This document shows positions 1 through 64,000 of a DNA stretch of 64,000 nucleotides, one piece after another. This DNA comes from Alphaproteobacteria bacterium (GTDB taxonomy: Bacteria > Pseudomonadota > Alphaproteobacteria > GCA-2731375): assembly GCA_965232515.1 (NCBI GenBank), contig CBDDPY010000002.1:1760001-1824000 (forward strand), given 5' to 3'. The notes beneath the pieces were generated by a model, which worked only from the letters and a program-made list of their open reading frames with translations, was not told the DNA's origin and did no database searches. Numbering within the stretch: the first letter of the stretch is position 1; the number at the start of each line of letters is the position of its first letter. The position numbers were made by a program, and so were the translations under genes.

Positions 1-1
1 T

Positions 2-3000
2 GGGATCGACGGGCCGGCGCAGGGCCACTACTATGTCGACTTCCAGTCCGGCGAGCTGACGCGCTCGACAAGCGCCTACGAGCATCCGCAGCCGCACGCC
101 TGCTTCATCCAGTCGATCGACGACGACCTGGTCGGCGACGGCGGCATCATGGACCTGTGGGTGCGTGAGGCGCGGCTATTCAAGTACGGCTCGGGCACGG
201 GCAGCAACTTCTCGCGCCTGCGCGGCGAGAACGAGCCGCTATCGGGCGGCGGAAAGTCGTCCGGCCTGATGAGCTTCCTGAAGATCGGCGACAGGGCGGC
301 CGGCGCCATCAAGTCCGGCGGCACGACGCGCCGGGCGGCGAAGATGGTCGTGGTCGACATCGACCATCCGGACATCGAAGCCTTCATCAACTGGAAGGTC
401 GTCGAGGAGCAGAAGGTCGCGGCGCTGGTGACCGGCTCGAAAACGACCGCCAAGCACCTGAACGCGGTCATGGCGGCCTGCCACGCGGCCGACGGTGACG
501 ACGCCTTCGATTCGGCGAAGAACCGCGACCTGAAGCGCGCCATGGTCGGCGCACGCAAGGCGTTGGTGCCGGAGAACTACATCAAGCGCGCGGTCGACTT
601 CGCGGCCCAGGGCTATACCGGGATCGACTTCCGGACCTACGACACCGACTGGGATTCGGAGGCTTATCTGACGGTCTCGGGCCAGAACTCGAACAATTCC
701 GTCCGCGTCACCAACGACTTCCTGCGGGCGGTCGAGAGCGACGAGGATTGGCAGCTGAACGGCCGCATCAGCAACACCCACGACCGCAGCGTCAAGGCGC
801 GCGACCTGTGGGAGCAAATCGGCCACGCGGCCTGGGCCTGCGCCGATCCGGGCATGCAGTTCCACACCACGGTGAACGACTGGCACACCTGCCCCGGCGG
901 CGGCGAGATCAGGGCGTCGAATCCGTGCTCGGAATACATGTTCCTGGACGACACGGCCTGTAATCTGGCCTCGCTCAACCTGATGGCGTTCCTGCGCGAC
1001 GACGGCCAGTTCGACATCGAAGGCTTCGAGCATGCCGTGCGGCTGTGGACCGTGGTGCTGGAGATCTCGGTGCTGATGGCGCAGTTCCCCTCGCCCCGGA
1101 TCGCCCAGCTCTCCTACCAGTACCGCACGCTGGGCCTGGGCTATGCCAACATCGGCGGCCTGCTGATGGCCCAGGGCATCCCCTATGACAGCGATGCCGG
1201 CCGCGCCATGTGCGGCGCCATCAGCGCGCTGATGACCGGCGCCTCCTACGCCGCCTCGGCCGAGATGGCGAAAGAGCTGGGACCGTTTTCGGCCTATGCC
1301 GAGAACCGCACCAACATGCTCCGCGTCATGCGCAACCACCGCCAGGCGGCGCACGGCGAGGCCGGCGGTTACGAGGAGCTGGAGACCCTGCCGGTGCCGC
1401 TCGACCGCGAGAACTGCCCGCAGCAGTCGCTGGCGGACGCCGCGGCGCGGGCCTGGGACTTGGCGCTCGCCTGGGGCGAGGCCTGGGGCTTCCGCAACGC
1501 GCAGGCGACCGTGATCGCGCCGACCGGCACGATCGGCCTGGTGATGGATTGCGACACCACGGGCATCGAGCCCGACTTCGCCATCGTCAAGTTCAAGAAG
1601 CTGGCCGGCGGCGGTTACTTCAAGATCATCAACCGCATGGTGCCGCGGGCGCTACGCACGATGGGCTACACCGACAGCGAGATCGAGGAGATCGTCGATT
1701 ACGCGGTCGGCCGCGGCACGCTCGACGGCGCGCCGGGCGTCAATCACGACCTGTTGACCGAGAAGGGTTTCGAGGACGCACAGATCCAAGCCATCGAAAC
1801 CGCGCTCGCCAGCGCCTTCGACATCAAGTTCGCATTCAACAAGTGGACGTTGGGCGAAGACTTCTGCACCGATGTGCTCGGCTTCTCGGCGGCGCAACTC
1901 GACGACATGTCGTTCGACATGCTGGGCGCGCTGGGCTTCTCGAAGGCCGATGTCGATGCCGCCAACATCTTTTGCTGCGGCGCCATGACGCTTGAGGGCG
2001 CGCCGCACCTGAAGGACGCGCACCTGCCGGTCTTCGACTGCGCCAATCCCTGCGGCCGGATCGGCAAACGCTTCCTGTCGGTCGACAGCCACATTCATAT
2101 GATGGCGGCGGCGCAGCCGTTCATCTCGGGCGCGATCTCCAAGACCATCAACATGCCGAACTCGGCCAGCGTCGAGGACTGCAAGGACGCCTACATGACG
2201 TCCTGGAAGCTGGGCCTGAAGGCGAACGCGCTCTATCGCGACGGCTCCAAGCTGTCGCAGCCGTTGTCGGCGGCGCTCCTCGACGAGGAGGACCTGGAGG
2301 AAGAGGAAGACAGCCTGGCCGCGGCCGTGGCCAGCAAATCGCCGCAGGTCGTGGCCGAGCGGATCGTCGAGCGCATCATCGCCAAGCGGCGGTTCCTGCC
2401 GCAGCGCCGAAAGGGCTATACCCAGAAGGCCGTGGTCGGCGGGCACAAGGTCTATCTGCGCACCGGCGAGTTCGAGGACGGGCGTCTCGGCGAGATTTTC
2501 ATCGACATGCATAAAGAAGGCTCGGCCTTCCGCAGCCTGATGGACAGCTTCGCCATCGCCATCTCGCTGGGCTTGCAATACGGCGTGCCGTTGGAGGAAT
2601 TCGTCGAATCCTTCACCTTCACCCGCTTCGAGCCGAGCGGCATCGTCGAGGGCAACGACGCCATCAAGATGGCGACCTCGGTATTGGACTACCTGTTCCG
2701 CGAGCTGGCGGTGTCTTACCTCGGCCGGCACGACCTGGCGCATGTCGAGCCGGGCGACCTGATGCCCGACACGGTGGGCCGCGGCATCAACGACAGCAAG
2801 CCGAGCGCGGCCGAGAACGGCAACGCCATGGCGGCCGTCAACAGCCTGGCCTCGAACGGCTATATCCGCAGCCAGCTTCTGGTGCTGAACGGCGGCGGCA
2901 ACGGCGCCGGCGAGACCGGGGCCACGGCCGTCACCGCGACGGCAGGCGATGTCGAAGTGGGCGCCGTGGTGCAGGCCGGCAATGCCGCCGTCGCCATTCG

Positions 3001-3166
3001 GGCGGAAGTGGCCGAGGTCGCCTCGCCACAGATCGAAAAGATCCGCGAAGCCCGGATGAAGGGCTACGAGGGCGACGCCTGCGGCAATTGCGGCAACTTC
3101 ACGCTGGTCCGCAACGGTACGTGCATGAAGTGCGATACCTGCGGCGAGACCAGCGGTTGCAGCTGA
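2..3166 (+). CDS. nrdJ: Adenosylcobalamin-dependent (class II) ribonucleotide reductase, 5'-truncated by window edge
   Basis: Frame open from position 2 ([13 protein letters not shown]...[11 protein letters not shown]); active-site [25 protein letters not shown]; C-terminal TSCPD-like domain and CxxC..CxxC..GCS tail. Confidence 0.96.
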
Positions 3167-3254
3167 GTTGTGTTGTGTTGCGTAGCGTACCCGTCAAGAC
3201 GGTAGTCAGGCGTTAGCTAACGCCGAGTTACGTCTTCCCTGTTGTGCGAAGCCT

Positions 3255-3287
3255 GGGGCGCGGAACCGACTCCGCGCCCCTTTTTTT
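3255..3287 (+). terminator. Rho-independent terminator after nrdJ
   Basis: GGGGCGCGGA-accgac-TCCGCGCCCC perfect 10-bp stem followed by T7. Confidence 0.9.
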
Positions 3288-3351
3288 GCCGGGGTCCGCG
3301 CCATGGCGGTCGCTTAACACCTCGTTTACGACGTTCCGGCTATGCAGAGCG

Positions 3352-4551
3352 ATGCCGGACGGCAGCCACATAGGCGGCGCACCGCCGACCGACAACCTCG
3401 CCGTGCACGTCGCGCAGGACGACGAGGAGCGGGCGCGCATCTACGCCTTCCGCTACGAGGTCCTGGTCGAGGAACTCGACATCCCGGTTGTCGATGCCGA
3501 TCACGATCGCAGGCAGGTGCGCGACGACATCGATAAGCTGGCGCTGCACCTCTATCTGACCGATCAAGGCCAGGTACAGGCCTGTTCGCGCCTGCTGCTG
3601 GCGGGCGACGGCCAACTTCCGAACCGGCTGCGGCAGGTTTACGGCCTCGAGAAGTTCGGCGCGTTCGCGCCGGCGGCTTTTTCCTTCTCGGACCGCCTCT
3701 ACGTCGCCCAGGCCTGGCGCAAGAGCCGGATGCCGGCGGTCTTGCTGGGTGCCCAATTCAAGATCGCCCGCCGCGCCAGCATACGGTTCGACTTCACGCA
3801 TTGCCGGCCGGCGCAGGTCGGCTTGTTCGAGAAGCTGGGCTACCGCAGGTATGCCGAGAATTTTCAGGATGCCGACTTTGGTCTGCAGACGCCAATGGTC
3901 CTGCTGACCGAGGATGAACGGCGTCTGGTTCGGCTGAATTCGCCCTTCACGGCCATGGCGCAGGCTTTCGGCTGCAATCCGGAAACGGCAGGCTGGTTTG
4001 CCCGAACCTTCTCTAACCGCGATGACACGAGCACCAAAAAACTACGCGACGACAAGCAGTTCTGGGCACACCTTACGAACGTACTGCATCAGACTCCGCT
4101 GGTCGGACTGCCGTTGTTGCATGGCCTCAGCTATGCCGAAGCCATGATGCTGCTGCGGCAATCGACGGTGCTGACTTGCAGCGCCGGGGATTGGCTCATG
4201 CGGGCCGGCGATCCGAGCGGCGAGATTTTCGTCCTGCTGTCCGGCACGGCCGACATCATCGTCGGCGAAGACGCCCGCCATCGGATCACCTCGTTCGGCA
4301 GCGGTGCGGTGCTCGGCGAAATCGGCACGCTCAGCAACATGCAACGAACCGCCGACGTCTTCATTACCGAAGACGCGGAAATTCTCGTGCTCGATCAGGA
4401 CGTCCTGCAACGCCTGGTCACGGGATCACCGGAGATCGCCGCCAGGGTCCTCTACAATCTGACCCTCATCCTGTGCGAGCGGTTGCACGCCACGACGGCC
4501 GGCGTCGAAGGGACTGCCCTGACCGCATCCATGAGACAGCGCTCGGGCTAG
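3352..4551 (+). CDS. GNAT-fold N-acyl amino acid synthase-like domain fused to C-terminal cyclic-nucleotide-binding domain
   Basis: N-term [12 protein letters not shown]...DDID...SR...FEKLGYRRY (FeeM/LuxI-like GNAT); C-term [13 protein letters not shown]...LGEIG...RTADV (cNMP fold). Start set at ATG 3352, downstream of the terminator. Confidence 0.75.
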
Positions 4552-6338
4552 CCGCCGCCCTCAGGCTTCGGCGGCGGCGGAGCCAGGCGGATGTGCAGCT
4601 CGCGCAGCTGATGCGCCGAGACCTCGGCAGGCGCCCCCATCATCAGGTCCTGGGCCTGCTGGTTCATCGGGAACATGATGACTTCGCGGATGTTCGGCTC
4701 GTCGGCCAGCAGCATGACGATGCGGTCGATGCCAGGCGCGATGCCGCCGTGCGGCGGCGCGCCGAACTTGAGCGCGTTCAGCATGCCGCCGAAGCGCTGT
4801 TCGACCTCTTCCGCGCCGTAGCCGGCGATCTCGAAGGCCTTGTACATGATCTCCGGCTTGTGATTCCGGATCGCGCCCGACGACAGCTCGATGCCGTTGC
4901 AGACGATGTCGTACTGATAGCCCAGCACGTCGAGCGGGTCCTTGCTCTCCAGCGCCTCCAGGCCGCCCTGGGGCATCGAGAACGGGTTGTGGCTGAAATC
5001 GATGCGTCGCTCGGTCTCGGAGAACTCGTACATCGGAAAATCGACGATCCAGCAGAACCGGTATTCGCCGGTCTCGATCAGCTCAAGGTCCTGGCCCACC
5101 TTGGTGCGCGCCTTGCCGGCGAGCAGCGCCGCGCCCTCGGGCTTGTCGCAGGCGAAGAACACGCCGTCGCCGTCACCGACGTCGCAGAGTTCCTTCAGCC
5201 GCGCCAGGCGCGCCTCGTCCAGCCGGTTGGCGATCGGCCCCTTGCCCGCCCCGTCGGCGAACGAGATCCAGCCCATGCCCGGCGCGCCCTCGTCGCGCGC
5301 CCAATCGTTCATCTTGTCGAAAAAGCTGCGCGGCCGGCCCGCGGCGCCGGGCGCGGGGATCGCGCGCACGACGGCCCCGCCCTCGACCTGGCTGGCGAAG
5401 ATCTTGAAGTCCGAGCCGGCGAAGACCTCGCTGACGTCCCGGATCTCGATGGGGTTGCGCAGATCAGGTTTGTCGGTGCCGTATTTCAGCATCGCCTCGG
5501 CATAGGGAATGCGCGGAAACGGCGCATCGGTGACTTTCCAGTCGGAGAACTCGGTGAAGACGCCGTGCATCACCGGCTCGACCGCCGCGAAGACGTCGTC
5601 CTGGGTGACGAACGACATCTCGACATCGAGCTGATAGAACTCGCCGGGGCTGCGGTCGGCCCGCGCGTCCTCGTCGCGGAAACAGGGCGCGATCTGGAAG
5701 TAGCGGTCGAAGCCGGCGACCATAACCAGCTGCTTGAACTGCTGCGGCGCCTGCGGCAGGGCGTAGAACTGGCCGGGATGCAGCCGTGACGGCACCAGGA
5801 AGTCCCGCGCGCCCTCCGGCGACGAAGCCGTCAGGATCGGGGTCTGGAACTCCATGAAGCCCTGCGCTTCCATGCGCCGGCGGATGCTGGAAATCACCTT
5901 GGCCCGCAGCACGATGTTGTCGTGCAGGACCTCGCGCCGCAGATCCAGAAAACGGTACCGCAGACGCGTTTCCTCGGGATAGATCTGGTCGCCGAAGACC
6001 TGCAGCGGCAATTCGCCGGCCTCGGACAGCAGCGCGACCGCCTCGATCCGCACCTCGACCGCGCCGGTGTCGAGCGCCGGGTTGACCGTCTCTTCGCTGC
6101 GCGGCACGACACGGCCGTCGATGCGGATGACGCTTTCGGCCCGAACCCGCTCGACCTCGCCGAAGCAGGCGCTGTCGGGCTCGACGACGCATTGCGTGAC
6201 GCCAAAATGATCCCGCAGGTCGACGAACAACAGATTGCCGTGGTCGCGTTTGCGGTGCACCCAGCCGGACAGACGAACCGTCTCGCCGACATGACTCGGC
6301 CTCAGCTCGCCACAGGTGTGAGTTCGATAACTATGCAT
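4548..6338 (-). CDS. aspS: Aspartate--tRNA(Asp/Asn) ligase
   Basis: [46 protein letters not shown]; His in RDHG suggests the non-discriminating type. Confidence 0.97.
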
Positions 6339-6504
6339 GTCGGAAATACCCGTAAAGGCCGACGAGGCCGCCCGGTTCATAGAGGCGGCATGGCCCGACG
6401 TAATCGATCAGCGCGGAATTCGCGGCGCAAAGCACACCGAACCGAACGACTTGTCAAGGCCGACGTCACGCCCTCGCGACTTGGCGGCGCCGGTGCGACC
6501 GCCT

Positions 6505-7695
6505 ATGTTCATGCCGATGATATGGTTCTCCGGTCTTGGGCCTCGTTGGTTGGCGCTGACCTTCCTTCCCCTGCTCTGCGCGCCGTTGCCGGCGACGGCT
6601 GATCTGGCCGGTGTTTGGGACGTCACCGAATACGATCCCTTCATACCTGACAATGACTTCTGGGGACAATTTAAGTATCGACTTGAAATTGTTCGGGTGC
6701 CGGAAGGCTATCGCTTGACGGTGCCCCGGACCGGCGCCCGGCTGCAAGCGCCGGAGATCGACAGGGATCGACTGACCGCAATCGGGACCGAACCGGGCCG
6801 GGGCGAGCTGAGGCTGGAAATTACCTTTGCCGATAACAGCTTCGAAGGAACCCTTCACACCGAGCAGAACCGGCGGCGGGTGACCGGTACGCTGAACCCG
6901 TCGGCCCAGCTCGACCGCATCGAAGGCAGCGTCCGCGCGGCCGAAGCCCGGGCCGACAGCGCCTTCGCCGAGGCCGCCGCCGTCCGCGCGCAGCGCGATG
7001 CGCTGGAGCGCCAGGTCGCGGTGCTGTCACGCCAGATCGGCACGCTACGCGAAAGCCAGCGCGCCACGACGCGCGAGCTGGAGATCGCCCGCGAGCAGCT
7101 CGAATCGGCGCCCAAACCAGCGCCGGTCACGACCGTCGCCGCCGTCCCGAGGCCGGCCACGCCGGACGTCGGCGTCCGGGGTCCGCGAATTTCGATCATC
7201 GAGCCGCCATTCGACCCGGCCAGCGAGGGCGCGACGGCCCTCACCTACGAGCTGCCGACCACCCGTCTGATCGGCAAGGTGAGCACCGGGATGGGCCTGA
7301 TCAGCCTGCGGATCAATGGCCGGGACGTCGGTGTCGATGCCGCGGGGCTGTTCAAGGCGTCGCTCGATGTCGACACGGGCGGCACGCCCGTGCGCATCGT
7401 GGCGATCGACAATGACGGCCGTCGCACCGAACTGTCGTTCAGCCTGCTGCCCGGCACGCCCGCCGCCGGGTCCGGTCAAACGAGCCGCCAGGGCGCCGAA
7501 CGGCGCTGCTATGAGCTGGCGATCGCCGCAGCCTCACCACAACCCGGCGGCCTCGATGCCTGCCGCGCGGCGATCCGGGAAAACCCGGAGAAGGCCCTCA
7601 ATCATTATAATCTCGGGGTCGCGTTGAGCCGCGCCGGACGCCACCAGGAAGCCGTCCGTGCCTATCAGGAGGCGGCCGGCCTCTGGTCGCGCTAG
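6505..7695 (+). CDS. Hypothetical exported protein (signal peptide, coiled coil, Ig-like segment, C-terminal TPR)
   Basis: Hydrophobic leader ending PATA-D; heptad stretch; Pro-rich linker; beta-rich segment (LRINGRDV...VRIVAIDNDG); TPR ALNHYNLGVALSRAGRHQEAVRAYQEA. Start could be 6505, 6511 or 6517. Confidence 0.6.
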   Translation: MFMPMIWFSGLGPRWLALTFLPLLCAPLPATADLAGVWDVTEYDPFIPDNDFWGQFKYRLEIVRVPEGYRLTVPRTGARLQAPEIDRDRLTAIGTEPGRGELRLEITFADNSFEGTLHTEQNRRRVTGTLNPSAQLDRIEGSVRAAEARADSAFAEAAAVRAQRDALERQVAVLSRQIGTLRESQRATTRELEIAREQLESAPKPAPVTTVAAVPRPATPDVGVRGPRISIIEPPFDPASEGATALTYELPTTRLIGKVSTGMGLISLRINGRDVGVDAAGLFKASLDVDTGGTPVRIVAIDNDGRRTELSFSLLPGTPAAGSGQTSRQGAERRCYELAIAAASPQPGGLDACRAAIRENPEKALNHYNLGVALSRAGRHQEAVRAYQEAAGLWSR

Positions 7696-7764
7696 AACCC
7701 GCCGATGTCCAACCGCAAACGCCGTTCGCGACCGGCCCGCCAGCGTGGTATACAGCCTCCGCCC

Positions 7765-8946
7765 ATGCCAATCATAACGACAACGGCGGAACTCGCCGAC
7801 CTCTGCCGCAGGCTGCGTCAGGGGAACCACATCACGATCGACACCGAGTTCATCCGCGACCGGACCTACTGGCCGCGGCTATGTCTGGTGCAGGTGGCCG
7901 GCGGCGACGAGGCCCGGGTGATCGACCCGCTGGCCGACGGAATCGATCTGGCCCCACTGCTGGCGTTGCTGGAAGACCCCGACGTCATCAAGGTGTTTCA
8001 CGCCGCCCGCCAGGACGTCGAAATCTTCCATCGCCTGACCGGCAAGGTGCCGGCGCCGTTGTTCGACACCCAGATCGCCGCCATGGTCTGCGGCTTCGGC
8101 GATTCCGTCGGTTACGACAAGCTGGTCGGCGAGCTGGCCGGGGTGCGTATCGACAAGGCCTCGCAATTCACCGACTGGGCCCGCCGGCCGTTGAGCGATC
8201 GTCAGCTTCGTTACGCGTTGGACGACGTCGTGCATCTGCAGGTGATCTACGCCAAGTTGGCCGAGCAATTGGAGAAATCCGGCCGCAGCGGTTGGTTGGC
8301 CGAGGAAATGGCCATCCTGGCCGATCCGGGAACCTATGCGGTCGAGCCGGAAAACGCCTGGCGGCGCCTGAAGACCCGCAGCCGGAATCCCGAATATCTC
8401 GGCGTGATGAAGGAATTGGCGACCTGGCGTGAGACCGAGGCGCAGCGGCGGGATCTGCCCCGCAACCGCCTGTTGCGCGACGAAGCGATCTACGAGATCG
8501 CCGCCGAACGCCCGAAACAGATCGACGGTCTGAAACGACTGCGGGCCGTGCCCAAGGGCGTCGCCGACGGGCCGCTCGGCGAGCCGTTGCTGGCGGCCGT
8601 CCGGCGCGGCCGCGAACTGCCGGCCGACCAACTGCCGCAGACCGAAGCGCCGCGGCAACTGCCGCGCGGCATCGGCCCGCTCGTCGACCTGCTGAAGGTG
8701 CTGCTGAAGATGGCCTGTGAAAAACACGGCGTGGCGCAGAAGCTGATCGCCAACGTCGCCGACCTGGAACGCATCGCCGCCTTCGACGATGCCGATGTGG
8801 CGGCGTTGAAGGGTTGGCGGCGCGAGATCTTCGGCGCCGATGCGCTGGATCTGAAGCGCGGTCGTATCGCCCTTTCGGCCGCCGGCAAGCGTATCAAGGT
8901 GATCCGTATAGAACCGCCGCGGCGCGGCGCCGAGGCCGCCGACTAA
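7765..8946 (+). CDS. rnd: Ribonuclease D
   Basis: ITIDTEFIRDRTYWPRLCLVQ, FHAARQD, FDTQIAA, TDWARRPLS..QLRYALDDV; HRDC domain. Confidence 0.95.
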   Translation: MPIITTTAELADLCRRLRQGNHITIDTEFIRDRTYWPRLCLVQVAGGDEARVIDPLADGIDLAPLLALLEDPDVIKVFHAARQDVEIFHRLTGKVPAPLFDTQIAAMVCGFGDSVGYDKLVGELAGVRIDKASQFTDWARRPLSDRQLRYALDDVVHLQVIYAKLAEQLEKSGRSGWLAEEMAILADPGTYAVEPENAWRRLKTRSRNPEYLGVMKELATWRETEAQRRDLPRNRLLRDEAIYEIAAERPKQIDGLKRLRAVPKGVADGPLGEPLLAAVRRGRELPADQLPQTEAPRQLPRGIGPLVDLLKVLLKMACEKHGVAQKLIANVADLERIAAFDDADVAALKGWRREIFGADALDLKRGRIALSAAGKRIKVIRIEPPRRGAEAAD

Positions 8947-8976
8947 AGTTCCCTGCGCTGTCGGCTTCGCCGGACG

Positions 8977-10485
8977 TCAGTCGGTCTCGATCACGTAATC
9001 CCGATCGAAGGCGCGCGCCAGGGTTTCCAGACGCCGCTCGACCACGTCGCCGATCAGCTCGGCACTGCCACCGGCATCGAGGATCAGATTGTCGGCCGTC
9101 AGTCGAAGCCGCGACCGGTCCAGCAGCCCCGGCACGCCGCCCGAGAGCGTGTGGCCCAAACGCAGCGCCAAACCCACCCGACGCGCGGCCGTGGCGCCAT
9201 CCTGGTCGATAATAATCCGCGCGGGCCGCGTATAGTTGCCGCCATTGCTGCCGGTGTACCGGGCGTGCACGCTGAGCGCCAACCAGGCGCGGCTCGCATG
9301 GTCGAGGCCAACGAAAGGACCATGCAGGATATCCCGCAGCGCCGTCTCGGCCCGGTATTCCGGGTGGGCCCGCCAGGCGATATCGCTCAACACCGCCGCC
9401 GCATGCCGTAACCGCTGTTGCGCCGGCGTCTCGCCGGCGAATAGCGGATCGATCCAGCGCATCAGCTCGTCGGCATGTTCGGGGAAGCGCGCGCGCCGCT
9501 GGGCCGCGCGGCGACAGAGGTCGAGCAGCGGATCCTCGGCCCGCCGGGCCTCGGCCAGCTTGTCGAACAGCAGGCCTTCCCGCAGGCCGTAGGCCGAGAA
9601 CACGACGCGCGCCGGCTGCGCCACGCGCAACAGCCGCGACAAGATCAGCGCCGCCAGCGGCAGCGTGTCCAGCCGCTCCTTCGGCACGCCGGAGATGCGC
9701 TTCAGGCTGGTCCGGCCCAGGCCGGAGATCAGCCGGGCCAGCGTCTCCATGTCGGCGGCGGACAGCGCCAGTCCATGCAGCACCTTCAGCGGATAGCCGG
9801 TGCGCGACATATGAATACGGCCCAGCGCCCGCCAGGCGCCGCCGACGACATGCAGGTCCCCGCCGGCCACGGTCGGCAGCCAGTTCAGCCCGGCCAGTGC
9901 ATCGTCGATCAGCCGGCGCGGCTTGGTGGCGATGTTGCGCAGGCGTAAGGGTCCGATCGGCAACGTTGACGCCTGCGCCGTCGTGCCGTCCCGCAGAGCC
10001 ACAAGTTCGAGACTGCCGCCGCCCAGGTCGCCCATGATGCCCTCGGCATCGGGACAGGCGGACAGCACGCCCAGCGACGAGAACCGCGCCTCCTCGGTGC
10101 CCGACAACACACGGATGACGGCGCCCGTCTGTCGCTCGATCATGTTGACGAAGTCGTCGCCGTTCGCCGCGTCGCGAACCGCGGCCGTGGCGACGACCTC
10201 GATATCGGCGACCTGCATGGCCCGCAGCAGTTCGACAAAGCGCCGCACCGTGCGCACGGCGTGCTCTACCGCCTCGGCATCGAGCTCGCCGGTCTGATCG
10301 AGACTGCGGCCGAGGCCGCACAGCACCTTCTCGTTAAAGACCGGATAAGGCGCCCGGTACAAGCCGTCATAGACCACCAGACGAACCGAGTTCGAGCCGA
10401 CGTCGATGACCGCGACCTTGCCGTCGGCGGGGGTCTCCGAGACGATCAGACTACTGGGCTCGATAGGCTTGGCGGAGACCGTCAC
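8977..10485 (-). CDS. ppx: Exopolyphosphatase Ppx/GppA
   Basis: [33 protein letters not shown]; GTG start overlaps ppk1 stop (GTGA). Confidence 0.93.
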
Positions 10486-12671
10486 GAGGGCTTCAGCACC
10501 AGTTTGGGTGAACAATCGGGTTTGAGCGACCGGCCGCGTCCGGACAGGCTCGGATTCGTCATGAAGTAGTGGTGCGCGCTGAATCCGCCCCCTTCGGCCG
10601 GTACGACGCGCTCATAGCAGCCGTTCGGCAGCAGCGTCCAGCTTTGGGCTTCGTCCATGATATTCGCGGCCATGATCTGGTCCAGAACCTGATCATGTAC
10701 CGTGGGGTTCTCTATCGGCACAAGCGTTTCGACGCGCCGGTCGAAGTTTCGCGGCATCCAGTCGGCCGACGAGATGAATACCCTGGCGTTGTCGGACGGC
10801 AGCCCATGGCCGGCGCCGAAACAGACGATCCGGCTGTGCTCGAGAAAACGGCCCACGATGCTCTTGACCCGGATGTTCTCGGACAGATTCTCGACGCCCG
10901 GCCGCAGGCAGCAGATGCCGCGTACGATCAGGTCGATGGACACGCCGGCGGCGCTGGCGCGGTAGAGCGCGTCGATCGTCTCGGCATCGACCAGCGAGTT
11001 CATCTTGACCCAGATCGCGCCCGGACGGCCGGCCTCGACATGGGCGATCTCTTCGTCGATCAGCTCGATGATGTGCTTGCGGATGCCGACCGGCGAGTTC
11101 ACCAGCTTGTCGAGCCCGTCCGGCTCGGCATAGCCGGTGGTGAAGTTCAGCAATCGCGCCGCGTCCCGTCCCAGGACCGGATCGGCGGTGAAGAACGACA
11201 AGTCGGTATAGATCTTCGCGGTAACCGGATGGTAGTTGCCGGTGCCGAAATGCACGTAAGTGCGGGCGCCCTCGTCTTCGCGGCGCACGACCAGGCTGAT
11301 CTTGGCGTGCGTCTTCAGGTCGATGAAGCCATAGACGACGTGCACGCCGGCGCGCTCCAGATCGCCGGCCCATTTGATATTCGCCTCTTCGTCGAAACGC
11401 GCCTTCAGCTCGACCAGCGCCGTCACCGACTTGCCGGCCTCGGCGGCGTTGATCAGCGCCTTGACGATCGGCGAATCGTCCGACGTTCGATAGAGCGTCT
11501 GCTTGATCGCGATCACGCGCGGGTCGGCGGCGGCCTGGGCCACGAACTGTACGACGACGTCGAAGCTCTCGTAGGGATGATGGACGATGATGTCCTTCTG
11601 CCGAATCGCCGCGAAGCAGTCGCCGCCGAAGTCGCGGATGCGTTCGGGAAAGCGCGGATTGTAGGGCGTGAACTTCAGCTCCGGCCGGTCGTCGACAATC
11701 AACTGTTTGGTATCGGCGACGCCCAGAATGCCTTCGATGACGAACATGTCGCTGTCGTGCACGCCCAGCTCGTTGCCGACCACGCGGCGCAGATCCGGCG
11801 GCATTTCCGAATCGACCATCATCGAAATCACATTGCCTCTGCGACGTCGCTTCAGCGCCGTTTGGAAGTAGCGGACAAGGTCCTCGGCTTCTTCCTCGAT
11901 CTCGATGTCGCTGTCGCGAATGACCCGGAACATGCCGCGACCGGTCAGTTCGTAACCGGGAAACAGCTCGCCCAGGAACAGCTCGACAAGGTTCTCCAAG
12001 CTCAGGAAACGGATGCCGTCGCCGGGAAGACGGACGAAGCGGTCGACCTGGTTCGGCAACGGCACCAGCGCGATCATCGACCGGCCGTCAGATTCGCGCA
12101 GCAGCTGCAGCACCATGACGAAGCCGAGATTGGGTATGAACGGAAACGGATGCGCCGGGTCGATGGCAAGCGGCGTCAGCACCGGAAAGACATCTTCCAG
12201 GAAATAGTTGGCCAGCCATTTGCGGTCGGCGCCGTCCAGCTCCGACAGGCCCACGACGGCGATGTCGTTGCCGCGCAGCTCGTCCTGCAGCACCCGCCAG
12301 CAGCGGCCCTGGTTGGCGATCAGCTCGGCCGATACTTCGTTGATCGCGGCGATCTGCTGTGCCGGCGTCAGACCGTCATTGCTGACCTCGTCGATGCCCT
12401 CATGCACCTGGCCGTGCAGCCCGGCGACACGGACCATGAAGAACTCGTCCAGGTTCGCCGCCGAGATCGACAGGAAACGCAGCCGCTCCAGCAACGGATG
12501 ATTGGGATTGAACGCTTCTTCCAGCACACGAATGTTGAACGCCAGCCACGACAATTCCCGATTGATGTAACGGGTTTCGCGGCTGTATTCGGCGATCGGT
12601 TTCGACGGCCCGATATTGGGGGTCGGTACGACCGCCGTTTCAGCTTGCGTCTTGCTTCGTGCGCGCGCCAC
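10482..12671 (-). CDS. ppk1: Polyphosphate kinase 1
   Basis: [45 protein letters not shown]; GTG at 12671 with AGGAGG RBS (the track's longer ORF is over-extended). Confidence 0.96.
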
Positions 12672-12682
12672 TGCCGCCCCTC

Positions 12683-13462
12683 CTAGAACGTCCCGGGATA
12701 GCTGCCGCCATCCAACAGAACCTGCTGTCCTGTCATATAGCCGGCATGCACGCTGCACAGAAACGCGCAGGTGGCGCCGAACTCCTCCGGCGTGCCGAAG
12801 CGGCCGGACGGGTTCTTGGCCGCGCTCGCCGCGCGGATATCCTCGATGGCCTGGCCGGTTTCCTCGGCCGCGAAGGTATGGCCGGCGCGCAGCCGGTCGG
12901 TATCGAACGGCCCGGGCAGCAGATTGTTGATCGTGACGTTGTGCGCGACCGTCTTGCGCGACAGCCCGGCGACGAAGCCGGTCAGGCCGCAACGCGCGCC
13001 GTTCGACAGGCAGAGCTCGTCGATCGGCGCCTTCACCGCCACCGAGGTGATGTTGACGATACGGCCGAAACCGCGGCCGATCATGCCGTCGACCGTGGCC
13101 TTGATCAGCTCGATCGGCGTGATCATGTTGCTGTTCACGGCGCTCTGCCAGTGCTCCGGTCCGAACTCGCGGAAGTCGCCCCGCGGCGGACCGCCGGCAT
13201 TGTTCACCAGGATGTCCGGGTTCGGGTTCGCCGCCAGCAGTTCCGCCCGGCCTTCGGGCGTCGTGACATCGCACGCGACCGCCGTCACCGAGACGCCGTG
13301 GGCGCTGCGGATTTCCTCCGCCGTCGCCGCCAGGACGTCGGCGCTGCGCGAGTTGATCACCAGATCGACACCCTCGGCGGCGAGCGCCATGGCGCAGCCC
13401 TTGCCCAGCCCCTTGCTGGAGGCGCAAACGATTGCTGATTTTCCGGCGATCCCCAAGTCCAT
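12683..13462 (-). CDS. Short-chain dehydrogenase/reductase
   Basis: [43 protein letters not shown]; atypical catalytic motif (LSNGAR). Confidence 0.85.
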
Positions 13463-13488
13463 GACGTCTCTCCCATACGAAATAATTG

Positions 13489-14151
13489 TTACGATTTTTC
13501 CAGAACCTGACGCGCCAACGGCACGGTGATGCGACGCCGTCCGGACAGCGCGGCCGTATCGAGGTCGATGACGGCACGCCGGGCCGCGTCGAACGACCGC
13601 TCCATTCGGGCCAACAGATAGGATATCACGTCCTCATCGACCGGCATCTGCCGATCCCGAAAATGCTTCGCCATCAGGCCGGCGAGGAGCTGATCGTCGG
13701 GCGATCCGACCCCGACCGCGGGCGCGGCCAACAACCGCGAACGCAGATCCGGCAGCCCGATCGACCAGTGCTTCGGCGGCGCGGCGGCGGTTAGCAGCAG
13801 ATGGCCCTTGCGCTCCGCCACCAGGTTGTAGAGATGCAACAACAGCCGGTCGTCGAAACCGTCGTCGACCGGATCGACAACCAGGTTTCCGGCCGCTGCG
13901 AGCGCGTCGGGACCGCTGACCTGCAGCATATCCATGGTCACGACGTCGGCGCCGCTGCGTCGGCGCCAGACCTGGGCCAGATGTGTCTTGCCGCAGCCCG
14001 GCGGGCCATAGAGGCACAGTGCCGGTCCTGGCCAGTCCGGCCAGCGGTCGAGCCAGGCTACCGCGTCGGCGTTGCCGTCGCCCACCAGCAGGTCGCCCCG
14101 CCCCAACGCCGGACGAAACGGCAATTCGAAGGCGAGCTGATTGGCGGGCAT
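13489..14151 (-). CDS. hdaA: DnaA regulatory inactivator HdaA
   Basis: N-terminal clamp-binding QLAF; [10 protein letters not shown]; LPDLRSRL; RMERS; typical synteny near purM. Confidence 0.88.
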
Positions 14152-15233
14152 CAGTCGTCGTCCCGCGTCGCCGGCCCCGGACCCAGATAGAGCCGGCTGG
14201 AGAGATACTGCTCGAGGAAATAGCGCACCAGAACGCCGACCGCCGCCGCGACCGGCACGGCCAGGAGGACCCCGACGAAGCCGAACAGCGCGCCGCCGGC
14301 CAGTAGGGCGAACATGACCCAGACCGGATGCAGGCCGATACGGCCGCCGAGCAGGCGCGGCGTCAGGAAGTTGCCTTCCAGGAACTGACCGACGGCAAAG
14401 ATCCCGACGATGACCCCGATCTGCACATAATCGGGCCAGAACTGCGTGATCGCCGGCACCAGCGACAACACCAGGCCCAAGACCGCGCCGACGAAGGGGA
14501 TGAACGACAGCAGGCCGGAAATGATGCCGATGATCAGGCCGAACTCCAGCCCGGCCAGCGACAGCGCGACGGCATAGAAGGTGCCGAGGATCAGGCAGAC
14601 CGTACCTTGCCCGCGCACGAAGCCGGCCATGACCTCGTCGATCTGCCCGCCGATCTTGCGGATCTCGTCGGCATGCTGCCGCGGCAGCCAGGAGTCGATC
14701 CGGTCGACGATGCGGTCGAAGTCACGCAACAGGTAAAAGGCCACGATCGGCGTGATCACCAGCAGCGACACGATATTGAAGAAGGCGAGGCCGCCCGACC
14801 AGGCCTGCTGGACGATCCGGCCGACGACGCCAACGATATCGGCCGCCACGCCGGCGAGCGCATCGCGCAGATCGGCCTTCAGGTCGATCCCCACCCGGCT
14901 CAGGACATCGGCGAGCCCGGGCAGAAAGGTGTCGCGCGCCAATGCGATATAGGCCGGCAAACGCCCGATGAAGCCGACGACCTGGCTCTGCAGCACCGGT
15001 ACGATCAACAGCATCAGAACCACGACGGCCAGAAAGAACAGCAGCAGCACCAACGCCGTCGCCGCGGTGCGCGAGAACCGCCAAGTCTCGAGCCGGTCGG
15101 CGATCGGGTCCAGAAAATAGGCCACCGCCATGCCGGCAACGAACGGCAGCATGACGCCGCTGAGCAGCCAGACCGCGACGCCGGCGACCAGCAGGCCGAC
15201 GCCCCAATACCGCAGCTGCTCGCGCGTCGTCAT
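14151..15233 (-). CDS. AI-2E family transporter (PerM-like)
   Basis: LPFVAGMAVAYFLDP, GFVRGQ, FIPFVG, QFLEGNFLTPRLLG..IGLHPVW; multiple TM helices. Confidence 0.9.
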   Translation of the reverse strand: MTTREQLRYWGVGLLVAGVAVWLLSGVMLPFVAGMAVAYFLDPIADRLETWRFSRTAATALVLLLFFLAVVVLMLLIVPVLQSQVVGFIGRLPAYIALARDTFLPGLADVLSRVGIDLKADLRDALAGVAADIVGVVGRIVQQAWSGGLAFFNIVSLLVITPIVAFYLLRDFDRIVDRIDSWLPRQHADEIRKIGGQIDEVMAGFVRGQGTVCLILGTFYAVALSLAGLEFGLIIGIISGLLSFIPFVGAVLGLVLSLVPAITQFWPDYVQIGVIVGIFAVGQFLEGNFLTPRLLGGRIGLHPVWVMFALLAGGALFGFVGVLLAVPVAAAVGVLVRYFLEQYLSSRLYLGPGPATRDDD

Positions 15234-15778
15234 GGCGCGTCCTCCATGCCGGCCATGCTGCGGCCCCAATTGATGAGGTAGGCGGCGCCCGAGGCCACCG
15301 TGGTCGCGGCGACCGCCAGCACCATCAGATCGACCAGGCCGACCCAGCCCTCGAACGCGAACGCCAGCCCCGCCAGCGCCAGCGCGGCGAGCGCGATCTG
15401 CAGCGCGGTGTTGACCTTGCTGATGAGCAAGGGCGCGGAATCCACCCGCAGGTTCATGATGTAAAGCATCAGCGCGCCACCAATGATCATGGTATCGCGC
15501 GAAACAACCAGGATAACTACCCATGCCGGCAAATGGCCCTGCACGCCCAGGGTGACGTAGATGCTGACCAGCAGGGTCTTGTCGGCGATCGGGTCGAGGA
15601 AACGCCCAAGCCGGCTCTGGGCGCCGAAGCGCTTGGCGATAAATCCATCAACGGCGTCGGAAAGTCCGGCCAGCACGAACAGGCCGAACGCCGCCGTCCA
15701 TTCCTCGACCAAAAGCAACCACACGATCAGCGGCACGGCAAGCAACCGGCCGAGCGAGATCAGGTTGGGCAGTGTCAC
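15230..15778 (-). CDS. CDP-alcohol phosphatidyltransferase (PgsA-like)
   Basis: LPNLISLGR; signature DAVDGFIAK...G.FLDPIADK. Confidence 0.9.
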   Translation of the reverse strand: MTLPNLISLGRLLAVPLIVWLLLVEEWTAAFGLFVLAGLSDAVDGFIAKRFGAQSRLGRFLDPIADKTLLVSIYVTLGVQGHLPAWVVILVVSRDTMIIGGALMLYIMNLRVDSAPLLISKVNTALQIALAALALAGLAFAFEGWVGLVDLMVLAVAATTVASGAAYLINWGRSMAGMEDAP

Positions 15779-16944
15779 TGCCCAGTCCGCCGAATGGGCG
15801 CGCCGTCGAGCGCCCGTCCCTCACGCCGCGCAACGCCCCGAAGCCGTAACTCCCAATAGCCGTCGCGATCGATCAGTTCGACGTCGTCCTGCGCCAGCGA
15901 CACGGCGAGCTGGCTGGGCTGGCCCAGATAGTAGAGCACGATCTGCGCATCGCGCCGCGATATGGCCGTCAGCTCGACCCGGCTGATCATGGCGTTCCGC
16001 TGGAGGCGGTCGCGCATGCTCGTCCAGTCGTCCAGCGCTCCGATCGCCAGCCGTGCGCTGAGCACCAATTCGGTGTCGAACCGCAGCAGCGTCTCGCGCT
16101 TCCATTCTTCCTCCAGGCGCTGGGAGATCCGCCGCGCCGCGACGTCCAGCAGGCCCTCCAGCGTCTGCTCCGGCTCGGCCGCGAAGCTCTCGACAACCAC
16201 GCCGGAACCGGCTGGGCCGTAACGCCGGAGATCGACGTCGATGCGCGGACGGCCGCCGGCGGCCACGTCGAGCGTCAGCTTGCCGTGCGCCACCATGACG
16301 TTCTCGACATCATAGCGCTCACCGATCGCGTTCAGCCTGGCCTCGTCGCCGGCCACGGCCTGGGCCGGGCCGACCGCCGCCAGGTCGGCCAAATCGCCGA
16401 GCGGCAACGTCAACGGCAGCAGCGCATCGTCACGCGGGCCCAAGGTCGTCCAGGCATCGAGCCAGGGATTCTCGTCGTCGAACATCAGCAGCGCCCCGGC
16501 GCGCTCGAAGACCGGCAGCACCAACGTCGGCTTGGCGCGGGTCTCGGTAAACGGAATGCCCGACTGCCGCAGCAGTTCGCGAATCTCTTCTTTCTTAAAG
16601 TTGACAGTTAAACTTGCAAGATAACGTGTTGTGGATGTTTTCTCATCCTTCACTTGAAGACCGCCGGTCAGCGCGGCGACATCGCCCGGTTCAAGGCTCG
16701 GCAACCGCGCCTGATCGGCGCGCAGCGTTATCCGCCTGAGCACGATATCCAGCGCCCTCTGCTGCCCCTCGTTCAAGGCCACGTCGCGCGCGGCGGCCGC
16801 AGTCTCCGCGGTGGCGTCGACGGCGACGCCTTTCGCCGTGAACAAATCGGCCGATTCTCGGCTCGGCTGCGCCGTCGCGATCGCGCATTGCGCGATGCCG
16901 ACGGCCAGCGTCAGGACGAGCAACCTGAAGCCAGTGAAGCACAT
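15775..16944 (-). CDS. DUF2066-like exported protein
   Basis: Signal peptide, LFTAKGVAVDATAETAAAAR, YLASLTVNF, LVLPV, LPLGDLAD; conserved divergent position next to purM. Confidence 0.75.
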   Translation of the reverse strand: MCFTGFRLLVLTLAVGIAQCAIATAQPSRESADLFTAKGVAVDATAETAAAARDVALNEGQQRALDIVLRRITLRADQARLPSLEPGDVAALTGGLQVKDEKTSTTRYLASLTVNFKKEEIRELLRQSGIPFTETRAKPTLVLPVFERAGALLMFDDENPWLDAWTTLGPRDDALLPLTLPLGDLADLAAVGPAQAVAGDEARLNAIGERYDVENVMVAHGKLTLDVAAGGRPRIDVDLRRYGPAGSGVVVESFAAEPEQTLEGLLDVAARRISQRLEEEWKRETLLRFDTELVLSARLAIGALDDWTSMRDRLQRNAMISRVELTAISRRDAQIVLYYLGQPSQLAVSLAQDDVELIDRDGYWELRLRGVARREGRALDGAPIRRTGQ

Positions 16945-17022
16945 TGCAAACCGCTCGGGATCAAGTATGGTCGCCGCAATTCGATGCCGGCATGACACTT
17001 CATACAGTTTAGCGGGGACGTC

Positions 17023-18078
17023 ATCAACAGCCACACCTATAAGCAGGCGGGCGTCGACATCGATGCGGGCGATGCGCTGGTCCAGGCGATCAAACCGCTC
17101 GCCGCGCAGACCGCCCGGCCCGGCGCCGAAGCCGGCCTTGGCGGCTTCGCTGGACTGTTCGACCTGAAGGCCGCCGGCTTCGTCGATCCCCTTCTGCTCG
17201 CCGCCACGGATGGCGTCGGCACCAAGCTGAAAATCGCCGTTGCTACGGAGACGCACGATGGCGTCGGCGTCGACCTCGTCGCCATGTGCGTCAATGACCT
17301 TGTCGTCCAAGGCGCCGAGCCGCTGCTGTTCCTCGACTACTATGCCACCGGCAAGCTCGAGGTCGAGGTCGGCCGGTCGATCGTCGCCGGTATCGCCGAG
17401 GGTTGCCGGCAGGCCGGCTGCGCGCTGGTCGGCGGCGAAACCGCCGAACTGCCGGGCATGTATGGCGGCGGCGATTACGATCTCGCCGGCTTCGCGGTCG
17501 GTGCGGTCGAACGCGGCGCGCTGCTCACCGGCGCCGATGTCAGTGCCGGCGACAGCATCCTCGGCCTCGCCTCGAGCGGATTGCACTCGAACGGCTTCTC
17601 GCTGGTCCGACGTGTCGTCGACAGTCTTGGACTGCCGCTCGACGGGCCGGCGCCGTTCGAGCCGTCGCGACTGCTCGGCGAGACGCTGCTGACGCCGACG
17701 CGGATTTACGTGAAGAGCTGCCTCGCGGGCATCGCGGCCGGCGGCGTGCGGGCGCTCAGCCACATTACCGGCGGCGGCATCGTCGACAACCTGCCGCGCG
17801 TGCTGCCCGACGGCGTGCGTGCCGAGATCGACGGCGCGGCCTGGCCGGCGCCGCCCGTCTTCGAGTGGCTCGCCCGCAGCGCCGGCATCGCCGACGACGA
17901 GATGTTGCGGACGTTCAATTGCGGAATTGGCATGATCGCCATCGTCGATCAGGCCCGGGTCGATCCGGTGCGCGCCGCGCTGACCGACGCGGGCGAAACC
18001 GTATGGGAAATCGGTCGGATCGCCGAAGGCGACGGCGCCGGAACGGTCGAGATCAAGGGCACGCCGTGGCCGGGTTGA
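17023..18078 (+). CDS. purM: Phosphoribosylformylglycinamidine cyclo-ligase (AIR synthetase); probable non-canonical ATC start
   Basis: [30 protein letters not shown] is in frame upstream of the track's ATG 17284; [34 protein letters not shown]. In-frame stop at 16993 and no ATG/GTG/TTG before the conserved N-terminus. Confidence 0.93.
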
Positions 18079-18719
18079 AGGTCGGCATTCTGATTTCCGG
18101 CCGCGGCAGCAACATGGCGGCGCTGATCGACGCCTGCGCCCGCGCCGACTTCCCGGCCGAGGTGGTCCTGGTCGTCGCCAACAATGCGGACGCGGGCGGT
18201 CTGTCGCGCGCGGCGGCGGCGGACATCGAGACCCAGGTGGTCGACCACCGCGAATTCGCGAACCGCGCCGCTTTCGAGGACGCGCTCGACGCCGCCCTGC
18301 GGGCAGCCGGAGTCGAACTGGTCTGCCTCGCCGGCTTCATGCGCCTGCTCGGCGCCGAATTTCTGCGGCGCTGGCATGACCGTGTGTTGAACATCCACCC
18401 CTCGCTGCTGCCGGCGTTTCGCGGCCTGCACGCGCACGAGCAGGCCATCGACGGCGGCGTTCGCATCAGCGGCTGCACCGTGCATATCGTGCGGCCGGAG
18501 ATGGACGCCGGCCCGATCGTCGTCCAGGCGGCAGTGCCGGTCGCGGCCGACGACACAGCCGAGACGCTGGCCGCGCGCGTACTCGCGGCCGAGCACCGGA
18601 TCTACCCACAGGCGCTGCGTTTGATGGCGGAAGGCAGAATTCAGATCCAGGACGACCGCGTGCTGGTCGACAGCGCCGCCCTGCCGACAGAGGTCCTGAT
18701 CAATCCGTCGGCGGGTTAA
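18066..18719 (+). CDS. purN: Phosphoribosylglycinamide formyltransferase
   Basis: [44 protein letters not shown]. Confidence 0.95.
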
Positions 18720-19138
18720 CCGACGATTTCGACCTGGCTGAAGAAGTAGGCGATCTCGATGGCGGCGTTTTCCGGCGAGTCCGAGCCGTGCGCCGAGTTC
18801 GCCTCGATCGACTCGGCGAAATCCTTGCGGATCGTGCCTGGCGCCGCCTCGGCCGGATTGGTTGCGCCCATGACGTCCCGGTTGGCCTGGATGGCGTTCT
18901 CGCCCTCCAGCACCTGAACCACCACCGGGCCCGAGCACATGAAGGTGCACAGCGAGTCGAAGAACGGCCGCTCTTTATGGACCGCGTAGAAGCCCTCGGC
19001 CTGGGCGCGCGTCATGTGGATACGTTTCGAGGCGACGACCCGCAGGCCGGCCTCTTCCAGCCGCTGGGTGATGGCGCCGGTCAGATTGCGCCGGGTCGCG
19101 TCCGGCTTGATGATGGAAAAGGTGCGCTCAAGGGCCAT
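18716..19138 (-). CDS. ndk: Nucleoside diphosphate kinase
   Basis: [37 protein letters not shown]; 140 aa. Confidence 0.97.
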
Positions 19139-19231
19139 GGGTCGCTGATTTCCTCGACGGTCGTGTGGGGGAACGGCGCGGGTTATATCGGCTTCGCCGA
19201 GCGGCCGCAACCATGCTAAAACCCGCGCCCC

Positions 19232-21124
19232 ATGCTGCATGTGAACGACATGACCTATCGCGTCGCCGGGCGCGACATCTTCGAAGCGGCGACGGTCCAT
19301 ATCCCGCCGGGCCACAAGATCGGCGTGGTCGGCCGCAATGGCGCCGGTAAATCGACGCTGCTGCGCCTGATCGCGGCCGAGATCACGCCGGACGCCGGCT
19401 CGGTCAGCGTCCGGCGCGGCGCCAGATGGGCCATGGTGGCTCAGGAGGCGCCGGGCGGCGAGGCCAGTCTGCTGGACACCGTGCTGGCCGCCGATCACGA
19501 ACGCGCCGCGTTGCTGGTCGAGGCCGAGACGGCCGAAGATCCCGCCCGCATCGCCGATATCCACCAGCGTCTGGCCGATATCGATGCCCATACGGCCCCG
19601 GCCCGGGCGGCCGCCATCCTGTCGGGGCTCGGCTTCGACACCGAGGAGCAGGCACGGCCCTGTCGCGAGTTCTCCGGCGGCTGGCGTATGCGCGTCGCCT
19701 TGGCCGCGGTGCTGTTCGCCCAGCCGGATCTGCTGCTGCTGGACGAGCCGACCAACTATCTGGACATGGAGGGCGCGCTCTGGCTGGAGAGCTATCTGCG
19801 CAGCTATCCCTACACCTTCCTGCTGGTCAGTCATGACCGCAACCTGCTGAATCGCTGCGTCGGCGGTATTCTGCATGTGGAGCAGCGGCGCCTCACCCTC
19901 TATCGCGGCGGCTACGACGACTTCGAACGGACCCGGCGCGCCCGCCTGGAGCTGGAAGACAAGGCGCGGGCCAAACAGCAGGCCCAGCGACAGCGCATGC
20001 AGGCCTTCGTCGACCGCTTTCGCTACAAGGCCTCGAAGGCGCGTCAGGCGCAGAGCCGCCTCAAGGCCATGTCGCGCATGGAGCCCATCGCCTCGGTGAT
20101 GGAGGAGCGCACCATCGAGTTCCGCTTTCCCGAACCGCCGCCCCGGCCCTCTCCCGTGATGACGCTGGAGACGGTCGCCGTGGGCTATGACGGCAACGCC
20201 GTGTTGCGGGACCTCAACCTGCGCCTGGACATGGACGACCGGATCGCCCTCCTCGGCCGCAACGGCAACGGCAAGTCGACGCTCGCCAAGCTGTTGAGCG
20301 GCCGGTTGAAGCCGCTGGACGGCCGCATGCGGCGGGTCGCCAAGCTGACGGTGGGTTACTTCGGCCAGCATCAGATCGAGGAGCTGAACCCGGCCGAGGA
20401 TGCCTTCGCCCATATGGCGGCTCTGCTGCCGGACGCCACGGAAGCCCAGATCCGCGCCCGCCTCGGCGCGTTCGGCTTTCAACAGGACCGGGCCGACGTC
20501 AAGGCCGAGAACCTTTCGGGCGGCGAGCGCGCCCGGCTGGTTTTCGCCCTGATCTGCGTCGACGCGCCGCAACTCCTGATCCTCGACGAACCGACCAATC
20601 ACCTCGACATCGACACTCGCGAGGTGCTGGTGCAGGCCTTGAACGAGTTTCCCGGCGCCGTCCTGCTGGTCAGCCACGACCGGCATCTGGTCGAGCTGGT
20701 CGCCGACGAGCTTTGGCTTGTGGCCGACGGCACGGTGGCGCGCTACGACGGCGATCTGGATGATTATCAACGCCTGCTGTTGAACGACCGTCCGCGCGGC
20801 AAGGGCGCGAATGGCGGCGGCCGTGCGGAGAACGGCAAAGGCCGCGAGGAACGGAGGGCGGCGCGCCGCGCGAGCGCCGAAGCCCGGGCCAAGCTGGCGC
20901 CGTTGCGCAAGGCCATTCGCGAGGCGGAACGCCAGATCGAGCGGGCAACACAGGCGCTTCGCCGGTTGGAAGCCGAGCTAGCCGATCCGAAGGTCTACGA
21001 CGGCCCGCCCGCCCGGCTGGCCGAGCTCAACAGACAGCGCGCCGAGCTTGAACGAGAGCGCGATGCCGCCGAGCACAGCTGGCTGAGCGCCACCGAGGCA
21101 TTGGAGCAGGCCGGAGATCCCTGA
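19232..21124 (+). CDS. ABC-F family ATPase (YheS-like)
   Basis: Two NBDs ([20 protein letters not shown] and [21 protein letters not shown]), no TM segments, C-terminal coiled coil. Confidence 0.92.
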
Positions 21125-21156
21125 CGCCGGTTTCGGTTCGCGGTCTCGGCTTCTGT

Positions 21157-21603
21157 TCAGGCCTTCTTTTCCCAGCCGCGCTCGGTCTGCTGCCAATAGG
21201 TGACGGTGAACTCGTTCGTCTTATAGTCGCTCCAGCGCTCTCTGGCGGCCTGCACCGCGGCATCGTCGCGGCCGTCGAACATGTCCAACACCCGCTCGAA
21301 ACGGCCGATGAAATCCGGCCGCACGCCGTCGACCAGCACCAGCACGTCGGCCTGATTGGGGTTCTCCTCGGCCGTGGTCAGATAGATCGGCTGGTCCGCC
21401 GCATAGCCGGTGGCCGCCGTGCCGTGCGGCAGCCAGGAACGCTGCTCATAGGTCCAAAGCAGCGAATCGAGCGCTTCCAAACGTTCATCGGAACCCGCCA
21501 TCAGCACGGCGCGATGGCCGGCCTGCAGGACTTTCTCCAGCAGCATCGGCAGCGCCCGTTCCAGGGGCGCCCGCTGCAGATGATAGAAACCGACCTCCGT
21601 CAC
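21157..21603 (-). CDS. holC: DNA polymerase III chi subunit
   Basis: FYHL..LP.LLEK, LWT....WLPHG, ARERW, YWQQ; downstream of pepA. Confidence 0.92.
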   Translation of the reverse strand: MTEVGFYHLQRAPLERALPMLLEKVLQAGHRAVLMAGSDERLEALDSLLWTYEQRSWLPHGTAATGYAADQPIYLTTAEENPNQADVLVLVDGVRPDFIGRFERVLDMFDGRDDAAVQAARERWSDYKTNEFTVTYWQQTERGWEKKA

Positions 21604-21625
21604 CGTGCCCGCGGCTGCCCTGTCG

Positions 21626-23092
21626 CTATTTCTCGTAGTGGTCCGCGACCAGCCGGTCGAGCAGGCGCACGCCCCAGCCGGTACCGCCCTTCGGCACCGT
21701 TGGCTTGCCCTTCTCCGACCAGGCGACGCCGGCGATGTCCAGGTGCGCCCAAGGCAGCTTGTTGACGAACCGCTGCAGGAACTGCGCCGCGGTGATCGAA
21801 CCGGCGTAGCGGCCGCCGATATTCTTCATATCGGCGATGTCGGAATCGATCAGCTTGTCGTAGGCATCGCCCAACGGCATACGCCAGACGGTTTCGCCCT
21901 CCGCCTTGCCGGCGGCCAGCATGCGGTCCACCAGTTCGTCGTCGTTGGAAAACACACCGGCATTGTCGTTGCCGAGCGCGACCATCATGGCGCCGGTCAA
22001 CGTCGCCAGATCGATCATGAATTGCGGCTTGAAGCGCTCGTGCGTGTACCAGAGCGCGTCGGCCAGCACCAGGCGCCCCTCGGCGTCGGTGTTCAGGATC
22101 TCGATGGTCTGCCCCGACATCGAGGTGACGACGTCGCCGGGCCGCTGCGCCGTGTGCGAGGGCATGTTCTCGACCAGGCCGACCACGCCCACGGCATTGA
22201 CCTTGGCCTTGCGGCCGGCCAGCGCCTTCATCAGCCCGATCACGGTGCCGGCGCCGCCCATGTCCCACTTCATCTGCTCCATGCCCGGACCGGGTTTGAG
22301 CGAGATGCCGCCGGTGTCGAAGGTCACGCCCTTGCCGACGAAGGCGACCGGCTTCGCCCGGCCGCCGCCGCTCCAGCGCATGACCACGAGCTGGCTTTCG
22401 TGCGCGCTGCCCTGGCCGACGCCGAGCAGAGCGCCCATGCCAAGCTTGGCCATCTGCCGTTCGCCCAACACCTCGACCTTGACGCCGAGCTTGCTGAGCG
22501 TGCGGCAGGCCGCAGCCAGGCTCTTCGGATAGATGATATTCGCGGGCTCGGAGACCAGATCGCGGGTGAAGAACACGCCGTCGCCGGTCTTGTCGAGCCC
22601 GGTAAAGGCGCGCTTCGCCGCCGCCGCGCCTTTGACCGACACGGTCGCCGTCTTCAGGCTCGGCTTGGCGTCGTCCTTCTGCTTGGTGCGGTACTTGTCG
22701 AAGCGGTAGGCGCCGAGCTTGGCGCCGTAGGCGATGCGCGCCGCGGCCTTGGCGTCGACGTCGCAGGCAAAGGTCAACTGCGTCTCGCCCGAGGTCAGCA
22801 GCTTCTGCACGGCGCTGCCGCCAACGGCTTCCATGGCCAGATCGTCGATCTCGTCCAGCTTGCCGAGACCGGCCAGCAGCACGCGGCTCAGCTTCGTGCC
22901 GGCCGGCGCGATGATCTCCAGCATCTGGCCCTTCTCGCCCTTGAAGCGGCCGGTCTTCATGGCCCGCTGTAAGGCGCCACCGGATTTCTTGTCGACCGCG
23001 GCCGCGCTCGGGTTGAGCTTCCGGCCGCTGCCGGCACCGACCACCAGCACGCCCGAGGTCGGCAGTTTGAGTTCCGAGATGGCTACCTTCAT
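21626..23092 (-). CDS. pepA: Leucyl aminopeptidase (M17)
   Basis: VGKGVTFDTGG, MKWDMGGA, NTDAEGRL, ATLTGA, WAHLDIAG. Confidence 0.96.
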   Translation of the reverse strand: MKVAISELKLPTSGVLVVGAGSGRKLNPSAAAVDKKSGGALQRAMKTGRFKGEKGQMLEIIAPAGTKLSRVLLAGLGKLDEIDDLAMEAVGGSAVQKLLTSGETQLTFACDVDAKAAARIAYGAKLGAYRFDKYRTKQKDDAKPSLKTATVSVKGAAAAKRAFTGLDKTGDGVFFTRDLVSEPANIIYPKSLAAACRTLSKLGVKVEVLGERQMAKLGMGALLGVGQGSAHESQLVVMRWSGGGRAKPVAFVGKGVTFDTGGISLKPGPGMEQMKWDMGGAGTVIGLMKALAGRKAKVNAVGVVGLVENMPSHTAQRPGDVVTSMSGQTIEILNTDAEGRLVLADALWYTHERFKPQFMIDLATLTGAMMVALGNDNAGVFSNDDELVDRMLAAGKAEGETVWRMPLGDAYDKLIDSDIADMKNIGGRYAGSITAAQFLQRFVNKLPWAHLDIAGVAWSEKGKPTVPKGGTGWGVRLLDRLVADHYEK

Positions 23093-23264
23093 CAACGTCC
23101 CCTTCGATCGATAGTCTTCGCGCGTCCATACACGCCCGCGCCGAGATCGGTCAATCCGCCGCGCCGCCATCTTAGCGGTCCGCGGCCGGAAGGAAAGAAC
23201 TCGCGGCAATAGGTCGCTGAATTCAAGCGAAAACTAAACTATTGGCCCCGCTTCGGCGCACTGT

Positions 23265-24395
23265 ATGATGCGCGCCGTGCAGAGGCTCCATCGATATATC
23301 CTTGGGCAACTCGCCGGGCCCTTCGTGTTTTTCTTCCTGTCGCTCACCGGCGTGATCTGGCTGACGCAATCCCTGCGCTCGGTCGATCTGATTATCAACA
23401 AAGGCCTGTCGGCCGGTTTCTTCCTCTATCTGACGCTGCTGCTGCTGCCGACGGTACTGACGGCGATTCTGCCGATCGCACTGTTCGCCGCCGTGCTCTA
23501 CGCCTTCTACCGGCTCAGCGCCGACAGCGAGCTGGCGGTGATGTTCTCGGCCGGCCTCAGTCCGCGCGCCGTGGCGCGGCCGGTCCTGATCGTCGCCGGC
23601 CTGACGACCGTCGCCTGCTATGTCCTGACGCTCTATTTCATGCCCGCCGGCTATCGGGCTTTCAAAGACCTGCGCACCTCGCTGCGCCACAGTCCGGCGC
23701 ATGTGCTGCTGCAGGAAGGCGCGTTCAACACCATCGGCCAGCGCCTCACCGTCTATATCCGGGCTCGGGAACCGGGCGGCGAGATGCAGGGCATCCTGGT
23801 GCACGACAACCGCGACCGCGCCCGGCCGGTAACGATGATGGCGGAACGCGGCGCGCTGGTGAACACGGCCGAGGGACCGCGCTTCATCATGGTCAACGGC
23901 AATCGACAGCAGATCGATCAGGCCACCAACCAGCTGTCGATGCTGAATTTCGACCGGTACACCCTCGACCTCTCGCAGTTCCTGGATCTGCCGGGCAAAC
24001 GCTGGCGCGAGCCGAGCGAGCGCTATCTGCATGAATTGCTGTTCCCGGCGCTCGACAACCAGGACGATATCGACAATGTCGACCGCATGCTGGCCGAAGC
24101 GCACGAACGGCTGGCCGATCCGCTCTTCGCCATCGCCTTCACGCTCATCGCGCTCAGCGCCATCATGGCCGGCCAATTCAGCCGCCGCGGCTACGGCGCC
24201 CGCATCGCCATGGCCGTCGGCGCGACGCTGCTGTTCCGCCTGATCGGTCTGGGCCTGGTCAACGCCACCGCGAAGGTGCCGGCATTGGCGCCGCTGATCT
24301 ACGTGAATCTCGCGCTGGCGATCGGCGGCAGCATCTATCTGATCCTGCGTCGGCATAAGCCGGCCGCGCTGGACGCCATGGCGGAGCCGGCGTAA
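23265..24395 (+). CDS. lptF: LPS export permease LptF
   Basis: RYIL, WLTQSLR, DSELAVMFSAGLS, EGAFN; divergent from pepA. Confidence 0.88.
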   Translation: MMRAVQRLHRYILGQLAGPFVFFFLSLTGVIWLTQSLRSVDLIINKGLSAGFFLYLTLLLLPTVLTAILPIALFAAVLYAFYRLSADSELAVMFSAGLSPRAVARPVLIVAGLTTVACYVLTLYFMPAGYRAFKDLRTSLRHSPAHVLLQEGAFNTIGQRLTVYIRAREPGGEMQGILVHDNRDRARPVTMMAERGALVNTAEGPRFIMVNGNRQQIDQATNQLSMLNFDRYTLDLSQFLDLPGKRWREPSERYLHELLFPALDNQDDIDNVDRMLAEAHERLADPLFAIAFTLIALSAIMAGQFSRRGYGARIAMAVGATLLFRLIGLGLVNATAKVPALAPLIYVNLALAIGGSIYLILRRHKPAALDAMAEPA

Positions 24396-25489
24396 TGCAT
24401 CTGTCTCTGTCCCTCTCAGCCTATCTCGGCCGCAATTTCCTGGCCGGCATCGGCTTCGTCTTCGGCGTCTTCGTCTCGCTGGTGTTTTTGATCGACATGA
24501 TCGAGCTGCTGCGCCGGGCCAGCGGCGAGGACGATGCCTCGTTTCCGGTCGTGGTGCAGATGGCCTTCCTGAAGCTGCCGGGCCTGGCGCAGAAGCTGCT
24601 GCCGTTCGCGGCCCTGTTCGGCGGCATCTGGACCTTCTCGCGCCTGACCAGGACCAACGAGCTGATCGTGACGCGGGCGGCAGGCGTTTCCGTCTGGCAA
24701 TTCCTGACCCCGGCGCTGATCATCGCCGGCCTGATCGGCGTGTTCGTGGTCACCGTGTTCAATCCGCTGGCGTCCGCCATGGTGTCGCGCTACGAGCATC
24801 TGGAGTCGCGCTACCTCGAAGACCGGCCCAGCATGCTGGCCTTCTCCTCCTCCGGGCTGTGGCTGCGGCAGGCGGACGAGCAGGGCCAGTCCGTCGTGCA
24901 CGCGCTCAGCATCTCCGCCGAAGGTATGGAATTGCGCGACGTCATCGTCTTCCTCTATCGCGGCTCGGACGAGTTCGCCGGCCGGATCGACGCCGCCACT
25001 GCCCGCCTCGAGAAGGGCCATTGGCAGATGACCGACGCGCTGCTGACCCGTCCCGATCAACTGGCCGAACATCATGATGAATACCGGCTGCCGACATCGC
25101 TGACCCTTGGCCAGATACAGGACAGCTTCGCCTCGCCGGAAACGCTGTCGTTCTGGTCCCTGCCGGGTTTCATCGAGATGCTGGAGGCCGCCGGCTTCTC
25201 CGGCCTGCGCCACAAGCTGCACTGGCACGCCGTTCTGTCGACGCCATTGCTGCTCTGCGCCATGGTCCTGCTGGCGGCGACGTTCTCGCTCAGAATGACG
25301 CGGCGCGGCGGCACCGGCATGCTGATCGCGCTCGGCGTGCTGACCGGGTTCCTGCTCTACTTCGTCTCCGATGTCGTGTTCGCGCTCGGCATGGCCGGCA
25401 GCATTCCGGTCGTGCTGGCGGCCTGGACGCCGACCGGGGTCTGCGCGCTGTTGGGGTTGGCGATGCTCTTCCATCTCGAAGACGGCTGA
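24395..25489 (+). CDS. lptG: LPS export permease LptG
   Basis: ELLRR, NELIVTRAAGVSVWQF, GLWLRQ, LSFWSLP, ends HLEDG. Confidence 0.9.
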   Translation: MHLSLSLSAYLGRNFLAGIGFVFGVFVSLVFLIDMIELLRRASGEDDASFPVVVQMAFLKLPGLAQKLLPFAALFGGIWTFSRLTRTNELIVTRAAGVSVWQFLTPALIIAGLIGVFVVTVFNPLASAMVSRYEHLESRYLEDRPSMLAFSSSGLWLRQADEQGQSVVHALSISAEGMELRDVIVFLYRGSDEFAGRIDAATARLEKGHWQMTDALLTRPDQLAEHHDEYRLPTSLTLGQIQDSFASPETLSFWSLPGFIEMLEAAGFSGLRHKLHWHAVLSTPLLLCAMVLLAATFSLRMTRRGGTGMLIALGVLTGFLLYFVSDVVFALGMAGSIPVVLAAWTPTGVCALLGLAMLFHLEDG

Positions 25490-25493
25490 GCCC

Positions 25494-27656
25494 GTGCGCG
25501 TAAGCATCGTTGCGCTGGCCGTCGTTTTCATGCTGGCCGTCGGGGGCCCCAACGCGCTGGGCCAGGATCTGGACGACCGCCTGGGCTCCGACGACGTGCC
25601 GTTCCTGCTCAGCGCCGACGAGGTGATGTACGACAACGAGCTGGAGATCGTCACCGCGACCGGCAACGTCGAGATCAGCCAGAACGACCGCGTGCTGCTG
25701 GCCGACAGCATCAACTACAACCTGCGCGACGGAATCGTCACGGCCTCGGGCAACATCAGCCTGATGGAGCCAAGCGGCGACGTGCTGTTCGCCGAGTATC
25801 TGGAACTGGACGAGGAACTGACCAGCGGCTTCGTGCGCAGCATTCGGGTGCTGATGGCCGATCAGTCGCGTTTCGCCGCGAACGGCGCCCGCCGGTTTCC
25901 GGACGAGCGCACGGAGATGACGAAGGCGGTTTACAGCCCGTGTAACCTCTGCCCCGATAATCCGGACCGGGCGCCGCTCTGGCAGCTGAAGGCGGTCAAG
26001 ATCATCCATAATCGCAAGGAGCAGACGGTCCGCTATCAGGATGCCTTCCTCGAGCTTTACGGCATCCCCGTCGCCTATACGCCATTCTTTCAGCACACCG
26101 ACCCCACGGCGAAGCGCAAGAGCGGTTTTCTGGCGCCGACCCCCGGCAGCGACAGCGATCTCGGCTTTACCCTGCGCGTGCCCTACTACTTCAATCTCGC
26201 GCCCAACCGGGACGCCACGTTCTCGCCGCTGTTCACCAGCAAGGAAGGCGTCGTGCTGGCCGGCGAATACCGCGCCCGCACGGACAAAGGCCAGTATCAG
26301 GTCTCGGGCAGCGCCACCTATGTGAAGAAGCGCGACGACGACAACAACGAACTCGACGATCGCGAGATCCGCGGCCACATCTTCGGTGACGGCCGTTTCG
26401 ACATCGACAATACCTGGCGCTGGGGCTTCGATCTCGCGCGCTCGACCGACGACACCTATCTCAGCCGCTACAATATCAGCAACGACGACACCCTGACGTC
26501 GGATCTGTTCATCGAGGGCTTCCGCGGCCGGAACTTCGCCTCGGCCAGCGGCTTCGCCTTTCAGGGCCTCGAAGTCGACGACGATCCCGACGACACGCCG
26601 CTGGTGCTGCCGCTATTGGAATACAGCTATGTCGGCCAGCCGTCCTCGCGCGGCGACCGCTTCGGTCTCGACCTCAATCTGGTCTCGCTCTACCGAACCG
26701 GCGGCACCGACACCCGGCGCGCCTCGGCCCGCGGCCACTGGGAACTGCCTTACATCGGTCCGGCCGGTGACGTCTACCGCCTGACCGCGGCGCTCTGGGG
26801 CGATGCCTATTGGGTCAACGATGTCGACAACACCAACGTCGAGGACGACCCGACCGATTCCGGTTTCGAAGGCCGGTTTCTGCCGCAACTGGCCCTGGAA
26901 TGGCGGTACCCGTTCGTCCGCACGCAGGGCAGCGTGCGACAGTATGTCGAGCCGATCGTGCAGGCGATCGCGGCGCCCTATGGCAGCAACCCCTCGGGCA
27001 TCCGCAACGAAGACAGCCTGAGCCTTGAGTTCGACGACACCAACCTGTTCAGCCTGAACCGGTTTCCGGGCTACGACCGGGTCGAAACCGGTCCGCGCAT
27101 CAATTACGGGGTGAAGGCGTCCGCCTACGGCGAGAGCGGCGGCTATGCCACCGCGCTGCTGGGCCAGGTGCTGCGCTTCAAGGACGACGATACCTTCGCG
27201 GAGGAAACCGGTCTCGACGACCGCCGCTCCGACTATGTCGCCTCGATCTCGATCGTGCCGTCCGAATACCTCGACTTCACCAACCGGGTGCGGCTCGACC
27301 GCGACGACCTGACGCTGCGCCGAAACGAGATCTATGCGTCGGCCGGCCCGAAGTGGCTGCGCCTGACGACCTCCTACGTTCAGCTCGACCGCGAGCTGAC
27401 GGCGGACGAATTGGGCGCTCGCGAGGAGATTTTCGTCTCCGGGCGGGCGCAGCTGAACGAATACTGGTCGGCCACCGCGCAGACCCGGCGGGATCTGACC
27501 GACGACGGCGGCACGATCCGGACCACGTTCGGCCTGGAATATCTCGATGAATGCATCGGCTTCGACCTGATCTTCGACCGCAATTTCACCCGCGACCGCG
27601 ATGTCGAGCCGTCGACCTCGGTCAAGTTCCGGGTGCGGCTGCGGCATCTCGGCTGA
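25494..27656 (+). CDS. lptD: LPS assembly protein LptD
   Basis: ADEVMYD..ATGNVEI, YSPCNLC..PLWQLKA, KRKSGFL.P, NLFSLNRFPGYDRVE, DEC; beta-barrel pattern. Confidence 0.92.
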   Translation: MRVSIVALAVVFMLAVGGPNALGQDLDDRLGSDDVPFLLSADEVMYDNELEIVTATGNVEISQNDRVLLADSINYNLRDGIVTASGNISLMEPSGDVLFAEYLELDEELTSGFVRSIRVLMADQSRFAANGARRFPDERTEMTKAVYSPCNLCPDNPDRAPLWQLKAVKIIHNRKEQTVRYQDAFLELYGIPVAYTPFFQHTDPTAKRKSGFLAPTPGSDSDLGFTLRVPYYFNLAPNRDATFSPLFTSKEGVVLAGEYRARTDKGQYQVSGSATYVKKRDDDNNELDDREIRGHIFGDGRFDIDNTWRWGFDLARSTDDTYLSRYNISNDDTLTSDLFIEGFRGRNFASASGFAFQGLEVDDDPDDTPLVLPLLEYSYVGQPSSRGDRFGLDLNLVSLYRTGGTDTRRASARGHWELPYIGPAGDVYRLTAALWGDAYWVNDVDNTNVEDDPTDSGFEGRFLPQLALEWRYPFVRTQGSVRQYVEPIVQAIAAPYGSNPSGIRNEDSLSLEFDDTNLFSLNRFPGYDRVETGPRINYGVKASAYGESGGYATALLGQVLRFKDDDTFAEETGLDDRRSDYVASISIVPSEYLDFTNRVRLDRDDLTLRRNEIYASAGPKWLRLTTSYVQLDRELTADELGAREEIFVSGRAQLNEYWSATAQTRRDLTDDGGTIRTTFGLEYLDECIGFDLIFDRNFTRDRDVEPSTSVKFRVRLRHLG

Positions 27657-27757
27657 CCGACCTGCCCGGGACTTCAATGCGGCCCATGGAATCGCTATGT
27701 TCAGGACAGCCCAGAATGGCGGCAGCGGCGCTTTGCCGTACGGGAATTGCGGTCACG

Positions 27758-29023
27758 ATGAAGAAAACGTTTGTAATCGGGTTCGCCCTGACAGTGTCGG
27801 CGCTGGTCGGCGCAACCGTGCCGGCGGGCGCGCAGCAGGTTCAGCGCATTGCAGCCATCGTCAACGACGAGGTGGTGTCGGGCTTCGACGTCGAGCAGCG
27901 CATCGACATGGTGATCAAGTCGACCCGGCTGCGCGATACGCCGGAGACCCGGCGGCGCCTGCGGCAGCAGGTGCTGCGGGGCCTGATCGACGAAACGCTG
28001 CAATTGCAGGCGGCGCAACGCAACAACATCTCGGTCAGCGAACAAGACCTGCAGCGCGCCTATAGCGTGCTTGAACGGCAGAACAAGCTGCAGGCCGGCC
28101 GCCTGATCGATTTCCTTCGGGCAAACGGCCTCAGCCAGGACGCCCTGGCGCGGCAGCTTCGCGCCGAAATCGCCTGGAGCAAGCTGGTGCGACGGCGCCT
28201 GCAACCATCGGTCTCGATCGGCGAGGACGAGGTCAACGAGGTTTTGAGCCGCCTGCAAGCGAATGCCGATCTGCCGGAAACCCGGCTGTCCGAGATCCTG
28301 CTGCCGGTCGATTCGCCGGAGAAGGAGGAGGAGACCCTGCGCAACGCGTTGCGCCTGGTTCAGCAGCTCCGCGAGGGCGCCCCGTTCGACGCCGTCGCGC
28401 GCCAGTTCAGCCGCGGCGCCACCGCCAACAACGGCGGCGAGATCGGTTGGGTTCAGCCTGGTCAGCTGGCCGAGGAGCTGGACCGGACGGTCGCCGGGCT
28501 GTCGGTCGGCGGCGTTTCCGAGCCCATCCGCGCCGCCGGCGGCTACTACATCGTCAAGCTGCACGAACGCCGCAGCATCGCCGGAGACGACCCGCTGGAA
28601 ACCAAGCTGTCGTTGAAGCAGATCCGCGTTCCGTTGCCTGGCGGGCGAACCGGGCCGAACGCCGGCGCCGCGCGCGACCTTACGGAGCAGGTGATGGCCC
28701 GCGCGCCGGGTTGCGATGGCCTGACGAACGTGGCGACGGAGTTCCAGATCCAACAGGCCGGCGATCTCGGCACCGTCAAGTTGCGCGAGCTGCCGGAGGA
28801 GATCCGCGGCGCCGTCGCCGAGCTGCCGATCGGCGATTTCAGCAAGCCGATCATTACCAACGACGCGATCATGCTGTTGATGGTCTGCAAGCGGGATGTG
28901 CCGGTGGTCGAGCCGCCGGACCGGCAAAAGATCGAACAGGAACTCATGCGGCGGCGGCTCGCGATGCTGGCCCAGCGCTATCTGCGCGACCTGCGACGCG
29001 ACGCGGTGGTGGAACTGCGTTGA
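27758..29023 (+). CDS. surA: Chaperone SurA / peptidyl-prolyl isomerase
   Basis: IAAIVNDEVVS, LIDE.LQ, F..VARQFS....NGGEIGWV, YLRDLRR.AVVELR. Confidence 0.88.
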   Translation: MKKTFVIGFALTVSALVGATVPAGAQQVQRIAAIVNDEVVSGFDVEQRIDMVIKSTRLRDTPETRRRLRQQVLRGLIDETLQLQAAQRNNISVSEQDLQRAYSVLERQNKLQAGRLIDFLRANGLSQDALARQLRAEIAWSKLVRRRLQPSVSIGEDEVNEVLSRLQANADLPETRLSEILLPVDSPEKEEETLRNALRLVQQLREGAPFDAVARQFSRGATANNGGEIGWVQPGQLAEELDRTVAGLSVGGVSEPIRAAGGYYIVKLHERRSIAGDDPLETKLSLKQIRVPLPGGRTGPNAGAARDLTEQVMARAPGCDGLTNVATEFQIQQAGDLGTVKLRELPEEIRGAVAELPIGDFSKPIITNDAIMLLMVCKRDVPVVEPPDRQKIEQELMRRRLAMLAQRYLRDLRRDAVVELR

Positions 29024-30036
29024 TGACCCATGCGCCGGCGCCGCTGGCCGTCACCATGGGCGAGCCGGCCGGCATCGGCGGTGAAATTGCGGTAAAGGCC
29101 TGGCGCCGCCGACAGGCGCTCTCGCTGCCGGCGTTCTTCCTGATCGCCGACGCCGATCATATATCGCGCGCGGCCGACGCGGCCGGCGGGGCGTCCGTTG
29201 TGCGTATCGACAAACCCGCGGCGGCAACGGCGGCGTTTGCGGCGGGTTTGCCGGTGCTGCCGATCGATCTGGCGGTCGAACCGCGCTTCGGACAGCCGGA
29301 TCCGGCGAATGCCAGCGCGGTGTTGCGGGCGATTGAGCTCGGCGTCCAACTCGTCCGGAACGGCAGCGCGGCGGGTCTGGTGACGAATCCGATTCAGAAA
29401 TCTGTTCTGGACACGGCCGGCTTTCGCCACCCGGGTCATACGGAATACCTCGCCGAACTCTGCGGCGGCAATCTCACGCCCGTCATGATGCTGGCCTGTC
29501 CCGGCTTGCGGACCGTGCCGGTCACCGTGCATCGGCCGCTGGCCGCGGCCATCACCGAACTGACCGCCGCCGGCATCGTCGAGCGCGCGGCCATTGCCGA
29601 GGCAGCCCTGACAAACGATTTCGGCATTGCCGCGCCACGGCTGGCCGTCGCCGGCCTGAACCCACATGCCGGCGAGGCCGGCGTGCTCGGCCGCGAGGAA
29701 ATCGACATCATCGAACCGGCGATCGCCGCCCTTCGGAACAAGGGCATCGACGTCATCGGGCCGATGTCGGCCGATACCATGTTCCATGCCAAGGCGCGCG
29801 AAAGCTACGATGCCGCCATCTGCATGTACCACGACCAGGCGCTGATTCCGTTGAAAACGCTGGACTTCGAACGCGGGGTCAACATTACGCTCGGCCTGCC
29901 GATCGTGCGCACGTCGCCCGATCACGGAACGGCATTGACGCTTGCCGGCAGCGGCCAGGCCAGCGAAGCAAGTCTCGTGGCCGCCTTGCAGACGGCCGCC
30001 GAGATGGCGGGCCGGCGGTCGGGAGTTCATGTCTGA
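29023..30036 (+). CDS. pdxA: 4-hydroxythreonine-4-phosphate dehydrogenase
   Basis: [44 protein letters not shown]. Confidence 0.95.
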
Positions 30037-30868
30037 GCCGTCGCCTGGGTCGACGCTGCCGCCGCTGCGCGACGTCATCGCCCGCCACGGCCTGGCGGCC
30101 CGAAAGTCGCTGGGCCAGCACTTCCTGCTGGACCTGAACCTGACCGCCAAGATCGCGCGCGCGGCCGGCGACCTGACCGGTCGCACGGTGCTCGAGGTCG
30201 GCCCCGGCCCCGGCGGTCTGACGCGCGCGTTGCTCGAGGCCGGCGCCGACCGCGTCGTCGCGGTGGAGCGCGACGACCGCTGTCTGGCGGCGCTGGAAGA
30301 GCTGGCGGCCGCTTTTCCCGGCCGGCTCGAGATCGTGGCCGAGGATGCCATGACGCTCGATGAGGCGACCGTGCTGGACCGGCCCGCCGCCGTGGTCGCC
30401 AACCTGCCGTACAACATCTCGACCGCGCTGCTGATGAAGTGGCTCGACCGGCTGGAGCTGTTCACCGGCTTTACGCTGATGTTTCAGAGGGAAGTCGCGG
30501 AACGGCTCTGCGCCGGTCCGCGCAGCAAGGCCTATGGCCGGCTCTCGGTGATGGTGCAGTGGCGGCTGGCGCCGGCGCTGCTGTTCAACCTGCCCGCCAG
30601 GGCCTTCACGCCGCCGCCGAATGTCGCCTCCAGCGTGGTCGGATTGATCCCGAGGCCGACACCGCTGGCGCCGGCCGATCCGGATCGCCTGTCGAAACTG
30701 GTCGCGGCCGCCTTCGGCCAACGGCGCAAGATGCTGCGCGCCAGCCTGAAGGGCCTGACGCCGGACGCCGAGGCTCTGTTGACCGAAGCCGGCATCCCGC
30801 CGACCGCCAGGGCCGAGGAGCTGTCGGTCGAGGAATTCTGCTGTCTCGCCCGGCTATGGGCAGGTTGA
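30029..30868 (+). CDS. rsmA: 16S rRNA dimethyladenosine transferase KsgA
   Basis: [42 protein letters not shown]. Confidence 0.96.
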
Positions 30869-30871
30869 ACG

Positions 30872-31759
30872 CTAGGTCGGGATCGTCGACAGAAGCCAGT
30901 CCCGAAAGGCCTTGATCTTCGGCCGGTCCGCGGTCTCCTCGGGCGAAACCACGTAGTAGGCCGCTTGCAGCGGCAGCGCCACGTCGAACGGCACCACCAG
31001 GCGCCCCTCGGCGATGTCGGCCTCGACCATGGTGCTACGGCCGAGCGCGACGCCGACGCCGTCGATCGCGGCCTGCAGCGCCGGGAAGGCCAGATCGAAG
31101 CTGACGCCGCGACGGTAGTCGACGCCATCGACGCCCGCGGCGGTCAGCCAGACCTGCCAGTCCTCCTGAAAGCTGGTCACGTGCAACAGGGTGTGATGGA
31201 CCAGATCCTCGGGCCGTTGCAACGGTTGCGGTCCCTGCATCAGCGCCGGGCTGCAGACCGGAAACACGTCCTCCGAGATCAAGCGGTCGACCCGCAACCC
31301 CGGCCAGTCGCCGTGACCGTAGCGGATCGCCATGTCGACGTCGTCGCGGTTGAAGTCCACCAGATCCGCCGAGGCCGTGATCCGTACGTCGATTTCCGGA
31401 TAGGCCGCCTGAAAGCCGGCCAGCCGCGGCACCAGCCACTTCGTCGTGAACGAAATCACGGTACTGACGGTCAGGCTGCCGCTGCGGTCGCTGCGCGAGA
31501 GCTGCTCGACCGCAGCATTCAGGCCGTCGAACGCCGTCCGCACGGCAGGCAGCAGTTCCTGCGCCGCCTCGGTCAGCAGCAGCCGGCGATTGCGCCGGAT
31601 GAACAAGCGCTGGCCGAGCTGTTCCTCAAGACGCTTGATCTGATGGCTGATGGCGGTCTGCGTGACCGACAGCTCATCGGCGGCGCGGGTGAAGCTCTGG
31701 TGCCGCGCCGCGGCTTCGAACGCGCGCAGACCGTTCAAGGATGGCAAACGGCGCTTCAT
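30872..31759 (-). CDS. LysR-type regulator, GcvA-like
   Basis: RLPSLNGLRAFEAAARHQSFTRAADELSVTQTAISHQIK; WLVPRL; AIRYG.G.WPG. Confidence 0.88.
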   Translation of the reverse strand: MKRRLPSLNGLRAFEAAARHQSFTRAADELSVTQTAISHQIKRLEEQLGQRLFIRRNRRLLLTEAAQELLPAVRTAFDGLNAAVEQLSRSDRSGSLTVSTVISFTTKWLVPRLAGFQAAYPEIDVRITASADLVDFNRDDVDMAIRYGHGDWPGLRVDRLISEDVFPVCSPALMQGPQPLQRPEDLVHHTLLHVTSFQEDWQVWLTAAGVDGVDYRRGVSFDLAFPALQAAIDGVGVALGRSTMVEADIAEGRLVVPFDVALPLQAAYYVVSPEETADRPKIKAFRDWLLSTIPT

Positions 31760-31792
31760 ACATCCGCTCGATCAAAGCCTGGCAACGTTGGC

Positions 31793-32431
31793 CTACTGCC
31801 CATCGCGCAGCAGCTTGACGAAATTCAGCAGTCCGATCTGACGCTCGCGCCGCGCCCGTTCCGCCACCAGGATCGCCTGCACCTTGGCGAGGCAGGCGTC
31901 GACGTCGTCGTTGACGACGATGTAGTCGTACTCCGCCCAGTGGCTGATCTCGTCGGCCGCCTTGGCCATGCGCTTGGCGACGACATCGTCGCTGTCCTGG
32001 GCCCGGGATTTCAGGCGTTGTTCCAGATCGGCCGTCGACGGCGGCAGGATGAACACCGACACCAGGTCGTCGCGGGCGCGCTGCGCCAGTTGCTGCGTTC
32101 CTTGCCAATCGATATCGAACAGCACGTCGCGCCCGGTCGACAGCGCGCTCTCGACCGGCTCGACCGGCGTGCCGTAGTAATGATCGAAGACCTTCGCGTG
32201 CTCCAGCAGCTCGTCGCGATTGACCATCAGGTTGAACTCGAGCGGATCGATGAAGAAGTAATCGACGCCATCCCGCTCGCCGGGCCGCGGCGGCCGCGTG
32301 GTCGCCGACACCGACATGACGATGCCGTCGTCCTGATCCAGCAGCCGGCGCGAGATCGTGGTCTTGCCGGCGCCCGACGGCGACGACAGCACCAGCATCA
32401 GGCCCCGCCGCTCGATATGCACCGTGGTCAC
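31793..32431 (-). CDS. gmk: Guanylate kinase
   Basis: SSPSGAGKTT, SATTRPPRPGE.DGVDY, DIDWQG, FILPPS. Confidence 0.96.
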   Translation of the reverse strand: MTTVHIERRGLMLVLSSPSGAGKTTISRRLLDQDDGIVMSVSATTRPPRPGERDGVDYFFIDPLEFNLMVNRDELLEHAKVFDHYYGTPVEPVESALSTGRDVLFDIDWQGTQQLAQRARDDLVSVFILPPSTADLEQRLKSRAQDSDDVVAKRMAKAADEISHWAEYDYIVVNDDVDACLAKVQAILVAERARRERQIGLLNFVKLLRDGQ

Positions 32432-32444
32432 GCCCGGATCCGTC

Positions 32445-33332
32445 CTATTCGATGTTCTGGGTCTGCTCGCGAAGGCGGTCGATCACCGCCTTCAGATCGA
32501 GACCGATGGCGGTCAGCTCGGCGCCGGCCGACTTGGCGCACAAGGTGTTGGCCTCTCGGTTGAACTCCTGCGCCAGGAAATCCAGCCGCCGCCCGACTTC
32601 GTTGCCGGCCGCCAGCAACTCGCGCGCCGCGGCCAGGTGCGAACCAAGGCGATCGAGTTCCTCGCGCACGTCGGCCTTCACCGTCAGTAGCGCCACCTCC
32701 TGGGTCAGGCGTTCTTCCGGCAACGCCGGCGCTTCGTCCAGCAGCGCCTTGACCTGTTCGTGCAGACGGGCCTTGAGCGCGGCCGGCTGGGCCTCGGCGG
32801 CGCCGGCCGCCGCGCCGACCAGTGTCTCGATCTCGGCGAGCTGCGCGGTCAGGATTGCCGCCAAGCGTTCGCCCTCGGCCCGCCGCGCGGCGGCGAGGGC
32901 ATCCAGCGCCTCGTTCAGGCTCGCCAGCATGTCGTGTTCGCGCGCCTCGCGTTCCGATTCGGATTCCTCCGGCTCCGCAATTTCCATGACCCCGCGCAGC
33001 GCCAGCAAGCCATCGAGGCGTGGCGGCGAGGCCACAATACGCGTTTCCAGTTCCTGCATCACCTCCACGAGCTGCGTCAGCACGGCTTCGTTGATCCGGA
33101 CCGTGCCCTCGCCGGCGGTCTGCTGCAGTTGCAGATTGATGGTGACGTTGCCGCGCTGAAAGCGTTTACCGGCTTCGCGCCGAACCTGTGGCTCCAGCGC
33201 GTCATGGCCGGATGGCATTCTGCAACGCAAGTCGAGACCGCGACCGTTGACGCTCTTCAACTCCCAGGTCCAGGCATACGCACCGCGCTCGCCGCCGCTC
33301 CGCGCGAACCCGGTCATGCTGGATATGCCCAC
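32445..33332 (-). CDS. yicC: YicC/YloC family endoribonuclease
   Basis: SMTGFA, KSVNGRGLD, DVREELDRL, GRRLDFLAQEFNREANT, REQ.QNIE. Confidence 0.93.
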   Translation of the reverse strand: MGISSMTGFARSGGERGAYAWTWELKSVNGRGLDLRCRMPSGHDALEPQVRREAGKRFQRGNVTINLQLQQTAGEGTVRINEAVLTQLVEVMQELETRIVASPPRLDGLLALRGVMEIAEPEESESEREAREHDMLASLNEALDALAAARRAEGERLAAILTAQLAEIETLVGAAAGAAEAQPAALKARLHEQVKALLDEAPALPEERLTQEVALLTVKADVREELDRLGSHLAAARELLAAGNEVGRRLDFLAQEFNREANTLCAKSAGAELTAIGLDLKAVIDRLREQTQNIE

Positions 33333-33414
33333 GATCTCTGCTCGCTTTTCGTTCGATGTCAGATTCGACGGCCCTCTTATATATTCCGGTCAGCGGGGCA
33401 ACAAGACGCCGAGA

Positions 33415-34182
33415 ATGGAACCGCCAGTTGTGAAGAATCCAACCTCGATCCTGATTACCGGCGCGAGCAGCGGCATCGGCGCGGCTCTGGCGCGGGCCTA
33501 TGGCGGTCCGGACGTGCATCTGTCGCTGTCCGGCCGAAACGCACAGCGCTTGAACGACGTGGCCGAGACCTGCCGGGCGGCCGGCGCCAAGGTCGTCGCG
33601 GGTACGGTCGACGTCGCCGATCGCGCCGCGATGGCGGCCTGGCTGGGCGAGCAGGATGACGCCCACCCCCTGGATCTCGTCATCGCGAACGCCGGAATCG
33701 ACGGCGCCGGAATCGACGAGGCCGAACGCCTCTACCGGATCTTCGAAGTCAATGTCGCCGGCGTCTTCCACACGGTCCAGCCGGCGCTTCAGCGCATGCG
33801 GGCGCGACGGCGCGGTCAGATCGCCATCGTCAGCTCGCTCGCGGGTTTTCGCGGCCTGCCCAGCGCCGTCGCCTACAGCGCCAGCAAGGCCGCCGTCCGC
33901 TCATATGGCGAAGGCCTGCGCGGCCGGCATGCCGAGGACGGCGTCGCCGTCTCGGTCATTTGCCCCGGCTTTGTCGAAAGCCGGATCACGGCGACCAATC
34001 GATTTCCCATGCCCATGCTGTGGCCGGCCGACAAGGCGGCGCGCCATATCAAGTCGCGGCTGGCGCGGAATCAGGGCCGAATCGCCTTTCCCTGGCCGAT
34101 GTATTTTCTGGTCTGGCTGATCAGCGCCGCGCCGTCGTCGCTGGTTGACCGGCTGCTGGCCCGCGCGCCGCGCAAAGCCTGA
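33415..34182 (+). CDS. Short-chain dehydrogenase/reductase
   Basis: ITGASSGIG, ANAG, YSASKAA, PGFVES, FPMP; start 33415 or GTG 33430. Confidence 0.88.
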   Translation: MEPPVVKNPTSILITGASSGIGAALARAYGGPDVHLSLSGRNAQRLNDVAETCRAAGAKVVAGTVDVADRAAMAAWLGEQDDAHPLDLVIANAGIDGAGIDEAERLYRIFEVNVAGVFHTVQPALQRMRARRRGQIAIVSSLAGFRGLPSAVAYSASKAAVRSYGEGLRGRHAEDGVAVSVICPGFVESRITATNRFPMPMLWPADKAARHIKSRLARNQGRIAFPWPMYFLVWLISAAPSSLVDRLLARAPRKA

Positions 34183-34186
34183 ACCG

Positions 34187-35167
34187 TCACTTATTGGCGT
34201 TCCGTTCGCGCTGGATCTTGCGCCAGCGCCGGACGTTCTTCTGATGCTCGGCGAAGGTTCGCGCGAAGGCGTGACCGCCGCTGCCGTCGGCAACGAAATA
34301 AAGATCCTTGGTGGCGAGCGGACGCATCACGGCGGCAATCGCCGCCCGGCCGGGATTGGCGATCGGGCCCGGCGGCAGGCGCTTGATCACGTAGGTGTTG
34401 TATGCGGTCTTGGAGGTCAGGTCCTTCCGGCTCAACGGCCGGTCCAGCGGCTGCACGCCGTTGGTCAATCCGTAGGCCACCGTCGGGTCGGACTGCAGCC
34501 GCATGCCGCGTTTCAGCCGATTGACGAAGACGCCGGCGATGTGGGCCCGCTCGCCCGGCACCGCCGTTTCCTTTTCGACGATCGATGCCAGGATCAGGGC
34601 TTCCGCGGGCGACTGCAACGGCAGGTCCGGGGCGCGGTTCGTCCAGAGCTCCGCGAGCGCCGCGTCCATGGCCGCCGCCATGCGTGCGATCAGGGCCGAC
34701 CGGTCGTCGCCATAGGAGTAATGATAGGTCTCCGGCAGCAGCCGCCCCTCGCCCGGCGTCGTCGCGATTTCGCCGGCGAGACCGTCGGCTTTGGCGACCA
34801 GGTCGACAATCTCGGCCGTCAGCAGGCCTTCGGGAACCGTCAGCTTGCGCACAACGGTGACGCCGCCGACCAGCACGTCCATCACGCCGCGCATCGAGAT
34901 GCCAGCGGCGACACGATACTCGCCGGCCTTCAAATCGCCCTGCCGGTCGTACAGGCGAACGCCAATAGCAAACAGACGCGCGTCCGAAATGACGCCCGCC
35001 GTTTCCAGACGGCGCGCGATATCGACAAGGCCGCCGCCGCGCGGCAGCACCAACGTAACCTCGCTTTCGGCCGGGCCGGGCTGGGTGAATTGCCCATAGC
35101 CCCAGGCAAACAGTCCGCCGACCGCGAGGCCGGCAACAATCAACAGGCTGAGAAAAAGTCGAAGCAC
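34187..35167 (-). CDS. mltG: Endolytic transglycosylase MltG
   Basis: N-terminal TM, LKAGEY, EG.LLPETY, ASIVEKET, LQSDPT, YNTY..LPPGPIANPG, LYFVA. Confidence 0.94.
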   Translation of the reverse strand: MLRLFLSLLIVAGLAVGGLFAWGYGQFTQPGPAESEVTLVLPRGGGLVDIARRLETAGVISDARLFAIGVRLYDRQGDLKAGEYRVAAGISMRGVMDVLVGGVTVVRKLTVPEGLLTAEIVDLVAKADGLAGEIATTPGEGRLLPETYHYSYGDDRSALIARMAAAMDAALAELWTNRAPDLPLQSPAEALILASIVEKETAVPGERAHIAGVFVNRLKRGMRLQSDPTVAYGLTNGVQPLDRPLSRKDLTSKTAYNTYVIKRLPPGPIANPGRAAIAAVMRPLATKDLYFVADGSGGHAFARTFAEHQKNVRRWRKIQRERNANK

Positions 35168-35186
35168 GCGGCCCGACCCGTTCCGG

Positions 35187-36458
35187 TCAGGGCGCCGCGG
35201 AAAGCACCAGCGACGCGTTCGTTCCGCCGAAGCCGAACGAGTTGGACAGGACGTTCCGGATCGGCCGCTCGCGCGACTCCAGCGGCACCAGGTCGATGTC
35301 GTTGCAGCCGTCCGAAGGATTTTCGAGGTTCAGCGTCGGCGGCGCCACGCCGTCGCGCATGGCGAGGACGCTGAAGATCGCCTCGACACTGCCGGCGGCG
35401 CCCAGCAGATGGCCAATCGCCGACTTGGTCGAAGACATCGACAGATCAGCCACATCGGCGCCGAACAAGCGCTTGACGGCGCCGACCTCAATTTCGTCGC
35501 CGACCGGCGTCGACGTGCCGTGGGCATTGATGTAATCGATATCGCCGGGGCCGAACCCCGAGCTCTTCAGGGCCGCCTGCATTGACCGGAAAGCGCCGTC
35601 CCCATCTTCCGACGGCGCCGTGATGTGGTAGGCGTCGCCGGACATGCCATAGCCCTTGACCTCGGCATAGATCCGGGCGCCGCGGCGCTTGGCGTGCTCG
35701 AGCTCTTCCAGCACCACAATGCCGGAGCCCTCGCCCATGACGAACCCGTCACGGTCCTGGTCCCAGGGCCGCGATGCGCGGGTCGGCTCGTCGTTGAAAC
35801 TCGTCGACAAGGCCTTGCAGGCCGCGAAGCCGGCAATGCCCAGCCGCGAAATCGCCGCTTCCGAACCGCCGGCCACCATGACGTCGGCGTCGCCCCATTT
35901 GATCAGGCGGCTGGCGTCGCCGATGGCGTGCGCGCCGGTCGAGCAGGCTGTCACGACAGAATGGTTGGGGCCCTTGAAGCCGTAGCGGATCGAGACCTGA
36001 CCGGAGAGCAGGTTGATCAGCGAGCCCGGAATGAAGAACGGGCTGATCCGTCGCGGACCGCGCTCGTGCAGCGTGATCGCGGTCTCCGATATCGTCGGCA
36101 GACCGCCGATGCCGGATCCGATCATCACACCGGTGCGCTGACGGCTCTCTTCGTCTTCCGGCTGCCAGCCGGCATCATCCAGCGCCTGGACCGCGGCGGC
36201 CAGCCCCAGGATGATGAACTCGTCGATCCGCCGCTGCTCCTTGTGCGGGATCCAGTCGTCGATGTTGAAATCCGGCACCGCGGCGCCGCGCGGCACTTCG
36301 CAGGCGATCTTCGCCGGCAGATCCGATGTATCGAACTTCTGGATCCCCGCCGCCCCCGACTGCCCTTCAAGCAGGCGCGACCACACGGTCTCGAGGCCGA
36401 CGCCGAGCGGCGTGACCAGGCCCATGCCGGTAATAACGACGCGTCTGCTCTCGGTCAT
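35187..36458 (-). CDS. fabF: Beta-ketoacyl-ACP synthase II
   Basis: RVVITGMG, TACSTG, NAHGTST, KSAIGHLLGAAG, SNSFGFGG. Confidence 0.96.
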   Translation of the reverse strand: MTESRRVVITGMGLVTPLGVGLETVWSRLLEGQSGAAGIQKFDTSDLPAKIACEVPRGAAVPDFNIDDWIPHKEQRRIDEFIILGLAAAVQALDDAGWQPEDEESRQRTGVMIGSGIGGLPTISETAITLHERGPRRISPFFIPGSLINLLSGQVSIRYGFKGPNHSVVTACSTGAHAIGDASRLIKWGDADVMVAGGSEAAISRLGIAGFAACKALSTSFNDEPTRASRPWDQDRDGFVMGEGSGIVVLEELEHAKRRGARIYAEVKGYGMSGDAYHITAPSEDGDGAFRSMQAALKSSGFGPGDIDYINAHGTSTPVGDEIEVGAVKRLFGADVADLSMSSTKSAIGHLLGAAGSVEAIFSVLAMRDGVAPPTLNLENPSDGCNDIDLVPLESRERPIRNVLSNSFGFGGTNASLVLSAAP

Positions 36459-36506
36459 CTGAAGCTATGCCAGGCCAATGTCCGGGGCGGGAACCGAGGC
36501 GAACGG

Positions 36507-36743
36507 TTAGGAACCGTTTTCCTCGATGAAGCTGATCGCGTCCTTCACGGTCAGGATCTTCTCCGCGGCGTCATCCGGGATCTCGATCCCGAACTCCTCT
36601 TCGAACGCCATGACCAGCTCGACGGTATCGAGACTGTCGGCGCCGAGGTCATCGATGAAACTCGCCCCGTCGCTGACCTTGTCTTCTTCGACTCCGAGAT
36701 GCTCGACAACGATTTTTTTGACGCGGTCGGCAATATCACTCAT
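36507..36743 (-). CDS. acpP: Acyl carrier protein
   Basis: [20 protein letters not shown]. Confidence 0.97.
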
Positions 36744-36901
36744 TCAGATAACCCTCGCGTTTCCGTAGGTTTTTCGCTTGTCCAAAAGCTTCGGCGATCA
36801 AAACGAGGTCTGCCGGAGCCGAAAAAAGCGACGCTTGGTAACACATAATTTTTACCTTGGCCAGCGCCAGCGAGCGCCATCCAAACAACCGTGAATCCCA
36901 G

Positions 36902-37639
36902 CTAAATCATAGCCATGCCGCCGTTTACATGCAGGGTCTGACCGGTGACATAGGCGGCCTCGTCGCCGGCCAGAAAGACCACGCAGGCCGCGACATCCTC
37001 GGGCACACCCAGACGGCCCATGGGCACGGCGGCCAGCAACTTCTCGTGCTGCGCCTCGCCCAGGGCGTCCGTCATCGCGGTTTCGATGAATCCGGGCGCG
37101 ACGCAATTGACGGTGATGCCGCGGTTCGCCACCTCGGCGGCGAGCGACTTGCTCATCCCGATCATCCCGGCTTTGGCCGCGGCATAGTTGGCCTGGCCAG
37201 GATTGCCGGTGACGCCGACGATCGAGGTGATATTGACGATTCGCCCCCAGCGCGCCTTCATCATGCCGCGCATGGCCGCGCGGCAGAGCCGGAACGCCGC
37301 GGAAAGATTGACGTCCAGCACCGTCTGCCAGTCCTCATCCTTCAGTCGCAGCGCCAGATTGTCCCGGGTCAGACCGGCATTGTTGACCAGGATATCGACC
37401 CGGCCGACCGCCGCCTCGGCATCGGCGATCAGGCCGCCGACCGCCTCCGCGTCCGACAGGTCGCAGGGCGTCACAGAGGCACGCTCGCCGAGCTCGGCAG
37501 CTAGCGCGTCGAGCGCCTCGCGCCGCGTGCCGGAGAGCGCCACATTGGCGCCGGCGCCGTGCAGGGCTTTGGCGATGGCGCCACCGATGCCCCCGGACGC
37601 GCCCGTGACCAGGGCGCCCTTGCCGGACAAGTTGAACAT
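36902..37639 (-). CDS. fabG: 3-oxoacyl-ACP reductase
   Basis: TGASGGIG, NNAG, GNPGQANYAAAK, VNGGM; between fabD and acpP. Confidence 0.95.
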   Translation of the reverse strand: MFNLSGKGALVTGASGGIGGAIAKALHGAGANVALSGTRREALDALAAELGERASVTPCDLSDAEAVGGLIADAEAAVGRVDILVNNAGLTRDNLALRLKDEDWQTVLDVNLSAAFRLCRAAMRGMMKARWGRIVNITSIVGVTGNPGQANYAAAKAGMIGMSKSLAAEVANRGITVNCVAPGFIETAMTDALGEAQHEKLLAAVPMGRLGVPEDVAACVVFLAGDEAAYVTGQTLHVNGGMAMI

Positions 37640-37676
37640 TGCGGCCTCCTTCCCGTCTGACGCCGAACGCAATCGC

Positions 37677-38618
37677 CTACAGCGTCTTCAGAAACTGATC
37701 GATATCGTCGGGCGTCGAGATCGGCGTGCCGCTCAGCTCCCGATCGATGCGGCGCAGCATGCCCGTCAGCACCTTGCCGACGCCGAGCTCGACCAGATTG
37801 TCGACGTCTTCGGATTTCATGAACAGGACGCTCTCCCGCCAGCGCACCATGGCCGTCACCTGCCGGACCAGCAGGTCGGCGACCTCGTCCGGCTTATCGA
37901 CCGCCGCCGCGGTCACGTTCGCGACCAGCGGCACCGCCGGCGCCGACATGTCAGTGCTGTCCAGGGCTTCGGCCATGACGTCGGCGGCGGGCTGCATCAG
38001 GGCACAATGGAACGGCGCGCTGACCGGCAGCAGGATCGACCGGCGGCCGCCCCGCTCCTTGGCCAGCTCGACCGCGCGTTCGACGGCCGTCCGGTGGCCG
38101 CTGACCACGACCTGGCCCTCGGCGTTGTCGTTGGCCGGCTCGCAAACATCGTCGCCCGCGGCCGCCTCGGCAACTTCACGGGCATCCTCGAACGACAGGC
38201 CTAGCAGCGCCGCCATGGCGCCGACGCCGACCGGCACCGCCGCCTGCATCGCTTCGCCGCGGCGGCGAAGCAGCCTGGCCGTATCCGACAGCGACAGGGC
38301 GCCGGCCGCACAGAGCGCCGAATACTCGCCCAGACTGTGGCCCGCCACATAGGCGGCCTTCTTCGGCAGTTCGACGCCGCCGTCGTTCTCGAGCACCCGC
38401 ATGACCGCCACCGAAACCGCCATCAAGGCGGGCTGGGCATTCGCCGTCAGGGTCAGTTCGTCCTCGGGACCCTCGAACATCAGCTTGGAGAGGCGCTGTT
38501 CCAGCGCTTCATCGACTTCCTCGAAGACGTACCGGGCCGTCGGCAATGCCTCCGCCAGCTCCTTGCCCATGCCGACGGCCTGGGATCCCTGACCGGGAAA
38601 AACGAATGCGCGCGCCAT
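37677..38618 (-). CDS. fabD: Malonyl-CoA:ACP transacylase
   Basis: FPGQGSQ, AGHSLGEY, VSAPFHC, VRWRE. Confidence 0.96.
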   Translation of the reverse strand: MARAFVFPGQGSQAVGMGKELAEALPTARYVFEEVDEALEQRLSKLMFEGPEDELTLTANAQPALMAVSVAVMRVLENDGGVELPKKAAYVAGHSLGEYSALCAAGALSLSDTARLLRRRGEAMQAAVPVGVGAMAALLGLSFEDAREVAEAAAGDDVCEPANDNAEGQVVVSGHRTAVERAVELAKERGGRRSILLPVSAPFHCALMQPAADVMAEALDSTDMSAPAVPLVANVTAAAVDKPDEVADLLVRQVTAMVRWRESVLFMKSEDVDNLVELGVGKVLTGMLRRIDRELSGTPISTPDDIDQFLKTL

Positions 38619-38679
38619 TGTCCGAATTCTGTTGTTTTGCTTGACCGCCCGAGGATGACGAAATGGTTAAGGCGACCGA

Positions 38680-38741
38680 TACATACTCTTGCGGTCGTTC
38701 CTGTCAAGGCGGCTTGAACCGGCAGGCCGTTCGTGTATAAG
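38680..38741. promoter_or_regulatory. Back-to-back sigma70-like promoters for fabD (-) and rpsF (+)
   Basis: Minus: TTGACA (38707-38702)-N16-TATGTA; plus: TTGAAC (38714)-N16-TATAAG (38736). Confidence 0.55.
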
Positions 38742-38847
38742 TGCCGCCGCCGCAAACAGCGCGGTCCCCTTGGGATCATTTGGGCTGGAGCCATGGACGC
38801 CGGCTTCCGCGGCAGATCAAGCCGGCAATTGGAGACGATCGAACGGC

Positions 38848-39318
38848 ATGCCGTATTACGAAAACGTGTTCATCGCACGTCAGGACATCTCGGGCCAGCA
38901 AGTCGACGGCCTGATCGAAAGCTTCGGCGAAATCATCAATCAAGGTGGCGGCAAGGTCGCCAAGCACGAGTATTGGGGTCTGAAGAACCTGTCCTACAGG
39001 ATCAAGAAGAACCGAAAAGGCCACTATGTGCTTATGAACGTCGACGCGCCGGCCGACGCCGTCCTCGAGATGGAGCGCAATATGCGTCTCAACGAGGACA
39101 TCATCCGTTTCATGACCGTCCGTGTCGACGCGCTGGAGGAAGGTCCGTCAGCCATGATGCAGAGCCGGTCTTCCCGTGACGGCCGCGACCGGCGCGGCGA
39201 TCGGGGGCCGCGCGACCGTCGGGACGACCGGCGCGACGATCGCCGGGACGGACCGCGTGAGCCAAGGCCGGCGCCGACGCCTGCCGCGGCGGATGCGGCG
39301 CCGAAGGAGGCCGACTGA
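38848..39318 (+). CDS. rpsF: 30S ribosomal protein S6
   Basis: [33 protein letters not shown]; R/D-rich tail. Confidence 0.97.
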
Positions 39319-39575
39319 TGGCACAGGATATCAAGATCAGCCAACTGCCGATCCGGCGCCCGTTCCATCGCCGGCGCAAGACCTGCCCATTTTCCGGGGC
39401 CGGCGCGCCGAAGATTGACTACAAGGACGTGAAGCTGTTGCAGCGCTTCGTGTCGGAGCGCGGCAAGATCGTTCCCAGCCGCATCACCGCGGTTTCGGCC
39501 AAGAAACAGCGGGAGCTGGCCCGGGCGATCAAGCGTGCGCGTAACCTGGCGCTGCTGCCGTTCGTGATCCAGTAG
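39318..39575 (+). CDS. rpsR: 30S ribosomal protein S18
   Basis: [36 protein letters not shown]. Confidence 0.97.
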
Positions 39576-39612
39576 CCGCCCGTCGGCCTCGGCCGACCGG
39601 CGCGTGCCAGCG

Positions 39613-40593
39613 ATGCCGCAGCAGACCACGATGGCGATCGCCGCCGGCGGCGTTAGCGCGCTGCTGTTCTTTGGCTTGTTCGCCGGCTTCTTTCCGGGTG
39701 CGCCGCTCGCCGCCCTGACCGCGGTGCCGCTATTCGCGGCCGGATTGGGGATCGGCCTGCCGGCCGCCATTACGGCCTCGGTTTCCGGCGCCGTCGTCAT
39801 CGCGGTGGTGGTCACGGTGATGGCGACCGGCGACCAGAGCTTTCTGCCGGCCGTCGCGACGTTTCTTGCCCTTCACGCCGTGCCCGCCATGCTCCTCAGC
39901 CGGCAAGCCCTGCTTTCGCGGCAAACGCCGCAGGGTCAGGAATGGTATCCGGCCGGGCTGCTGGTGACCTGGCTGGCAGGCATCGTCGCCGGTTATTTTG
40001 CCCTCGCGCTGGTAATTTTCGCCCTGCAGGGTCCCGGTCTGCTGGCTGTCATCGAGAGCCTGATTGCGGCCACCGCCCAGGCGCTGAGCGACGCCAATCC
40101 CGATCTGTTCGGCGCGCAGGGTCCGATCTCGCCGGAGAACATCCCCGCCATCGCGCCGTTCATTCCAGGCATTTTTGCCGCCTCGATCATGGTCTTCGTG
40201 GTGATCAGCGGCGCCGTGGCGCAATCGCTGCTGACGCGCTTCAAGCGAAACATCCGACCCAGCGGCGGCTTCACCGAGCTCGAGCTGCCGATGCCGATGC
40301 TCTATGCGTTCGGCGTCTCGCTGGCGCTGTCGTTGACGGGCGGCAGCCTGGGCATGATCGGGAAGACGCTTGCAGTAATCCTGGCGGTGGCGTATCTCCT
40401 GCAGGGACTGGCGGTGCTGCATGCCTGGGCGCGCCGCTGGAAGGGCGCGGCCATCGTGTTGACGCTGCTTTACCTGGCATTGATTTTGGTTTGGCCGGCC
40501 CCGGCTCTGGTGGTCGGTCTCGGTCTCGTCGAACAAGTGGCCCACCTGCGCCGGCGCGGCGCTGGCGGCGGCCCCGGCGCGGAGGATGAATGA
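39613..40593 (+). CDS. DUF2232-like membrane protein
   Basis: Multi-[16 protein letters not shown]; conserved slot between rpsR and rplI. Confidence 0.8.
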
Positions 40594-41204
40594 TGGAAGT
40601 GATTTTGCTGGAGCGCATCGAGCGGCTCGGTCAGATGGGCGACGTCGTCAGGGTTAAGGACGGCTATGCCCGCAATTATCTGCTGCCGCAGAAGAAAGCG
40701 TTGCGCGCCACCAAGGACAACATGTCCCATTTCGAGGGCCAGCGGGCCCAGCTCGAGGCGCAGAACCTGGAGCGGCGGAACGAGGCCGAAGCCGCGGCCG
40801 AAAAGATGGCGGGCCTGAGCTGCGTGCTGGTGCGCCAGGCCAGCGATATGGGTCAGCTCTATGGCTCGGTTTCCTCGCGCGACATTGCCGATGCCTTGGA
40901 CGAAGACGGCGTCAAGATCGACAAGCGCCAGGTCTCGTTGGACCGGCCGATCAAGACCCTCGGCATACACGGCGTCCGGATCGTCCTGCACCCCGAGGTA
41001 TTCGTGCAGGTCGACGTCAACGTCGCCCGCAGCGAGGCCGAGGCCGAGCAACAGGCCGCAGAAGCCACGGATCTGTTTGAGGACGAGGAGGCCGCGGCGG
41101 CGGCGCAAGCCGAGGCCGAAGAGGTCATTGCCGATGCCGACACGGACGCGCCCGAGGCCGCCGTCGACGACACCGCCGAGCCGGAGCCCGACAACGCGAG
41201 TTAG
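40593..41204 (+). CDS. rplI: 50S ribosomal protein L9
   Basis: [32 protein letters not shown]; acidic tail. Confidence 0.97.
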
Positions 41205-41422
41205 CCCCTGGATTAACCATGTTTGGCCGGCGCGGGCGGCGGGACTCAGGTCCCTGGCCGCCCGTTGTCATTTTTGGCCGCGCCTGCGTCCCAAAACCGA
41301 CACACTTGCACCGGTCATGATCTGGGGTAACATTCCTGTGATGGTTCTTTTCTGAACAGCCGCGACGCGGCTGTTTTGCGGTGGACCGCCGGTCCACAAG
41401 GGAGGATGGGGCCGAGGAATAG

Positions 41423-42664
41423 ATGCTGCTGGCGCGAATGCTCGATCATGTGATCCGGGCTGGCAAACTAACGCTGATCGATGCCACTGGCCGGATACAC
41501 ATATTTGAAGGCGACCGTGACGGTCCGGACGTACAGATTCGACTGACCGACACGGCGCTGCACAGACGAATTCCGCTTCAACCCGTGCTGGCCATGGGCG
41601 AAGCCTATATGAACGGCACGCTGGTTATCGAGGATGGCAGCCTGCGGGATTTCATCGAAATCTTTGCGATGAACTTCGGCTGGCGGCATCATCCGCACTG
41701 GCTGCCGGCTCTGATGTATAGCTGGCGCAAGCTCTGCCGCGTGTTCGCGCAGTACAATCCGGTGCCGCGCGCGCGCCGGAACGTGGCGCACCACTACGAC
41801 CTCTCCGACACGCTGTACGATCTGTTCCTGGACCACGATCGGCAGTATTCCTGCGCCTATTTCGCCGACCCCAGCGACGATCTCGAGACGGCGCAGCTAC
41901 AGAAGAAGAACCACATTGCCGCGAAGCTGCTGCTGCGCCCGGGCCAGAAGGTGCTCGACATCGGCTCAGGCTGGGGTGGGCTGGGACTGCATTTGGCCCA
42001 GGTGGGCAATGCCAACGTGACCGGCGTCACCCTATCTGAGCATCAGCATGTCTATTCCAATGCCCGGGCGCAACGCGCCGGCATCGGCGAGCGTGTGCGA
42101 TTCGAACTGTGTGACTATCGCGAGCTGGACGGCAGCTACGACCGCATCGTCTCGGTCGGCATGTTCGAGCATGTCGGCATCCGTCACTATCGGACGTTCT
42201 TCGACAAGCTGAACCAACTTTTGGCCGACGACGGCGTGGCGCTGCTGCATACGATCGGACGGGCGGAAGGCCCCGGGGCGACCGATCCGTTCGTCGACAA
42301 ATACATCTTCCCCGGCGGTTACTCGCCTGCCCTGTCGGAGGTGACACCGGTGATCGAACGCGCGGGCTTCTACATCACCGACATCGAAGTGCTGCGGCTG
42401 CACTACGCCGAGACGCTGAGGTGCTGGCACGAGAACTTCCAGCGCAACCGCGACAAGGTGCGCGAGATCTATGACGAGCGGTTCTGCCGCATGTGGGAAG
42501 CCTATCTTGTCGGTGCGGAAATGGCCTTCCGCCATGTCGGCCACGTGGTCTTCCAGATCCAGCTCGCCAAGCGCCAGGACGTCGTGCCGCTGACCCGCGA
42601 CTACATCACCGACTTCGATCGTGCCGGAATGCGGCCGGCCACGCGGGTAGCCCGCACCGGGTGA
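41423..42664 (+). CDS. cfa: Cyclopropane-fatty-acyl-phospholipid synthase family SAM methyltransferase
   Basis: NVAHHYDL, YSCAYF, LDIGSGWGG, VSVGMFEHVG, KYIFPGG, HYAETL..W. Confidence 0.9.
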   Translation: MLLARMLDHVIRAGKLTLIDATGRIHIFEGDRDGPDVQIRLTDTALHRRIPLQPVLAMGEAYMNGTLVIEDGSLRDFIEIFAMNFGWRHHPHWLPALMYSWRKLCRVFAQYNPVPRARRNVAHHYDLSDTLYDLFLDHDRQYSCAYFADPSDDLETAQLQKKNHIAAKLLLRPGQKVLDIGSGWGGLGLHLAQVGNANVTGVTLSEHQHVYSNARAQRAGIGERVRFELCDYRELDGSYDRIVSVGMFEHVGIRHYRTFFDKLNQLLADDGVALLHTIGRAEGPGATDPFVDKYIFPGGYSPALSEVTPVIERAGFYITDIEVLRLHYAETLRCWHENFQRNRDKVREIYDERFCRMWEAYLVGAEMAFRHVGHVVFQIQLAKRQDVVPLTRDYITDFDRAGMRPATRVARTG

Positions 42665-42737
42665 TTCGCCGCAATCGGCGCGTGCGCCATCCGACTGCGT
42701 CGATTTCGACGTCCCGTCTCCAAGGGCCCGCTTTGTG

Positions 42738-42845
42738 TTGTCCACCGCACACTTGGCGCCGCCATCCAGCGTGAACCCCACAATCGCCTTGGCAAGCCCG
42801 CCGCGATCCCCAAAACTGTCCACATGTGGACGTCGGCCATCCACG
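42738..42845. promoter_or_regulatory. Cluster of DnaA-box-like 9-mers upstream of dnaB
   Basis: TTGTCCACC 42738, CGATCCCCA 42804, CTGTCCACA 42816 abutting inverted TGTGGACGT 42825, CCATCCACG 42837. Confidence 0.55.
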
Positions 42846-42912
42846 ACTTAGTTTCATCGTCAGGTTTGTCGGCGGCGCTTCGGCGGCCGAGCCGTGATAT
42901 GGTCCGCGCCCC

Positions 42913-44415
42913 ATGAGTAACGAGCCAGTGACCACCCCCTTGAGCGCCGTCGACATCGATCCCGATGTCGGCGACTACCGCGAGCAGCCGCACAACATCG
43001 AAGCCGAACAGGCGCTGCTGGGCGCCCTTCTCGTCAACAACGAGGCGCTCAGCCGGGTCGGCGACTATCTGCAAGAAGGGCACTTTTTTCAGCCGGTGCA
43101 TGCCCGCATCTATGCGGCCGCCGTCAAGCTGATCGAGCGGGGCCAGATCGCCAACCCGGTAACGCTCAAACACTTCTTCGAAAACGACGAAGCGCTGACC
43201 GACGTCGGTGGCGCGCAGTATCTGGTCCGTCTGGCCGGCGCGGCGGTCAGCGTCATCAACGTCGACCACTACGGCCGCACCATCTACGACCTGGCCATGC
43301 GGCGCAGCCTGATCACGATTGGCGAGGATGTCGTTAATCGAGCCTATGACGCCGATGTCGACGATCCCGCGAAGGCGCAGCTCGAATCGGCCGAAAGTCA
43401 ACTTTTCCGGCTGGCCGAGTCGGGTCGGCACGAGGGCGGCTTCCGCGATTTCGGTTCGGCGCTGGCCGAGGCCATCGAGATGGCCGATATCGCCCTGCAA
43501 AGCGACGGCGAGGTCACGGGCGTCGCCACGGGTTTGCTCGATCTCGACGCCAAGCTCGGCGGCCTTCATCCATCGGATCTGATCATCCTCGCGGCCCGGC
43601 CGGCCATGGGTAAGACGTCGCTCGCGACCAACATCGCCTTTCACGCCGCCAGCAGTTTTCGCCAGGAGGTCGACGAGGCCGGCAACAAGACCGTGCTGGA
43701 CGGCGCCGTCGTTGGCTTCTTCAGCCTGGAGATGTCGGCCGAGCAGCTCGCCACCCGTATCCTCGCGGAACAGGCCGAGATCGCCTCCGACCGGATTCGC
43801 CGCGGCGCCATCAAGGTCGAGGATTTCAGCCGCCTGGTGCGGGCAAGCCAGCAGCTGAGCGAGCTGCCGCTGTTCATCGACGACACGCCGGCGCTGACGA
43901 TTTCGGCCCTGCGCACCCGGGCCCGGCGGCTGAAGCGCAACCACGGCCTCGGCATGGTCGTGGTCGATTATCTGCAGCTGCTGCGGCCGAGCGACCGGAC
44001 CGAGAACCGGGTGCAGGAGATCTCCGAGATCACCCAGGGGCTGAAGGCGCTGGCCAAGGACCTCAATGTGCCGGTGCTGGCCCTGTCCCAGCTCTCCCGC
44101 GCCGTCGAGCAGCGCGAGGACAAGCGGCCGCAGCTTGCCGACCTGCGCGAATCCGGATCCATCGAACAGGATGCCGACGTGGTAATGTTCATCTACCGCG
44201 AGGAGTACTATCACGAGCGCAAGCAGCCCGAGCCGGACACGCCGGAGCACGCCGAGTGGCGTGAGAAGGCGGAGCGTATTCACGGCGTCGCCGAGGTGAT
44301 CGTCGGCAAGCAGCGTCACGGCCCGACCGGCACGGTCAACCTGCAATTCGAGCGCGAGATCACCAAGTTCCGAAACCTTGAGCCGGCCGAACGCATACCC
44401 GATGCCGTCATCTGA
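42913..44415 (+). CDS. dnaB: Replicative DNA helicase
   Basis: PHNIEAEQALLG, AARPAMGKT, FSLEMS, VDYLQL, LSQLSR, DLRESGSIEQDAD, KQRHGP; no intein. Confidence 0.97.
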   Translation: MSNEPVTTPLSAVDIDPDVGDYREQPHNIEAEQALLGALLVNNEALSRVGDYLQEGHFFQPVHARIYAAAVKLIERGQIANPVTLKHFFENDEALTDVGGAQYLVRLAGAAVSVINVDHYGRTIYDLAMRRSLITIGEDVVNRAYDADVDDPAKAQLESAESQLFRLAESGRHEGGFRDFGSALAEAIEMADIALQSDGEVTGVATGLLDLDAKLGGLHPSDLIILAARPAMGKTSLATNIAFHAASSFRQEVDEAGNKTVLDGAVVGFFSLEMSAEQLATRILAEQAEIASDRIRRGAIKVEDFSRLVRASQQLSELPLFIDDTPALTISALRTRARRLKRNHGLGMVVVDYLQLLRPSDRTENRVQEISEITQGLKALAKDLNVPVLALSQLSRAVEQREDKRPQLADLRESGSIEQDADVVMFIYREEYYHERKQPEPDTPEHAEWREKAERIHGVAEVIVGKQRHGPTGTVNLQFEREITKFRNLEPAERIPDAVI

Positions 44416-45505
44416 GCAGGCCGGCGCGGTCCTGCACATCGACCTGGACGCGCTCGCGGGAAACTATCAGCGCCTGCAACGGGAAGCGGGAGGTGCCGTC
44501 TGCGCCGCCGTGGTCAAGGCCGACGGCTACGGACTCGGCGCGACCGAGATCGCCGACGCGCTGTGGACGGCGGGCTGCCGCGAGTTTTTCGTCGCCCACG
44601 TCTTCGAAGGCGCGGCTCTGCGAGCGGCGCTGCCGGACGCCACGATCTATGTGCTGCACGGACCGATGCCGGGCACCGAAGCCGATCTGCCGGCAGATGG
44701 TCTGGTCCCGGTGTTGAACAGCCTCGAGCAGATCGATGCCTGGGCCGCCCTTGCCCGCGCCCGGGGCGGTCTCGACGCGGTGCTGCAGATCGACACCGGC
44801 ATGAACCGGATCGGCCTGCCGCCGGTCGAGGTTCAGGCGCTCAACGACGACCCGTCCCGGCTCGACGGCATTCGCCCGCGCTACGTGATGAGCCACCTCG
44901 CCTGCGCCGAGGATGCCGGCAGCGCCAAGAACGCCGAACAGCTGGCCCTGTTCCGAAGTCTGAAAGCGAAACTGCCGGACGCGCCCGCCACTTTCGCCAA
45001 CTCGTCGGGCATCTTTCTGGGGCCCGACTATCACTTCGATCTGGTGCGCGCTGGCGTCGCGCTGTACGGCGTCAACCCGACGCCCGGACGCCCAAATCCG
45101 ATGGCGGAAGTCGTCCGTCTGGAAGGCAAAATTCTGCAATTGCGCGAAATTGACACGTCTGAGACCGTTGGCTACGGTGCCGCCTATCAAGCAACCGGGC
45201 CGCGCCGTATCGCTACCGTGCCAGTTGGTTACGCGGACGGGTACCTCCGGTGCCTTGGCAACCACGCATACGCCAGCATCGGCGGTGTCCGAGTAAAGGT
45301 GGCAGGGCGCGTTTCAATGGACCTCATCACATTGGATGTCACGGATGCGCCGCCGTCGGCCGTGCGCGTCGGCGCGCCGGTGGACCTGATCGGCGGCGGC
45401 GTGCCGATCGACGACGTCGCCGCCTGGGCCGGCACCATCGGCTACGAGCTGCTGACCAGCCTGGGCCATCGCTATCACCGGTCATTTCACCGCGGGGGCA
45501 CCTGA
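44402..45505 (+). CDS. alr: Alanine racemase
   Basis: AVVKADGYGLG, DTGMNR, SHLACA, VGYG, GYADG, GRVSMD, TIGYE. Confidence 0.95.
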   Translation: MPSSEQAGAVLHIDLDALAGNYQRLQREAGGAVCAAVVKADGYGLGATEIADALWTAGCREFFVAHVFEGAALRAALPDATIYVLHGPMPGTEADLPADGLVPVLNSLEQIDAWAALARARGGLDAVLQIDTGMNRIGLPPVEVQALNDDPSRLDGIRPRYVMSHLACAEDAGSAKNAEQLALFRSLKAKLPDAPATFANSSGIFLGPDYHFDLVRAGVALYGVNPTPGRPNPMAEVVRLEGKILQLREIDTSETVGYGAAYQATGPRRIATVPVGYADGYLRCLGNHAYASIGGVRVKVAGRVSMDLITLDVTDAPPSAVRVGAPVDLIGGGVPIDDVAAWAGTIGYELLTSLGHRYHRSFHRGGT

Positions 45506-45510
45506 CCCAC

Positions 45511-46281
45511 ATGAATCCCCTGGCAATCGTCGGCCGAGTCTTCCTGGGCTTTCTCAACACCGCCGGCAAACTATCGATCTTCACCGGGCAGGCCGTCTCC
45601 AGCTGCTTCGCGCCGCCGGTCTACCTCCGGCTAATCGGGCGTCAGCTGCTGGCCATCGGCTACTATTCGCTGCCCGTCGTCGGCCTGACGGCGATCTTCA
45701 CCGGCGCCGTGCTAGCCTTGCAGATCTATATCGGCTCCTCGCGCTTCAACGCCGAGAGCACCGTCGCCTTCATCGTCGTCATCGCCATCACCCGCGAGCT
45801 TGGGCCGGTGCTGGCGGGCCTGATGGTCGGCGGCCGGGTCGGTGCGGCGATGGCGGCCGAACTCGGCACCATGCGTGTCACCGAACAGATCGACGCGCTG
45901 GTGACGCTGCAGACCAACCCGATGAAGTATCTGGTGGCGCCGCGGCTGATCGCCGCCACCATCGCCATGCCATTGCTGGTGGCGATCGCCGACATCATCG
46001 GCGTCATGGGCGGCTATCTGGTCTCGGTCAACAAGCTCGACTTCAACGCCGCGACCTATCTGAAGAACACCTTCGACGTGCTGGAGGCCGATGACGTTGT
46101 CTCGGGCCTGATCAAGGCCGCGGTGTTCGGCTTCATCATCGCGCTGATGGGCTGCTACCACGGCTTCAACAGTTCGGGCGGCGCCCAGGGGGTCGGCCGA
46201 GCCACCACAAACGCCGTGGTCTCTGGCCTGATCCTGATCCTCGTCGCCAACTACATCATGACCGACCTGTTCTTCGCATGA
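45511..46281 (+). CDS. mlaE: MlaE family ABC permease
   Basis: RELGPVL, GRVGAAMAAELGTMRVTEQIDAL, GAQGVGRATT. Confidence 0.93.
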   Translation: MNPLAIVGRVFLGFLNTAGKLSIFTGQAVSSCFAPPVYLRLIGRQLLAIGYYSLPVVGLTAIFTGAVLALQIYIGSSRFNAESTVAFIVVIAITRELGPVLAGLMVGGRVGAAMAAELGTMRVTEQIDALVTLQTNPMKYLVAPRLIAATIAMPLLVAIADIIGVMGGYLVSVNKLDFNAATYLKNTFDVLEADDVVSGLIKAAVFGFIIALMGCYHGFNSSGGAQGVGRATTNAVVSGLILILVANYIMTDLFFA

Positions 46282-47057
46282 GCAACGATCCGCCGAAGCT
46301 GATGCTGGACGACGTCCACAAGGCGTTCGGCCCGAAGGTCGTGCTGAACGGCTTGAACCTGACGCTTCACAAGGGCGAATCGATCGTCGTGATCGGCGGC
46401 TCCGGCACCGGCAAGTCGGTGATGTTGAAATGCGTGCTCGGCCTGCTGAAACCCGATGCCGGCCGGATTCAGGTCGACGGCGAGGACGTGGTCGGCATGG
46501 GCGGCGGCAAGCGTGACCGCATCCTGCGCAAGTTCGGCATGCTGTTCCAGAACGCGGCGCTGTTCGACAGTTTGTCGGTCTGGGAGAACGTCGCTTTCGG
46601 GCTGGTCGAGGGCGCCGGCATGGAACGCGAGGAAGCCCGCGAAATCTCGCTCGAGAAGCTGCGCCGGGTCGGCCTCGGCCCCGACGTTGCCGCGCTCAGC
46701 CCGGCCGAACTATCGGGCGGCATGCGCAAGCGCGTGGGTCTCGCCCGGGCCATCGCCACGGAGCCCGAGATCATTTTCTTCGACGAGCCGACCACCGGCC
46801 TCGATCCGATCATGGGCGACGTGATCAACCATCTGATCGTCGAATGCGTGCAGGACTTGGGTGCCTCCACCGTCACCATCACGCACGACATGTCGAGCGC
46901 GCGGACCATCGCGCATCGCGTGGCGATGCTGTACAAGGGCCAGATCCTCTGGATCGGGCCGGTCGACCAGATCGATGACAGCGGCAATGCCTATGTCGAC
47001 CAGTTCATCCACGGTCGCGGCGAGGGTCCGATCCAGATGGAAGTGCGGAAATTGTAA
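46278..47057 (+). CDS. mlaF: MlaF family ABC ATPase
   Basis: GGSGTGKS, FQNAALFDS, LSGGMRKR, DEPTTGLDP; ATGA overlap with mlaE. Confidence 0.9.
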   Translation: MSNDPPKLMLDDVHKAFGPKVVLNGLNLTLHKGESIVVIGGSGTGKSVMLKCVLGLLKPDAGRIQVDGEDVVGMGGGKRDRILRKFGMLFQNAALFDSLSVWENVAFGLVEGAGMEREEAREISLEKLRRVGLGPDVAALSPAELSGGMRKRVGLARAIATEPEIIFFDEPTTGLDPIMGDVINHLIVECVQDLGASTVTITHDMSSARTIAHRVAMLYKGQILWIGPVDQIDDSGNAYVDQFIHGRGEGPIQMEVRKL

Positions 47058-47074
47058 GCAGGGCTAGAGCGCAC

Positions 47075-48454
47075 GTGGCGCAACCCGCCGAACGCTTCGT
47101 CTGCCAGAGTTGCGGCGCGGTCCATCGCAAATGGTCCGGCCGCTGCGGTTCTTGCGGTGAATGGAACTCGATCGTCGAGGAGCTGAACGAATCGACGCCG
47201 CCCAAGGGCCTCGGCGCGGGCAAAGGCCGGCAGATCGAATTCAGCGCGCTCGATTCACTGCCGCTGGGCGAGGAACCGCGGCTGGCCACCGATATCAAGG
47301 AATTCGACCGCGTCTGCGGCAGCGGCCTGGTGCCCGGCTCGGCGATCCTGATCGGCGGCGATCCAGGCATCGGCAAATCCACGCTGCTGCTGCAGGTCGC
47401 GGCGGCGCTTGCCCGCGCCGGCCACCGCTGCGCCTACATCTCCGGCGAGGAGGCGACCGATCAGGTGCGCATGCGGGCACGCCGTCTGGGCTTGGCCGAC
47501 GCGCCTGTGCAGCTCGCGGCGGCGACCAATGTGCGCGACATCCTGACCAGCATCGACGTCGCCGAGGCCCCGCGCACCGTGGTCATCGATTCGATCCAGA
47601 CCATGTTCGTCGACAGCCTCGAATCGGCGCCCGGCACGGTCTCGCAGGTCCGCACCAGCGCGCAGGAGCTGATTCGTCTGGCCAAGCGCCGCGATATCGC
47701 CATGCTGCTGGTTGGCCACGTCACCAAGGAAGGGCAGATCGCCGGTCCCCGCGTGCTCGAGCACATGGTCGACACGGTGCTCTATTTCGAGGGCGAGCGC
47801 GGGCATCAGTTCCGCATCCTGCGCACGGTGAAGAACCGCTTCGGTCCGACCGACGAGATCGGCGTCTTCGAGATGACCGACGGCGGCCTGATCGAGGTGG
47901 CGAATCCCTCGGCGCTGTTCCTGTCCAGCCGCCCCGGCGGCGCGGTCAGCGGCACCTCGGTCTTCGCCGGCATGGAGGGCACGCGGCCGGTGCTGGTCGA
48001 AATCCAGGCGCTGGCCGCCCGGTCGTCGCTGGCGACGCCGCGGCGCACCGTCGTGGGCTGGGACAGCAACCGGCTCGCCATGGTCATGGCCGTGCTCGAT
48101 TCGCGCTGCGATCTCGGCGTGTCGGGCAACGACGTTTACCTTAACGTCGCCGGCGGCCTGCGTATCGCCGAGCCAGCCGCCGACCTTGCCGTCGCCGCGG
48201 CGCTGATCTCCTCGCTGACCAACGTGGCCGTGCCGGCCGAATCGGTGCTGTTCGGCGAGATCAGCCTGTCCGGCGAAATCCGCCCGGTCAGCCAGGCCGA
48301 CCTGCGCCTGAAGGAGGCCGCGAAGCTAGGCTTTCAGCGGGCGCTGGTGCCGCCAGCGCCGAATCGGCGCGCGGCGCCGCTCGACATCGTCGAGGTCAGG
48401 CATCTGCATGACCTCGTCGAGCTCTTTACAACCCGTCGCGCCGCCGCCATATAG
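47075..48454 (+). CDS. radA: DNA repair protein RadA/Sms
   Basis: CQSCG..W.G.C..CGEWN, GDPGIGKSTL, KNRFG, Lon-like C-terminus. Confidence 0.96.
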   Translation: MAQPAERFVCQSCGAVHRKWSGRCGSCGEWNSIVEELNESTPPKGLGAGKGRQIEFSALDSLPLGEEPRLATDIKEFDRVCGSGLVPGSAILIGGDPGIGKSTLLLQVAAALARAGHRCAYISGEEATDQVRMRARRLGLADAPVQLAAATNVRDILTSIDVAEAPRTVVIDSIQTMFVDSLESAPGTVSQVRTSAQELIRLAKRRDIAMLLVGHVTKEGQIAGPRVLEHMVDTVLYFEGERGHQFRILRTVKNRFGPTDEIGVFEMTDGGLIEVANPSALFLSSRPGGAVSGTSVFAGMEGTRPVLVEIQALAARSSLATPRRTVVGWDSNRLAMVMAVLDSRCDLGVSGNDVYLNVAGGLRIAEPAADLAVAAALISSLTNVAVPAESVLFGEISLSGEIRPVSQADLRLKEAAKLGFQRALVPPAPNRRAAPLDIVEVRHLHDLVELFTTRRAAAI

Positions 48455-48464
48455 TCGCGCCGCC

Positions 48465-49136
48465 ATGGACGCCCTGCCCATCAACATCACCGATATCGCG
48501 GTCTTCGCGATTCTGCTGATCTCGGCCGTGCTGGCGCTCAGCCACGGCTTCGTCAAAGAGGTATTGGCGATCGCCGGCTGGGTTGGCGCCGCCATCGTCG
48601 CGCTGAAGCTGTTCCCGGTGCTGCAGCCGGTGACCCGGCAGTATGTCGAGCATGAGCTGCTGGCCGACGGCATCACCGGCGCCGGCATTTTCCTCATCAC
48701 GCTGGTCCTGCTGTCGCTGATCGCCGGCCGCATCGCTAGACTGGTGCGGGACAGCGAAATCAACACGCTCGACCGCTCGCTCGGCTTCCTGTTCGGCCTC
48801 GCCCGCGGCGCCGTGATCGTCGCGCTCGGCTATCTGGTCCTGGTCCAGTTCGTGCCGCCCAAGGAGTTCCCGTCCTGGCTCGGCGAGGCCCGATCGCTGC
48901 CTGTCGTCGCCTACACCGCCGATCTGCTGCTGACGCTCGCGCCCGAGGAGATCGCCGCCGGCTTGAGGGTGGTCGAGGATGTGGGCGATTCCGCCACCAA
49001 GGCCCTACGCCCGCAGGACGCGCTCGGCGTGCTTCAGGGCGCCGTAACGCCGCCTGACTCCGGCGATGAAAAGGGCTATAAGTCCGAGGATCGACGGGGC
49101 CTGGAGCGCCTGTTCGAAAGCAAGCAGGACAACTGA
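48465..49136 (+). CDS. cvpA: CvpA family protein
   Basis: GFVKEVL..AGW, DRSLGFLFGLARG; upstream of purF. Confidence 0.88.
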   Translation: MDALPINITDIAVFAILLISAVLALSHGFVKEVLAIAGWVGAAIVALKLFPVLQPVTRQYVEHELLADGITGAGIFLITLVLLSLIAGRIARLVRDSEINTLDRSLGFLFGLARGAVIVALGYLVLVQFVPPKEFPSWLGEARSLPVVAYTADLLLTLAPEEIAAGLRVVEDVGDSATKALRPQDALGVLQGAVTPPDSGDEKGYKSEDRRGLERLFESKQDN

Positions 49137-50635
49137 TGCGCCGTGCCGCCAACACCGGCTCTCAGCCGCCGACCGACCGGTCTTTGACCACGCACCCGCT
49201 GGATGATGACAAGCTGCACGAGGAATGCGGCATTTTCGGCATTTTCGGCGCCGATGACGCCGCCGCGCTGACCGCGCTGGGCCTGCACGCCCTGCAACAT
49301 CGCGGCCAGGAAGCAGCCGGCATCGTCTCCTATGACGGTCGACAGTTCCATTCCCATCGCGGGCTGGGCCACGTCGCCGACAACTTCGATTCCGAGGCGG
49401 TGGTGAGCCGCCTGAAAGGCCGCGCGTCCATCGGCCACAATCGCTACTCGACCACGGGCGAGACCGTGCTGCGCAACGTCCAGCCGCTGTTCGCCGAGCT
49501 GGAGTTCGGCGGTTTCGCCGTCGGCCACAACGGCAACCTGACCAATGCCCGGGCGCTGCGCCGCGAGCTGGTCAAACGCGGCTGCATCTTCCAGTCGACC
49601 ATGGATTCCGAAACCCTGATCCACCTGATCGCGACCAGCGGCTTCGCGACGATGATCGATCGGCTGGTCGACGCGCTGCGCCAGGTGGTGGGCGCCTACA
49701 GCCTGGTCGCCCTGTCGAACACCGCCCTGATCGGCGTGCGCGACCCCATGGGGGTGCGGCCGCTGGTGCTGGGCGAGCTCGATGGCGCGCCGATCCTGGC
49801 CAGCGAGACCTGCGCGCTGGATATCATCGGCGCGCGGTTCATCAGGGATGTCGAGCCGGGCGAGATCGTGGTCTGCAGGGAGGACGGTGTCGAGAGCCTG
49901 AAGCCCTTCCCGCCCCAAAAGCACCGGGCCTGCATCTTCGAGTACATCTATTTCTCGCGGCCCGACTCGATCATCGAGGAGATGAGCGTCTACGACATTC
50001 GCAAGAATATCGGCCGCGAACTGTCCCGCGAAAGCGGCGTGCCTGCGGATCTGGTGATCCCGATCCCGGATTCCGGCACGCCGGCGGCGCTCGGCTACGC
50101 CAACGAGGCCGGTATCCCCTTCGAGCTCGGCATCATCCGCAACCACTATGTCGGCCGCACCTTCATCGAACCGACGCAGCAGATCCGCGACCTCGGCGTG
50201 AAACTCAAACACAACGCCAACCGCAGCGAAATCGCCGGCAAGCGCGTGATCCTGGTCGACGACAGCATCGTTCGCGGCACCACGGCCCGCAAGATCGTGC
50301 AGATGGTCCGCGATGCCGGCGCGACGGAAGTGCACATGCGCATCGCCAGTCCGCCGACCATGCATCCCTGCTTCTATGGCATCGACACGCCGTCGCGCGA
50401 GGAGTTGCTGGCCGCCCGCATGAACGTCGAGGACATGCGCGACCATATCGGCGTCGACACGCTCGCCTACATCAGCATCGACGGCCTCTACCGGGCCGCC
50501 GGCGAAAGCCGCCGAGACGCGGACGATCCGCAGTTCTGCGACGCCTGCTTCACCGGCGACTACCCCGTCGCGCTGACCGATCTCGCTGACGGTGATTCCC
50601 CGGCGCAGTTGTCGCTGCTGGCCGAAAGCGCCTGA
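49136..50635 (+). CDS. purF: Amidophosphoribosyltransferase
   Basis: HEECGIFG, LQHRGQE, CIFEYIYF, VILVDDSIVRGTT, CFYGID, CDACF; start may be TTG near 49184. Confidence 0.96.
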   Translation: MRRAANTGSQPPTDRSLTTHPLDDDKLHEECGIFGIFGADDAAALTALGLHALQHRGQEAAGIVSYDGRQFHSHRGLGHVADNFDSEAVVSRLKGRASIGHNRYSTTGETVLRNVQPLFAELEFGGFAVGHNGNLTNARALRRELVKRGCIFQSTMDSETLIHLIATSGFATMIDRLVDALRQVVGAYSLVALSNTALIGVRDPMGVRPLVLGELDGAPILASETCALDIIGARFIRDVEPGEIVVCREDGVESLKPFPPQKHRACIFEYIYFSRPDSIIEEMSVYDIRKNIGRELSRESGVPADLVIPIPDSGTPAALGYANEAGIPFELGIIRNHYVGRTFIEPTQQIRDLGVKLKHNANRSEIAGKRVILVDDSIVRGTTARKIVQMVRDAGATEVHMRIASPPTMHPCFYGIDTPSREELLAARMNVEDMRDHIGVDTLAYISIDGLYRAAGESRRDADDPQFCDACFTGDYPVALTDLADGDSPAQLSLLAESA

Positions 50636-50647
50636 CGCGTTCGTTAT

Positions 50648-51376
50648 ATGCCCGACCGCCTGCAGGACCGTATCGCGCTCGTCACCGGCGCTTCGCGCGG
50701 CATCGGAGCCGCCATTGCCCAGGCGTATGCCCGCGAAGGCGCGCATATCATCGCCGTCGCCCGAACGGTCGGCGGCCTGGAAGAACTTGACGACGCGATC
50801 ACGGCCGGTGGCGGCAGCGCAACCCTGGTGCCGCTCGATTTGACCGAACCCGACACCATCGAACAGCTCGGTGCAAGTATCTTCGAGCGCTGGGGCCGGC
50901 TCGACATTCTGGTCGGCAATGCCGCCGTCCTCGGCCAGCTCAGCCCCGTCGGCCATATCGAGCCGCCGACCTGGCAACGCGGCTTCGACCTCAATGTCAC
51001 GGCAAACTGGCGTCTGCTACGCTCGCTCGATCCGCTGCTGCGGCAGTCGGATGCCGGCCGGGCCATTTTCCTGACCTCGGGCGTGACGCGGACGCTGCCG
51101 GCTTATTGGGCCACCTATTCGGCGTCCAAGGCGGCCCTGGAGGCGCTGGTCATGACCTACGCCCGAGAGATCGAGAAGACCTCGGTGCGCGCAAACCTGG
51201 TCAATCCGGGCCCGACGCGTACGCAGATGCGCGCGGCGGCATTTCCCGGCGAAGATCCGGATACGCTGCCGCCGCCAGAGCATCTGACGGACATTCTGAT
51301 CCGGCTCGCCGAACCCGATTTCACCGGCAATGGCCTGTGGGTCGCCGCCGACGCCGAGCCCGCCTCGCTGCACTAG
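50648..51376 (+). CDS. SDR oxidoreductase (YciK-like)
   Basis: TGASRGIG, YSASKAA, NPGPTRT.MRA.AFPGEDP; usual neighbour of purF. Confidence 0.88.
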   Translation: MPDRLQDRIALVTGASRGIGAAIAQAYAREGAHIIAVARTVGGLEELDDAITAGGGSATLVPLDLTEPDTIEQLGASIFERWGRLDILVGNAAVLGQLSPVGHIEPPTWQRGFDLNVTANWRLLRSLDPLLRQSDAGRAIFLTSGVTRTLPAYWATYSASKAALEALVMTYAREIEKTSVRANLVNPGPTRTQMRAAAFPGEDPDTLPPPEHLTDILIRLAEPDFTGNGLWVAADAEPASLH

Positions 51377-51385
51377 GCTGTCGGC

Positions 51386-53260
51386 ATGACCGATGATGCT
51401 TCCCTTCAGCCCGCCGGAAGGACGGTACTGAGAGAGACTTCACGGGTTCGTCTTCGACATTTCCGTATCGGCATCGCCAGCGGCCTGCTCATAGCATTCG
51501 GCGGTCTGGTGTTCGTCGCCGTGGCCGCGGTTCTGGCGATCTCGATATGGAGCGCGCGCGAAAACACGCTGTCGTTGCTGCAGGACAAGACGCAGTCAAC
51601 CATGCGCTTGATCCTCAGCGATATCGATCGGCATCTGCAACCGGCCGAAGACCAGCTTGAGTATCTCGCAAAGAAGATCGAGGCCGGCGAGATCGACTCC
51701 GGCGACGACGCTGAAATGACGACCTTCATGACCGGCGCATTGGCGGCGACGCCCGATGTTCGCATCCTGGTCCTGCTGCGCCCCGATCTCTCGGCCATCG
51801 AGGTGCCCGTCGTCTCCCCAACCCCGCAGGCGCAGGCGAACATTCAAGCCGGCCTGGAACTGGCGCGGACTATTCTGGCCGACGCGGAGAAGCGGCAGGA
51901 GCTGTTCTGGGCCGAGGTCGTGCGCGCGCCGCGGGAACGAACGACGATGATCAACGTGCGCCGGCCGCTTCGCCGCGACGGACGCTTCCTTGGCCTGCTT
52001 GCCGCCGGCGTCGAGGCGGACCGTCTGTCGGACCTGTTGGACAACGTTGCCTACAAGCTGGGTGGCAGCGCCTTCATCCTTTACGACGATGGGTACGTTC
52101 TGGCGCACCCGCAGATGATTCTCGGCTTCCCGGGCCTCAGCCCCTCGCAACCGCTGCCGCGGGTCGACCAGATCGTCGATCCCGTTCTGGCGGCTTATCT
52201 GCGGCCCAGCGACAACGCCGGGCTGGATATCGAAGGACGCCTCTCCAGCAGCATGAATATCCGCTTCCTCGACACGTCAGAAGGCGAATACATCGCGCTA
52301 TTCCAACAGATAGACGGTTATTCGGACCGGCCGTGGACCGTCGTCGTCTACTTCCCCGAGGCGGAACTGACCGAGACGATACGGCGTGCCGCCGCCGCCG
52401 CGATCGCGGGTCTTGCCGTGCTGCTGATCGCGCTGATCGTGGCCTTCATCATCGCCCGCCAATTGAGCGCGCCGATCGGCCGGCTTGCCGTCAGCGCCAA
52501 CCAGATCAAAGACCTGCGGCTCGACGGCGTGAAGCCGTTGCCGACCAGCAGCTTCGCCGAACTCAGCGATGCGTCTTCCGCCTTCAATTCAATGATCGTG
52601 GGGCTGCGCTGGTTCGAGACCTACGTGCCCAGAACGCTCGTACAGCGCCTGATCGGACAGGGCGACACCTCGGCCGGTATCTCGGCCGACCGCAATGTCA
52701 CCGTGCTGTTCACCGATATCGCCGGCTTCACCGGCCAATCCGAACACATGACCGCCGGCGAGACCGCGACCTTTCTCAACCACCATTTCTCACTGCTCAG
52801 CCAATGCGTCGAGGCCGAGGGCGGCACCATCGACAAGTTCATCGGCGATGCACTGATGGCCTTCTGGGGCGCGCCGGAATATCAGCCCGACCACGCCGCC
52901 CGCGCCTGCCGCGCGGCGCTGGCGATCCGCGCGGCGGTCAAGGCCGACAATGCGGCCCGGATCGCCAACGGCCAGCCGCCGGTACACGTCAGGATCGGCC
53001 TGCACAGCGGCCACGCCGTCGTCGGCAATATCGGCGCGCCGCAGCGCATGAACTACACCATTGTGGGCGACACGGTGAACGTCGCCAACCGGCTCGAGGC
53101 GCTCGCCAAGACGGAAACGCCGTCGGGCGCGGACAACGAGGTCGCGATCCTGCTCAGCGCGGCAACCGCTTCGGCGGCCGGCTCGGCAATGACACCGGTC
53201 AAGGCCGGCAGCTTTCAAATCCGCGGCCGCAGCGAAGAGATTGAGGTCTTCGCGATCTAG
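51386..53260 (+). CDS. Membrane class III adenylate/guanylate cyclase (periplasmic sensor + HAMP)
   Basis: Two TM helices; [46 protein letters not shown]. Confidence 0.9.
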
Positions 53261-54609
53261 CTTTTTTTCTTGTTGTCGTAAGGGTTCTTGCCGCGACGAA
53301 GATTCACGCGGATCGGCACGCCGTCCAGATCGCCAAGCTCGCGAATGCCATTCTGCAGGTAACGAACGTAGGACTCCGGCAGATCGACCGGCCGGTTGGC
53401 GAAGATCACAAAGGTCGGCGGTCGGGTCTTGGCCTGGGTCATGAACCGGAGGCGCAGCCGCCGGCCGCTGCCGGCGAGCGGCGGCGGATGGCGCTCGACC
53501 GCCTGCTCCAGCCATTCGTTCAAACGCGCCGTCGGGATCCGGGCCTGCCAGCGGTCGTAGATATCGAAGACCGCCGGCATCAGCTTGTCGACGCCCTTGC
53601 CGGTCAAGGCCGACAAGGTCACGATCGGCAGGCCGCGCACCTGCGGCAGCGACGTTTCCAGCCGGTCGCGCACGGTCTGCATCGCCGCGCGCCGGTCGCC
53701 GACCAGGTCCCATTTGTTGACGGCCAGCACCATGGCGCGGCCCTCCTCGACCACACGGGCGGCAAGCGTCAGCTCTTGCTTTTCCAGCGGCGCCTCGGCG
53801 TCGACCAGCAGCACCACGACCTGGGCGAAACGCATGGCGCGCAGCGCGTCCTCTGCCGACAGCTTCTCCAGCCGCTGGCTGATCCGGGCTTGCCGGCGCA
53901 GGCCGGCGGTATCGAACAGCCGCACCGGCCGGCCCTGCCAGGCCCAGTCGATGCCGATGGCGTCGCGGGTGATGCCGGCCTCCGGCCCCGTGATCATGCG
54001 GTCCTCGCCCAGCAGCCGGTTCACCAGCGTCGACTTGCCGACATTGGGGCGGCCCAGGATGGCGAGCCGCAGCGGGCCGTCGGCCGCCTCGTCCTCTTCG
54101 TCCAGTTCCGCGGCATCGGGCGCATGGGTGCTCAAGGCCTCGTAAAGCAGATCCAGTCCCTCGCCGTGGGCGGCCGACAACGGCAGCGGATCGCCCAGTC
54201 CCAGGGCGTAGGCCTCGGCCTGTCCGACCGCGCCGCCCCTGCCCTCGCACTTGTTGGCCGCCAGCACGACCGGCTTGCCCTGGCGGCGCAGCCAACGCGC
54301 GAAATGCGCGTCGATCGGCGTCGGGCCGCTGCGGGCGTCGATCAACATCAGCGCCACGTCGGCGTCGGCCAGCGCCGCCTCGGTTTGACGCCGCATCTCG
54401 GCCTCGAGCGTGCCGGCGTCGGCCTCCTCCAGCCCCGCCGTGTCGATGACGCGGAAGGTCAGCGGTCCGAGCCTGGCCTCGCCCTCGCGACGGTCCCGGG
54501 TCACGCCCGGCAGGTCGTCGACCAGCGCCTGCTGTTTGCCGACCAGGCGATTGAACAGCGTCGATTTGCCGACATTCGGCCGGCCCAGGATAGCGACAGT
54601 GAACGGCAT
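53257..54609 (-). CDS. der: Ribosome biogenesis GTPase Der (EngA)
   Basis: Tandem [31 protein letters not shown]; KH-like C-terminus. Confidence 0.96.
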
Positions 54610-54613
54610 CGGC

Positions 54614-55954
54614 TTAGCGCAGCGCGATAAGTTCCGCGTCGTCGGACAGGATGTAGAGCGTGCCGTCGGCGACCACGGGCGCGATGAACGACGCCGCCGG
54701 CAGGCGCATCTCACCCAGCACCTCGCCGGAATAGGGCGAGACCGACACCGCGCGGCCATGGCTGGACACCAGGATCAAGCGGTCGCTGACCAGCACCGGT
54801 CCGCTCCACTGGATCGGATCTTCCCGATCCTCCTCGTCCTCGAACCGCTGCAGCTGCGCGACCCAGCGGATCCGGCCATCGCGCCGCGAGAGGCACAGAA
54901 GCTCGGCCTGGGTGGTGACGACATAGATGAAATCGCCGCTGACCCAGGGCGTCTCGACGCCGGTGATATCGCGGTCCCAGATGCGCTCGCCCGTGCGCAG
55001 GTCGATGGCGGCCATGCGGCCGGAATGGCTGATGGCGATGACCCGGCCGCGGTCGACCACCGGCTTGCCGCGAATGTCGCTCAAGGCGGCAAGCGGCGTG
55101 AAGCGCGCGGCCTTGACCAGCTGGTCGCTCCAAACCACGCGGCCGTTCTCGACCCTGAGCGCGAACAGCTCGCCCGAGGTATAGGGAACCACCACGATAT
55201 CGCCGTCGACGGCGGGACTGGCGCCGCCGATCAGGCCGGCGTCCTCGGGGATGCCGACATGGTTCCACAGCACCCGACCGTCATCGGCCGCCAGCGCGAA
55301 CATCTGATTGTCGTAAGTGACGACGAAGACCCGGCCGTCGGCGGCCGTCGGTGGCGCCCGCATAGGCACGCCGATCCGCCGTTCCCAATAGACCCGGCCC
55401 GTCTCGGCCTCCAGCGCATAGACCTCGCCATAACCGGTACTAACGAACAGGATACCGCCGTCGAGCGCGAGGCCGCCGCCGAGTGCGCCGCTGTCTTCGC
55501 CCTTGGGCGTCGCATTGGCGCGCCACAAACGATCGCCGGTGTTGGCGTCGATGGCCGAGATCCGGCTTTCCGCATCCATGACGAAGACCCGGCCGCCGGC
55601 GACGATGGGCGGCGCCAGCAGCCGTAGCAGCGAGCTCGAGCCCTCGCCGACATTGACCTCCCAGGCCGTCGCCAGGTCGTCCGGCAACTCCAGATGGTGC
55701 ATCGCATGGCTCGGGAAGCCGCCGGCCTGCGGCCAGTCGGGATTGCGCCATGGCCGCGGCAGCCGCACCTCCAGGTCGGCGATGCGCGGGTCCGGTTCCA
55801 GCGTGTCCTGCAGGCTGAGCACCGAGATCCGCTCGCCCGGTAGCGGCGGATCCTCGGCATCGCCAATCCAGTCCGGCAGCAGCTCGCAGGCCGCCAGCAT
55901 CACGATCAGCGGCAGCAGCGCCAGGCGTCGTGGCCACATCAGCGGCGGGATCAC
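54614..55954 (-). CDS. PQQ-like beta-propeller lipoprotein (BamB-like)
   Basis: Lipobox [13 protein letters not shown], repeated A.D..TG...W; yfgM-bamB-der synteny. Confidence 0.85.
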
Positions 55955-55957
55955 GCC

Positions 55958-56611
55958 TCAGCCCCCCTCGCCGAGCGCGTTCAGCATCTGCTGGGCGCGC
56001 GCGCGCACGCCGGGCGGCGCATCGGCCGCTTCCGTCAGCGCCTTGAAGCTCTCCACGGCGGCGGCCGTCCGGCCCTCGCGAACCGCCACGGTGGCAATCA
56101 GTTCCTGCGCCGAAAACCGCCAGGGATTGTCGTCCGTCAACAGCGCCTGCAGCCGTGCCTCCAGATCGGCGGCCGACGCAACGTTGGCAAGCTGCATTGC
56201 GGCCATCAATGCCGCCAGGTCGCGGTAGATCTGATCGGCGCCGCCGTCGGCGACGATGCCGTCATAGACCGCGACCGCGCCCTGGGAATCGCCGGTTTCG
56301 GCCCGCGCCGCCGCCTCCTGGAACCGGGCGATCAGGGCATAGCCGCTGCCGGCGTCGTCCGCCAGTGCCGAGAAAGCGGTGACGGCGTTGGCGTTGTCGC
56401 CACGCTGGACCAGCTCGATCGCCGCGGCAAATCGGGCCGACTCGGCGCTCCGCTGATCCGCCTGGTGATTACGCCAGAGAACCGATCCGGCGGTGCCCAG
56501 GACCAGCGCCACGCAGCCGGCAATGACCAGGGTGCCGTAGCGCTTCCACAGGTCCTGCAGCTTGTCCTTGCGAAGTTCTTCGTCGACTTCGCGGAAGATA
56601 TTGTCCGACAC
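55958..56611 (-). CDS. YfgM-like TPR membrane protein
   Basis: DNIFREVDEELRKD..LWKRYG followed by TM; PWRFSAQE; GTG start. Confidence 0.85.
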   Translation of the reverse strand: MSDNIFREVDEELRKDKLQDLWKRYGTLVIAGCVALVLGTAGSVLWRNHQADQRSAESARFAAAIELVQRGDNANAVTAFSALADDAGSGYALIARFQEAAARAETGDSQGAVAVYDGIVADGGADQIYRDLAALMAAMQLANVASAADLEARLQALLTDDNPWRFSAQELIATVAVREGRTAAAVESFKALTEAADAPPGVRARAQQMLNALGEGG

Positions 56612-56749
56612 GCGCGGTCCTCGGATGCTCTGAATGGCCGGCCAATGTACCGGCATGGGTTTTTAGCGGCAAACGCCGCCCGATAAAAGGCAATCTCGAC
56701 ATCGGATCGTCACATGGACAGCCGCTAACGGGACATCGTGTCAGACCTG

Positions 56750-57697
56750 TCAGCCGGCGCGATAAAGCTCTGTGCTGAGATACTTCATGCCGGAATCGCA
56801 CATAACAGTGACCACCGTGGCGCCGGCGCCGAGTCGCGCCGCGAGCTTTTGGGCGGCGATCAGGTTCCCGCCGGTCGAGGTTCCGGCGAACAGCGCCGCG
56901 GTTCGGGCGAGCGTCCGCGCCATCGCCATGGCATCGGCCGTCCTAACCGTGGCGATCTCGTCAACCGCGTCCGGCGCCCACAACGGCACGACGAACCCCG
57001 CGCCGACGCCTTCGATCCGATGCACGCCGCCTTTTTCGCCCGAAAGCACGGCGGATTCGCTCGGTTCCACCGCCACGACATGGACGTGTGGATTGTGCTC
57101 GCGCAGCCGTTCGGCCGTGCCGCGCAGCGATGCCGCCGTACCGACGCTCTGGACGAAGGCATCGACCTTGCCGCCGGTCTGCCGCCAGATCTCGTCGGCC
57201 ATCGTCCGGTAGGCGCTTAGTTGATCGGCGTTGTTCAACTGGTCCGTCCAGAAGCCGCCGGTGCGCTCTTGGATCTCGCGCGCCGCCGCGATCATCCCGC
57301 GGGTCAGCGCCGCGTCCATGCCGCCGCCATCGCTCGGCACCAGGGTCAGATCGGCCCCCAGCGCCTTCATATGATCGCGCTTCTCACGGCTGAAGGCATC
57401 CGAGGTCACGATGTGAAGCGGATACCCCTTGGCGCAGCAGATCAGGGCCAGCGACACGCCGGTGCTGCCGCCGGTGTATTCGACCACGCTACCGCCGGCC
57501 GCCAATCGGCCGTCCTGCTCGGCCGCCTCGATCATGGCCAGCGCCATGCGGTCCTTCATGCTGCCCGTCGGATTCTGGCTCTCGATCTTGAGCAGGATCC
57601 GCGCCTGGCCAGGACGGGCAAGCGCGCGCAGCTCGATCAGCGGCGTGCCGCCGATCCGGTCGAGAATTGATCCGTCAATGGATGTGTCGCGCGGCAT
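56750..57697 (-). CDS. PLP-dependent cysteine synthase family protein (atypical)
   Basis: IGGTPL, KIESQNPTGSMKDR, HRIEGVG, CDSGMKYLS; GGAGG RBS; substrate loop EYTGGSTG. Confidence 0.85.
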   Translation of the reverse strand: MPRDTSIDGSILDRIGGTPLIELRALARPGQARILLKIESQNPTGSMKDRMALAMIEAAEQDGRLAAGGSVVEYTGGSTGVSLALICCAKGYPLHIVTSDAFSREKRDHMKALGADLTLVPSDGGGMDAALTRGMIAAAREIQERTGGFWTDQLNNADQLSAYRTMADEIWRQTGGKVDAFVQSVGTAASLRGTAERLREHNPHVHVVAVEPSESAVLSGEKGGVHRIEGVGAGFVVPLWAPDAVDEIATVRTADAMAMARTLARTAALFAGTSTGGNLIAAQKLAARLGAGATVVTVMCDSGMKYLSTELYRAG

Positions 57698-57766
57698 GTC
57701 GTTGTCCTCCGGCGCGCACATTCCGTGATTTATTTTCGATCCGGAAGGCGTATAAACCGCACCATA

Positions 57767-58690
57767 ATGGATAGAAATTCATCCGCCGACTGGGACGACC
57801 TGCGGGTCTTCCTCGCCGTGCTGCGGGCTGGTTCGCTGCGTGGCGCCGCACGTCTGCTACGGCTGAACCACGCCACCGTGAACCGCCGATTGAAGGGGCT
57901 CGAAGCGGCCTTCGGGACCCGATTGTTCGACCGGACGCGGGCGGGCCTCGTGCCGACCCAGGCCGGCGAGGACCTGCTGGCGACGGCCGAGCGAGTGGAA
58001 GACGAACTGCTCAGGGCGCAGCGCGATATCGCCGGGCGCGACGGGCATCTCGATGGCCGGATCAAGGTCAGCCTGCCCTACGCGATCATGAAGGGCTTCT
58101 TGGCGGCCGATCTACACGCCTTTTCGAACCGCTATCCCGGTATCGCGCTCGATCTCGAGCTGACGGACCGGTTTTCCGACCTGGCCCAGTTGGAGGCGGA
58201 TGTGTCGATCCGCATGGCCCACGACGTCACCGGCGACGCCGTCGGCCGCCGGCTGGTGCAATACGCCAAGACGATCTACGCCGCGCCCGATGTCGCCGAA
58301 CGCCTCGATCCGTCATCCGACGGCGGCGACGCCAGCCCCGACTGGATCGGCTGGCCCGGTGCGGACGGCAGCAACGCCTGGTCCCGCGGCACCCCGTTTC
58401 CACGGCTGCACGTCCGCCACAACCTGCCCAGCCACGCGTTGCAGCTGGAGGCTGCGAAGGCCGGCATGGGCCTCGCGATGCTGCCCTGTTTCCTCGGCGA
58501 CCCCGAACCGGGCCTGGTCCGCCTCCCGGGCGCGGCGCCCGTCCCCGACCGCAGCATCTGGCTGCTCCTGCGCGCGGGCCTCCGCACCACGGTCCGCGTC
58601 CGCGCCTTCGCCGACTTCATCGCCGCCGCCATCCTCGATCGCCGCACGCTGTTGGCGGGCCGCGCCTACGCCCACTCGATGGCCTCATAA
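57767..58690 (+). CDS. LysR-type regulator divergent from the cysteine synthase-like gene
   Basis: WDDLRVFLAV.RAGSL.GAAR.L..NHATV.RR, LFDR, EADVSIR. Confidence 0.9.
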   Translation: MDRNSSADWDDLRVFLAVLRAGSLRGAARLLRLNHATVNRRLKGLEAAFGTRLFDRTRAGLVPTQAGEDLLATAERVEDELLRAQRDIAGRDGHLDGRIKVSLPYAIMKGFLAADLHAFSNRYPGIALDLELTDRFSDLAQLEADVSIRMAHDVTGDAVGRRLVQYAKTIYAAPDVAERLDPSSDGGDASPDWIGWPGADGSNAWSRGTPFPRLHVRHNLPSHALQLEAAKAGMGLAMLPCFLGDPEPGLVRLPGAAPVPDRSIWLLLRAGLRTTVRVRAFADFIAAAILDRRTLLAGRAYAHSMAS

Positions 58691-58731
58691 ACTTCTAGAG
58701 CGTTGATATTCAGAGAAAAAATCTCTTTTTC

Positions 58732-59481
58732 TCATTCCGTAGACCGCGCTTCATGCGATGTCGCCGATCCCTTGTTGAGGCAGAGGAGCAGTCGTGTGCG
58801 GCCAGTTCCCGCGATGGGCGGCGAGCGGTGCACGATTCCGCTGCCCGGACTGGCGCAGCTTCCCTTGAAGATCGCCACGTCGTGGGCGCGGAGATGCTCC
58901 ACCGGTCCGGTGTAGCGTTCCTGTTCGTGCAACGCCCGCGCGGCGTAATGCGGTTCGACCCACTGGGTGCCAGGGCCGCGGTATGTGGTCAGCAGGCGCG
59001 CCTCCACACAATCGCGGTGGAACTTCCAGCACGCGTTATTGCTGACGCGCTCCAGCCGAACATCAACGAGATCGCTTCGGGTGATACCAGCAAAAGCCGA
59101 AACGAGGTCATCGACGTCGCCGATCAGCAAGTCTCGCATGTCTCCCGGCGGCATCCCGCATTCGTCCAAATGGGATTCCACCGCCTGTCGAACGTCGCCG
59201 GATTGGACGGCAACACGAAGGTGAGGAAGATACGAGGCGTCCAAGCCTTCGAGCCAGGTCTTCAAAGACAAGGGGGGCACGCGCCGCCAGATCACGAGCT
59301 CCCGGTCGGGCCCTTTGATGTCCGCGAGCCCTTCCGCCGAGCCGCAGGTCACAATGCGTTCGGCCAGTCGAGCGGATGTTTTGGTGAATTCATGAGCCGG
59401 GGTTGCCAACGGGCGGGCCTCGAGACCTTCGTCGTGGGGCGTATCGAGCAAGCCCAAGGCATCTGGTCGAAGGATCGCCAT
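58732..59481 (-). CDS. DUF1826-like protein
   Basis: LVIWRR, CWKFHRDCV..RLLTTYRGPGTQW, DVAIFKG, GIVHRSPP, RLLL. Confidence 0.8.
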   Translation of the reverse strand: MAILRPDALGLLDTPHDEGLEARPLATPAHEFTKTSARLAERIVTCGSAEGLADIKGPDRELVIWRRVPPLSLKTWLEGLDASYLPHLRVAVQSGDVRQAVESHLDECGMPPGDMRDLLIGDVDDLVSAFAGITRSDLVDVRLERVSNNACWKFHRDCVEARLLTTYRGPGTQWVEPHYAARALHEQERYTGPVEHLRAHDVAIFKGSCASPGSGIVHRSPPIAGTGRTRLLLCLNKGSATSHEARSTE

Positions 59482-59482
59482 T

Positions 59483-60610
59483 TCAGAGCGACTCCCTGAT
59501 CATGGCCTCAAAGTCATCCTCCGTCGCCTTGCGCGGATTGGTCAGGGCGGACAGGTCCTTCTTCGCATAGGTGATCAGGTCGGGAATGTCTTCCTCCTGA
59601 ACGCCCATAGCGCTCAGGCCGGACGGCAGACCGATGTCGGCGTTCATGGCGGACACCGCGTCGGCAATGTCGGCACCGGGCGGTAATCCCATGGCCTGGC
59701 GGAGGCGATCATATTTCTCGCCACAGTCAGGTGCGTTGAACCGCAGCACTGCGGGCAGGAAGACCGCGTTCAGAGTGCCATGATGGAGATTCAAGCGCTC
59801 GATGCGTCCCGCAGCATGGCTTAGGGCGTGAACGGCACCCAGGCCTTGAATGAAGGACAGCGCCCCTTCCGTTGAGCACATCATCATCTGCCACCGGGCC
59901 TCGCGATCCTTGCCGTCACGCACCGCGGTTGGCAGGTGACGCCAACCCCGCCACAAACCGTCAAGCGCCACGCCATCGGCGGGGGGATTAACCGTCGGTG
60001 TCAAGAGTGCCTCGATGCAATGGGTGATCGCATCCATGCCCGTGGCCGCCGTCATTGTCGCAGGCAGGCCCAATGTCAGTTCCGGGTCGCAGATGGCTGC
60101 TTTCGGAACAAAGAGCGGGCTTGCAAAGGTCAGTTTGCGCCCATCGTCCATGATGATGACGAACCCGACGGAAACCTCACTGCCCGTTCCGGCCGTGGTC
60201 GGCACCGCAATCAGGGGCGCGACCGCCTTGACGAGCTTTGCGCCGCCAGCCAGGGGATCGAACTGAGCAAGCGGACCGCCACTGCCTGCGAGCAGCGCGA
60301 CAGCCTTGCCCAAATCCATTGAGGATCCGCCACCAATGGCGAGGACGCCATCACATCCGTCAGACGTATACTGGTCGAATGCCTTCAGGACGGCTGCTTC
60401 CGTTGGATTTCCGGGCGTACCGTCGAAGAGCGAGGTTGGTGTATCCGCCTCAAGCACGCTGGTGACGCTTTCGACAAGCCCCGCCGCCACAACACCAGCA
60501 TCCGTGGCGATGAACGGCTTCGAGATGCCCGCTTTGCGCAACTCGGCCGGAATCTGCTGCACGGCGCCATAATCGAAGTGGGTCGTCGTCAAATACGTCA
60601 GCGTTGCCAT
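59483..60610 (-). CDS. Iron-containing alcohol dehydrogenase (4-hydroxybutyrate dehydrogenase-like)
   Basis: GGGSSMD, PTTAGTGSE, metal ligands GMDAITHCIE / VHALSH / LHHG. Confidence 0.88.
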   Translation of the reverse strand: MATLTYLTTTHFDYGAVQQIPAELRKAGISKPFIATDAGVVAAGLVESVTSVLEADTPTSLFDGTPGNPTEAAVLKAFDQYTSDGCDGVLAIGGGSSMDLGKAVALLAGSGGPLAQFDPLAGGAKLVKAVAPLIAVPTTAGTGSEVSVGFVIIMDDGRKLTFASPLFVPKAAICDPELTLGLPATMTAATGMDAITHCIEALLTPTVNPPADGVALDGLWRGWRHLPTAVRDGKDREARWQMMMCSTEGALSFIQGLGAVHALSHAAGRIERLNLHHGTLNAVFLPAVLRFNAPDCGEKYDRLRQAMGLPPGADIADAVSAMNADIGLPSGLSAMGVQEEDIPDLITYAKKDLSALTNPRKATEDDFEAMIRESL

Positions 60611-60632
60611 GACGGTTCCGAAACTCCCCTGA

Positions 60633-60866
60633 CTAGTGAGAACGCGCGCGAGGATGTCTGAGCAGCGCGGCGACTTGCATGAGATGAGCGGCGGTCTGAG
60701 CGGGGTTTCCACAGCGCCCCGCCATCTCGATCAATTCCAGCGTCAGCGCATCGACGACGGCGTCGGACGGGAGCCAGGCCTCGCCCGCTTGTGTGATGGC
60801 TTCCTGCAGAAATCGCCGGGCCTTTTTTACGTCTTCCGCATGCACGGCTGCGATCGCATCGTTCAC
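60633..60866 (-). CDS. Small helical hypothetical protein (77 aa), paralog of 62122-62418
   Basis: GTG start overlaps COG0523 stop (GTGA), GGAG upstream; ungapped similarity to the upstream small ORF. Confidence 0.7.
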
Positions 60867-62098
60867 TGTTCTGTCTCCGAGCTGCGCCGCCAAATTGGGA
60901 ACGGGTCCCTCAGCTTTCTCCAGGCAGCGGGCTGCATTGCCTTGGCGTTGGCGTCACCGACAAGGCAGGTGTCGAGACGACGACGGATCGCGGCCTCGTC
61001 CATGTCGGTGCCGATAAAGACGATTTCCTGGCGGCGATCTCCATAGATTGGATCCCAGACGTTGGCAATGTGCTGTCGCCATTCCGGATGGTCCGGCCAG
61101 TGGTCCTTCGGCACGCTGGACCACCAGAAGCCCATGGCTTCATGCCGCACCAGCGCGCCGGCCTGGCTCAATTCGCCAACCCACTCCGGGCGGGTGGCGA
61201 GCCAGAAGTGCCCCTTGGCACGAATGACGCCTGGCCAAGAGGCGTTGAGGAAGGCGTGGAACTTCTCGGGATGAAAGGGGCGGCGCGCCCGATACACAAA
61301 GCTGCGCACGCCATACTCTTCGGTCTCGGGCTTGTGCTCCGCGAAGCCGTACAGCTCCTTGAACCACAGCGGGTGTTCCTCGGCCTTGTCGTGGTCGAAC
61401 CGGCCGGTGTTCAGCACCTTATCCAGCGGCACACGCGACATGTTCGTCTCGATCAGGTCGGCGTCGGGATTGAGCGAGCGGATGATCTTGCGCGCGGCAT
61501 CGATCTCCTCGGGCGTGGCCGCGTCGATCTTGTTCAGAATGATAACGTCGGCGAACTCGATCTGATCGACGAGCAGGTTGACCAGCGTGCGGGTGTCCTC
61601 CTCGCCCAGCGACTCGCCCCGGTCCTTGAGGAAATCGGTCGAGGCGTAGTCGCGCAGAACGTTCGCGGCATCGACCACGGTCACCATCGTATCGAGGCGC
61701 GACACATCCTCGAGGCTTTCTCCTTCTTCCGTCCGGAAGTTGAAAGTGGCCGCCACGGGCAGCGGCTCGGAGATCCCGGTCGATTCGATCAGGAGGTAGT
61801 CGAACCGGCCATCCCCCGCGAGTCGTCGCACCTCCTGGAGAAGGTCGTCGCGCAACGTGCAGCAGATGCAGCCATTGGTCATTTCGACCAGGGTCTCTTC
61901 GGTGCGGCTCAGATCGGCGCCGCCGTCCCGAATGAGGTCGGCGTCTATGTTGACTTCGCTCATGTCGTTGACGATGACCGCGACGCGTTTGCCTTCGCGG
62001 TTGTTGAGGATGTGGTTCATCAACGTGGTCTTGCCGGCGCCGAGGAAGCCGGACAGGACGGTAACGGGAAGCTTGGCGTGCGGGAGAGTTTCACTCAT
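60863..62098 (-). CDS. zigA: COG0523 zinc metallochaperone GTPase (ZigA/YciC type)
   Basis: [56 protein letters not shown], Cob[28 protein letters not shown]. Confidence 0.92.
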
Positions 62099-62121
62099 GG
62101 ACGGAGACTTTCATGCTGGAA

Positions 62122-62418
62122 TCATCGTTTGCGGCCTTCCTGGATTGCCGAATGTGGCCTATCTGAGGTCGATATCTCGCCGGCAAGCTGGCCCAGCACG
62201 GAAGCCACGCCGTCCGCTCCGTAGGCTTCGACGAGACGCGGCATCAACTCTGTCATCAGCGCAGCGAGCACCGTATCTCTGGGGATGCCTGCTTCATCGC
62301 ACCGTGCGATCGCAGCGCGCACCTCAGTCAGGGCATCAGCCAAGCGTGGGGGCAATTGGACGTCGGAGATATCGTCGACGGGCTCAAGCAGGGAGTGTGC
62401 TGCCGTTCGATCTTGCAT
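62122..62418 (-). CDS. Small helical hypothetical protein (~98 aa), first gene of the Zur-box leftward operon
   Basis: GAGGTGG upstream of ATG 62418; 23 nt before zigA; similar to 60633-60866. Confidence 0.7.
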   Translation of the reverse strand: MQDRTAAHSLLEPVDDISDVQLPPRLADALTEVRAAIARCDEAGIPRDTVLAALMTELMPRLVEAYGADGVASVLGQLAGEISTSDRPHSAIQEGRKR

Positions 62419-62634
62419 ACGTCCATCCACCTCAAAGCTGCGTTGGGTTTGGCGCATCGCCATAGACGGCCTTCGGATGGAAGGATTTCTGTGACACCGC
62501 GAGCACGAGCCGAGCTGGTGAGAACGGACTCTGTCGGTCGCCTACCGACCATTGCTGTGTCCATGTCAAACCCTCACCTACGGCCACTCCCCCGGCGACC
62601 GAAGGACGTCGGTTTTTTGCAATCAGCAAATGCT

Positions 62635-62646
62635 ATGTTATAACAT
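62635..62646. promoter_or_regulatory. Zur box overlapping divergent promoters
   Basis: Perfect palindrome ATGTTATAACAT (proteobacterial Zur core); plus TTGCAA(62617)-N16-TATAAC and minus TTGTGT(62664)-N16-TATAAC both use it as the -10. Confidence 0.88.
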
Positions 62647-62679
62647 TACGGGGTTTAAACACAAGATAAGGACAAGGTC

Positions 62680-63177
62680 ATGGCGTTTCTGTCGAGCCAG
62701 CCCAGGCCTTGTACCGATCCCGATTGCCGCAGGCAGCATGCGCCGGCGGAACGGGTTGCGCTGGCAAAGTCCCTCTGCGGCGCGCAACTTACAAAACTGC
62801 GGCGCCAGATACTGGAACTGCTCTGGGAGAGCGGTCGCCCGATGGGCGCCTACGAACTGATCGAAGCGCTGAAGCTCAGGGACTCTCGCCCGGTCGGACC
62901 GCCCACCGTCTACCGGACGCTTGAGTTTCTGATATCCCAGAAGCTCGTCTCGAAGATCGAGAGCCGGAACGCTTACGTACCCCGCGCGCATCCGGAGCGC
63001 CGGCATGACTGCATTTTCTTCATCTGTAGCAACTGCGGGTCGTCGGTCGAGTTGGAGGACCTGCCGCTTGAGCGCCTGATCTCCAAGGATGCCGCCCTTA
63101 TCGGGTTCCGCCCAACACGGCGCGTGGTCGAAGTCGAGGGCACCTGCGCGAGTTGCATCTCGGCCGGTGCGTCCTGA
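62680..63177 (+). CDS. zur: Fur-family regulator, Zur-like
   Basis: LT.LRRQILELL, GAYELI..L, PPTVYRTLEFL, IES.NAY, FICSNCG..VE, EVEGTCASC. Confidence 0.82.
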   Translation: MAFLSSQPRPCTDPDCRRQHAPAERVALAKSLCGAQLTKLRRQILELLWESGRPMGAYELIEALKLRDSRPVGPPTVYRTLEFLISQKLVSKIESRNAYVPRAHPERRHDCIFFICSNCGSSVELEDLPLERLISKDAALIGFRPTRRVVEVEGTCASCISAGAS

Positions 63178-63197
63178 ACAGGAAAGAGGGGCATGCC

Positions 63198-63449
63198 ATG
63201 GAAAGCTGGGATCTCGATGGACCGGTTGCCAATCACGGTGTCCAGCACATCTTCCACCCAGCGGTCATGCTGAAGGAATGGCCGATTGAAGACATCAGCT
63301 CCCGGATCGTCTTCATCACGCGAGATATCGACGAATCCGCGCTCCGAGACACGCTGAAGATGTTCGGGACCAGCAAGGTCCGGCAGCCGAAAATCCTGCC
63401 CGTCGAGACGGGCGACAGCGACGTCGCCATGTTCGAGGTGCGGAGATGA
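63198..63449 (+). pseudogene. Stand-alone C-terminal (CobW_C) fragment of a second COG0523 protein
   Basis: HGVQHIFHP....WP.ED..SRIVFITRDID matches the CobW_C tail; GTPase domain absent; has RBS GAGGGG and ATG. Confidence 0.7.
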
Positions 63450-63643
63450 CGCTATGCCTGACCAATACGCTGACCAAGACGAAAGAGCTTTTCTCGCCGG
63501 CGGATGCCCAGCGGTCCATCTTAGACAGCTTTGGGTTTCTCGAAGATTGGGCCGAGCGCTACCAGTACCTGTCGCCATTCCCGGAGACGAAGCGGATCGA
63601 GGCCAACCGGCTGCATGGCTGTCAGGCCGGGGGAAGCGCATAA
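63446..63643 (+). pseudogene. Internally deleted / miniature SufE
   Basis: I.DSFGFLEDWAERYQYL and EANRLHGCQ match SufE; the IDLGR.L segment and the C-terminal half are missing. Confidence 0.7.
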
Positions 63644-64000
63644 TGGATCTCGACCTATACAACAAACAGATCCTGCGGCTTGCCGCGTCGATACCCCGAG
63701 TCGGCCGGCTGGCGGCTCCCGACGCGTCGGCAACCGCGCATAGCCGGCTTTGCGGCAGCCGGATCACCGTCGATCTCAAGCTCGATGGCGATGTCATCAC
63801 CGACTACGCCCACGAGCTCAAAGCCTGTGCCATCGGGCAAGCGGTCGCCTCCGTCATTGCCAAGGTTGTCGTTGGCCTGACCATCGATCAGGTGGACGAG
63901 GGCGAAGGAATTCTGCGTGCCATTCTCCGGGACAAGACGCTCCCGCCGCCGGGGCCCTGGGTCGAACTCGAGCCATTCCTACCGGTCGCGGACGTCAGCA
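63643..64000 (+). CDS. SufU/IscU (NifU_N)-like Fe-S scaffold protein, 3'-truncated by window edge (not in ORF track)
   Basis: MDLDLYNKQILRLAASIPRVGRL..PDASATAHSRLCGSRITVDL..KACAIGQA; TAATG overlap with mini-sufE. Confidence 0.85.
   Translation, partial: MDLDLYNKQILRLAASIPRVGRLAAPDASATAHSRLCGSRITVDLKLDGDVITDYAHELKACAIGQAVASVIAKVVVGLTIDQVDEGEGILRAILRDKTLPPPGPWVELEPFLPVADVS

Follow-up and report, generated by a model that had tools for sequence, protein, structure and literature searches.

Clusters in which a COG0523 GTPase and paralogues of CysS, Cam and HisI are under the control of Zur have already been published (Haas et al. 2009, BMC Genomics 10:470, PMC2770081, main text), and both COG0523 and DUF1826 are known there as members of the Zur regulon. 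[quoted passage not shown] The word SufE is absent from this main text. The Zur box of the Rhodobacter group has been published as GATATGTTATAACATATC (PMC2706843). Further described counterparts of genes considered here are ZigA of Acinetobacter baumannii (NF038288), the zinc-dependent sulfurtransferase SufU of Bacillus subtilis (PDB 5XT5, TIGR01994) and SufE/CsdE of E. coli (PF02657).

We analysed a window of 64,000 nt from Alphaproteobacteria bacterium GCA_965232515.1 (CBDDPY010000002.1:1760001-1824000), which is located on a 7.33 Mb contig of a genome of four contigs and 7.39 Mb. With a probability of roughly 80%, the locus at 58732-64000 is a horizontally acquired zinc-starvation island with predicted Zur box control, most of whose cargo has been deleted in this genome. 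Zur2, ZigA, the small ORFs A and B, an iron-containing alcohol dehydrogenase (Fe-ADH), DUF1826 and a SufU-like gene are still whole. Gone except for short pieces are folE, hisI, a second COG0523 gene, a second cysS (cysS2), most of sufE, yidD and a carbonic anhydrase gene. A preliminary description of this DNA had taken the combination for an undescribed one; clusters of this kind, with paralogues of CysS, Cam and HisI, are described by Haas et al. (PMC2770081, main text), and the island is a decayed member of a known Zur/COG0523 cluster type. Like those clusters it combines a COG0523 GTPase and DUF1826 with a Zur box; zur, the znu genes and additional CysRS, HisI and gamma-carbonic anhydrase genes are found in its intact relatives. 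It differs from them in that no zinc-enzyme paralogue and only one of two COG0523 genes survived in this genome, that it has its own second Zur, an Fe-ADH and a small ORF, and that a minority of its relatives have SufE, SufU-like and yidD genes behind cysS. Also unlike the FolE2 of that paper, the folE copy of the relatives matches FolE (type I) models.

The regulatory core between the two arms (62617..62664, no strand assigned) comprises the Zur box and two flanking TTG hexamers. The box ATGTTATAACAT (62635-62646) is indeed a perfect palindrome; the 7.39 Mb genome has no second exact match and four further copies at one mismatch. It was the sole match in the window even when up to two mismatches were allowed, which is weak by itself because 17 of 100 shuffled sequences also gave at least one match. 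All 12 positions agree with the alpha-proteobacterial Zur box core printed in PMC2706843. Of 63 related loci, 60 have the box with no more than two mismatches, some 31-32 nt ahead of the zur2 start. When the 7.33 Mb contig was scanned with a matrix, the island box ranked first (31.4 bits); the top five included the intergenic site of zur1/znuA (23.2) and one immediately behind znuA (20.1), and the next independent match reached 12.2. The proposal of a divergent zinc-starvation locus with a Zur box was probably correct.

The palindrome had further been claimed to form the -10 region of two divergent promoters. The flanking hexamers, TTGCAA on the plus strand (62617-62622) and TTGTGT on the minus strand (62659-62664), are each located 16 nt from a TATAAC within the box. 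Both pairs are present in this window, and a TTG at this distance from TATAAC was found in 45-52 of 59 related loci on one strand and in 44-54 of 59 on the other. A strict, sigma-70-like consensus promoter scan returned no sites, since it demands T at the final -10 position. The shared -10 is plausible from the recurring spacing, while the consensus scan lent it no support.

The first gene of the right arm, zur2 (62680..63177, plus strand), encodes an intact Zur-like regulator of the Fur family (PF01475, 42.8 bits against a cut-off of 23.1). It is the second Zur copy of the genome, with 38% identity to the Zur of the znu locus, and orthologues with 65-88% identity were found in 70 loci. The structural CxxC...CxxC cysteines C116, C119, C156 and C159 are invariant (alignment A1), as expected for the Fur family. 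The score was below the cut-off of the NCBIfam Zur equivalog (NF008646, 81.6 bits against 167). The Cys of VPCAHPE, present in 10 of 12 aligned orthologues, is replaced by Arg in Zur2. By mapping to E. coli Zur, we take this Cys to be a ligand of the sensing site, and the response of Zur2 to zinc is therefore uncertain.

The left arm, on the minus strand, has the gene set and spacings that had been described: small ORF A and the GTPase are 23 nt apart, the GTPase overlaps small ORF B by 31 nt, and gaps of 22 nt and 1 nt separate small ORF B from Fe-ADH and Fe-ADH from DUF1826. The ORF caller placed the start of small ORF A at 62463, but translation probably begins with M16 at 62418, giving 98 aa (62122..62418). 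This ORF is kept at 55-67% identity in L027, L034, L036, L064 and L085, in each case from residue 9 or 13 on. It belongs to no Pfam or NCBIfam family, and its Atlas matches were hypothetical proteins only (score 0.87). The GTPase (60863..62098) is intact and of the ZigA type, with a full-model match to NF038288 (645 bits against a cut-off of 600), matches to PF02492 (cobW) and PF07683 (CobW_C) and a GCICC motif visible in the translation, and is thus a two-domain COG0523 GTPase. Full-length copies with 87-92% identity are present in many related loci. It resembles A. baumannii ZigA in the model match and in lying behind a Zur box, but differs in its neighbours, which are small ORFs, Fe-ADH and DUF1826 here and folE and hisI in relatives.

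Small ORF B (60633..60893, 86 aa) showed no Pfam or NCBIfam family above the cut-off. It shares a stretch of 24 residues with small ORF A (pairwise E 4e-4), and its copies in L021 (65% identity) and L064 (83%) co-occur with Fe-ADH. The Fe-ADH (59483..60610) is predicted to be of the 4-hydroxybutyrate dehydrogenase type, matching NF058672 over the complete model (positions 1-378 of 378) with 518.1 bits against a cut-off of 500. Of 36 related loci whose upstream sequence reached far enough, only L021 and L064 have it, and it is an accessory insert of the island. The last gene, DUF1826 (58732..59481), is full-length (PF08856, 159.3 bits against 22, profile positions 5-201 of 202). Its predicted fold appears similar to 2-oxoglutarate/Fe(II) oxygenases: for the AlphaFold model (mean pLDDT 83) the 50 entries listed by VIA-align were all 2OG oxygenases or their homologues (Z 8.9-10.0; at Z 10.0 an rmsd of 4.0 over 168 residues), and Foldseek gave an E value of 8e-6 with a TM score of only 0.36. 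An HxD...H motif, a candidate metal triad, is visible in alignment A6, with FHxD and HRSP kept in 14 of 16 sequences.

The closest intact relative, L021, has folE and hisI copies at the beginning of its left arm. Its right arm consists of zur, a full COG0523 gene, a second cysteinyl-tRNA synthetase gene (TIGR00435, 493 bits against a cut-off of 340), a full sufE (PF02657, 150 bits), a SufU-like gene and znuCBA. FolE, HisI (NF000768, 158 bits against 126), ZnuB and ZnuA of L021 were identified by profile scores. Zinc-enzyme paralogues and zinc uptake genes thus lie next to the regulator in relatives such as L021 and L049, and only remnants of folE, hisI, cysS and the gamma-carbonic anhydrase gene were found here. 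C29, C209, H234 and E238, which we take to be zinc ligands from E. coli CysRS, are invariant in the CysRS2 of the island relatives (alignment A4), and in this they are like the CysRS paralogues described for other Zur/COG0523 clusters.

We mapped the deletions by blastn against L025, L021, L049 and L077. The last 28 codons of hisI (phosphoribosyl-AMP cyclohydrolase; 62435..62518, minus strand) are 82% identical to residues 140-167 of L021 HisI over 28 residues (tblastn, E 1.7e-8), and window positions 62430-62519 correspond to L021 8742-8831. This piece is joined out of frame to the first approximately 14 codons of folE (GTP cyclohydrolase I; 62523..62564, minus strand). The minus-strand ORF at 62328-62564 starts with MDTAMVGRRPTESV, the L021 FolE counterpart being MDIATVGSRPDNSV, and positions 62535-63221 correspond to L021 9861-10548.

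On the right arm the described gene order and the ATGA and TAATG overlaps are present. The "CobW_C fragment" and the "mini-SufE", which had been regarded as functional proteins, are, as judged from alignments, deletion remnants. The former (63198..63449, plus strand, 83 aa) consists of the MxxW start of a second COG0523 GTPase joined in frame to its last approximately 78 residues, with about 310 internal residues missing in comparison to the second COG0523 protein (COG0523b) of L021 (alignment A3). Its Pfam match is limited to CobW_C positions 44-91 of 94; it is without the P-loop GTPase domain, the CxCC motif and the His-rich stretch and does not qualify as a G3E GTPase. By blastn, 62510-63221 matches L025 9835-10550 and is directly followed by 63210-63504, matching L025 11433-11727, which places the junction at 63210-63221 (L025 10550/11433). 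The mini-SufE (63446..63643, plus strand, 65 aa) is a chimera of the first approximately 20 cysS codons, SufE residues 16-66 and the last three SufE codons, in frame. Positions 63495-63630 match L025 13092-13248 and 63626-63703 match L025 13508-13585, with junctions near 63495-63504 and 63626-63630. The protein alignments A3 and A2 showed the same joins as blastn. The chimera keeps 44 SufE residues (16-66 less a 7-residue gap), and this SufE stretch is cut off just past GCQAG; Pfam SufE reached 19.2 bits against a cut-off of 27 over profile positions 2-43 of 121, and the domain is not complete. It is like E. coli SufE/CsdE in keeping the GCQ loop, but unlike it in comprising only 44 residues from the N-terminal part of the domain, fused to a CysRS N-terminus. 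Behind the SufU-like gene about 10 codons of yidD are left, followed by 27 codons of the gamma-carbonic anhydrase gene (64142-64222, before the guaA 3' end; 85% identity over 27 residues).

The folE-hisI and yidD-gammaCA deletions, which lie outside the stretch upstream of the SufU-like gene, are out of frame. The three deletions within that stretch and a 21-bp one are all in frame and keep the start-stop overlaps, which could mean that selection acts on the small ORFs or on translation through them. Remnants may have been kept for translational coupling, so that the SufU-like gene, the only 5UFT-type copy found in the genome, is expressed under Zur control and the small products need not act. 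We consider this improbable: four in-frame events of six have a chance probability of about 0.10 by binomial arithmetic, so the pattern may be luck. Since no close copy of the SufU-like gene was found with this query in 24 genomes of the same family (best E 9e-9), it is not generally needed. Against L077, the SufE remnant had a dN/dS of 0.42, compared with 0.27 in the SufU-like gene and 0.36 in zur2; the samples were too small to demonstrate relaxed constraint.

The SufU-like (NifU_N) gene (63643..64122, plus strand) is intact, ends 122 nt past the window and is 84% identical to the L021 copy over its full length. It is followed by the convergent guaA; sufS, sufBCD or znuABC, for which a look beyond position 64000 had been suggested, were not present between the two. 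Like B. subtilis SufU, the protein belongs to the NifU_N fold family and retains the Cys of CGx and a second Cys. Unlike SufU, it scored below the TIGR01994 cut-off (45.1 bits against 92.5; L021 orthologue 56.9), is not adjacent to sufS and has CGS for CGD and Ser for the Cys of RIKC in comparison to 5XT5. Two of the four zinc-ligand positions of SufU, presumably Cys, Asp, Cys and Cys, are thus occupied by Ser. Both replacements were seen in 16 of 16 cysS/sufE-linked sequences of alignment A5, and two sufS-linked relatives retain both ligands. Among solved structures, chain 5UFT, "NifU-like, N-terminal", is the nearest (E 2e-34); to our knowledge, no function has been assigned to it.

The preliminary description had interpreted the right arm as a working low-zinc module, in which Zur, a stand-alone CobW_C protein, mini-SufE and SufU, coupled to the COG0523 arm, reroute persulfide sulfur for Fe-S clusters. 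In its favour, the reading frames are open and closely packed with overlaps, other genomes also have SufE and SufU-like genes in this island, and the mini-SufE retains the GCQ active-site cysteine. Nevertheless, such a module is very unlikely. Both small ORFs are accounted for residue by residue as deletion products, and in L077, which shares the SufE truncation and the 7-codon gap, the active-site Cys is replaced by Arg. We found no cysteine desulfurase or class V aminotransferase in the island; a SufS-like gene is located 1.55 Mb away (contig C2, 268275-269462), beside the only other SufU-like match in the genome, a weak one (E 3.4e-4 with the island query). The SufU-like protein itself, with its low score and Ser at the Asp and Cys positions of SufU, does not support this role either.

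We also determined how often these genes accompany zur2. In 40 loci that extend 4.5 kb or more downstream of zur2, full copies of the second COG0523 gene were present in 21, of CysRS2 in 21, of SufE in 6 and of SufU-like in 6, and partial copies in 5, 0, 2 and 3 loci, respectively. These counts are not independent, because the loci are related to each other and come for the most part from metagenome bins, and some of the decay variants could be artefacts of assembly or binning. The expected co-occurrence was therefore seen in part, but the gene tying SufE and SufU-like to the island is the second cysteinyl-tRNA synthetase gene, which the earlier reading missed because it is deleted in this genome. 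Among the best 29 SufU-like loci of the class outside the island, cysS was directly upstream in 8, sufE in 4, and yidD was downstream in 11. The order cysS-sufE-sufU-like-yidD was also found away from any Zur2 copy, and the island locus L049 has cysS2-sufE-sufU-like-yidD-gammaCA. Since relatives of the SufU-like gene occur in such blocks elsewhere, it probably entered with the cysS copy. Hitch-hiking with cysS is a simpler explanation than low-zinc rerouting of sulfur, as the block order occurs without the island Zur.

That the odd small ORFs are collapsed or mis-joined assemblies of full genes is hardly credible. It is true that the related loci include many metagenome bins, in which the partial forms vary. 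But the window sits in a 7.33 Mb contig of a four-contig genome, and every 31-mer sampled from 62400-64000 is present in the Logan contigs of runs X1 and X2, which may derive from the source sample itself. L077, assembled independently, has the SufE truncation as well, and elsewhere this genome has one full cysS only and no match to the deleted parts.

Deletion in a horizontally acquired island remains our preferred reading. No Zur2 orthologue was found in the 24 genomes of the same family (best identity 47%), and Zur2 proteins of other families had identities of up to 81% and 67%. The G+C content of the island is 0.59-0.63, compared to 0.64-0.72 in windows to its left. Distribution and low G+C together suggest acquisition from outside.

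Judging by its relatives, the island in its intact form has a leftward arm with FolE and HisI zinc-enzyme copies, a ZigA-type COG0523 zinc chaperone and DUF1826, into which a small ORF and Fe-ADH are inserted in three genomes. The rightward arm has its own Zur, a second, His-rich COG0523 protein, a second cysteinyl-tRNA synthetase, SufE, SufU-like and znuCBA, with yidD and gamma-carbonic anhydrase sometimes present. SufE and SufU-like would be part of it through a copied cysS-sufE-sufU-like-yidD block and not as a device for Fe-S rerouting. When zinc is ample, Zur would bind the palindrome overlapping both divergent -10 regions and keep the two arms silent. Zinc shortage would allow transcription of both, and ZigA may then help to load or reallocate zinc.

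All the ORFs and the palindrome listed in the preliminary description were present in the window. The left arm of the island, on the minus strand, comprised small ORF A (62122-62463, likely start M16 at 62418), a ZigA-type COG0523 GTPase (60863-62098; 645 bits with the NCBIfam ZigA model, cut-off 600), small ORF B (60633-60893), an iron-type alcohol dehydrogenase, Fe-ADH (59483-60610; 518 bits with the 4-hydroxybutyrate dehydrogenase model, cut-off 500), and DUF1826 (58732-59481; 159 bits, cut-off 22). The right arm, on the plus strand, comprised a Fur-family Zur-like gene (zur2, 62680-63177), an ORF described as a CobW_C fragment (63198-63449) that matched the last half of CobW_C alone, an ORF described as a mini-SufE (63446-63643) with a SufE match below threshold, and a NifU_N/SufU-like ORF (63643-64122) with its stop beyond the window. 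Past position 64000, where a check for sufS, sufBCD or znuABC had been suggested, we found the rest of the SufU-like gene followed by the convergent guaA, and no sufS, sufBCD or znuABC.

The closest intact relative of the island was locus L021, a Minwuiaceae bin. Its right arm starts with zur and continues with a full His-rich COG0523 gene (400 aa), a cysteinyl-tRNA synthetase (CysRS) paralogue (TIGR00435, 493 bits, cut-off 340), a full SufE (157 aa; PF02657, 150 bits) and a SufU-like gene whose product is 84% identical to that of this genome; genes for an ABC ATPase, ZnuB, ZnuA and NicO follow. Nucleotide comparison with the related locus L025 placed three joins, and the protein alignments agreed. 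Window 63210-63504 jumps from L025 position 10550 to 11433, window 63495-63630 from 11727 to 13092, and window 63626-63703 from 13248 to 13508. The "CobW_C fragment" (83 aa) is the start of the second COG0523 protein (MxxW) fused in frame to its last ~78 residues, with the GTPase domain and the His-rich stretch lost. In intact islands (L021, 10522-11724) this second COG0523 carries a run of ~40 residues, mostly His, Asp and Glu, between GTPase and CobW_C; the run is wholly deleted in this genome. The "mini-SufE" (65 aa) opens with the N-terminal ~20 residues of the CysRS paralogue, continues in frame with SufE residues 16-66 and closes with the last three SufE residues (MTLCLTNTLTKTKELF in this genome, MPLVLTNSLTREKDVF in L021). 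Both ORFs, which had been taken to connect a metal chaperone to Fe-S sulfur transfer, are thus gene fragments according to nucleotide joins and protein alignments alike. A single full cysS is present in this genome, at another place, as is a separate SufE.

The truncation of SufE and a 7-codon gap were common to this genome and locus L077, an independently assembled bin that retained the full cysS paralogue. The truncated SufE of L077 has Arg at the position of the active-site Cys and Arg also at a conserved Trp. Sequencing run X3 belongs to another sample of the same study and contained just half of the words sampled from 62400-64000; a related strain in that sample may have the island in another state. 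Coral, sponge and marine metagenome runs contained small shares of 62400-64000, from which we drew no habitat evidence.

Erosion had also affected the left arm and the right edge. The leftward transcript of the relatives opens with a copy of folE, then a copy of hisI. Here the first ~14 codons of folE alone were left (ORF start 62564, minus strand), fused out of frame to the final 28 codons of hisI (62435-62518; 82% identity, E 1.7e-8). Past the stop of the SufU-like gene, some ten codons similar to the beginning of yidD are followed by a 27-codon internal piece of a gamma-carbonic anhydrase (gamma-CA) gene (64142-64222, 85% identity) and then the end of guaA. From the mapped joins and the remnants we concluded that at least five deletions, with junctions at about 62519-62535, 63210-63221, 63495-63504, 63626-63630 and 64150-64240, took out one of the two COG0523 genes and every recognisable zinc-enzyme paralogue (FolE, HisI, CysRS and gamma-CA).

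Small ORFs A (62122-62418) and B have a 24-residue stretch in common (46% identity, pairwise E 4e-4) and, judged from this similarity, may be distant paralogues accompanying ZigA. An ESM Atlas search with small ORF A returned unnamed clusters alone, all below 0.9. An ORF of L021 (8734-9075) was rejected as a copy of small ORF A, since it lies in the wrong frame over hisI. Immediately to the left of the island, 56750-58690 contains a cysteine-synthase-like gene, judged by eye from the translation, and a LysR regulator gene; the G+C content there is normal for the genome, and both genes are outside the low-G+C island.

With the Zur-like protein as search anchor, we retrieved 70 related loci, mostly at 65-88% identity, in Alpha- and Gammaproteobacteria; nearly all are metagenome bins, and one is the cultured Algihabitans albus (L024), which has zigA, DUF1826, folE, zur2 and cysS2. 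Across these loci (L020-L087), a few labels named other groups. The counted loci are kin, mostly bins, and their counts describe variation, not independent events: among the 40 that extend 4.5 kb or more downstream of zur2, the second COG0523 was full in 21 and partial in 5, the CysRS paralogue full in 21, SufE full in 6 and partial in 2, the SufU-like gene full in 6 and partial in 3, and gamma-CA full in 9, with no partial copies of the CysRS paralogue or gamma-CA. On the left side (36 loci that extend 4.5 kb or more upstream), full and partial copies numbered 17 and 2 for hisI, 15 and 1 for ZigA, 10 and 4 for folE, 10 and 1 for DUF1826, and 2 and 0 for Fe-ADH with small ORF B. ZigA, DUF1826 and the second CysRS occurred together in 7 of the 28 loci having both flanks, and ZigA together with a full SufU-like gene in 2/28. 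Other partial forms were L020, L022, L023, L026, L037 and L057. The full set of members expected to co-occur was found in L021, but no other related locus had all of them.

The palindrome ATGTTATAACAT, a Zur box, is present in one exact copy in the 7.39 Mb genome. With at most two mismatches, the box recurs in 60 of 63 loci covering the gene start and 120 nt upstream, and the other three have a related palindrome instead. The distance from the box to the zur2 start codon was 31-32 nt in 53 of 59 loci measured. On each strand, a TTG located 16 nt from TATAAC flanks the box (45-52/59 and 44-54/59 loci), and both TTGs were found in the window (62617-62619 and 62662-62664). The view that two divergent promoters share this box was supported by the conserved flanking TTGs, but a strict consensus promoter scan found no promoter at the island. 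A consensus terminator scan gave nothing useful. In a scan of the large contig with a matrix derived from the sites of the related loci, the highest score fell on the island box; the intergenic site between zur1 and znuA came third and one directly past znuA fifth, with a marked drop in score below the fifth. None of the four other COG0523 paralogues of the genome was among the 40 best-scoring sites. High-scoring boxes of the Zur type on contig C2 were located before a 274-aa secreted ORF without family (1277436; L004, about 3000), between genes for a TauD-family dioxygenase and a GntR/UTRA regulator (3806636; L005), and before a 510-aa secreted ORF just after znuA (3894929; L006).

The second Zur of the genome, encoded in the znu locus, is 38% identical to Zur2. 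Zur2 orthologues (alignment A1) are extended at the N terminus, where two Cys and a His are conserved (QPRPCTDPxCRGQH); the znu-locus Zur lacks this extension. The Cys of the VPCAHPE motif in the same alignment is replaced by Arg in this genome and in L021 and is kept by the other Zur2 orthologues. By analogy to the established Zur regulons described in Haas 2009 (PMC2770081), zinc-loaded Zur would repress both promoters, scarce zinc would lead to derepression of both, and ZigA would support zinc allocation.

The SufU-like protein, which had been likened to Bacillus SufU, turned out to be no bona fide SufU (45 bits, cut-off 92.5). Among solved structures it is most closely related to 5UFT, an entry titled "NifU-like, N-terminal" (E 2e-34). 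Where SufU from B. subtilis has the CGD Asp and the RIKC Cys, this protein has Ser in each case (CGS for CGD). The 5UFT-type protein has two Cys, and two conserved Ser occupy zinc-ligand positions of SufU. Ser was found at both positions in 16/16 aligned cysS- or sufE-linked sequences, while two sufS-linked relatives keep Asp and Cys. SufU-like relatives (E up to 1e-15) were found in 123 of 401 genomes of the class. We inspected 1.5 kb on either side of the best 29 loci outside this genome: at these non-island loci, cysS was directly upstream in 8, sufE in 4, yidD directly downstream in 11, and none of the three was present in 14. Island locus L049 has the order cysS2-sufE-sufU-like-yidD-gammaCA. 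The order cysS-(sufE)-sufU-like-yidD was also seen with no copy of the island Zur nearby (L009, L010, L091, L092, L095, L096, L107, L113, L115 and L116). Read most simply, the gene order suggests that recruitment of the cysS paralogue brought a copy of a cysS-sufE-sufU-like-yidD block into the island.

A literature search found, among the papers listed, none tying SufE or SufU to a Zur regulon or to cysS neighbourhoods; the supplements of Haas 2009 may bear on this point. We consider it improbable that the SufU-like protein and the SufE often found before it work with CysRS instead of with a desulfurase, perhaps by accepting persulfide or cysteine from CysRS. Such a partnership, if true, would explain why cysS-(sufE)-sufU-like-yidD has been kept together across alpha-proteobacteria and why a mobile Zur island acquired a copy of the whole block. 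Of the right-arm genes here, zur2 and the SufU-like gene alone would in that case still be under selection, and the latter would be expressed on zinc starvation through in-frame relics of its lost neighbours. The predicted complex of the L021 CysRS paralogue with the SufU-like protein (alignments A4 and A5) scored 0.00 in two runs with no controls and was uninformative either way.

Zur-regulated COG0523 genes have long had DUF1826 as a partner of unknown nature. Its model was confident (mean pLDDT 83) and has the form of a double-stranded beta-helix. All 50 matches listed by VIA-align were 2-oxoglutarate/Fe(II) oxygenases or their homologues (Z 8.9-10.0), and Foldseek matched the same enzymes with E 8e-6 and a TM of only 0.36. 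The protein also carries an HxD...H motif (FHxD...HRSP). The model suggests that DUF1826 is 2-oxoglutarate/Fe(II) oxygenase-like, which is a lead and not proof. Both His residues are lost in the distant copies at L033 and L080.

Relatives of the island are widespread in marine and host-associated bins of Alpha- and Gammaproteobacteria, each with its own well-conserved Zur. An orthologue of the island Zur was not found in 24 genomes of the same family (best identity 47%), nor was a close copy of the SufU-like protein when the protein of this genome was used as query, and genomes of two other families had Zur2 copies with 81% and 67% identity. The G+C content is 0.59-0.63 in the island and 0.64-0.72 in windows to the left, with the shift at about 58,600-58,900. 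Two to four related loci apiece were present in six bins. These multi-locus bins, together with the 65-88% identity of Zur2 across bins labelled Alpha- and Gammaproteobacteria, speak for either repeated horizontal spread or mixed bins. Hallmarks of integration were absent: there was no tRNA in 45000-64000, no flanking repeat of note in 58300-64000, and no integrase at the island. Rfam searches revealed no family in 56000-64000.

Zur-regulated clusters in which COG0523 and DUF1826 occur with CysS, HisI and Cam paralogues are already described in Haas 2009 (PMC2770081), and the island family therefore belongs to a known kind. A new system connecting a chaperone to Fe-S metabolism was not borne out, as the apparent link rested on two gene fragments, and this false lead is removed. 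The DUF1826 fold resembling 2-oxoglutarate oxygenases and the conserved cysS-sufE-sufU-like-yidD neighbourhood may be leads for specialists. The island copy in this genome is decayed. It is a zinc-starvation island caught mid-decay, with all recognisable zinc-enzyme copies and one chaperone gone and the regulator, ZigA, DUF1826 and Fe-ADH surviving, and such a copy may help to tell the core of the island from exchangeable client genes.

Follow-up and report, generated by a model that had tools for sequence, protein, structure and literature searches.

Two small genes, here called A and B, flank zigA, the gene of a COG0523 zinc metallochaperone GTPase, in the genome of an alphaproteobacterium, and comparison of their sequences confirms that they are real, distantly related paralogues of one undescribed family. 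The members are predicted to be small (~75–100 aa), all-helical proteins without conserved metal ligands. The gene orders at related loci make a fixed A-B pair unlikely. As a whole we favour a reading in which A and B are two distinct accessories, without catalytic activity of their own, that are encoded in a zinc-starvation operon, with B serving only an iron-type alcohol dehydrogenase (Fe-ADH), and we regard it as quite possible, if somewhat short of probable.

The zigA operon and its small genes

The following features were found in the window, by which we mean the whole 64-kb stretch of DNA that was analysed:

62680–63177, plus strand, divergent: fur-family regulator, presumed Zur (Pfam FUR, E 7e-11)
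62633–62648, no strand: palindromic Zur-box-like site, core ATGTTATAACAT, in the spacer that separates the operon from the divergent fur-family gene
62435–62518, minus strand: 3'-end remnant of a hisI-like (PRA-CH) gene, 28 codons (tblastn, HisI residues 148–175, 82% identity; coordinates converted from locus L038 to the window)
62122–62418, minus strand: ORF A, 98 aa, A-type member of the undescribed family of small, predicted helical proteins
60863–62098, minus strand: zigA, COG0523 zinc metallochaperone GTPase (NF038288, 645.3 bits vs a cut-off of 600)
60633–60866, minus strand: ORF B, 77 aa, B-type paralogue of A, GTG start overlapping the zigA stop
59483–60610, minus strand: Fe-ADH, iron-type alcohol dehydrogenase (Pfam Fe-ADH and ADH_Fe_C), start 22 nt after the ORF B stop
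58732–59481, minus strand: DUF1826 gene, last in the operon and terminal in most related loci (Pfam DUF1826, E 1.5e-46)

Behind the Zur-type box the operon runs on the minus strand in the order (folE, hisI deleted) - A - zigA - B - Fe-ADH - DUF1826. In related loci A is preceded by complete folE and hisI genes, of which the window has kept just the hisI remnant; the L036 copies of folE and hisI were confirmed by Pfam as GTP_cyclohydroI and PRA-CH, respectively. ZigA matches cobW (PF02492, 1.6e-55) and CobW_C (PF07683, 1.3e-27), and its translation contains the P-loop GFLGAGKTT (GAGKT) and the metal motif GCICC; the CICC metal site of COG0523 proteins is described in a 2024 Chem Rev review. Orthologues of the fur-family gene, 69–82% identical, keep the same position in related loci. 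The palindrome at 62633, CTATGTTATAACATTA, is the sole site in the 64-kb window with at most two mismatches to the tested 16-mer, and a related palindrome, with 1–4 mismatches, was present in the equivalent intergenic spacer at 10 of 10 related loci. Going by the general consensus of such sites, we take the palindrome to be a Zur box, and the operon would then be under Zur control.

ORF A starts with ATG, with GAGGTGGA 5' of the start. A longer reading of 113 aa (to 62463) is unlikely, since most of the homologues (28 of 39) are 93 aa long and begin at the Met equivalent to that of ORF A; the extra N-terminal codons, judged by eye, are an alternative frame of the conserved hisI 3' end, and both the homologue lengths and this overlap with the hisI frame favour the start at Met16. 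ORF B has 13 homologues, 12 of 77 aa and the remaining one of 79 aa. It had been predicted to be translationally coupled to the GTPase gene, and the geometry for this is confirmed by the GTG start, which has TG in common with the TGA stop of zigA (CAGTGAAC, GTGA), and by a GGAGA upstream. Neither protein could be placed in a described family, as the original prediction had also held: ORF A gave no match to Pfam or NCBIfam at E ≤1, and the top match of ORF B, to TilS, reached 16.7 bits and lies below the cut-off of 21. The helical nature proposed for both is borne out by the AF2 models, which predict helices at residues 26–42 and 47–85 of A (mean pLDDT 75, core >90) and at residues 2–27, 35–52 and 55–70 of B (mean pLDDT 73). 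Cys40 of ORF A is conserved in the closer clade only.

Both genes are under purifying selection: dN/dS (Nei-Gojobori) is far lower than 1 for all 13 pairs, at 0.19–0.47 for A (9 pairs) and 0.10–0.30 for B (4 pairs), beside 0.06–0.10 for ZigA (5 pairs). RNA-seq libraries from two studies yielded contigs that lie over ORF A (X1, 61956–62390; X3, 62120–62322; X4, 62001–62316), and the contigs X2 and X3 each span Fe-ADH, ORF B and the 3' end of zigA. These contigs are 92–99% identical to the window and give weak support for expression of A and B, since such libraries can contain DNA. The stretch 62399–62700 had no cover by RNA-library contigs.

Homology of A and B and the extent of the family

The proposed paralogy of A and B was built on an ungapped alignment by hand with 16 identities in 51 positions. 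This count was reproduced exactly, and 2 of 2000 shuffles of B matched it in their best 51-residue window. BLASTP of A vs B gave an E value of 4e-4 across 24 residues, and hhalign of the two close-family profiles gave a probability of 71–73%, an E value of ~3e-5 and a score of 30.4, which none of 527 column-shuffled B alignments reached (mean 10.5, sd 2.3, max 21.4; reversed 10.8). The significance of a profile-profile alignment had been set beforehand as a test of the homology, and with a broad A-family profile, made of 115 sequences with no B among them, the alignment to the B profile was significant (95.4% probability, E 1.7e-8, 62 columns). The aligned segments, residues 24–85 of A and 11–72 of B, are the helix-loop-helix region in both AF2 models. 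Run against the 7.4-Mb genome, the broad A profile found exactly two places, A (4.3e-34) and then B (5.9e-7), and when A and B were each used alone as queries against this genome no additional paralogue came up.

The family extends far beyond this genome. A search of 1.84 billion representatives with the A-family profile gave at least 144 clusters (50% identity) at E ≤1e-3, 77 of them at E ≤1e-10, and nearly all of the 144 are stand-alone proteins of 66–125 aa. The B-family HMM matches 28 of the 144 A-family representatives at E <1e-3, and one representative, P0186, bridges the two families, with 38 bits against the A profile and 35 against that of B. Another, P0132, is a fusion of DUF1636 and an A domain; DUF1636 is a cobW neighbour. 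A locus search for P0132 and P0186 found no loci. When the 115 family members were compared with Pfam none matched a shared Pfam family, and Pfam found no domains in 10 distant matches within the class. The broad A-family alignment has a single invariant column, the glycine G67, together with a near-invariant leucine, L75, and a conserved Cys/His ligand set of the HypA or UreE type is absent from it. The neighbours of the distant family matches are mixed, and 32 of them, assigned by Pfam, have no shared family and no metal theme, which keeps the zinc link off the superfamily as a whole.

In the ESM Atlas ORF A found only unnamed hypothetical clusters, every one below 0.9, and Foldseek of the A model against the PDB gave no match at E ≤0.001. 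A wider structure search had its top Z values for HI0947 (2juz, 5.2) and CPS_2611 (2jr2, a homodimer, 4.9), which are below the noise level of the tool for helical proteins. These two closest structural neighbours align over 73–74 residues with 8–14% identity to A, and both are structural-genomics targets with titles that state no function.

Gene order at A-type loci

The counts given here for the A type are based on 17 genome-derived loci, the window excluded, and, as the compared loci are kin, they overstate independence. The genes repeatedly follow the order second COG0523 - zur <> folE - hisI - A - (dsrE-like) - zigA - DUF1826, where the dsrE-like gene between A and zigA encodes 126 aa without a Pfam match. 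A hisI gene adjoins A upstream at 14 of the 17 loci, with a remnant at one and none at two. Downstream, zigA lies within 0.6 kb of A at 10, is present as fragments at two, is replaced by the contig end at two and is absent from three. The 17 A-type loci from metagenomes, some of which duplicate genome loci, give a similar picture, with zigA downstream of A in 10.

An association of the homologues with COG0523 had been set as a check of the original prediction; zigA is close to A at 10 of 17 loci, A can outlive zigA, and B, as described below, tracks Fe-ADH rather than zigA. A is kept where zigA has been lost (L017/G001, L024 and L034), and also where hisI has been lost (the window, L024 and L112), and in the genome G098 A is kept with zigA 1.3 Mb distant. 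None of the operon genes co-occurs with A at every locus, which means that the partner of A may be encoded elsewhere, or that its role is more general.

Gene order at B-type loci and the Fe-ADH

B-type genes are rare. A pattern scan of 185,579 species genomes found two loci, the sample of 401 genomes of the class has three genomes with B, and a search of metagenome contigs for B-type loci found none. B lies immediately upstream of Fe-ADH at all five loci (the window, L035, L036, L066 and L067), three of which are closely related, and the Fe-ADHs at these loci are 81–100% identical to that of the window. Within the class sample, orthologues of the enzyme with at least 81% identity are confined to the three genomes that carry B and occur in all three of them, while the closest Fe-ADH elsewhere is 64% identical, and at 27 loci with Fe-ADHs of 51–64% identity a family member was found within 1.5 kb in none.

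The position of B relative to zigA is less constant, B being immediately downstream of zigA at three of the five loci. At L066 (genome G327) the B-Fe-ADH pair is found ~5 kb from zur-zigA and on the opposite strand, and in G303 the order is B-Fe-ADH-COG0523, where the COG0523 protein is 28% identical to ZigA. The complete A-zigA-B arrangement recurs at L035. At three of the five B loci (L036, L066 and L067) there is no A-type gene nearby; at L036, where B is present and A lost, inspection by eye suggests that the first A codons have been joined to the end of the dsrE-like gene, directly after its final codons.

Distribution

ZigA orthologues (E ≤1e-150) were found in 40 of the 401 class genomes, and any member of the small-protein family in six of these 40. 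The family is thus dispensable for the function of ZigA, as 34 of the 40 sampled ZigA genomes do without it. In the order to which the window belongs an A-type gene occurs in one of 33 genomes, the window's own, and ZigA was found in none of three sampled genomes of the same family. The patchy distribution of ZigA and the A type, together with the GC content of the operon, 62.4% vs 66.1% for the window, suggests that the operon may have been acquired horizontally.

Possible roles of A and B

In the reading that we favour, the A type is part of a conserved folE-hisI-A-zigA-DUF1826 core, and the B type and one Fe-ADH subfamily make up a two-gene module which would have entered the operon, between zigA and DUF1826, in a small number of lineages. 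Each small protein would then be a non-catalytic, protein-binding accessory, produced together with its neighbour under zinc starvation. A protein-binding role is suggested by the family having no conserved metal ligands and no match to an enzyme family. B may escort or present Fe-ADH, and A may do likewise for an enzyme of the core operon, or modulate a COG0523 GTPase. Either accessory could aid the metal loading of an enzyme, or stabilise the enzyme in its metal-free form.

A broader role would be that A and B act on COG0523 GTPases generally, on ZigA or on the paralogue next to zur, for example as GTPase regulators, with the adjacency to hisI and Fe-ADH being incidental. A COG0523 gene is found within 5 kb of B at all five B loci and of A at most A loci, and the fusion P0132, with its DUF1636 domain, points in the same direction. 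So do the distant A-like proteins P0157 and P0168, whose tails, by eye, resemble an out-of-frame COG0523 N-terminus, which would place both genes directly upstream of a COG0523 gene. We nevertheless consider this role unlikely, as it leaves the strict tie of B to Fe-ADH unexplained and most ZigA genomes have no family member. Furthermore, G001 keeps A without a ZigA at E ≤1e-150 (ZigA alone was searched), and L024 shows no COG0523 in ~11 kb.

A more specific form of the accessory reading would make the family client-specifying adaptors of the bacterial Zur-regulated COG0523 chaperones, where B docks Fe-ADH and A docks HisI, FolE or DUF1826. We see this as quite improbable. A single co-folding run of ZigA with A scored 0.00 against a mark of 0.32, which we count neither for nor against binding.

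The original prediction went further and made A and B an obligate helical heterodimer, serving as adaptor, GTPase modulator or client-targeting subunit for ZigA. In its favour, zigA is indeed flanked by the two paralogues, heterodimers are common among paralogous proteins, A as well as B has a predicted helical structure, the start of ORF B overlaps the zigA stop, and L035 repeats the arrangement. As a functional unit, however, the pair is not supported by the comparison of loci. B is missing at 16 of the 17 A-type genome loci besides the window, and of the loci that carry B one has A deleted (L036) and two have B-Fe-ADH without an A-type gene (L066 and L067), in the first of these away from zigA and on the other strand. 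The gene with which B strictly co-occurs is that of the Fe-ADH subfamily. This makes an obligate heterodimer very unlikely.

We give an equally small chance to the possibility that A and B are not enzyme accessories but small regulators or protein antagonists, for instance a helical dimer that modulates Zur or some other factor. A and B are predicted to be short helical proteins that might form dimers, the two structures nearest to the A model, at Z values (5.2 and 4.9) of the noise level, are likewise of small helical proteins, one of them a homodimer, and the distant relatives occur in varied contexts. Contrary to what a regulator would suggest, Pfam finds no DNA-binding motifs, and the fixed positions within the operon and the co-occurrence of B with Fe-ADH indicate gene-specific roles. 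Finally, that the ORFs are not functional genes, or that their similarity is one of composition alone, might be thought of for short Ala/Leu-rich ORFs in a genome of 66% GC and a region overlapped by many spurious ORFs, but this has a next to negligible probability given the confident AF2 cores, the 39 (A) and 13 (B) conserved homologues of fixed lengths and an A/B similarity that exceeds the shuffle controls, and a leader-peptide or spurious-ORF reading is ruled out by dN/dS and conservation.

Relation to known systems and significance

Small partner proteins are known from other G3E GTPases, namely HypA with HypB and UreE with UreG, where the metal ligands of HypA and UreE are conserved His or Cys residues. 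A and B resemble them in being small proteins encoded beside a G3E metallochaperone GTPase and possibly its accessories. Unlike HypA and UreE, the A family has no conserved ligands, and no sequence or fold match between them was found. The eukaryotic COG0523 protein ZNG1 binds its client METAP1 directly and is not known to use a separate adaptor. The accessory reading has the theme of a COG0523 protein with a dedicated client in common with this pair, which is the accepted example of a COG0523 chaperone and client in the 2024 Chem Rev review, and differs in that the small proteins here are separate genes.

The operon is of a familiar kind. It shares a ZigA equivalog, and a palindromic box beside a fur-family gene of divergent orientation, with the Zur-regulated COG0523 operons of ZigA, ZagA and YciC, and its type agrees with the Zur/COG0523 clusters of Haas 2009 in having hisI-like, folE and DUF1826 neighbours; HisI paralogues and DUF1826 are reported there in such clusters, DUF1826 in the legend of Figure 4. 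The folE of the related loci is of the GTP_cyclohydroI type, whereas the Zur clusters in the passages of the literature on which we draw name FolE2 (FolE1B-type). Haas 2009 and the 2024 Chem Rev review count FolE and HisI among the Zn-dependent enzymes, and the latter also reports the link between ZagA and FolE. What sets the present operon apart from the described ones is the addition of one or two proteins of an undescribed family and of Fe-ADH. A paper on Paracoccus does describe an operon, induced by zinc, in which a COG0523 gene is accompanied by genes for two hypothetical proteins (pden1338-1340). The statement that no such partner has been described for bacterial COG0523 proteins agrees with the main-text passages of these sources, where we found no small helical partner of COG0523; the additional files of Haas 2009 may list small neighbours.

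In the passages of the 2024 Chem Rev review at our disposal the bacterial Zur-regulated COG0523 proteins are left without any known metalloenzyme client. The operon type unites ZigA, FolE and HisI (in related loci), Fe-ADH, DUF1826 and one or two strictly positioned small proteins, and since ZigA, enzymes of zinc families and small proteins are packed together it narrows the candidate clients and accessories to a short list that can be tested. Should B be needed for the metalation or activation of Fe-ADH, or should A bind a COG0523 GTPase, this would be the first accessory subunit described for this class of chaperones, and if the adaptor reading is true the operon would name the long-sought COG0523 clients. 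Otherwise, A and B would represent a new conserved family of small proteins, with at least 144 clusters, that in some marine-type Alphaproteobacteria is linked to operons of zinc starvation.

Loss of folE-hisI and origin of the operon

Upstream of A lie the remains of another gene, and a further ORF past zur reaches the edge of the window:

62435-62518, minus strand: remnant of a hisI-like gene, its last 28 codons
63454-63999, plus strand: NifU_N-like ORF a short way past zur, continuing off the window end

The related loci carry an intact folE-hisI pair at the place of the remnant, which implies that folE and hisI were deleted in the window's genome while A-zigA was kept. A similar deletion is seen in locus L112, apparently independent of this one. 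Within the window's order, the A-type gene occurs in 1 genome of 33, and the operons closest to that of the window belong to other alphaproteobacterial lineages. The GC content of the operon is also lower than the window average, by about 4 points. Together these observations hint at a horizontal acquisition.

Variation around A and zigA

The Fe-ADH of the operon belongs to a narrow subfamily; of the 401 class genomes, only 3 carry a member at least 81% identical to it:

59483-60610, minus strand: Fe-ADH

A paralogue, 54% identical, lies elsewhere in the same genome (G000:C2:580134-581261). The operon copy may serve as a client of the chaperone, or as a substitute that spares zinc.

Some loci (L016, L028, L030-L032, L105, L107-L110, L112) have a 126-aa gene between A and zigA, which had no match in Pfam and appears dsrE-like when the sequence is judged by eye. 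The A-zigA region of L021 is occupied by a DUF169 gene, and the A-like ORF of this locus seems to have decayed. Pelagibius sp. Alg239-R121 has the hisI-A-zigA block twice, on separate contigs (L025, L027).

In P0132 (211 aa), one of the 144 A-family cluster representatives, DUF1636 (residues 6-119, E 9e-30) is joined to an A-like domain (132-201) in a single protein. The weaker matches to the broad A-family profile (L041, L044, L046-L065) are small helical proteins with acidic tails from many alphaproteobacteria, with unrelated neighbours and no Pfam match. They may form a broader superfamily, or resemble the family in composition only.

Candidate clients of ZigA

The folE adjoining zigA in the operons of L016 and L023-L036 is of the GTP_cyclohydroI type (PF01227), and its CEHH motif is, by eye, retained. 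These FolE proteins are probably zinc-dependent, as is HisI. The presence of such a FolE together with HisI in one operon with ZigA makes both of them candidate ZigA clients.
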